Shown here: positions 1-32,000 of the stretch, one piece after another
Layout: each line of letters begins with the position of its first letter
How positions within the stretch are numbered: position 1 is the stretch's first letter
Source: Nostoc sp. PCC 7120 = FACHB-418
GTDB taxonomy: Bacteria > Cyanobacteriota > Cyanobacteriia > Cyanobacteriales > Nostocaceae
Length of the DNA stretch: 32,000 bases
Direction of reading: 5' to 3'
NCBI RefSeq assembly: GCF_000009705.1
Contig: NC_003272.1
Span: 5,010,001-5,042,000, forward strand
Translations under genes and position numbers: made by a program
The notes under the pieces: generated by a model
Database searches by the model: none
What the model was told of the DNA's origin: nothing
The model's input: the letters and a program-made list of their open reading frames with translations, nothing else

Positions 1-535
1 GTCTAAGTAATTAGCAATTTGTTTGAGGTTAGCTCCCATAAAACCCTCTCGAAAAAATGGTGGAGCATTTGTCACCAGCACTAGTGTAACCTTTTAGGGG
101 CATCTGGATTAATTGACATAATTGCTTCTCTAGTTTTCGTAAGGGTACAGAAAGCCTTAGTAAACTAAATAAGTCTGTTGGTGGATATATCCAGATTTCT
201 CATATTGCAGAAATTTGGCGAGACTTCAGGTACTCAACTTGTAAAATGAGTAGTTTATCTTGTTTCTCGATTAATTTAAAATACTATTTTTTGTTTGATA
301 TTCATCAGGTATTGAATACAAATATCTAAAAATAAAATTTAATATATGTCCAAGAAATGACAAGCCCGCATATTATTTTTGTCTTATTACCCATTACTAG
401 TTTCTATGAGCAGTTTCATAAATTAAATAGGATGGTGAGAAGTACCCAAAAGGTTCTATATTACAAACATCAATTTGTTGCCACGACTTTATGGTATTCA
501 GCAACACTTTTCGAGGGTCATTAACTGAGATGTTT

Positions 536-1600
536 ATGAATAAATTAGCTGTTATCCTGGGCGCATCATTAATTTTTACTACTACTGCTTGTGGAGGAGA
601 TTCAGCGCCAACAACCGATACATCTACTAATTCAGGAAGTACATTAGTAGCAAATCGCTGGAATACGATCAAAAACCGTGGTCAGTTAATTTGCGGTGTC
701 AGTGGCGAAGTTCCAGGATTCAGTTTTGTGGGAACTGACGGCGAGTATAGCGGTATTGATGTAGATGTTTGTCGGGCGATCGCCGCAGCTTTGTTTGACA
801 ACCCAGATGCAGTAGAATTTCGTAACCTCAGCGCGAAAGAACGATTTACGGCGCTACAAACTGGGGAAGTAGATATTCTCAGCCGTAACACTACTTGGAC
901 ACTCAGCCGCGCTACCTCAGTGGGTCTAGAATTTGCACCTGTAGTCTTTTACGACGGTCAAGCAATCATGGTTCGCAAAAATAGCGCCATCAAGTCTCTA
1001 GCAGACCTGAAAGACAAAGCCATATGTGTGCAAACAGGTACTACAACTGAGCAGAACTTAGCAGACCAAATGCGGAAGCGCAACATCACCTATAAGCCAG
1101 TTGTGTTTGAAGACGTTAACGTTACCTTTGCTACCTACGCTGAAGGACGTTGCGATGCAATTACCGCCGACCGTTCAGCCTTGGTATCCAGACGCACAAC
1201 CCTACCCACACCTGAGGATAATGTGGTTTTGGATGAAGTTATTTCTTCAGAACCACTTGCACCAGCCGTTGCTAGAGGAGATGCTAAATGGAGTAACACT
1301 GTAAATTGGGTAGTTTATGCCTTAATTAAAGGTGAAGAATTAGGAATTAATGCTCAAAATTTAGGTCAATTTACAACTAGTAACGACCCAGATGTGAAAC
1401 GCTTTTTAGGCACCGAAGGTGATTTAGGTCAAGGACTTGGTTTAACTAACGACTTCGCCGCCAGAATCATCAAACACGTCGGGAACTATGCCGAAGTTTA
1501 CGATCGCAACCTCGGCCCCAAGACAAAGCTTAATTTAGCACGCGGTCAAAACCAACTGTGGTCAAAAGGCGGGTTATTATACTCTCCACCATTCCGGTAA
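536..1600 (+). CDS. natF: Amino-acid ABC transporter, periplasmic substrate-binding lipoprotein (AapJ/NatF type)
   Basis: ORF 491..1600. I prefer the ATG at 536 because MNKLAVILGASLIFTTTAC-GG reads as a lipoprotein signal peptide ending in Cys. The mature part looks like a family-3 solute-binding protein. It is the first gene of an SBP-permease-permease-ATPase operon, matching Anabaena N-II natFGH-bgtA and Rhizobium aapJQMP. The start could instead be 491 or 530. Confidence 0.85.
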   Translation: MNKLAVILGASLIFTTTACGGDSAPTTDTSTNSGSTLVANRWNTIKNRGQLICGVSGEVPGFSFVGTDGEYSGIDVDVCRAIAAALFDNPDAVEFRNLSAKERFTALQTGEVDILSRNTTWTLSRATSVGLEFAPVVFYDGQAIMVRKNSAIKSLADLKDKAICVQTGTTTEQNLADQMRKRNITYKPVVFEDVNVTFATYAEGRCDAITADRSALVSRRTTLPTPEDNVVLDEVISSEPLAPAVARGDAKWSNTVNWVVYALIKGEELGINAQNLGQFTTSNDPDVKRFLGTEGDLGQGLGLTNDFAARIIKHVGNYAEVYDRNLGPKTKLNLARGQNQLWSKGGLLYSPPFR

Positions 1601-1667
1601 AAGAGTAAGGAAAAATGACTATTGACTATCTATATACAGAAATTGCACCGCAACGTCTCAATGACCA

Positions 1668-2594
1668 ATGACCAACGAAAAACCTCCTTTTTGGCGTGAT
1701 AATCGCTTCTGGTATATTGCTGGGCAATTGATTGCTTTATTTTTAGCTGCATTTGTAGTAGCTATCCTTTTAGGTAATCTTAACCGCAATTTGCAACGAT
1801 TGGGCATTCAATTTGGCTTTGATTTCCTCAAGCAGCAAGCATCTTTTGATATCGGTGAAACCCTGATTGCTTATAAACCAACTGATACTTATAGTTTGGC
1901 TTTATGGGTAGGACTAATTAATTCATTACGAATAGCATTTGTCGGCATCATTCTGACAACAATCGTTGGTATACTTGCGGGGATAGCTAGATTATCTGAT
2001 AACTGGCTAGTGCGGAATATTTCACTAGTTTATGTAGAGATATTTCGTAATACACCATTACTTTTACAATTGTTGTTTTGGTACTTTGCAGTTTTTTTAG
2101 GGCTTCCCAGAGCAGATAACAAAATTTCTCTTGGGGGATTTATTGGTCTGAGCCAAAACGGATTAGAACTACCTTGGTTCACCTTTTCACCAGAGTTTTC
2201 TGCATTACTGCTGGGGCTAATTTTTTATACTGGAGCTTTTATTGCGGAAATTGTTCGGGGCGGGATTCAGTCAGTATCCAAAGGACAATGGGAAGCAGGG
2301 CGATCGCTAGGATTAAACCCAAGCTTAATCATGCGCCTAGTTATTTTCCCTCAAGCCTTGCGAGTCATCATTCCGCCACTCACAAGCCAGTATCTCAATC
2401 TCACCAAAAATTCCAGTTTAGCGATCGCCATCGGCTACCCCGATATTTATTTTGTCGCCTCCACCACCTTTAATCAAACGGGAAAAGCAGTAGAAGTCAT
2501 GTTACTCCTAATGCTTACCTATCTCTCTCTCAGTTTGACTATCTCCCTCATCATGAATGCCTTTAATCGCACCGTACAGATTAAAGAAAGGTAA
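1668..2594 (+). CDS. natG: Amino-acid ABC transporter permease (AapQ/NatG type)
   Basis: 308-aa polytopic membrane ORF with the polar-amino-acid permease cytoplasmic loop (GQWEAGRSLGLNP...IFPQALRVIIPPLTSQY). It lies directly downstream of the binding protein. The ATG sits inside a caatgac-caatgac heptamer pair. Confidence 0.85.
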   Translation: MTNEKPPFWRDNRFWYIAGQLIALFLAAFVVAILLGNLNRNLQRLGIQFGFDFLKQQASFDIGETLIAYKPTDTYSLALWVGLINSLRIAFVGIILTTIVGILAGIARLSDNWLVRNISLVYVEIFRNTPLLLQLLFWYFAVFLGLPRADNKISLGGFIGLSQNGLELPWFTFSPEFSALLLGLIFYTGAFIAEIVRGGIQSVSKGQWEAGRSLGLNPSLIMRLVIFPQALRVIIPPLTSQYLNLTKNSSLAIAIGYPDIYFVASTTFNQTGKAVEVMLLLMLTYLSLSLTISLIMNAFNRTVQIKER

Positions 2595-2631
2595 TGGAGA
2601 CCGGGAGAAAATTACCTTTGACTAATTACCA

Positions 2632-3777
2632 ATGACTAAACTAACTTGGTTACGCAAAAATCTATTTAGTACTTGGTATAACAGCCTATTAACTGTTATC
2701 TGCTCGGCGTTATCGTTGTGGCTAGTACAAGGGATTATTGTTTGGGCAACTACCAAAGCACAATGGGCAGTTATTCAAGTAAATTTACGCTTATTTTTAG
2801 TGGGCAGATTTCCCCAAACTGAATACTGGCGAGTTTGGATTGTTTTAGCGATCGCTTCTACTTTAGGTGCTGTTACTGCGGGTATTTTCTTTAATCAGCA
2901 AAAATTGACATGGCGTAAAGTAGGCTTATTTGCTTTTATTGTCGGCTTGCTACTAATTCTTTTCACCTTAGATTTGTCATCGCGCCTGTGGTTGCTGTTA
3001 ACTGCGGTTTTATTGATACCTGGTTTTTTACTTGGATCAAGGTTGACAAATTTAGTCGCCCCGTGGCTTTCCTTGATCTGGTTATTGTCCTTCCCCATCA
3101 TTCTGTGGTTGATTGGTGGCGGCTTCGGTTTGCGTCCCGTATCCAGCAATTTATGGAACGGTTTGCTACTCACCTTATTGATGGCAGCAATTAGTATAGT
3201 TCTTTCTTTTCCTATTGGCGTTCTACTCGCCTTGGGACGTACTAGCAATTTGCCGGTAGTACGTTGGTTTTCTATTCTTTACATTGAGATTGTTCGGGGA
3301 GTTCCATTAATTGGAATTTTATTTCTCGCGCAAGTTATGTTGCCTTTGTTTTTCGCAGCCGATGTCCGTTTAGATCGAGTGTTGAGAGCGATCGCTGGCT
3401 TGGTACTATTTAGTGCAGCTTACATGGCTGAGAATGTGCGCGGTGGTCTTCAAGCCGTCTCCCGTGGACAAGTTGAAGCCGCAAAAGCACTAGGGTTAAA
3501 TACATTTTTCGTAGTATTGTTAATTGTCTTGCCCCAAGCCTTACGCGCAGTTATTCCCGCTCTTGTCGGACAATTTATTGGTTTATTTAAAGACACTTCT
3601 CTACTATCGCTTGTAGGCTTAGTAGAACTTACAGGTATAGCCCGTTCGATTTTGGCACAACCTCAGTTTATTGGTCGTTATGCAGAAGTATATTTATTTA
3701 TTGGCTTGATTTATTGGCTATTTTGTTACTCAATGTCCCTTGCTTCCCGGCGGTTAGAGAGACAACTAAATAATTAA
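2632..3777 (+). CDS. natH: Amino-acid ABC transporter permease (AapM/NatH type)
   Basis: 381-aa polytopic membrane ORF. It has a second permease loop, GQVEAAKALGLN...LPQALRAVIPALVGQFI. Its stop abuts the ATPase gene. Confidence 0.85.
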   Translation: MTKLTWLRKNLFSTWYNSLLTVICSALSLWLVQGIIVWATTKAQWAVIQVNLRLFLVGRFPQTEYWRVWIVLAIASTLGAVTAGIFFNQQKLTWRKVGLFAFIVGLLLILFTLDLSSRLWLLLTAVLLIPGFLLGSRLTNLVAPWLSLIWLLSFPIILWLIGGGFGLRPVSSNLWNGLLLTLLMAAISIVLSFPIGVLLALGRTSNLPVVRWFSILYIEIVRGVPLIGILFLAQVMLPLFFAADVRLDRVLRAIAGLVLFSAAYMAENVRGGLQAVSRGQVEAAKALGLNTFFVVLLIVLPQALRAVIPALVGQFIGLFKDTSLLSLVGLVELTGIARSILAQPQFIGRYAEVYLFIGLIYWLFCYSMSLASRRLERQLNN

Positions 3778-3798
3778 GTGAACTTAAGGTTAATGTAT

Positions 3799-4539
3799 AT
3801 GGCAGAACCAACATCAATAATTATTGCTGAAGATGTTCACAAATGGTATGGCAAATTCCATGTCCTCCAAGGTGTTAGTTTAACAGTGAATCGTGGAGAA
3901 GTTGTGGTTTTAATGGGGCCTTCTGGCTCAGGAAAATCCACATTTATCCGGACATTTAATGCTTTAGAAGCATACCAGCAAGGCAGAATTACCATTGATG
4001 GCATCACTCTCAGCCACGACTTGCGAAATATTGACGCAATCCGACGAGAAGTAGGGATGGTATTTCAGCAATTTAATTTATTTCCCCATTTAACAGTTTT
4101 GCAAAACATCACCTTGGCACCCATTTGGGTACGGCGATCAAAAAAAGCCCAAGCCGAAGAATCAGCCATGCAACTCTTAGAGAGAGTAGGCATTCTAGAA
4201 CAAGCAAATAAATATCCAGGACAACTATCTGGAGGTCAACAACAACGAGTAGCGATCGCCCGCGCATTAGCTATGCAACCAAAAATTATGCTATTCGATG
4301 AACCCACTTCTGCCTTAGATCCAGAAATGGTCAGGGAAGTGCTAGACGTGATGCGCTCTCTAGCCCGCGATGGTATGACAATGGTAGTGGTTACCCATGA
4401 AGTCGGGTTTGCCCGTGAAGTCGCCGACCGAGTAGTGTTAATGGATGGCGGTCACCTAGTCGAATCAGCTAGCCCTGACAATTTCTTCACCAAACCCCAA
4501 GAAGAGCGCACCCGCAAATTTTTATCACAGATTCTCTAG
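3799..4539 (+). CDS. bgtA: Amino-acid ABC transporter ATP-binding subunit
   Basis: Walker [13 protein letters not shown] signature [15 protein letters not shown], Walker [13 protein letters not shown] and H-loop VVVTHE. The ORF track starts at GTG 3778 immediately after the natH stop. ATG 3793 or 3799 (MAEPTSIII...) is more plausible, so the start is uncertain by up to 21 nt. Confidence 0.85.
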
Positions 4540-5230
4540 TGCAAACAATTACCTCGATGCAAAAATTGCATATCTGGAAATCTTACTCTGGTGTATGTGC
4601 GTGATAAACTGCCGTAACTTGGAGATAACAGAGTATGATATCTACTCTTCCTAATTGCCCAAAAGGGTTAAATATAAACTCTTTCCAGTGGGAGATGCCA
4701 CATTTTAAAAATGTTATGTCAGTATTTAAAATAGTATCTCAGGAACGGCAAATTTACTAAATCTTTAAAATTAGTTGCTTAGTTTCAACGATGCACAACC
4801 AGTTTAAATAAGGAAAAATTTTTAACCCTCAGCCGACAGGGAGACTAAGCGAAAATCGCTATCTGGTTTTTTCGGGTGTAAGTACTGTTCAATTACATCC
4901 ACAAAACGGAATGCCCTCAGCAATTTACCATAATTTCGGGTATTATTTGCATATAAGTTGTAGTTGATACAGTAATATTTACATTGATAACAATAAGGTT
5001 TATGTATATAGTAAATAAATTATACATAGTGCTTATTTAAGAAAAAGCACAAAATCAATCACATCTTACTGACGAAAGCAATAACAATTTTTACCGAATC
5101 TTCAAAGAAAAACCAGTGACATAGAAATACTATAAAAGGGAAAATTAAGTATTAGATGCTTTCAAACATAAGCAATCTAGACCTTGCTTTAGTTATCCAA
5201 ACCAGCCAGGGGACTTCTGACTAATTTGTT

Positions 5231-6502
5231 ATGCGGATTTTAATTTACTCATATAACTACTATCCAGAACCAATTGGTATAGCTCCCCTAATGACAGAAT
5301 TAGCAGAGGGACTGGCCAAGAGAGGACATGAAGTGCGTGTGGTCACTGCTATGCCTAACTACCCTGAACGCAGAATTTACGAGGCTTACCGGGGTAAATG
5401 GTATCTGACAGAATATAAGAATGGTGTCAAAATCCAACGTAGTTACGTGTGGATTCGTCCCCAACCGAAATTATTAGACCGAGTATTGCTAGATGCTAGT
5501 TTCGTAGTCACGAGTTTTTTCCCTGCTCTGTTCGGGTGGCGGCCTGATGTGATTTTGTCAACTTCACCATCACTACCCGTGTGCATACCAGCATCTTTAC
5601 TAGGATGGTTGCGTGCTTGTCCTGTGGTCTTGAATTTACAAGATATATTACCAGAAGCAGCCATTCATGTTGGTTTACTGAAAAACAAATGGCTAATTAA
5701 GGTATTCTCCCTATTAGAAAAATTTGCCTATCGTCATGCTACTAAAATTAGCGTTATTGCTGATGGCTTTGTAGAAAATCTCCTCTCCAAAGGTATATCG
5801 CCTGACAAAATAGAGCAAATACCCAACTGGGTTGATGTGAATTTTATTCGTCCCTTACCAAAAGACAGTAATAATTTTCGGAATAGTCATAATCTGCACA
5901 ACAAATTTGTTGTCCTCTACTCTGGCAATATTGCTCTCACCCAAGGTTTAGAAACGGTCATTCAAGCTGCCGCGAAGTTGCGCGATTTCGCCGAAATTTC
6001 CTTTGTAATTGCAGGTGAGGCTAAGGGTTTAGAAAGACTGCAAAAGTATTGTACAAACTGCGGTGCTGATAACGTCTTGTTACTACCTTTTCAACCACGA
6101 GAACATTTACCAGAAATGTTGGCGGCGGCGGATGTTGGGTTAGTGGTGCAGAAAAAAAATGTGATTTCTTTTAATATGCCATCAAAGATTCAAGTCTTAT
6201 TGGCTAGTGGCAGGGCATTGATAGCGTCTGTACCTGATAAAGGCACCGCAGCCAAGGCAATTAAACAGAGTGGTGGCGGTATTGTGGTTCCCCCAGAAGA
6301 CCCTCAAGCTTTAGCAACGGCAATTTTAGACTTATACAAACATCCCGAAAAGGCTAAAACTTTGGGCTATAACAGTCGGAAGTATGCTGTGGAACAATAT
6401 GCTTTTGAGCAAGCATTAAATCAATATGAAAATTTATTTTACTCAGTGACAACAGAAGGCCAAACAATCCCATCCAAAGTAGTTTCCAAGCAGGAAGTAT
6501 GA
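5231..6502 (+). CDS. Glycosyltransferase family 4 (WcaI-like)
   Basis: 423 aa. The N-terminus MRILIYSYNYYPEPIGIAPLMTELAEGLAKRGHEV and the C-terminal FNMPSKIQVLLASGRALIAS are typical of WcaI-type GT-B enzymes. The gene is flanked by long ORF-free spacers. Confidence 0.8.
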   Translation: MRILIYSYNYYPEPIGIAPLMTELAEGLAKRGHEVRVVTAMPNYPERRIYEAYRGKWYLTEYKNGVKIQRSYVWIRPQPKLLDRVLLDASFVVTSFFPALFGWRPDVILSTSPSLPVCIPASLLGWLRACPVVLNLQDILPEAAIHVGLLKNKWLIKVFSLLEKFAYRHATKISVIADGFVENLLSKGISPDKIEQIPNWVDVNFIRPLPKDSNNFRNSHNLHNKFVVLYSGNIALTQGLETVIQAAAKLRDFAEISFVIAGEAKGLERLQKYCTNCGADNVLLLPFQPREHLPEMLAAADVGLVVQKKNVISFNMPSKIQVLLASGRALIASVPDKGTAAKAIKQSGGGIVVPPEDPQALATAILDLYKHPEKAKTLGYNSRKYAVEQYAFEQALNQYENLFYSVTTEGQTIPSKVVSKQEV

Positions 6503-6550
6503 ATCTCAAGCGTCAGACACTCTAGTCATAAAAATTAGTCGTAATTTTTG

Positions 6551-6590
6551 GGGTTGAGGATATTTTTATCTCCTTAGCCCTATTTTGTTG
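6551..6590 (+). terminator. Candidate intrinsic terminator of the glycosyltransferase gene
   Basis: gggttgagga (6551-6560) pairs with tccttagccc (6571-6580), giving 10 bp including 2 G-U pairs. The loop is tatttttatc and a T-rich tail tattttgttgtcttaatttttt follows. A weaker AT-only hairpin lies at 6530-6549. Confidence 0.45.
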
Positions 6591-7059
6591 TCTTAATTTT
6601 TTGCCCTCCTACTATCGAACTTAAATTTTGCCGTCTTTAGTGAGAAAGATATTCAACATATCAGACAAATAAAGCTTTAGGAAGAAGAGCTTAAATTGCT
6701 TATGCTCTATACTCAATATTAGGCAAACAGCTTAAACCAAGAGACAATGATATCTCTAAACCTTCTTGTGGATAATGTACATAAGTCAAGATACAAGAAA
6801 AAAGTTACATGACTAGTACGTAGAAAATCAGCAAGTTTGTATCAAATGCAGCAACTGTCGGAGTTATCGCTACAGAAAAATAACCTGCAACAGTATTTTA
6901 GTGACATGATAATACGTCAGCTAATTTCTCAACCTTTCTCATAGATACCTGTTTTTTTGTTAGTATTCAAAAAAACCAATAGATAGATTTACTGCTCAAT
7001 TGTTGTTTGTAAGTAATTCTCAAAAACCGTAACAAAAGGGATAAAGCACCTGAGGTTTA

Positions 7060-7518
7060 ATGTCTGATTATTTCCAAGGAAATTTACCATTACAATCCGT
7101 CTCGGTAGCCAAGAGCGCTATTAGGAGTCCACAGGCTGAAACTGAGTCTAGTGGAGAATTAGCTCTAACCATTGCCGAAGCAGCATCAGACCGCAAAGCT
7201 GGCGATATTCTAGTGCTGAGAGTAGCAGATGTCTCTTACTTAGCAGATTACTTTGTGATGTTGACTGGCTATTCTAAGGTGCAAGTGAGAGCGATCGCCG
7301 ATGCAATTCAACATGAAGTAGAAACCAAGTGGCAACGACGGCCACTGCGGACAGAAGGCAAAGTGGAAGGCAGTTGGGTACTGCAAGACTATGGCGACAT
7401 CATCGTGCATATCATGATGCCAAAGGAACGGGAGTTTTATAATTTAGAAGCATTCTGGGTTCATGCAGAACGCATCCCCCTACCAAAATCTGATGAGGAT
7501 GAAGGTAACCCAACATGA
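7060..7518 (+). CDS. rsfS: Ribosome silencing factor RsfS (iojap-like)
   Basis: DYFVMLTGYSKVQVRAIADAI...WVLQDYGDIIVHIMMPKEREFYNLEAFW is the conserved RsfS/iojap core. A GAGG Shine-Dalgarno lies 5 nt upstream. Confidence 0.85.
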   Translation: MSDYFQGNLPLQSVSVAKSAIRSPQAETESSGELALTIAEAASDRKAGDILVLRVADVSYLADYFVMLTGYSKVQVRAIADAIQHEVETKWQRRPLRTEGKVEGSWVLQDYGDIIVHIMMPKEREFYNLEAFWVHAERIPLPKSDEDEGNPT

Positions 7519-8015
7519 TGAAGTCGTCGCTGGCAAATTGTCCGGTTCCCGTAGACCAACAACCACTGAATGAGTACGAAGAGTTAAAAACTTCCTGGCT
7601 GTTTCGTGATTGCGCCTTAAATTGGCGGGAGTATGCCACAAAATTAATTTGGATTTGGAGTTTATCTTGGCTGGTGGCTGGGCCAGTAGCCGCAGCTAGC
7701 TTTCCCCCAAATAAACAACTGACCCATTTTCTGTTATGTGGGGCAGCTGGAGCCAGCGTCGGAGTAGTCCTAAGTTTGGTAAGGCTATACCTGGGCTGGC
7801 TGTATGTGCGCGATCGCCTCTATAGTATGACTGTCTTCTACGAAGAATCAGGCTGGTACGATGGCCAAACTTGGATCAAGCCCCAAGAAGTTCTCACCCG
7901 CGATCGCTTGATTGTCACCTACGAAATCAAACCCATTCTCCAACGGTTACAATTTACTTTCACTGGCTTGGCGGGACTCTTTCTTATTGGTACTATAGTT
8001 TGGCATTTGTTTTAA
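7515..8015 (+). CDS. DUF1230 / Ycf36-like (CGLD27-type) membrane protein
   Basis: The N-terminus CPVPVDQQPLNEYEELKTSWLF followed by two hydrophobic segments resembles the plastid/cyanobacterial Ycf36 family. Its start overlaps the rsfS stop in ATGA (7515-7518). Confidence 0.7.
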   Translation: MMKSSLANCPVPVDQQPLNEYEELKTSWLFRDCALNWREYATKLIWIWSLSWLVAGPVAAASFPPNKQLTHFLLCGAAGASVGVVLSLVRLYLGWLYVRDRLYSMTVFYEESGWYDGQTWIKPQEVLTRDRLIVTYEIKPILQRLQFTFTGLAGLFLIGTIVWHLF

Positions 8016-8095
8016 ATCGTCATGAGTCAGTAGTCAGTAAGCAACTGACGACTTACAACTGGCAACTTACAAAAAAAAGAGATAAATATTAACCC

Positions 8096-9049
8096 ATGAC
8101 AATGGGAAAGCGCACTCAAGCCCCAGCACTGGAAGTCCGGTTGCTGCGTGAAGGTATTATCGAATCGAAGCATATAGTCCAAGCTGTTGTTTGCGATGAA
8201 CGAGGACGAGTGCTTAGTGTTGCCGGTAACTCGGAAACAGCTACATTTGTCCGTTCAGCACTCAAACCATTTCAGGCACTTGCAGTCACTACTACAGGGA
8301 CACTGGAACGCTACGATTTGAGCGATCGCGACTTAGCAATTATTACCAGTTCCCACAAGGGTACAATCGAGCAAGTAAGGCAGGCATTTAATATCCTGTG
8401 GCGTGCTGATCTTGACCCTTCCGTACTCCAGTGTCCAATTCCTCAAGGCAAACGTAGCCCTCTTGAATATAATTGCTCTGGTAAGCACGCAGGAATGTTG
8501 GCTATTTGTCAACAACGCCATTGGCCTTTAAATAACTACATGGATCGCAAACACCCAGTACAGCAGTTAGTTCTGGCTAAGGTTGCAGAGTTATTGCGAA
8601 TGCCAGCCGCAGAATTTATTAGCGCCCACGATGATTGTGGTGTACCTACTTATCTACTGCAATTAGGTCAAATTTCTTCTTTATATGCGCTTCTAGCTGC
8701 TAGTAACAACCTAGATATGGAACGCATTGTCCGAGCCATGACTCATCACCCGTCAATGGTAGCAGGAGAGAGGGAATTTGATACGGAACTAATGCGCTTA
8801 ACTCCTGGGGAATTAGTAAGTAAGTCTGGTGCAGAAGGCGTACAGTGCATTGGCAGACTTGGTGAAGGGATGGGATTGACGATTAAGGTCATGGACGGCG
8901 CTAAACGGGCAAAATATGCAGTTGCTATTCACCTCCTCCAGCAGATGGGTTGGATTACTCCTAGCGTTGCTGAAAGCTTGGCAGAAAAATTTATGAACCC
9001 AGGCAAATACACGCGTTTAGAGGTTGTTGGAGAATTATCGCTTTTATAG
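8096..9049 (+). CDS. Asparaginase, Asparaginase_II (Rhizobium etli-type) family
   Basis: 317 aa with SALKPFQA, SSHKG and CSGKHAGML motifs and a SGAEGV segment characteristic of this family. Confidence 0.75.
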   Translation: MTMGKRTQAPALEVRLLREGIIESKHIVQAVVCDERGRVLSVAGNSETATFVRSALKPFQALAVTTTGTLERYDLSDRDLAIITSSHKGTIEQVRQAFNILWRADLDPSVLQCPIPQGKRSPLEYNCSGKHAGMLAICQQRHWPLNNYMDRKHPVQQLVLAKVAELLRMPAAEFISAHDDCGVPTYLLQLGQISSLYALLAASNNLDMERIVRAMTHHPSMVAGEREFDTELMRLTPGELVSKSGAEGVQCIGRLGEGMGLTIKVMDGAKRAKYAVAIHLLQQMGWITPSVAESLAEKFMNPGKYTRLEVVGELSLL

Positions 9050-9078
9050 TTGCCAAACTTTTGAGTTTGGGTTATACT
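9050..9078 (+). promoter_or_regulatory. Candidate sigma70-type promoter for the initiator tRNA
   Basis: TTGCCA (9050-9055), a 17-nt spacer, then TATACT (9073-9078). It begins right after the asparaginase stop and ends about 20 nt before the tRNA 5' end. Confidence 0.4.
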
Positions 9079-9098
9079 TGAAAAGTCAAGAAAAACGA

Positions 9099-9175
<77 letters not shown>

Positions 9176-9188
9176 ACTCATAAACAAC

Positions 9189-9230
9189 AAAACCTCACAT
9201 TCTTTGAAGATTGTGGGGTTTTGTTTTATT
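9189..9230 (+). terminator. Intrinsic terminator after the tRNA
   Basis: aaaacctcaca (9189-9199) pairs with tgtggggtttt (9212-9222), with one G-U pair. The run ttttgttttatttt follows. Confidence 0.6.
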
Positions 9231-9275
9231 TTGATCTATTCTTGAGTTGGGATCTTCCAAAAAGCGCGGAGAATC

Positions 9276-10721
9276 ATGGTTGTGAAGTTGCAACGACCAA
9301 TTTTAGTAGGAGGATTAGGATTATCCTTTTCCTTGTGGATGCTACAAAGTTGGCATCATTCAATAATGCAGTTGGGTGAACTGAGTTTATTGAGTGTCTT
9401 AGCGGTTGGTGGTGGCTTGTGGTTGTTCAAGCACAAACTACCAAAAGATAGTTCAGAACAGCTAAATGGTATGCTCTTTGACAGAGCTACGGCAGAAAGT
9501 GCGATCGCTAAAACTGAAGCCGTAATCCATCAATTAGCCCAAGAAGCCGAAAACCATCAAGCTTTAGGCACATTACGGAATCAACTCGCCCAATTGTCGG
9601 TAGAGTTAGACAGACAGGAAATTCGGCTAGCTGTAACTGGTGGACAAGGGGTTGGTAAAAGCACGTTAATTCAAGTGCTGGAGTCTCATTACACACCAGA
9701 AAAGCAGCAAACAATCCGTTTCCAAGAAACAGCGCCACTGCTTAAGGAATTGAGTACTCTTGCAGATACTAATATTCTGGCAGAAGCGGCAAAATCGGAT
9801 GCTGTCCTATTCTTGACTAACGGTGATTTAACAGATTCAGAATTCCAAGCATTACAGCAGATAAAGGCGCTGAATCAACCAAAAATCCTGGTTTTCAACA
9901 AACAAGACCAGTACTTACCAGATGAACGTACTAGTGTTTTGCTGTCATTACAACAGCGAGTCCAAGATCATGTAGTTGCTGTTTCCGCTTCTCCTCTACC
10001 TATCAAAGTGCGGAAACATGAAGCTGATGGTGTTGTGCAAGAGTGGATGGAACAACCAGCGCCTGATATTCAACAGTTAACCCTGGAATTAAGCGAACTT
10101 TTGGCACAACAAAGTCAACAATGGGTGTGGACAACCACGGCAAGACAGGCGTTCTTACTGAAATCTGAGGCGAAAAACTACCTGAATGGGGTAAGATGCG
10201 ATCGCGCTAACCCAATTATTGAACAATATCAGTGGATAGCTGCGGCTGCTGCCTTTGCTAACCCAGTCCCAGCATTAGATATTTTGGCAACTGCGGCAAT
10301 TAATGCTCAAATGGTCATGGATTTGGGTAATATCTATCAGCAGAAGTTTTCCCTGGAACAGGCCCAAACCGTAGCGGGAACAATGGGAAGTTTGATGCTG
10401 AAATTGGGTTTGGTGGAACTTTCTACTAAAGCCATTGGTACTGTTCTCAAAAGTAACGCTGTTACCTTTGTGGCTGGTGGTTTAGTTCAAGGTGTCAGTG
10501 CAGCTTATCTCACCAGAGTAGCGGCTTTAAGTCTAGTAACGTATTTTGAACAACAAGAAATCGCTTTAGATTCTGGAAGTAATTTGAACGTAGACAAGTT
10601 ACGCCAAACCTTACAAAATGTCTTCCAACAAAATCAGCAGGTGGCTTTTCTGCAAGGTTTTGTCAAGCAAGGTGTGAAGTGTTTGTTACCAGAAGTACAG
10701 CAGATTGAAGTTGCAGGTTAA
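9276..10721 (+). CDS. Membrane-anchored P-loop GTPase with C-terminal DUF697-like domain
   Basis: Two N-terminal hydrophobic helices and a coiled-coil-like Q/L-rich stretch. G1 motif GGQGVGKST and G4 motif FNKQD. The glycine/alanine-rich hydrophobic C-terminal third is typical of DUF697 (YcjF-like). GGAGA lies 4 nt upstream of the ATG. Confidence 0.7.
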   Translation: MVVKLQRPILVGGLGLSFSLWMLQSWHHSIMQLGELSLLSVLAVGGGLWLFKHKLPKDSSEQLNGMLFDRATAESAIAKTEAVIHQLAQEAENHQALGTLRNQLAQLSVELDRQEIRLAVTGGQGVGKSTLIQVLESHYTPEKQQTIRFQETAPLLKELSTLADTNILAEAAKSDAVLFLTNGDLTDSEFQALQQIKALNQPKILVFNKQDQYLPDERTSVLLSLQQRVQDHVVAVSASPLPIKVRKHEADGVVQEWMEQPAPDIQQLTLELSELLAQQSQQWVWTTTARQAFLLKSEAKNYLNGVRCDRANPIIEQYQWIAAAAAFANPVPALDILATAAINAQMVMDLGNIYQQKFSLEQAQTVAGTMGSLMLKLGLVELSTKAIGTVLKSNAVTFVAGGLVQGVSAAYLTRVAALSLVTYFEQQEIALDSGSNLNVDKLRQTLQNVFQQNQQVAFLQGFVKQGVKCLLPEVQQIEVAG

Positions 10722-10759
10722 TTTCGCTCATTCTCCGCTAGGGGTTCTCTCAGAGTAGA

Positions 10760-10794
10760 CACAAGGACGCTAAGAGGAATCTTGCGTCTTTGTG
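10760..10794 (+). terminator. Hairpin downstream of the GTPase gene (terminator-like, weak T tail)
   Basis: cacaaggacgc (10760-10770) pairs with gcgtctttgtg (10784-10794), giving 11 bp with one G-U pair. The loop is 13 nt. Only a short T-containing tail follows. Confidence 0.35.
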
Positions 10795-10876
10795 CTGTTA
10801 AGTAATATCAAGTTCTGATAATTGCTTATAAGAAGATACTCAATCGCCTAATGTTATTAAATTATTCAATTCATAA

Positions 10877-12034
10877 ATGAGTGTTAAACCGCAAGTATTC
10901 TCATTTTTTGCTGGTTCAGGATTTCTGGATTTAGGGTTTGAAACAAGTGGATTTAATATTGTCTACGTGAATGAAATTTTCTCCCCCTTTATGGCAGCAT
11001 ATCGCTATTTGAGGGAGATATTAAATTTACCCTTATCAGAATATGGATATTATCAAGGGGACACGGCAGATGTTTCTAAGTTGGTAGAAGGTTTCCCCGG
11101 AAAATATCTGTTAGATTGGGTTCAAGAATGTCGTAAATCTAATAATATTGTTGGCTTTATTGGCGGGCCTCCCTGTCCTGATTTTTCTATTGGGGGCAAA
11201 AATAGGGGTTGTTTAGGTGAAAATGGTAAGCTTTCTTCAGCTTATATAGAATTAATTTGTCAAAATTTACCAGATTTCTTTTTATTTGAAAATGTCAAAG
11301 GTTTATGGCGGACTAAAAAACATCGTCAGTTTTTTGAAGCCTTAAAAAGAAAATTAGTGGATTCAGGTTATCTATTAACCGAAAGGGTAATCAATGCTAT
11401 TGAATATGGTGTACCACAAGATAGAGAAAGAATAATTTTATTGGGTTTTAGTAAAAGTTTTATTCATGATTTTTGGAACATAAATAGTGCTAATGAAAAA
11501 CTGCTTGACTTTGTTTTCCCTTGGGAAAATAAAGTTTTATATCCTAAAGAAAAAGTGTTTGCTTATCCGTGGATTCAGGTTGAACCATTTAGAGAAAATT
11601 CTCTAATTCCTTGCCCTAATGGGATTCCTCAAGAATTAACGGTTGAATATTGGTTTAGAAAAAATAATGTAATAAACCATCCTAATTCTCAACATTATTT
11701 TCAACCAAGGGCAGGTATTCTCAAATTTGCCAGTGTTGCAGAAGGAGATGATTCTAAGAAATCTTTTAAACGTCTACATAGATGGCGTTACTCTCCTACA
11801 GCTTGTTATGGCAATAATGAAGTGCATTTACACCCTTACAAAATACGGCGAATTTCTGTAGCAGAAGCTTTGGCTATACAGTCTTTACCTGCCAAGTTTG
11901 CTTTACCAGAAAATATGTCACTAACTAATATGTTTAAAACTATTGGTAATGGTGTGCCATATTTAGCATCCAAAGCGTTGGCTGAGTCTATTCTTGATTT
12001 CCTAAATACTGGTATCAAAAAGCAACTACAATAA
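10877..12034 (+). CDS. DNA (cytosine-5)-methyltransferase, solitary
   Basis: Motif I FSFFAGSGFLDLGF, motif IV GGPPCPDFS (catalytic Pro-Cys), motif VI FLFENVKGL, motif VIII QDRERIILLGF, motif IX RISVAEALAIQSLP, motif X TIGNGVPYL. There is no adjacent endonuclease-sized ORF on either side. GC is low (34/100 at 10877-10976 and 25/100 at 11401-11500, hand counted). Confidence 0.9.
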   Translation: MSVKPQVFSFFAGSGFLDLGFETSGFNIVYVNEIFSPFMAAYRYLREILNLPLSEYGYYQGDTADVSKLVEGFPGKYLLDWVQECRKSNNIVGFIGGPPCPDFSIGGKNRGCLGENGKLSSAYIELICQNLPDFFLFENVKGLWRTKKHRQFFEALKRKLVDSGYLLTERVINAIEYGVPQDRERIILLGFSKSFIHDFWNINSANEKLLDFVFPWENKVLYPKEKVFAYPWIQVEPFRENSLIPCPNGIPQELTVEYWFRKNNVINHPNSQHYFQPRAGILKFASVAEGDDSKKSFKRLHRWRYSPTACYGNNEVHLHPYKIRRISVAEALAIQSLPAKFALPENMSLTNMFKTIGNGVPYLASKALAESILDFLNTGIKKQLQ

Positions 12035-12224
12035 TGCTGAAACTCCAATTATTGCCAAGTTAAATAAAATACTTATGTGGCTTTATAAACACACAATGAT
12101 TTGGTAAACAAAACTCAAAAACACCTGCTTTTCCAGCTAGACTCGTAATAGATGTGCTTTAATTTATGTAAAGGGTATTAATTTTTTATAAAGCTTTATC
12201 ATCAATCACTAACAAAAGGCAACA

Positions 12225-12905
12225 ATGGCAGCAGGCTATCCGAACATTGATATTGCGCCATTTATCGATCACGCCCTGTTAACGCCAACGGCTACTCCAG
12301 AGCAGGTTGACCAATGGTGTGAACAAGCAGACAGATATAATTTTGCGTCGGTTTGTTTGTATCCTACTTACGTAAAGCAAGCAGCAGAATTTCTCCACGG
12401 CAAAAAACCTAAGGTTTGTACGGTAATTGGTTTTCCTACTGGGGCTACGACTCGCTCAGTCAAATTGTATGAGGCACTGGAAGCAGTGGAAAATGGAGCC
12501 ACAGAGCTAGATGTAGTAATCAATTTGGGCTGCTTGAAATCTGGTAATACGGAAGCAGTACACCGGGAAATTGCCGAAATTTGCGAAGAGACTGGGCAAG
12601 TAGTTAAAGTAATTTTGGAAACAAACTTACTAACGGATGCGGAAAAAAAAATCGCAGCCGATATAGCAATGGATGCAGGAGCCACATTCTTAAAAACCAA
12701 CACAGGTTGGAATGGCGGTGCTACAGTGGCAGACGTGAAGCTTTTAAAAGACATCACACGAGAAAGAGTGGGTATAAAAGCATCTGGTGGAATTCGCACC
12801 CTCAATCAAGCCTTAGACTTAATATTAGCGGGTGCGACTAGACTAGGTACGTCTCGTGGTATAGATTTAATCCACCAGCGAGATAACCCGGAAAAAGTTG
12901 AATAG
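12225..12905 (+). CDS. deoC: Deoxyribose-phosphate aldolase
   Basis: 226 aa. [34 protein letters not shown] (Schiff-base Lys region) and IKASGGIRT are the DeoC class I aldolase blocks. Confidence 0.85.
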
Positions 12906-12946
12906 TCATTCGTTTTTGTCCTAAGTCATTTGTCCTTTGTCTTCAC

Positions 12947-13009
12947 TAACGACCAATGACTAATGACCAATGACTAATGACTAATGACTAATGACCAATG
13001 ACTAATGAA
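12947..13009. repeat. Tandem heptamer array (STRR-type, TGACCAA/TGACTAA units), 9 units
   Basis: taacgac caatgac taatgac caatgac taatgac taatgac taatgac caatgac taatgaa. The last unit contains the recO ATG (13005). TGACCAA is the reverse complement of the published STRR unit TTGGTCA. Confidence 0.8.
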
Positions 13010-13895
13010 TAAAACTTATAAAGCAACTGGCATTAATCTGAAAGCCCAAGCAATGGGAGAATCAGACAGAATAGTGACAATTTTGACACAGGAATTCGGT
13101 TTGATTCGCGCGATCGCTCCAGGGTCAAGAAAACATAACTCCAGCCTTGGTGGTAGGAGTGCGATGTTTGTAGTCAATGAACTACTGATTGCCAAAGGGC
13201 GATCGCTAGATAAAATTACTCAAGCTCAAACCATCAAAACTTATCCAGGTCTGGCAAAAGATTTGGGTAAATTAGCTGCTAGTCAATATCTAGCAGAAAT
13301 AGTTCTTTGTCAAGCCTTAAGTGAACAACCACAAGAGGAACTATACGAATTACTAAATGAACATCTCCATCGCTTGGAAGAATTACCCAAAGGAGAGTCG
13401 TTTGGTGTTCTCGCTTACTTAGCTCATGCAGTTTTTCACCTTTTAGCGTTGGCTGGACTTACCCCACAAGTACAAATTTGTTGTCTAACTCAACGCTCGT
13501 TAACACCTGATTTTGCAGATCCCAACTGGCGGGTAGGTTTTAGCATTGCGTCTGGGGGGATAGTTTGCTTAGAAGCTTGGGAAGGCTTGCGAAAAGAAGC
13601 GAGAAAAGAATCAAAAGAAAAGTCACTTCCTCATCCGGTAACTCCTGCTTACCAAACAGTTGTACATCGGCAAGAAATACCAGTAATTTCTGCTCGGTTA
13701 AATTCTGTAGAACTTGGGATGCTCCAACAGCTCTCACAACCAGAGATAATGCAAATTAACACTACCAGTGATGCCAGCTGGTTATCTGTGGAGCAGATTT
13801 TGCGTCAGTATGCTCAGTATCATTTAGGTCGCCCTATTCGCTCCGCCACTTTGATTGACTCTTATTTTGCTGCCAACCATGATGCAACCGTCTGA
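13005..13895 (+). CDS. recO: DNA repair protein RecO
   Basis: The N-terminal OB-fold region [39 protein letters not shown] and the overall length (296 aa) are typical of cyanobacterial RecO. Confidence 0.85.
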
Positions 13896-15516
13896 TTTGG
13901 ATAGAAAAATTCTGCCATTGTCGCCAAGCCACGCCAAAAGACAGAATAGGGCATCAGATCCTACAGCACAGGCTCACTTAAGTGCTGTTCCCTATCCTGT
14001 AACCAATCACAAAGATAGCCAGGAATCATCTGACCAAGATGTTCCTACCAATGAGAAAAGTGGTATTTCGCAAAATCCCCAAGCCGATTTACCCAATGAA
14101 ACAGATAAACAATCCTCAGAGCCATTAAATATTTTGGAGTTTAATGGTAACGGGCAGAGTGTACCATTAGTTACTACTCCAGCAGCAACACCAACAGATG
14201 ACTCTGGTTCTGGTGGGGAAGCCGACTCTGGAGATAATGAACATAAAGGGTTTTTAGCTGTATTCAAAAACCCCAATTTCTTAGCGCTGTGGGGTGGACA
14301 AGTCTTCTGTCAACTGGCAGATAAGGTGTATTTGGTCTTGATGATTGCCTTAATTAATACTCAGTTCCAGGCAAGTAATCAAAGTATTAGTGGTTGGGTA
14401 TCAGCATTGATGATGGCTTTTACCATACCAGCAGTGTTGTTTGGTTCTGTGGCTGGCGTATTTGTAGATAGGTGGTCGAAAAAGGCTGTATTAGTAGCGA
14501 CAAATGCTTGGCGCGGTATTTTGGTTTTAGCTATTCCTTTGTTGTTGTGGTTAACTCATGATTGGCAACCCATAGGAGTTTTACCTGTAGGTTTTCTCAT
14601 CATTTTGGGTGTGACGTTTTTGGTGTCCACATTGACACAGTTTTTTGCTCCAGCAGAACAAGCCGCAATTCCCTTGGTGGTGAAAGAACAGGACTTACTT
14701 TCGGCTAATTCACTATACACAACCACAATGATGGCTTCAGTGATAGTGGGTTTTGCGGTAGGAGAACCACTACTCGCCTTTGCCGATGGTATTTGGTCGC
14801 AACTAGGGGGTAATAATGGGTTTGGCAAAGAACTTTTGGTTGGTGGTAGTTATGCGATCGCCAGTATAATTTTGCTACTGTTGGTAACTCACGAAAAAAC
14901 CCACGCACCAGAAACAGAATTTCCCCACGTATTTTCAGACTTACGCGATGGTTTACGTTACCTCAAAGAAAATTACCGCGTCCGTAACGCTCTATTGCAA
15001 TTGATGATTTTATTTTCTGTCTTTGCCGCCTTGACTGTTTTAGCAGTGCGGATGGCAGAAATCATTCCTCATATAAAAGCTTCTCAATTTGGTTTTTTAC
15101 TAGCGGCTGGTGGCGTTGGTATTGCAGCCGGCGCGACCATTTTGGGTCAGTTTGGTCAACGCTTCTCCTACACTCAACTGAGCCTGTGTGGTTGCTTGGG
15201 TATGGCAGCATCTTTAGTTGGTCTTTCTATCTTCACAACACAACTAGGACTGGTGTTAATTTTAGTAACATTGATGGGTGTTTTTGGCTCTTTAATCGGT
15301 ATACCCATGCAGACAGCTATCCAAACAGAAACTTTGCCCGAAATGCGTGGTAAAGTATTCGGTCTGCAAAATAACGTAATTAATATTGCTCTGTCCCTAC
15401 CTTTGGCGTTAGCAGGTCTAGCAGAAACCTTTGTGGGATTACAAGCTGTCTTTTTGGCATTAGCGGCGATCGTCTTTTCCGGAGGTATCTTAACTTGGTA
15501 TAACTCTCGTGATTAA
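13879..15516 (+). CDS. MFS transporter (MFS_3 / EntS-like) with long low-complexity N-terminal extension
   Basis: About 12 hydrophobic segments follow [15 protein letters not shown], with VDRWSKK between TM2 and TM3. The ORF track start 13855 is a TTG. ATG-ATG at 13879/13882 is preferred and overlaps the recO stop (13893-13895). Confidence 0.8.
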
Positions 15517-15947
15517 TCCGCTAATTCTGGGGTTAATTATAGATTTTGCTTTCATGCTAAACTGAGTGCAGAAAATTTATTAAAACCTTGCTGGGAATCA
15601 ATTGGAGATGAGCCAAGATAAGTGGTTGTAAATGTAATGTACATCTACAACCAAAAGACAAATTAAGCTTATAGATTATCTGGTTTAGCCAACCTAGAAC
15701 TTAGCTTTTGAACTGGTTAAAAGTGAAGATATATACTTAGTAGTCATCATCAACTGCTTAAACCGATAAATATATGGAAAAGGCACTTAGAAACTAGAGT
15801 TGAGAGTTTAATCTTTTTACTCAGTACGCGGCTCAAAAACCGCTACCACTAACCGCACTTTTTCAAGATAGCCAGCAAGTACAAAAAGATAAACAACAAA
15901 AAACCACAAGAAATAATCAATCACGCTCTTCTGATAGCCGGTAAAGA

Positions 15948-17096
15948 ATGCGTATAGCTTGGATTGGAAAAAAATCACCCTTTTGTGGCAATGTCACTTA
16001 CAGTAGAGAAGTTACAAACGCCTTGCTAGATAGGGGACATGAAGTCAGTTTTCTCCACTTTGCTCAAGAAGAAACTGAACCTGACAACTGGCCGAAATTC
16101 CAAGAAGTGCCTCTACCCTTCATTTATAAGTCTCAGGTTTACACTATTCCAACGTTCAAAGCGACAAAGCTTTTAACTGATTCACTGCGAGAAATCAAGC
16201 CAGATATTGTCCATGCGTCTCTGACTTTATCTCCCCTGGACTTTTTTCTACCAGAAATTTGTGACCAACTGAACTTGCCCCTAATTGCCACATTTCACAC
16301 TCCATTTGCAGGCAAAGGCGCAAAACTGATATCAGGAACACAACTTTTAGCTTATCAACTATACGCGCCTTTTTTGGGCAACTACGATCGCGTCATTGTC
16401 TTTTCCCAAATTCAGCGAGAACTATTGGCGAGTATGGGGGTGCGGGAGAAAAATATCGCAGTCATCCCCAATGGTGTGGATACCAGCAAATACTCGCCTG
16501 GGTCTTCTCTTGTGAAAAAAGAATTTCAAGCGGAACGATTGTTTGTCTACCAAGGAAGAATCGCCCCAGAGAAAAATGTAGAATCCCTGTTAAGAGCTTG
16601 GAAGCAAGCCAACATGGGTGCTGATAGTAAGTTATTAATGGTTGGAGATGGGCCTTTGAGAGCTACTTTAGAACCCTTTTATGGTTCTGAGTATGGCATT
16701 ATCTGGTTGGGATTTGTCGCTGACGAAGACCGACGCATACAGATTCTCCAGGGTGCAGATGTATTTATTTTACCTTCTCTAGTCGAGGGTTTATCCTTAT
16801 CGCTGTTAGAGGGTATGGCTTGCGGACTCGCTTGTTTAGCAACCGATGTGGGCGCAGACGGCGAAGTGTTGGAAAAAGGTGCTGGTGTAGTCATGAATAC
16901 CAAAACTGTGCGATCGCAATTACGCACCCTTTTACCACTATTCCAAGACCATCCAGAGTTAACAACAGTGCTGGGACAAAAAGCTAGAAAGCGCGTTGAA
17001 GAACGCTACACACTAGAGAAGAATATTACTCATTTAGAAGAACTTTATCGTGAAGTTTTAGCACAGCAGCCTGTAAAACTCATTTGGGGAGCTTAG
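15948..17096 (+). CDS. Glycosyltransferase family 4 (GT-B, group 1)
   Basis: 382 aa. The N-terminus is MRIAWIGKKSPFCGNVTY and the C-terminal domain has ILPSLVEGLSLSLLEGMACGL (E-x7-E motif). It contains a HIP1 site (16910), so it is probably native. Confidence 0.8.
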   Translation: MRIAWIGKKSPFCGNVTYSREVTNALLDRGHEVSFLHFAQEETEPDNWPKFQEVPLPFIYKSQVYTIPTFKATKLLTDSLREIKPDIVHASLTLSPLDFFLPEICDQLNLPLIATFHTPFAGKGAKLISGTQLLAYQLYAPFLGNYDRVIVFSQIQRELLASMGVREKNIAVIPNGVDTSKYSPGSSLVKKEFQAERLFVYQGRIAPEKNVESLLRAWKQANMGADSKLLMVGDGPLRATLEPFYGSEYGIIWLGFVADEDRRIQILQGADVFILPSLVEGLSLSLLEGMACGLACLATDVGADGEVLEKGAGVVMNTKTVRSQLRTLLPLFQDHPELTTVLGQKARKRVEERYTLEKNITHLEELYREVLAQQPVKLIWGA

Positions 17097-17156
17097 AGGT
17101 AAAATAGACTAATTTTTAGATTCTTAGTTTTTAACAACTTCAATTATTTAAAAGTT

Positions 17157-17187
17157 AGAGGTTAGCAAGCTATAATTTGCTACCTCT
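17157..17187. terminator. Hairpin between convergent genes (possible bidirectional terminator)
   Basis: agagg-t-tagcaa (17157-17168) pairs with ttgcta-cctct (17177-17187), giving 11 bp with a 1-nt bulge and an 8-nt loop. It lies between the + strand glycosyltransferase stop and the - strand nuclease stop, with T-containing tails on both strands. Confidence 0.4.
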
Positions 17188-17221
17188 TTAAATCTACAAA
17201 ATAGACATTCTGCCTCATTAC

Positions 17222-19003
17222 TTATACATCCCAGACCTTCTTTGCTAATTGAGCTAACATTTCCTGCCGACGCTCTATTGCTGTTGAGTTCCATTCATTA
17301 AATGTGCCTAAATCTTTTACTGCACGGTCAATCGCTGTATTTAATCCAACATTAACTGGTTCTACTATTGATTTAGTAATTAAAAATTTTGACTTTTGAT
17401 AAGCATTTTTCTTAACTTCAAATATTTTATTTTTTATTGAAGTATTGATAGGCTTCTCAATTAATGTAAGATTTCCTAAATATTTAACATACTTGTATAT
17501 TTGCTCTTGTTTATCAAATGAAGATTTAACTAACTCATAATTTTGAGGTAGTATATGTTCGATTTCAACAGTTTTATTTATATAGTTTTTTAAATTAGTA
17601 TGAGCTTCTATTTCTCCATAGGCTAATTCATCAATATACTGCGTAAGTTTAGCTAAGATATATTGCAAAACTTTTTTACGTACAGAATCCTCATCAAGCC
17701 GGCGAAAAGCGAGTAAAAACTTTTCCGCTAGTTTTTGTTTTTCTACTCCAATTTCCTCAAATATAAACTGATCAAGTAACTGTTGGTTATTTATTTGCCT
17801 TAGCTTAGATGCCCATTTTACAAATAAAATTTCAAGTTTACTGGATCTAGCTTGCGTAATGATACATATAAATAAAAAGTTTTCTAGATGTTTACTGAGG
17901 CTGGTAAACATTTCTTTAGAAAAGTGCTGAGTAGCTAGAAGTAATACAAAATGCTGGCTAGTTGAAAGATAAGATATATTTAGTAAATAACGGTTTGGCT
18001 TACCAAAAATATCTTTTCCTTCTTTAAAATTTGCAAATGCTTTTGCCGTTTTAACTAAAGAATCGACAAAATCAAATGGCTTATCTTGATATTCACATTT
18101 ATCCCGGTTTTCTTCAAACCATTCATAAATTTTATCTTCTCTTATGCGTTCTGAATCATATTTAGAAACAATAAAATAACGAAGAAATCTTATAGGATTT
18201 TCATTAGATTCATATAATATTTTTAGCATCTCCTTCCACTTATTTTTCAGTCTTTCAAAATCTTTGTCCTTTATAATTTTATTTTTAGCAATTTGGATAA
18301 ACATGAGATTTTTGAGTAGATCCATAGAATCCAGACCAACTCCACGATTATTAATCGTTGCAAAAACTTTGAGTGCGTGTGACATACTCTTGGTTTCTAC
18401 ACGAACTACTCTTACATTTTTAATAAAGCGTGCATAAAATAGCTTAACCTGCTGAATAGTAGTTTCATTACCACCAAATTCATCTTTTAGAAATCTTAAT
18501 GCAATTTGATAAGCATTTTTAATACGTCGCACAGAACTATTTTCAGGAATATCTAAAAAATTTTGTTGTCTAGCAATTCTTTCTAAAATGTAACGGCTTT
18601 CTTCATCATATTGAAGTTCTATTCTTTCCTTAAATTTTTCGCTACCATTTTCCTCCAAAACATATGAAGTAATAAATCCTTTAAGTTGACCAATATTATG
18701 TTCATCTGGATTTAGTTCTAGTAAATAATCTCTCACGGCACACACAATTAAATAAGCAGTCGTCATTCTTTGCTGTCCGTCAATTAGTTCATATAATTCT
18801 TGAGATTTGCAAACAATAATACTCCCTATAAAACACTCCCAATCAGAGCCGGATTTATTATCTAGAAATGGTTCATAAACATCTTCAAGAAGTTCTCTAA
18901 CCTGCTTTTCCTCCCAAACGTATTCACGCTGGTATTCTTTAACTACATAGAAGTCTTGAAATAATTCTTCTAAAGTATAATCACGCGATTCAATTGCTGC
19001 CAT
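17222..19003 (-). CDS. DUF262-DUF1524 two-domain nuclease (GmrSD / BrxU / SspE-like, putative modification-dependent restriction enzyme)
   Basis: The N-terminal domain has EYQREYVWEEKQ and DGQQRMTT, the DUF262/ParB-like NTPase hallmarks. The C-terminal domain has VEIEHILPQ...LGNLTLIEKPINTS, a DUF1524 His-Me-finger-like pattern. Length is 593 aa. AGGAGG (rc of 19014-19019) lies 10 nt upstream of the ATG. GC is very low. Confidence 0.85.
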   Translation of the reverse strand: MAAIESRDYTLEELFQDFYVVKEYQREYVWEEKQVRELLEDVYEPFLDNKSGSDWECFIGSIIVCKSQELYELIDGQQRMTTAYLIVCAVRDYLLELNPDEHNIGQLKGFITSYVLEENGSEKFKERIELQYDEESRYILERIARQQNFLDIPENSSVRRIKNAYQIALRFLKDEFGGNETTIQQVKLFYARFIKNVRVVRVETKSMSHALKVFATINNRGVGLDSMDLLKNLMFIQIAKNKIIKDKDFERLKNKWKEMLKILYESNENPIRFLRYFIVSKYDSERIREDKIYEWFEENRDKCEYQDKPFDFVDSLVKTAKAFANFKEGKDIFGKPNRYLLNISYLSTSQHFVLLLATQHFSKEMFTSLSKHLENFLFICIITQARSSKLEILFVKWASKLRQINNQQLLDQFIFEEIGVEKQKLAEKFLLAFRRLDEDSVRKKVLQYILAKLTQYIDELAYGEIEAHTNLKNYINKTVEIEHILPQNYELVKSSFDKQEQIYKYVKYLGNLTLIEKPINTSIKNKIFEVKKNAYQKSKFLITKSIVEPVNVGLNTAIDRAVKDLGTFNEWNSTAIERRQEMLAQLAKKVWDV

Positions 19004-19154
19004 TACACTTTATCCTCCTGTATTTATATTTAAAATAATCTGTAATAATTGCTGTTTTATGCGAAGCATTTATATAAAATATACAATGTTTGATTCTGAT
19101 TTAGTGAAAGAATAATTATTAGATTCCCAATCTTAATTACTCAATCTGAAATAA

Positions 19155-19904
19155 CTACCAACCCAAACTAGTTGGCTGTTCATAAACCCGCTTTAAAGTA
19201 TTGACATCTCTGGCAGAAATTGGCGGTGGGTTGCGGACTTGGGAAAAATATAAAGCATCGCTTGGTAGGGAACTATGCCCCCAAATTCCCAGGGCGTGAC
19301 CGATTTCGTGGCGGGCGGCTGCCAGAAGATACTCACCTGTTTGGGTAGGATTTAATAGGATAGTAAAGCGGTGTGATAAGACATTATTCTTTGTGTATAA
19401 TTCGTAGCGGGTGAGAGCAGAACGCGCACGGGGGATTTTATCTTTACCTATTTGTAAAGGTGGGGTTTTGCGCTCAATCGTAATATCGGCAACTTCAGCT
19501 TGTTCTACAATTACCAAAGGCAAATAATTAGCCCATTCCTGCACAGTTGTGAAAACACTATCAACCCATATTTGCGCCTGTTGTGCGTTAATTAGTTGTG
19601 GTTGTTTGATATGAACTCGCACGGGAAATTGTGACCACACTAAATAACCGACATCAGTTGTTGCAACTTGAGAAAAGTAATCACCGCTATTGGTGCTGTC
19701 TTGCCATTGTGCAAGTGTGGAAGGTAGAGGATGGGCTTTTGGTGGGGAGAAAGAGGGCTTTGTTGTTAAAGCATTACTTAACTGGAGATTAGTGAAAATG
19801 ATTAGCAGCCCTGCACCTATAAATAAGGCGAGGGCTGCTAGTAAGTGCTTTGATCGAAAATTCTTGAGGGTGTTAGGTTTTGGGTGTTGAATTTTATTCC
19901 CCAT
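19155..19904 (-). CDS. Membrane-anchored zinc metalloprotease, metzincin (matrixin-like)
   Basis: HEIGHALGIWGHS fits the HExxHxxGxxH metzincin zinc site. There is one N-terminal hydrophobic anchor (LLAALALFIGAGLLIIF). Confidence 0.7.
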   Translation of the reverse strand: MGNKIQHPKPNTLKNFRSKHLLAALALFIGAGLLIIFTNLQLSNALTTKPSFSPPKAHPLPSTLAQWQDSTNSGDYFSQVATTDVGYLVWSQFPVRVHIKQPQLINAQQAQIWVDSVFTTVQEWANYLPLVIVEQAEVADITIERKTPPLQIGKDKIPRARSALTRYELYTKNNVLSHRFTILLNPTQTGEYLLAAARHEIGHALGIWGHSSLPSDALYFSQVRNPPPISARDVNTLKRVYEQPTSLGW

Positions 19905-19924
19905 ATACCTATCTCCCTTTAATG

Positions 19925-20158
19925 TTATTTAGGTAGCCAACCTGCGCTTAAAACTACTGTTAAACCGAGGAAAATGACTGTCAATGCCCAGGTAACACGG
20001 TTTAAGGTATTTTCGGCGCTTTTGGTGCTGCTAAATAGCTGTGCTTGTCCGCCGATCGCTCCAATTCCGTCACCTTTGGGGCTATGGAGCAAAACTAATA
20101 CTATTAGACCAACGGCGGAAAGCGCCCAAATAGCTTGCACAATACTAGTAACTGTCAT
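19925..20158 (-). CDS. secG: Preprotein translocase subunit SecG
   Basis: Two TM helices with LLHSPKGDGIGAIGG between them, and a size of about 77 aa. The ORF track start 20188 is a TTG, so ATG 20158 (MTVTSIVQ...) is preferred. Confidence 0.85.
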   Translation of the reverse strand: MTVTSIVQAIWALSAVGLIVLVLLHSPKGDGIGAIGGQAQLFSSTKSAENTLNRVTWALTVIFLGLTVVLSAGWLPK

Positions 20159-20205
20159 GGTAGCAATCTCTTTTATAACAAGTTTCAAAAAAGAAGGGTT
20201 TGCTA

Positions 20206-20254
20206 ATGAGAGAACAGTTGACGGTTAACTGTTAACAGTTAACTGTTCTCTCAT
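20206..20254 (-). terminator. 49-nt near-perfect palindrome between gpmI and secG (terminator or processing hairpin)
   Basis: atgagagaacagtt (20206-20219) is the exact reverse complement of aactgttctctcat (20241-20254). The core holds three GTTAAC-containing heptamers (20224-20243). It begins 4 nt after the gpmI stop, and on the - strand a CTTCTTTTTT run follows about 10 nt later. Confidence 0.45.
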
Positions 20255-20257
20255 AGC

Positions 20258-21859
20258 TTAATTAAGCCCTACAGGAATAGGGGTGCGACTGAGTTCCACC
20301 TCATATTCTGCTGGTTGCAGGAGCGATCGCCCTGTCATTTCTGGTGGTTGGGGTAGCTGTAAAATGTCGAGGATTGTGGGTGCAATGTCGGCTAGTTTGC
20401 CGTCGCTACGTAGTTCGACGTTGGTACCATATCCAGGGATTTTAACTTTTTCGCCTTCCACTAAAATTAAGGGGACTGGGTTAGTTGTGTGAGCTGTCCA
20501 AGAATTACCTGCTTCATCTAGCATATACTCGGCGTTGCCGTGATCGGCGGTAATAATTGTTGTTCCCCCGGCTTTGCTTACACCTTCTAACAAACGACCT
20601 AAACAGCGATCAACTGTTTCGATGGCCTTTATTGTGGGTTCTATTTGACCAGTATGCCCTACCATATCTGGGTTGGCATAGTTAATGACAATTAAAGAGT
20701 AGATACCTTTTTGAATTGCGGCGATCGCTGTATCGGTAACTGCGGTTGCTGACATGGCTGGGGCTTTGTCGTAAGTCGCTACCATTGGACTGCTGACAAG
20801 TTCCCTGTCTTCCCCAGCAAAGGGTTCTTCTAAGCCACCGTTGAAGAAATAGGTGACATGGGCATACTTTTCGGTTTCGGCGGTACGAAACTGATTTAAA
20901 CCCTGATTGGCGATGACTTCACCCAGAATATTGGTTAAGTTCTGTGGCTCAAAGGCTACAGATACTGATAAATCAGAATCGTATTGGGTAAATGTGACAA
21001 AAGACAGTGGTTTGATTTGCTGTCTGGCAAAGCCTGTAAATTCAGGGCTGACAAAAGCTTGAGTCAGTTGTCTAGAACGGTCTGGACGGAAATTAAAGAA
21101 TATCACCCCATCTCCTGGCTCGACAGTACCAGGAGCAATTCGCACGGGAACAATAAACTCATCATTCACTCCTTCGGCATAGGATGCTTGCAAGACATCA
21201 ACAGCCTTGCGTCCATCACCTACACCGTCTTGAGTCATTACATCATAAGCGCGTTGTACCCGATCCCAACGGCGATCGCGATCCATCGCATAGTAACGAC
21301 CGCTAACAGTGACAATGCGCCCGATTCCTACATGATTGATGTAGTCTTCTAAGGCTGAGATTGCGTTTATACCATCGGTTGGCGCGGTGTCACGACCATC
21401 AGTAATGGCATGAATACAAACTTCAGAAATTCGCTGTTCTTTGGCTAAGTCAAGTAGTCCGAATAGATGGGTGATATGCGAGTGTACACCCCCCTCAGAA
21501 CAAAGCCCTACTAAATGTAGCTTGCCATTCCGATTGCGAACTTCCTGGCAAATTTTGACAAGAGCTGAGTTGCTGAGGATAGAACCATCCTCCACCGCAT
21601 CGGAGATTCGTACCAATTCCTGTGGCACGACTCGCCCAGCACCAATGTTCAAATGACCAACTTCCGAGTTACCCATTTGACCTTCTGGCAATCCTACGGC
21701 TTTCCCTGATGTGTGGATGAGGGTATGCGGGTAAGCCGTCCATAAGCTTTCCATTACTGGAGTTTTGGCGGCAGCAATAGCATTTCCTCGCGTCTCCTCG
21801 CAGTAGCCCCATCCGTCTAAAATGACTAGCACCACAGGAGCAACAGGTGCTTTGGTCAT
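20258..21859 (-). CDS. gpmI: 2,3-bisphosphoglycerate-independent phosphoglycerate mutase
   Basis: VVLVILDGWGY, NSEVGHLNIGAGR, HLVGLCSEGGVHSH, ITADHGNAE and similar blocks are the iPGM signature. The ORF track start 21955 is a TTG, so ATG 21859 (MTKAPVAPVVLVILDGWG) is preferred. Confidence 0.9.
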   Translation of the reverse strand: MTKAPVAPVVLVILDGWGYCEETRGNAIAAAKTPVMESLWTAYPHTLIHTSGKAVGLPEGQMGNSEVGHLNIGAGRVVPQELVRISDAVEDGSILSNSALVKICQEVRNRNGKLHLVGLCSEGGVHSHITHLFGLLDLAKEQRISEVCIHAITDGRDTAPTDGINAISALEDYINHVGIGRIVTVSGRYYAMDRDRRWDRVQRAYDVMTQDGVGDGRKAVDVLQASYAEGVNDEFIVPVRIAPGTVEPGDGVIFFNFRPDRSRQLTQAFVSPEFTGFARQQIKPLSFVTFTQYDSDLSVSVAFEPQNLTNILGEVIANQGLNQFRTAETEKYAHVTYFFNGGLEEPFAGEDRELVSSPMVATYDKAPAMSATAVTDTAIAAIQKGIYSLIVINYANPDMVGHTGQIEPTIKAIETVDRCLGRLLEGVSKAGGTTIITADHGNAEYMLDEAGNSWTAHTTNPVPLILVEGEKVKIPGYGTNVELRSDGKLADIAPTILDILQLPQPPEMTGRSLLQPAEYEVELSRTPIPVGLN

Positions 21860-22024
21860 AATAAAATTGCCCTTTACTTTTTGTAATACCCGAATGATAC
21901 CACTGCTACCCGTCACTGCAAGTGAATTTCTGCTTATTAACTTTTCTGATGACAAAAATCTATTTTTTTTAGATTTTCTTTAACCTTAGTAACTGTTGAA
22001 TATATTTTGTGATAAAAGGGGATG

Positions 22025-22082
22025 GGTAATAGGTAATTGGTAATTGAGAAGAAAGCTTACCTATTACCCATTACCTATTACC
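22025..22082 (-). terminator. Long heptamer-built hairpin downstream of the ABC-F gene
   Basis: ggtaataggtaattggtaat (22025-22044) pairs with attacccattacctattacc (22063-22082), giving a 20-bp stem with one mismatch (22038/22069). It lies 16 nt after the ABC-F stop, and on the - strand CCCCTTTT follows. Confidence 0.45.
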
Positions 22083-22097
22083 AGTAGTTTAGATGCT

Positions 22098-23792
22098 TCA
22101 CTTCTTTTTGGCAGAAGATTTAGCTGATTTAGCGGCTTTTTTCGCAGCTTTTTCAGCAGCGATCGCCTCTAATTTCGCCGTTTCTTTTTCCTCGGCGATT
22201 TTGTCTAGATAATAGTGGTAATCACCTAGATACACACGAAATTCACCATCCCGAATTTCGACGATTTTGTTGGCTACCTGAGAAATAAAATAACGGTCGT
22301 GAGAGACAACAATCGCCGTGCCATCATAATTTTGTAGTGCTTCTTCCAGCATTTCTTTTGCGGGAATATCTAGGTGGTTAGTAGGCTCATCGAGAATAAT
22401 TAAGTTAGCAGGACGTAAGAGCATTTTCGCCAATGCTAAACGTGCTTTTTCTCCTCCACTTAATGCTTCTACTTGCTTAAATACGGTGTCCCCTGTAAAC
22501 AGAAACTTACCCAAAAGCGTGCGGACTTCTTCGTTTTTCCAGTCAGGAACTTCATCGTGGATAGTTTCCATAACCGTTTTTTTCAAGTCTAAAGCTTCGG
22601 CTTGATTTTGCTCAAAGTAACCAGGAATAACACCGTGTTCTCCTATGCCCACGCTACCTTCTGTGGGTGGTTCTAAACCCATAATTATCCGCAACAGCGT
22701 AGATTTACCTGCACCGTTGGGGCCTAAGAAAGCAATGCGATCGCCCCTTTCAATTAAAAGGTTCGCACCCAAGAACAAAATTTTATCATCGTAGGTATGG
22801 GTTAAATCCTTGATTTTCACTACCTCTCGTCCACTGCGGGGTGCGGGTGGAAAACGGAAATGCAAGGTTCTGACACCAGCCACAGGCGCTTCGATGCGTT
22901 CGATCTTATCTAGTTGCTTTTCTCGGCTTTTAGCTTGAGTACTGCGGGTAGCACTGGCGCGGAATCTATCAACAAAAGCTTGCTGTTTCTCGATTTCTTT
23001 CTGCTGACGTTCGTAAGCACTCATTTGAGCTAACTGGCTTTCGGCTTTTTGTTCTAGATAAGATGTGTAGTTACCCAGATAAGTACTAGAAACACCTCGT
23101 TCAGTTTCCACAATTTGGGTACAGAGGCGGTCAAGAAACTCCCGGTCATGGGAGACTATGACCATTGGTGTAGTTAGCTTTTTCAGGTAATTTTCTAACC
23201 ACTCAATAGTTTCCAAGTCTAAGTGGTTAGTCGGCTCGTCCAGCAGTAAGATATCTGGTGCTTGCAGAAGAATCTTACCCAAACTCATCCGCATTTGCCA
23301 ACCACCGGAGAAAGCGCTGACGAGGCGATCGCCATCTTCTTGCTCAAATCCCATTTCTGGGAGAATTTTCCCAATGCGCGCTTCTAAACCATAGCCATCC
23401 AAACCTTCAAACTGACGCTGCAAACGATCCAATTTGTCGATTAGCTTATCCAGTTCCTCTGGAGTCGCTGTTTGCATATCATGTTGTACTTGGGTTAGAG
23501 CCAATTGTACTTGGTTGGCTTCCTTAAATACAGTCCAAAACTCTTCTCTGACGGTGCGGCTAGGATCTACCTCAAACTCTTGGTTGAGGTAAGCTATGTG
23601 CAGGCTAGAAGGACGGATAATTTCCCCAGCCGTCGGTTCTATCTCCCCAGTAATAATTTTTAGCTGAGTCGATTTACCCGCACCGTTGACACCGACTAAA
23701 CCAATGCGATCGCCTGGTTTCACTTCCCAGTTGATATCTTTGAGAACTTCGCCTGTAGGATAAATTTTACTAATATGTTCTAATCGCAGCAT
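22098..23792 (-). CDS. ABC-F family ATPase (tandem ABC domains, translation-factor type)
   Basis: Two Walker A motifs (GVNGAGKST and GPNGAGKST), two signatures (FSGGWQMR and LSGGEKARL), a Q/E/R-rich interdomain linker, no membrane domain and a Lys/Ala-rich tail. The ORF track start 23795 is a TTG and the next codon is ATG (23792). Confidence 0.85.
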   Translation of the reverse strand: MLRLEHISKIYPTGEVLKDINWEVKPGDRIGLVGVNGAGKSTQLKIITGEIEPTAGEIIRPSSLHIAYLNQEFEVDPSRTVREEFWTVFKEANQVQLALTQVQHDMQTATPEELDKLIDKLDRLQRQFEGLDGYGLEARIGKILPEMGFEQEDGDRLVSAFSGGWQMRMSLGKILLQAPDILLLDEPTNHLDLETIEWLENYLKKLTTPMVIVSHDREFLDRLCTQIVETERGVSSTYLGNYTSYLEQKAESQLAQMSAYERQQKEIEKQQAFVDRFRASATRSTQAKSREKQLDKIERIEAPVAGVRTLHFRFPPAPRSGREVVKIKDLTHTYDDKILFLGANLLIERGDRIAFLGPNGAGKSTLLRIIMGLEPPTEGSVGIGEHGVIPGYFEQNQAEALDLKKTVMETIHDEVPDWKNEEVRTLLGKFLFTGDTVFKQVEALSGGEKARLALAKMLLRPANLIILDEPTNHLDIPAKEMLEEALQNYDGTAIVVSHDRYFISQVANKIVEIRDGEFRVYLGDYHYYLDKIAEEKETAKLEAIAAEKAAKKAAKSAKSSAKKK

Positions 23793-23923
23793 CAAGTTTC
23801 TCTCAGTTAGGAATTATGGTTAGTTGCGGACGAAGTACCAATACTGTGTCCAATATTAACAAAAATTAACCAATAATTTGTCTTAAGAAACTCTTACCAA
23901 ACAAAAGAGTAAAGTGAGCTTGT

Positions 23924-24529
23924 TTAATTGCCGCTTTGAGAGTCAGAAGACTGCTGTTGTGTGGCTTGTCGTACTTCCTCAACACTTAAATCTAAAGCTT
24001 GTGCCACTTGCTCTAAAGTCAAACCTGCTGCCAACATTGCTGGTACTGCTTTTAGCTTGCCACTGCGCTCACCTTCTTCTTTGCCTTCTTGAAAAACATC
24101 CTGAAAATATCTAGTATTTCTTAAGTCACTGAGGCTAAACATTTCTTCTAACTCCTTCTTACTAATTGAGGGCAACTTATATAAAATGATAGTCTCTATC
24201 AATTCTAAGAATTCCTTTTGTTTAGCTGGTAAGTTGATTTCTGATTTTGTTCTGGCTATCAACTTCCTGGCTTCTACAATGGCTGTATCTTCAGATGTCA
24301 CGATCAATTTGACAGTAGCCAGACTAATTGGTAAGGAAGTCGCATCTATTAATTCATCCAGATAAATTCGCCTGACTCGCTCACTAATAAAAAATTCTCG
24401 ATAATGCTTAATATCTCCTGTGTCTATACTTCTGCTTGGATATAAAATCACAGACAACTTGGGTGCGTAAGTGCTTTTCTGCGTGAAGCAAAACAAAAAC
24501 CGCCTGTTACTCACAGACGGTTTAAACAT
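23924..24529 (-). CDS. Rpn-family (DUF2887/DUF4351-like) protein, N-terminally short; possible remnant
   Basis: ILYPSRSID, VRRIYLDEL, LELIETIILYKLPSISKKELEEMFSLSDL and the EEGE...LTLEQVAQALDLSVEEV tail match the abundant cyanobacterial Rpn/PD-(D/E)XK putative-transposase family. The N-terminal nuclease region appears missing or degenerate. The ATG lies only 18 nt after the prfA stop. Confidence 0.55.
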   Translation of the reverse strand: MFKPSVSNRRFLFCFTQKSTYAPKLSVILYPSRSIDTGDIKHYREFFISERVRRIYLDELIDATSLPISLATVKLIVTSEDTAIVEARKLIARTKSEINLPAKQKEFLELIETIILYKLPSISKKELEEMFSLSDLRNTRYFQDVFQEGKEEGERSGKLKAVPAMLAAGLTLEQVAQALDLSVEEVRQATQQQSSDSQSGN

Positions 24530-24547
24530 AATTTATTAAACTAATAA

Positions 24548-25648
24548 TTAACCAGCAGCGCTAGAAGTTGCTAACTCCGCCAACCGTTCCTGCTGGTCTT
24601 GAGAAATACAAGATTGAATGACCGTCTCTAAATCGCCTTCCAAAACTGGATTAAGCGAAAAGTTTTGACCTAAACGGTGGTCAGTCGCACGGCTATCTTT
24701 ATAATTATAAGTGCGAATTTTCTCCGATCGCGATCCTGTTCCAACTTGCGATCGCCTCATCGAAGTCACTTCTTCTTGTTGTTCGCGCAGCTTAATCTCA
24801 TACAACTTCGCCCGCAAAATCTGCATCGCCCGTTCTTTGTTTTGTAACTGGCTGCGTTCTTCTGTACAGAAAATGCGGATTCCCGTCGGTTTGTGCATCA
24901 AGTCAACAGCAGTTTCCACCTTGTTGACGTTTTGTCCACCAGCACCACCAGAACGAGCCGTAGTCATTTCAATATCTTTCGGATCAATGTGGATTTCTAC
25001 TTCATCAACTTCTGGCATAATTGCCACTGTCGCCGTTGAAGTATGCACCCTTCCCCCAGCTTCGGTTGCTGGTACACGCTGCACACGATGAACGCCTGCT
25101 TCAAATTTCAGCTTACTGTAAACGCTCTCACCTTGAATTTCCAGGATAACTTCTTTGAAGCCACCCATTTCACCCAGGGACTCACTCACCAACTTTACCC
25201 GCCAGCCTTGAGTATCAGCATAGCGAGAATACATCCGCAGTAAATCACCAGCCCAAATACTCGCTTCATCGCCACCAGTACCAGCGCGAATTTCCAACAT
25301 GATGTTTTTATCATCGTTGGGGTCACGGGGTAGCAGCAAAACCTTCAAACGAGTTTCTAAATAGTCTATTTTTTCTTCTAATTCTTTTACTTCCAGAGCT
25401 GCCATTTCGTGCATATCTGGATCACTGTTTGCCTCTTTAAGTACCTGACGCGCCCCAATTAATTCTTCTTGGGCGATTTTCCAATTATCATAAGTCTCTA
25501 CAACTTCTTCTAAAGAAGAACGGGACTTAGCAATCTTTTGATACTCATCGGGGTTTTTAGCCGTGTCAGGATCTCCCAGACGACGAGTTAATTCATTGAA
25601 GGTTTGTTCAACGGATTTTAGTTTCTCCAGCAGGTATGATTCAGCCAT
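24548..25648 (-). CDS. prfA: Peptide chain release factor 1
   Basis: GGQ motif [16 protein letters not shown] and RF1-type PxT tripeptide in [17 protein letters not shown]. Length 366 aa. Confidence 0.93.
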
Positions 25649-25750
25649 AACGAGTGCGATCGCTCCTTTAAAAAATAACCACTTGGCTCGGCAAAAAATG
25701 ACAATCGACCCAGCAGACGCAGGGTCGTCGTTAACAGCAGAGCCAAACCG

Positions 25751-25990
25751 CTACTTTTTAGTTTGTTCGCCAGAGGTTTGAGTGCTGCTCATACCATACT
25801 TACGTAGGAAGCGTTCTACGCGACCTTCAGTATCAATAATCTTCTGAGTACCAGTATAAAAAGGGTGGTTGCCAGACCAAACATCTACGTGTAATTCTGG
25901 TTTGGTAGAACCAACGGTCATCACAACTTGACCATTGCAGTAGACTTTTGCTTCTGGATACCACTTGGGATGAATATCAGATTTAGCCAT
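25751..25990 (-). CDS. rpmE: 50S ribosomal protein L31
   Basis: MAKSDIHPKWYPEAKVYCNG...HPFYTG is the L31 signature. Confidence 0.93.
   Translation of the reverse strand: MAKSDIHPKWYPEAKVYCNGQVVMTVGSTKPELHVDVWSGNHPFYTGTQKIIDTEGRVERFLRKYGMSSTQTSGEQTKK

Positions 25991-32000: not shown

What the first reader, a model, noticed from the sequence alone, without database searches (positions are those of the whole stretch)
17097..19154. Low-GC single-gene island encoding a standalone DUF262-DUF1524 (GmrSD/BrxU/SspE-like) nuclease
**Seen in sequence**
- A 593-aa ORF (17222..19003, - strand) carries DUF262 hallmarks (EYQREYVW, DGQQRMTT) and a DUF1524 His-Me-like C-terminus (EIEHILPQ...GNLTLIEKPIN).
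- Hand-counted G+C is 20/100 at 17381-17480 and 36/120 at 18001-18120.
- Neighbouring genes are much richer: 41/100 at 5231-5330 and 35/60 at 16801-16860.
- No HIP1 octamer occurs anywhere in 16918-20322.
- The gene has its own strong AGGAGG site and AT-rich flanks of about 125 and 150 bp, with a hairpin at 17157-17187.

**Established knowledge**
- This two-domain architecture defines type IV modification-dependent restriction enzymes (GmrSD).
- It also defines the accessory nucleases BrxU (BREX) and SspE (phosphorothioate sensing).

**Inference**
- This is a horizontally acquired, self-contained anti-phage module dropped between a native glycosyltransferase and a native protease.
- No BREX, Ssp or Dnd partner genes are present.
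- Cyanobacterial DNA is heavily methylated (solitary Dmt-type methylases are known, and an m5C methylase lies 5 kb away). The specificity of this nuclease must therefore spare host marks, which makes its target modification an open and interesting question.
Basis: partly seen in the sequence, partly recalled or inferred. Interest (0 to 1): 0.7.

Follow-up and report, generated by a model that had tools for sequence, protein, structure and literature searches.

The report
Standalone GmrSD-like nuclease in hot spot
This is an intact, single-gene restriction-type nuclease of the well-known GmrSD (DUF262-DUF1524) family, sitting as a swappable cassette in a variable spot of Nostoc/Anabaena genomes; it is a real but ordinary anti-phage gene whose DNA target is still unknown.

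Summary
A 593-aa ORF (17222-19003, minus strand) has both GmrSD Pfam domains and all published GmrSD motifs. It lies in a 2.05-kb tract with 29% G+C between a native glycosyltransferase and a native M10-like protease.

- **Standalone:** no BREX, Dnd or Ssp partner occurs in the 32-kb window or next to the 10 homologues examined.
- **Accessory:** the gene is present at this junction in only 2 of 69 syntenic Nostocales loci. The closest relative carries a different cassette with breakpoints at 17096/19151.
- **Not a one-off recent drop-in:** five other lineages carry it at the same junction. Divergence there is mostly similar to the flanks, and dN/dS is 0.04-0.18.
- **One recent exchange:** against Anabaena subtropica, gene dS is 0.05 versus 0.5-0.6 for the flanks.
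- **Low G+C is a family trait:** the gene is 10-16 points below its host in eight hosts.
- **HIP1 gap is uninformative:** P = 0.79.

The junction is a hot spot for toxin-antitoxin and defence cargo. The nearest characterised relatives are HEC-06 (a validated single-gene defence) and DndI, not BrxU. This is a new member of a known kind, of low-to-moderate interest.

The parts
17222..19003 (-). GmrSD-like ORF, 593 aa (DUF262 NTPase domain, helical linker, DUF1524 His-Me/HNH nuclease domain)
   Evidence: ORF. Pfam PF03235 and PF07510. PADLOC Orf5 PDLC02688 at 1297 bits and HEC-06 at 252 bits. dN/dS 0.04-0.18 among six carriers. AlphaFold model pLDDT 83.4; best fold match DndI 9JFL, TM 0.55.
18299..18970 (-). 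DUF262 / GmrS-like ParB-Srx-fold NTPase domain (residues 12-235), including YQRE (24-27), DGQQR (75-79; nt 18767-18781) and FATIN (214-218)
   Evidence: Pfam match. These residues are invariant in a 30-sequence family alignment. Motif definitions from PMC4619093.
17249..17725 (-). DUF1524 / GmrD-like His-Me finger nuclease domain (residues 427-585), including IEHILPQ (481-487; EIEHILPQ = nt 17543-17566), LGNLTLIEKPIN (509-520), NKIFEVKK (525-532) and W571...W591
   Evidence: Pfam match. E482, P486, G510, N511 and L512 are invariant; H483, N520 and N525 are at least 90% conserved. Motif definitions from PMC4619093.
19014..19019 (-). Shine-Dalgarno AGGAGG, 10 nt upstream of the ATG
   Evidence: Read directly from the sequence. 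A GGAG/AGAG core is conserved in the six carriers.
17157..17187 (-). Conserved stem-loop about 35 nt after the stop codon, followed by UUUUAAAU; probable terminator of the cassette
   Evidence: RNA fold. Conserved in all six carriers with one compensatory U-A to C-G change. It did not meet the simple terminator scan because the U-tract is weak.
17097..19150 (.). The swappable cassette: the whole intergenic tract between the convergent 3' ends of the glycosyltransferase and the M10-like protease
   Evidence: Homology with the closest relative L001 (about 96% nt in the flanks) stops at 17096 and resumes at 19151. L001 holds a different 1.9-kb cargo there. About 28 nt next to the protease stop (19127-19154) resembles the empty-site sequence.
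16806..19176 (.). Approximate tract of recent recombinational exchange with the Anabaena subtropica lineage
   Evidence: Identity is about 99% inside and 80-90% outside. Mismatch density changes near 16806 and 19176. Gene dS is 0.05 versus 0.51-0.63 for flanking genes.
17106..17123 (+). Left copy of an imperfect 18-nt direct repeat at the cassette edge (AGACTAATTTTTAGATTC)
   Evidence: It matches the right copy at 16/18 positions, P about 0.008 by shuffling. The pair is found only in this lineage and L002, so its meaning is unresolved.
19109..19126 (+). Right copy of the direct repeat (AGAATAATTATTAGATTC)
15948..17096 (+). Native GT4 glycosyltransferase; left anchor of the hot spot
   Evidence: Pfam. 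Present in all 80 related loci at 84-100% identity.
19155..19904 (-). Native M10-like metalloprotease; right anchor of the hot spot. It is followed by SecG and iPGM.
   Evidence: Weak Matrixin match, E 2.6e-4, below the gathering score. Syntenic in 69 loci.

Best explanation
The ORF encodes a functional single-chain member of the GmrSD-like superfamily. It has an N-terminal ParB/Srx-fold NTPase (DUF262, DGQQR motif), a long helical linker and a C-terminal His-Me/HNH nuclease (DUF1524, EHxxPQ...GNLxL...N motifs).

It belongs to a mostly cyanobacterial subfamily. The nearest characterised relative is HEC-06, a single-gene anti-phage system, and the nearest solved structure is DndI.

**Most likely mechanism (inferred from the family).** The protein acts alone, probably as a dimer. 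NTP binding and hydrolysis at DGQQR gates a conformational change that controls DNA binding and release. The HNH site then nicks or cleaves incoming phage or plasmid DNA that carries a mark, or lacks a feature, distinguishing it from host DNA. The most probable distinguishing feature is a non-host base modification, which would make this type IV restriction.

**Genomic setting (shown).** The gene with its own ribosome-binding site and terminator forms a roughly 2-kb cassette. The cassette occupies the convergent-3'-end junction between a core glycosyltransferase and a core protease. Across Nostocales this junction is a hot spot that holds alternative toxin-antitoxin or defence cargos, or nothing. 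The cassette persists under purifying selection. It is lost, replaced or re-acquired by homologous recombination in the flanking core genes.
For: **Shown**
- Both Pfam domains are well above threshold.
- All seven GmrSD motifs defined in PMC4619093 are present, and the catalytic ones are invariant in 30 homologues.
- Full-length PADLOC matches to HEC-06 reach 252 bits, E 2.8e-75.
- HEC-06 is a validated standalone defence. Its DGQQR and EH mutants lose activity.
- Profile and fold searches give DndI as the nearest structure: E 7.7e-29 and TM 0.55.
- dN/dS is 0.04-0.18.
- No partner genes occur in the window.
- No dnd/ssp/BREX/Hma partners lie beside the homologues in L081, L083, L084, L086, L088, L090 and L091. 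One homologue is embedded in a type I R-M operon, L089.
- Hot spot: junction length is 95-6180 bp across 69 loci, while neighbouring junctions are nearly constant.
- Alternative cargos include PIN and HigB toxin-antitoxin pairs, DUF29, an NsnA-like DUF262 protein, a caspase-like protein and PDC-M11A.
- The cassette is swapped at exact breakpoints in the closest relative.
- There is a recent exchange tract with A. subtropica.

**Inferred**
- Nuclease and NTPase activity.
- Defence role.
- Modification dependence.
Against: - No biochemical or phage data exist for this protein or its subfamily.
- Neither of the two closest relatives has been shown to be modification-dependent. DndI cuts DNA that lacks phosphorothioate. 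The target of HEC-06 is not reported in the text I read.
- Classical modification-dependent members (BrxU, GmrSD) are only distantly related. BrxU scores E 0.0039 by profile and is absent from the significant fold hits.
- No promoter signal above chance was found upstream.
- No close relative occurs on any phage or plasmid record, so no vector is identified.
Confidence: 0.65

Rival explanations
1. DndI-type logic. The nuclease is constitutively active on DNA that lacks a host mark (phosphorothioate or a host methylation). The mark is written by genes elsewhere in the genome. It stimulates the NTPase and releases the enzyme from self DNA.
For: - The nearest solved structure by sequence, profile and fold is DndI.
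- DndI works this way.
- PADLOC labels the subfamily 'Orf5', the old name of DndI.
- Nostocales carry conserved solitary methyltransferases, one of them 5 kb away.
Against: - No dnd or ssp genes lie within the 32-kb window or within 7-8 kb of any of the 10 homologues examined. In contrast, dndI is described as adjacent to and co-transcribed with dnd genes.
- The window protein scores only 136-158 bits on the two models that genuine DndI hits best (883 and 468 bits). DndI scores only 50 bits on the window's own model.
- The cassette moved alone between lineages. That would be toxic if an unlinked mark were needed.
- The tyrosine aligned with the phosphorothioate-sensing Y25 is part of the universal YQR motif, so it is uninformative.
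Confidence: 0.12
2. A standalone defence nuclease that does not read DNA modification at all. Instead it is triggered by another feature of infection, such as a phage protein, DNA ends, replication intermediates or nucleotide pools.
For: - HEC-06, the closest validated relative, differs from BrxU in its defence pattern and predicted quaternary structure. No modification dependence is stated for it.
- ParB/Srx-fold domains have diverse NTPase and nuclease roles.
Against: Every biochemically characterised DUF262-DUF1524 enzyme (GmrSD, BrxU, SspE, DndI) discriminates DNA by a covalent modification. There is no direct evidence for an alternative trigger.
Confidence: 0.15
3. A recently inserted foreign gene of no current use to the host (selfish or decaying passenger).
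For: Strongly atypical composition. Patchy distribution.
Against: - The ORF is intact in all six carriers, with dN/dS 0.04-0.18 and dS up to about 1.
- Low G+C is a family-wide trait, not a signature of recency.
- The ribosome-binding site and terminator are conserved.
Confidence: 0.03

Closest known systems
HEC-06 (Hma-embedded candidate 06; Payne et al., bioRxiv 10.1101/2024.01.29.577857)
   Same: - Single polypeptide of about 560-590 aa with the DUF262-linker-DUF1524 architecture.
- DGQQR and EHxxP motifs at nearly the same positions: Q79/R80 and E471/H472 in HEC-06 versus Q77-Q78/R79 and E482/H483 here.
- Full-length profile match at 252 bits.
- It works as a one-gene defence.
   Different: - The window protein belongs to a separate PADLOC cluster (PDLC02688, 1297 bits).
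- It is not embedded in an Hma or R-M operon.
- Its host is a cyanobacterium.
- It has not been tested experimentally.
DndI (= ORF5 of the Salmonella enterica Cerro 87 dnd cluster; PDB 9JFL; PMC11662687, PMC2978375)
   Same: - Same length and architecture.
- Best sequence, profile and fold match among solved structures: E 7.7e-29, TM 0.55.
- DGQQR NTPase plus HNH nickase.
   Different: - Only 19% identity.
- No neighbouring dnd genes.
- Scores far lower than true DndI on the DndI-specific profiles.
- DndI is toxic without phosphorothioate, whereas this cassette travels alone.
SspE (SspABCD-SspE; PDB 6JIV/7DRS)
   Same: DUF262 N-terminal domain with DGQQR. DUF1524 nuclease. Fold hit at E 1.5e-11.
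   Different: - SspE is about 770 aa.
- The sequence match is essentially limited to the first 90 or so residues.
- No ssp genes are nearby.
BrxU / GmrSD / Eco94GmrSD (classical type IV, modified-cytosine-dependent)
   Same: Same two Pfam domains and the same motif set.
   Different: - Very distant. BrxU scores E 0.0039 by profile and is not among the significant fold hits.
- No BREX context.
- The BrxU RLFDS motif reads ELFQD here.
Core-genome defence hot spots described in E. coli, Pseudomonas and Vibrio (recalled from my own knowledge, not checked here)
   Same: Conserved flanking core genes. Alternative defence or toxin-antitoxin cargos, or an empty site. Exchange by flanking homologous recombination.
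   Different: - The cargos are small, mostly single genes or toxin-antitoxin pairs.
- No integrase or tRNA is present.
- The site is between convergent 3' ends.
- The taxon is Nostocales. My two PCC 7120 searches returned no paper on this gene or locus.

Membership tests
GmrSD-like superfamily (DUF262 + DUF1524) | N-terminal PF03235 (GmrSD_N/DUF262) domain above the Pfam gathering score | tested here: met
   115.8 bits versus cutoff 33.2; residues 12-235 cover profile positions 2-199 of 199.
GmrSD-like superfamily (DUF262 + DUF1524) | C-terminal PF07510 (GmrSD_C/DUF1524) domain above the Pfam gathering score | tested here: met
   95.5 bits versus cutoff 23; residues 427-585.
GmrSD-like superfamily (DUF262 + DUF1524) | GmrS motifs: QR pair, (I/V)DGQQRxTT, FxxxN (PMC4619093) | tested here: met
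   YQRE 24-27, LIDGQQRMTT 73-82 and FATIN 214-218. Q25, R26, D75-R79 and N218 are invariant in 30 homologues.
GmrSD-like superfamily (DUF262 + DUF1524) | GmrD motifs: (I/L/V)(E/D)H(I/L/V)xPQ, L(G/A)NLxLL...N, NxxFxxKK, W...W (PMC4619093) | tested here: met
   IEHILPQ 481-487, LGNLTLIEKPIN 509-520, NKIFEVKK 525-532 and W571...W591.
Type IV (modification-dependent) restriction enzyme | Cleaves DNA only when it carries a specific modification; NTP-dependent | not testable with these tools
   Requires biochemistry or phage assays.
HEC-06 | Full-length homology to the HEC-06 profiles | tested here: met
   PDLC04157 at 252 bits (residues 10-592 on profile 13-556 of 558), with two further HEC-06 models at 237-238 bits. 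The protein's own cluster model is a different one (PDLC02688), so it is a sister subfamily, not the same cluster.
HEC-06 | Confers phage resistance as a single gene; abolished by DGQQR or EH mutations | not testable with these tools
   Shown for HEC-06 only.
DndI (PADLOC 'Orf5') | Adjacent to or co-transcribed with dndBCDE / dndFGH | tested here: not met
   No dnd genes in the 32-kb window or beside the 10 homologues. Whether dnd genes exist elsewhere in the genome was not tested.
DndI (PADLOC 'Orf5') | Best match to the profile that genuine DndI matches | tested here: not met
   DndI scores 883 bits on PDLC02701 and 468 on PDLC02695. The window protein scores 136 and 158 on those. DndI scores only 50 bits on PDLC02688.
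DndI (PADLOC 'Orf5') | Phosphorothioate-sensing tyrosine in an N-terminal hydrophobic patch | tested here: inconclusive
   Y24 aligns with DndI Y25, but this is the Y of the YQR motif shared by the family.
SspE | About 770-aa protein encoded next to sspABCD | tested here: not met
   593 aa. Only the N-terminal 90 or so residues match. No ssp genes nearby.
BrxU | Embedded in a BREX locus; RLFDS nucleotide-binding motif | tested here: not met
   No BREX genes. The motif reads ELFQD. Profile E-value to 7P9K is only 0.0039.
Genomic defence/accessory hot spot | Conserved core flanks with variable cargo or an empty site across related genomes | tested here: met
   69 loci. The GT|M10 gap is 95-6180 bp, versus 319-528, 13-430 and 55-260 bp for the neighbouring junctions. 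There are 9 essentially empty sites and more than 15 cargo types.
Genomic defence/accessory hot spot | Cargo enriched in defence or toxin-antitoxin genes | tested here: met
   PIN, HigB and DUF29. NsnA-like DUF262, caspase and PDC-M11A. Non-defence cargo also occurs, judged from the translated sequences rather than from family scans: OCP-like protein, catalase and transposases.

The most novel reading that the evidence does not exclude
The cyanobacterial subfamily might work by DndI-like 'self-mark release' logic, using one of the conserved solitary Nostocales DNA methylations instead of phosphorothioate. One candidate is the methylation written at or around the very abundant HIP1/CGATCG sites. 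The nuclease would then patrol DNA and be released by the host's genome-wide methylation pattern. That would amount to a restriction system whose 'modification subunit' is an unlinked, core-genome orphan methyltransferase.

My evidence does not exclude this. The nearest structure is DndI, the target is unknown, and the carriers I examined are Nostocales with HIP1-rich flanks. Nothing positively supports it, and family members also occur in non-cyanobacterial hosts.
Probability: 0.06. Interest if true: 0.65.

Novelty: new member of a known kind. Interest (0 to 1): 0.25.

Why it matters
**For PCC 7120 genetics.** Nostoc/Anabaena PCC 7120 is a model organism whose DNA uptake is already known to be limited by restriction. 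An uncharacterised, intact type IV-like nuclease is a practical candidate barrier to transformation with modified DNA and to cyanophage infection.

**For cyanobacterial genomics.** The locus gives a clean, easily scored example of a small defence and toxin-antitoxin hot spot in Nostocales:
- empty sites;
- more than 15 alternative cargos;
- exact swap breakpoints;
- one dated recombinational exchange.

**For the protein family.** It adds a well-conserved cyanobacterial subfamily between HEC-06 and DndI. Its target specificity is open. None of this changes current understanding of GmrSD-like enzymes.

Tried and rejected
- **HIP1 depletion as evidence of foreign origin.** Rejected. The largest-gap test gives P = 0.79.
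- **Low G+C as evidence of recent acquisition.** Rejected. The G+C deficit is family-wide, and in most carrier pairs the gene's divergence is similar to that of the flanks.
- **Boundary 18-nt direct repeat as a general att or target-duplication site.** It exceeds chance locally (P about 0.008). However, the pair occurs only in the window/L002 lineage, and one copy sits beside unrelated cargos. Left unexplained.
- **Sigma-70 promoter and terminator scans.** Nothing above shuffled expectation. The only terminator-like hit belongs to the protease 3' end.
- **NCBIfam.** No model hit.
- **Phage and plasmid collections.** No close relative; best hits are 37% identity on plasmids and 34% on phages, so no vector was found.
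- **Literature on this gene in PCC 7120.** A search for PCC 7120 with GmrSD found no paper. A search for PCC 7120 with dnd/phosphorothioate found two papers, neither followed up.
- **PADLOC 'Orf5' label.** Traced to ORF5/DndI of the Salmonella dnd cluster. The window protein is not in the DndI-proper cluster.
- **iPGM dN/dS values with about 28% nt identity.** These are frame artefacts of partial HSPs and were ignored.
- **Not tested.** Whether dnd or ssp genes exist elsewhere in the carrier genomes.
Full report
**1. Observation**

The ORF at 17222..19003 on the minus strand (593 aa, ATG start) exists as described.
- G+C 20/100 at 17381-17480, 36/120 at 18001-18120, 41/100 at 5231-5330 and 35/60 at 16801-16860.
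- Motifs EYQREYVW (23-30), DGQQRMTT (75-82), EIEHILPQ (480-487) and GNLTLIEKPIN (510-520).
- AGGAGG at 19014-19019, 10 nt before the ATG.
- AT-rich flanks of 125 and 151 bp (G+C 0.26 and 0.23).

The tract 17097-19154 has G+C 0.293. It is the lowest 2-kb stretch in the window; the median is 0.42 and the next lowest is 0.36. Gene GC3 is 0.199 against 0.375 +/- 0.044 for the 28 other ORFs, z = -4.0.

The stem-loop at 17157-17187 folds as stated.

The only weak point is the HIP1 argument. The octamer is highly over-represented in the window: 29 sites against 0.17 expected. The gap 16918-20322 is real. However, with 29 sites a largest gap of at least 3.4 kb arises in 79% of random placements, and three other gaps of 2.9-3.1 kb exist.

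**2. What the protein is**

Pfam places residues 12-235 in GmrSD_N (PF03235, E 3.5e-33) and residues 427-585 in GmrSD_C (PF07510, E 3.4e-27). Both are far above the gathering scores.

The family-defining motifs listed by Machnicka et al. (PMC4619093) are all present:

| Domain | Motif in the window protein | Residues |
|---|---|---|
| GmrS | YQRE (QR pair) | 24-27 |
| GmrS | LIDGQQRMTT | 73-82 |
| GmrS | FATIN (FxxxN) | 214-218 |
| GmrD | IEHILPQ | 481-487 |
| GmrD | LGNLTLIEKPIN | 509-520 |
| GmrD | NKIFEVKK | 525-532 |
| GmrD | W...W | 571-591 |

The catalytic residues are invariant or nearly so in an alignment of 30 homologues at 45-86% identity.

An AlphaFold model built on that alignment has mean pLDDT 83.4. 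Its only significant matches among solved structures are DndI (9JFL: E 7.4e-16, TM 0.55, 19% identity) and SspE. A sequence profile gives the same order:
- DndI 7.7e-29, over the full length.
- Two unnamed DUF262 entries, about 1e-16.
- SspE 2.7e-11, N-terminal domain only.
- BrxU 0.0039.

**3. Which branch of the family**

PADLOC's top hit is an 'Orf5' model (PDLC02688, 1297 bits), which evidently contains this sequence. Three HEC-06 models follow at 237-252 bits over the full length. SspE and the generic type IV model score only weakly.

'Orf5' is ORF5 of the Salmonella Cerro 87 dnd cluster (PMC2978375). It was later characterised as DndI (PMC11662687).

To see whether the window protein is a true DndI, I rebuilt residues 12-561 of DndI from the alignment and scanned it against PADLOC:

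| PADLOC model | DndI (bits) | Window protein (bits) |
|---|---|---|
| PDLC02701 (Orf5) | 883 | 136 |
| PDLC02695 (Orf5) | 468 | 158 |
| PDLC02688 (Orf5, window's own cluster) | 50 | 1297 |
| PDLC04157 (HEC-06, best for both) | 189 | 252 |

The window protein therefore belongs to a distinct subfamily, a sister to HEC-06 and DndI.

HEC-06 is the closest relative with a demonstrated phenotype. It confers phage resistance as a single gene in E. coli, and resistance is lost on mutating Q79/R80 (DGQQR) or E471/H472 (EHICP).

**4. Context in the window**

All other ORFs of at least 100 aa, apart from antisense overlaps, are housekeeping. In order they are: an ABC transporter, a glycosyltransferase, RsfS, asparaginase, tRNA-Met, a DUF697 protein, a solitary m5C methyltransferase (10877-12034), DeoC, RecO, an MFS transporter and the GT4 glycosyltransferase. 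The GmrSD-like gene comes next. After it come the M10-like protease, SecG, iPGM, ABC-F, DUF2887, RF-1, ribosomal proteins, TruA, RpoA and Adk.

No BREX, Dnd, Ssp, Hma or type I R-M gene is present.

**5. Is it acquired?**

An identical protein occurs on a 6,413,771-bp contig and is named from Anabaena sp. FACHB-709. That length is the size I recall for the PCC 7120 chromosome; this is from memory and was not checked. In all 24 contigs read, it has the same neighbours.

I fetched 80 Nostocales loci through the glycosyltransferase and mapped the neighbouring genes. In 69 loci the order MFS - GT - M10 - SecG - iPGM is kept. Junction lengths across those loci:

| Junction | Range (bp) | Median or IQR |
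|---|---|---|
| MFS / GT | 319-528 | median 357 |
| GT / M10 | 95-6180 | IQR 662-1645 |
| M10 / SecG | 13-430 | median 13 |
| SecG / iPGM | 55-260 | median 94 |

- Nine loci are essentially empty at GT/M10 (95-287 bp).
- Only L002 (A. subtropica, 99% aa) and L063 (N. linckia z4, 80%) carry the gene at this junction.
- The closest relative, L001 (N. parmelioides FACHB-3921), has flanks about 96% identical. Its homology stops exactly at 17096 and resumes at 19151. In between it carries a different 1.9-kb cargo: a Methyltransf_33 protein and a membrane protein.

**6. It is not a one-off recent insertion**

The next-best homologues all lie at the same junction in the same orientation: Nostoc sp. 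MS1 (86%), a MAG labelled Leptolyngbyaceae but Nostocales-like by synteny (85%), and Nostoc sp. UHCC 0302 (83%).

Among the six carriers, the gene's synonymous divergence is generally similar to or somewhat below that of the flanking genes:

| Pair | Gene dS | Flanking genes dS |
|---|---|---|
| Window vs L063 | 1.12 | 0.75-1.41 |
| Window vs L083 | 0.96 | 0.83-1.25 |
| Window vs L002 | 0.05 | 0.51-0.63 |

dN/dS is 0.04-0.18 throughout, so the protein is under purifying selection.

The L002 pair is the clear exception. The island is about 99% identical while the flanks are 80-90% identical. Mismatch density changes inside the 3' ends of the two flanking genes, at about 16806 and 19176. This is the signature of a recent transfer by homologous recombination in the flanks.

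No integrase, transposase or tRNA is associated. No close relative is found on plasmids (best 37% identity) or phages (best 34%).

**7. Low G+C is a property of the family**

In eight hosts the gene is 10-16 G+C points below its flanks:
- 0.29/0.41 in Nostoc.
- 0.33/0.42 in Brasilonema.
- 0.36/0.47 in Microcoleus.
- 0.41/0.53 in an Ardenticatenaceae genome.
- 0.46/0.62 and 0.515/0.655 in two high-G+C metagenomic genomes.

The Nostocales copies have diverged to dS of about 1 without ameliorating. Composition therefore cannot be read as evidence of recency. Why it stays low is unexplained.

**8. The junction is a hot spot**

Cargos found at the same junction in other genomes include:
- DUF29 proteins (26 loci).
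- PIN toxin plus antitoxin.
- HigB plus a HigA-like partner.
- A pair that looks BrnT/BrnA-like from its sequence (not scanned).
- A VapC-like pair, next to an NsnA/PD-T4-2-like DUF262-only protein with a 206-aa partner (L023).
- A caspase-like 914-aa protein (L008).
- A PDC-M11A-like protein (L007).
- By inspection of the translations only: a Ser/Thr kinase, OCP-like proteins, a catalase and transposases.

The cassette is thus one allele of a small defence and toxin-antitoxin hot spot located between two convergent 3' ends.

**9. Cassette anatomy**

The ribosome-binding region and about 60 nt upstream are conserved among carriers. So is the downstream stem-loop, which shows one compensatory U-A to C-G change. 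The gene therefore travels with its own expression signals.

No promoter match exceeds chance.

An 18-nt imperfect direct repeat sits exactly at the two edges, at 17106-17123 and 19109-19126, matching at 16/18 positions. It is unlikely by chance locally (P about 0.008) and absent from the rest of the window. But the pair occurs only in this lineage and L002, and the left copy also lies beside unrelated cargos in L016 and L023. I leave it unexplained.

**10. Contexts of more distant members**

The members examined are as follows:
- **Standalone between housekeeping genes:** Brasilonema (64% identity), Microcoleus (60%) and two metagenomic genomes (45-47%).
- **Embedded in an operon:** an Ardenticatenaceae member (47%) lies in an hsdM-hsdS-DUF4268-[gene]-hsdR operon. 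This matches the 'embedded GmrSD-like' pattern described for HEC-06.
- **Not seen anywhere:** dnd, ssp or BREX neighbours.

**11. Mechanism**

*Shown:* family membership, intact catalytic motifs, purifying selection and autonomy of the cassette.

*Inferred from characterised relatives:*
- An NTP-binding and hydrolysis cycle at DGQQR controls conformation and DNA binding.
- The His-Me site nicks or cleaves DNA.
- Discrimination between self and invader rests on a covalent DNA mark.

The cassette moves alone and lacks a linked modification module. The validated relative HEC-06 works alone in E. coli. I therefore favour an autonomous restriction nuclease, most probably modification-dependent (type IV), with overall confidence 0.65.

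The main rivals are:
- A DndI-like enzyme protected by an unlinked host mark (0.12).
- A nuclease triggered by something other than modification (0.15).

**12. Verdict**

The gene is annotated in public records only as 'DUF262 domain-containing protein', and PADLOC's best model for it (PDLC02688) evidently contains this sequence. It is a new member, of an uncharacterised cyanobacterial subfamily, of a well-known kind.

The added value of this analysis is the evolutionary picture: a hot spot, an exact swap, one dated exchange, and a family-wide G+C deficit. It also places the protein next to HEC-06 and DndI rather than BrxU or GmrSD.

Interest is low to moderate (0.25).

Noticed in passing
window 10877-12034 (+): A solitary C-5 cytosine DNA methyltransferase (PF00145, E 2e-46) with no adjacent nuclease. 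It has the second most atypical composition in the window (G+C 0.34, GC3 0.22). Even so, it is syntenic in L001, L002, L003, L063, L081, L083 and L084, whether or not the GmrSD-like cassette is present.
   Followed up: partly
L023 10178-11206 (-) and 11199-11819 (-): At the same junction in Nostoc linckia FACHB-104 sits a DUF262-only protein (342 aa). It matches PADLOC NsnA at 5.6e-30 and PD-T4-2_A at 1.4e-20. A 206-aa partner without any family match overlaps it. This is a second, unrelated ParB-like defence candidate in the same hot spot.
   Followed up: partly
L001 9170-10934 (-): The closest relative of the window carries, in place of the GmrSD-like cassette, a Methyltransf_33-like 381-aa protein plus a 193-aa membrane protein. 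Neither has a PADLOC hit. This is a two-gene cargo of unknown role in a defence hot spot.
   Followed up: partly
L008 11081-13825 (-); L007 10520-12241 (+): Other cargos at the junction are a 914-aa caspase-like protein with a long coiled-coil repeat region (PADLOC caspase, 6e-19) and a 573-aa PDC-M11A-like protein.
   Followed up: partly
L089 3320-13042: In an Ardenticatenaceae genome, a 47%-identical family member lies inside a type I R-M operon, in the order hsdM, hsdS, DUF4268, GmrSD-like, hsdR, all in one orientation.
   Followed up: no
window 17106-17123 and 19109-19126: An imperfect 18-nt direct repeat (16/18) lies exactly at the two cassette edges. P is about 0.008 by shuffling, and there are no other copies in the window. 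It is not a general feature of the other carriers.
   Followed up: yes
L081, L083, L084, L086, L088-L091 (gene versus flanks): Members of this subfamily are 10-16 G+C points below their host flanks in every host examined, including high-G+C genomes. The Nostocales copies have not ameliorated despite dS of about 1.
   Followed up: partly
L084 about 6790-6925; L083 about 6860-6970; L063 about 11240-11370 (alignment A3): Extra 110-135-bp insertions occur in the region between the protease stop and the cassette's start codon in three carriers. They may be small dispersed repeats or MITE-like elements.
   Followed up: no
PDB entries 20yv / 20yw: Two 818-aa chains, described only as 'DUF262 domain-containing protein', match the family profile (E about 1e-16, best stretch in the N-terminal domain). 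I could not find what they are.
   Followed up: no
window 13855-13895: The listed TTG start of the MFS ORF (13855) overlaps the RecO ORF end (13895) by 41 nt. The N-terminal 130 or so residues lack a Pfam match, so the true start may be further downstream.
   Followed up: no
window 23924-24529 (-): A DUF2887 protein is conserved next to ABC-F in L081 and L084. The family is common in cyanobacteria and its function is unknown.
   Followed up: no
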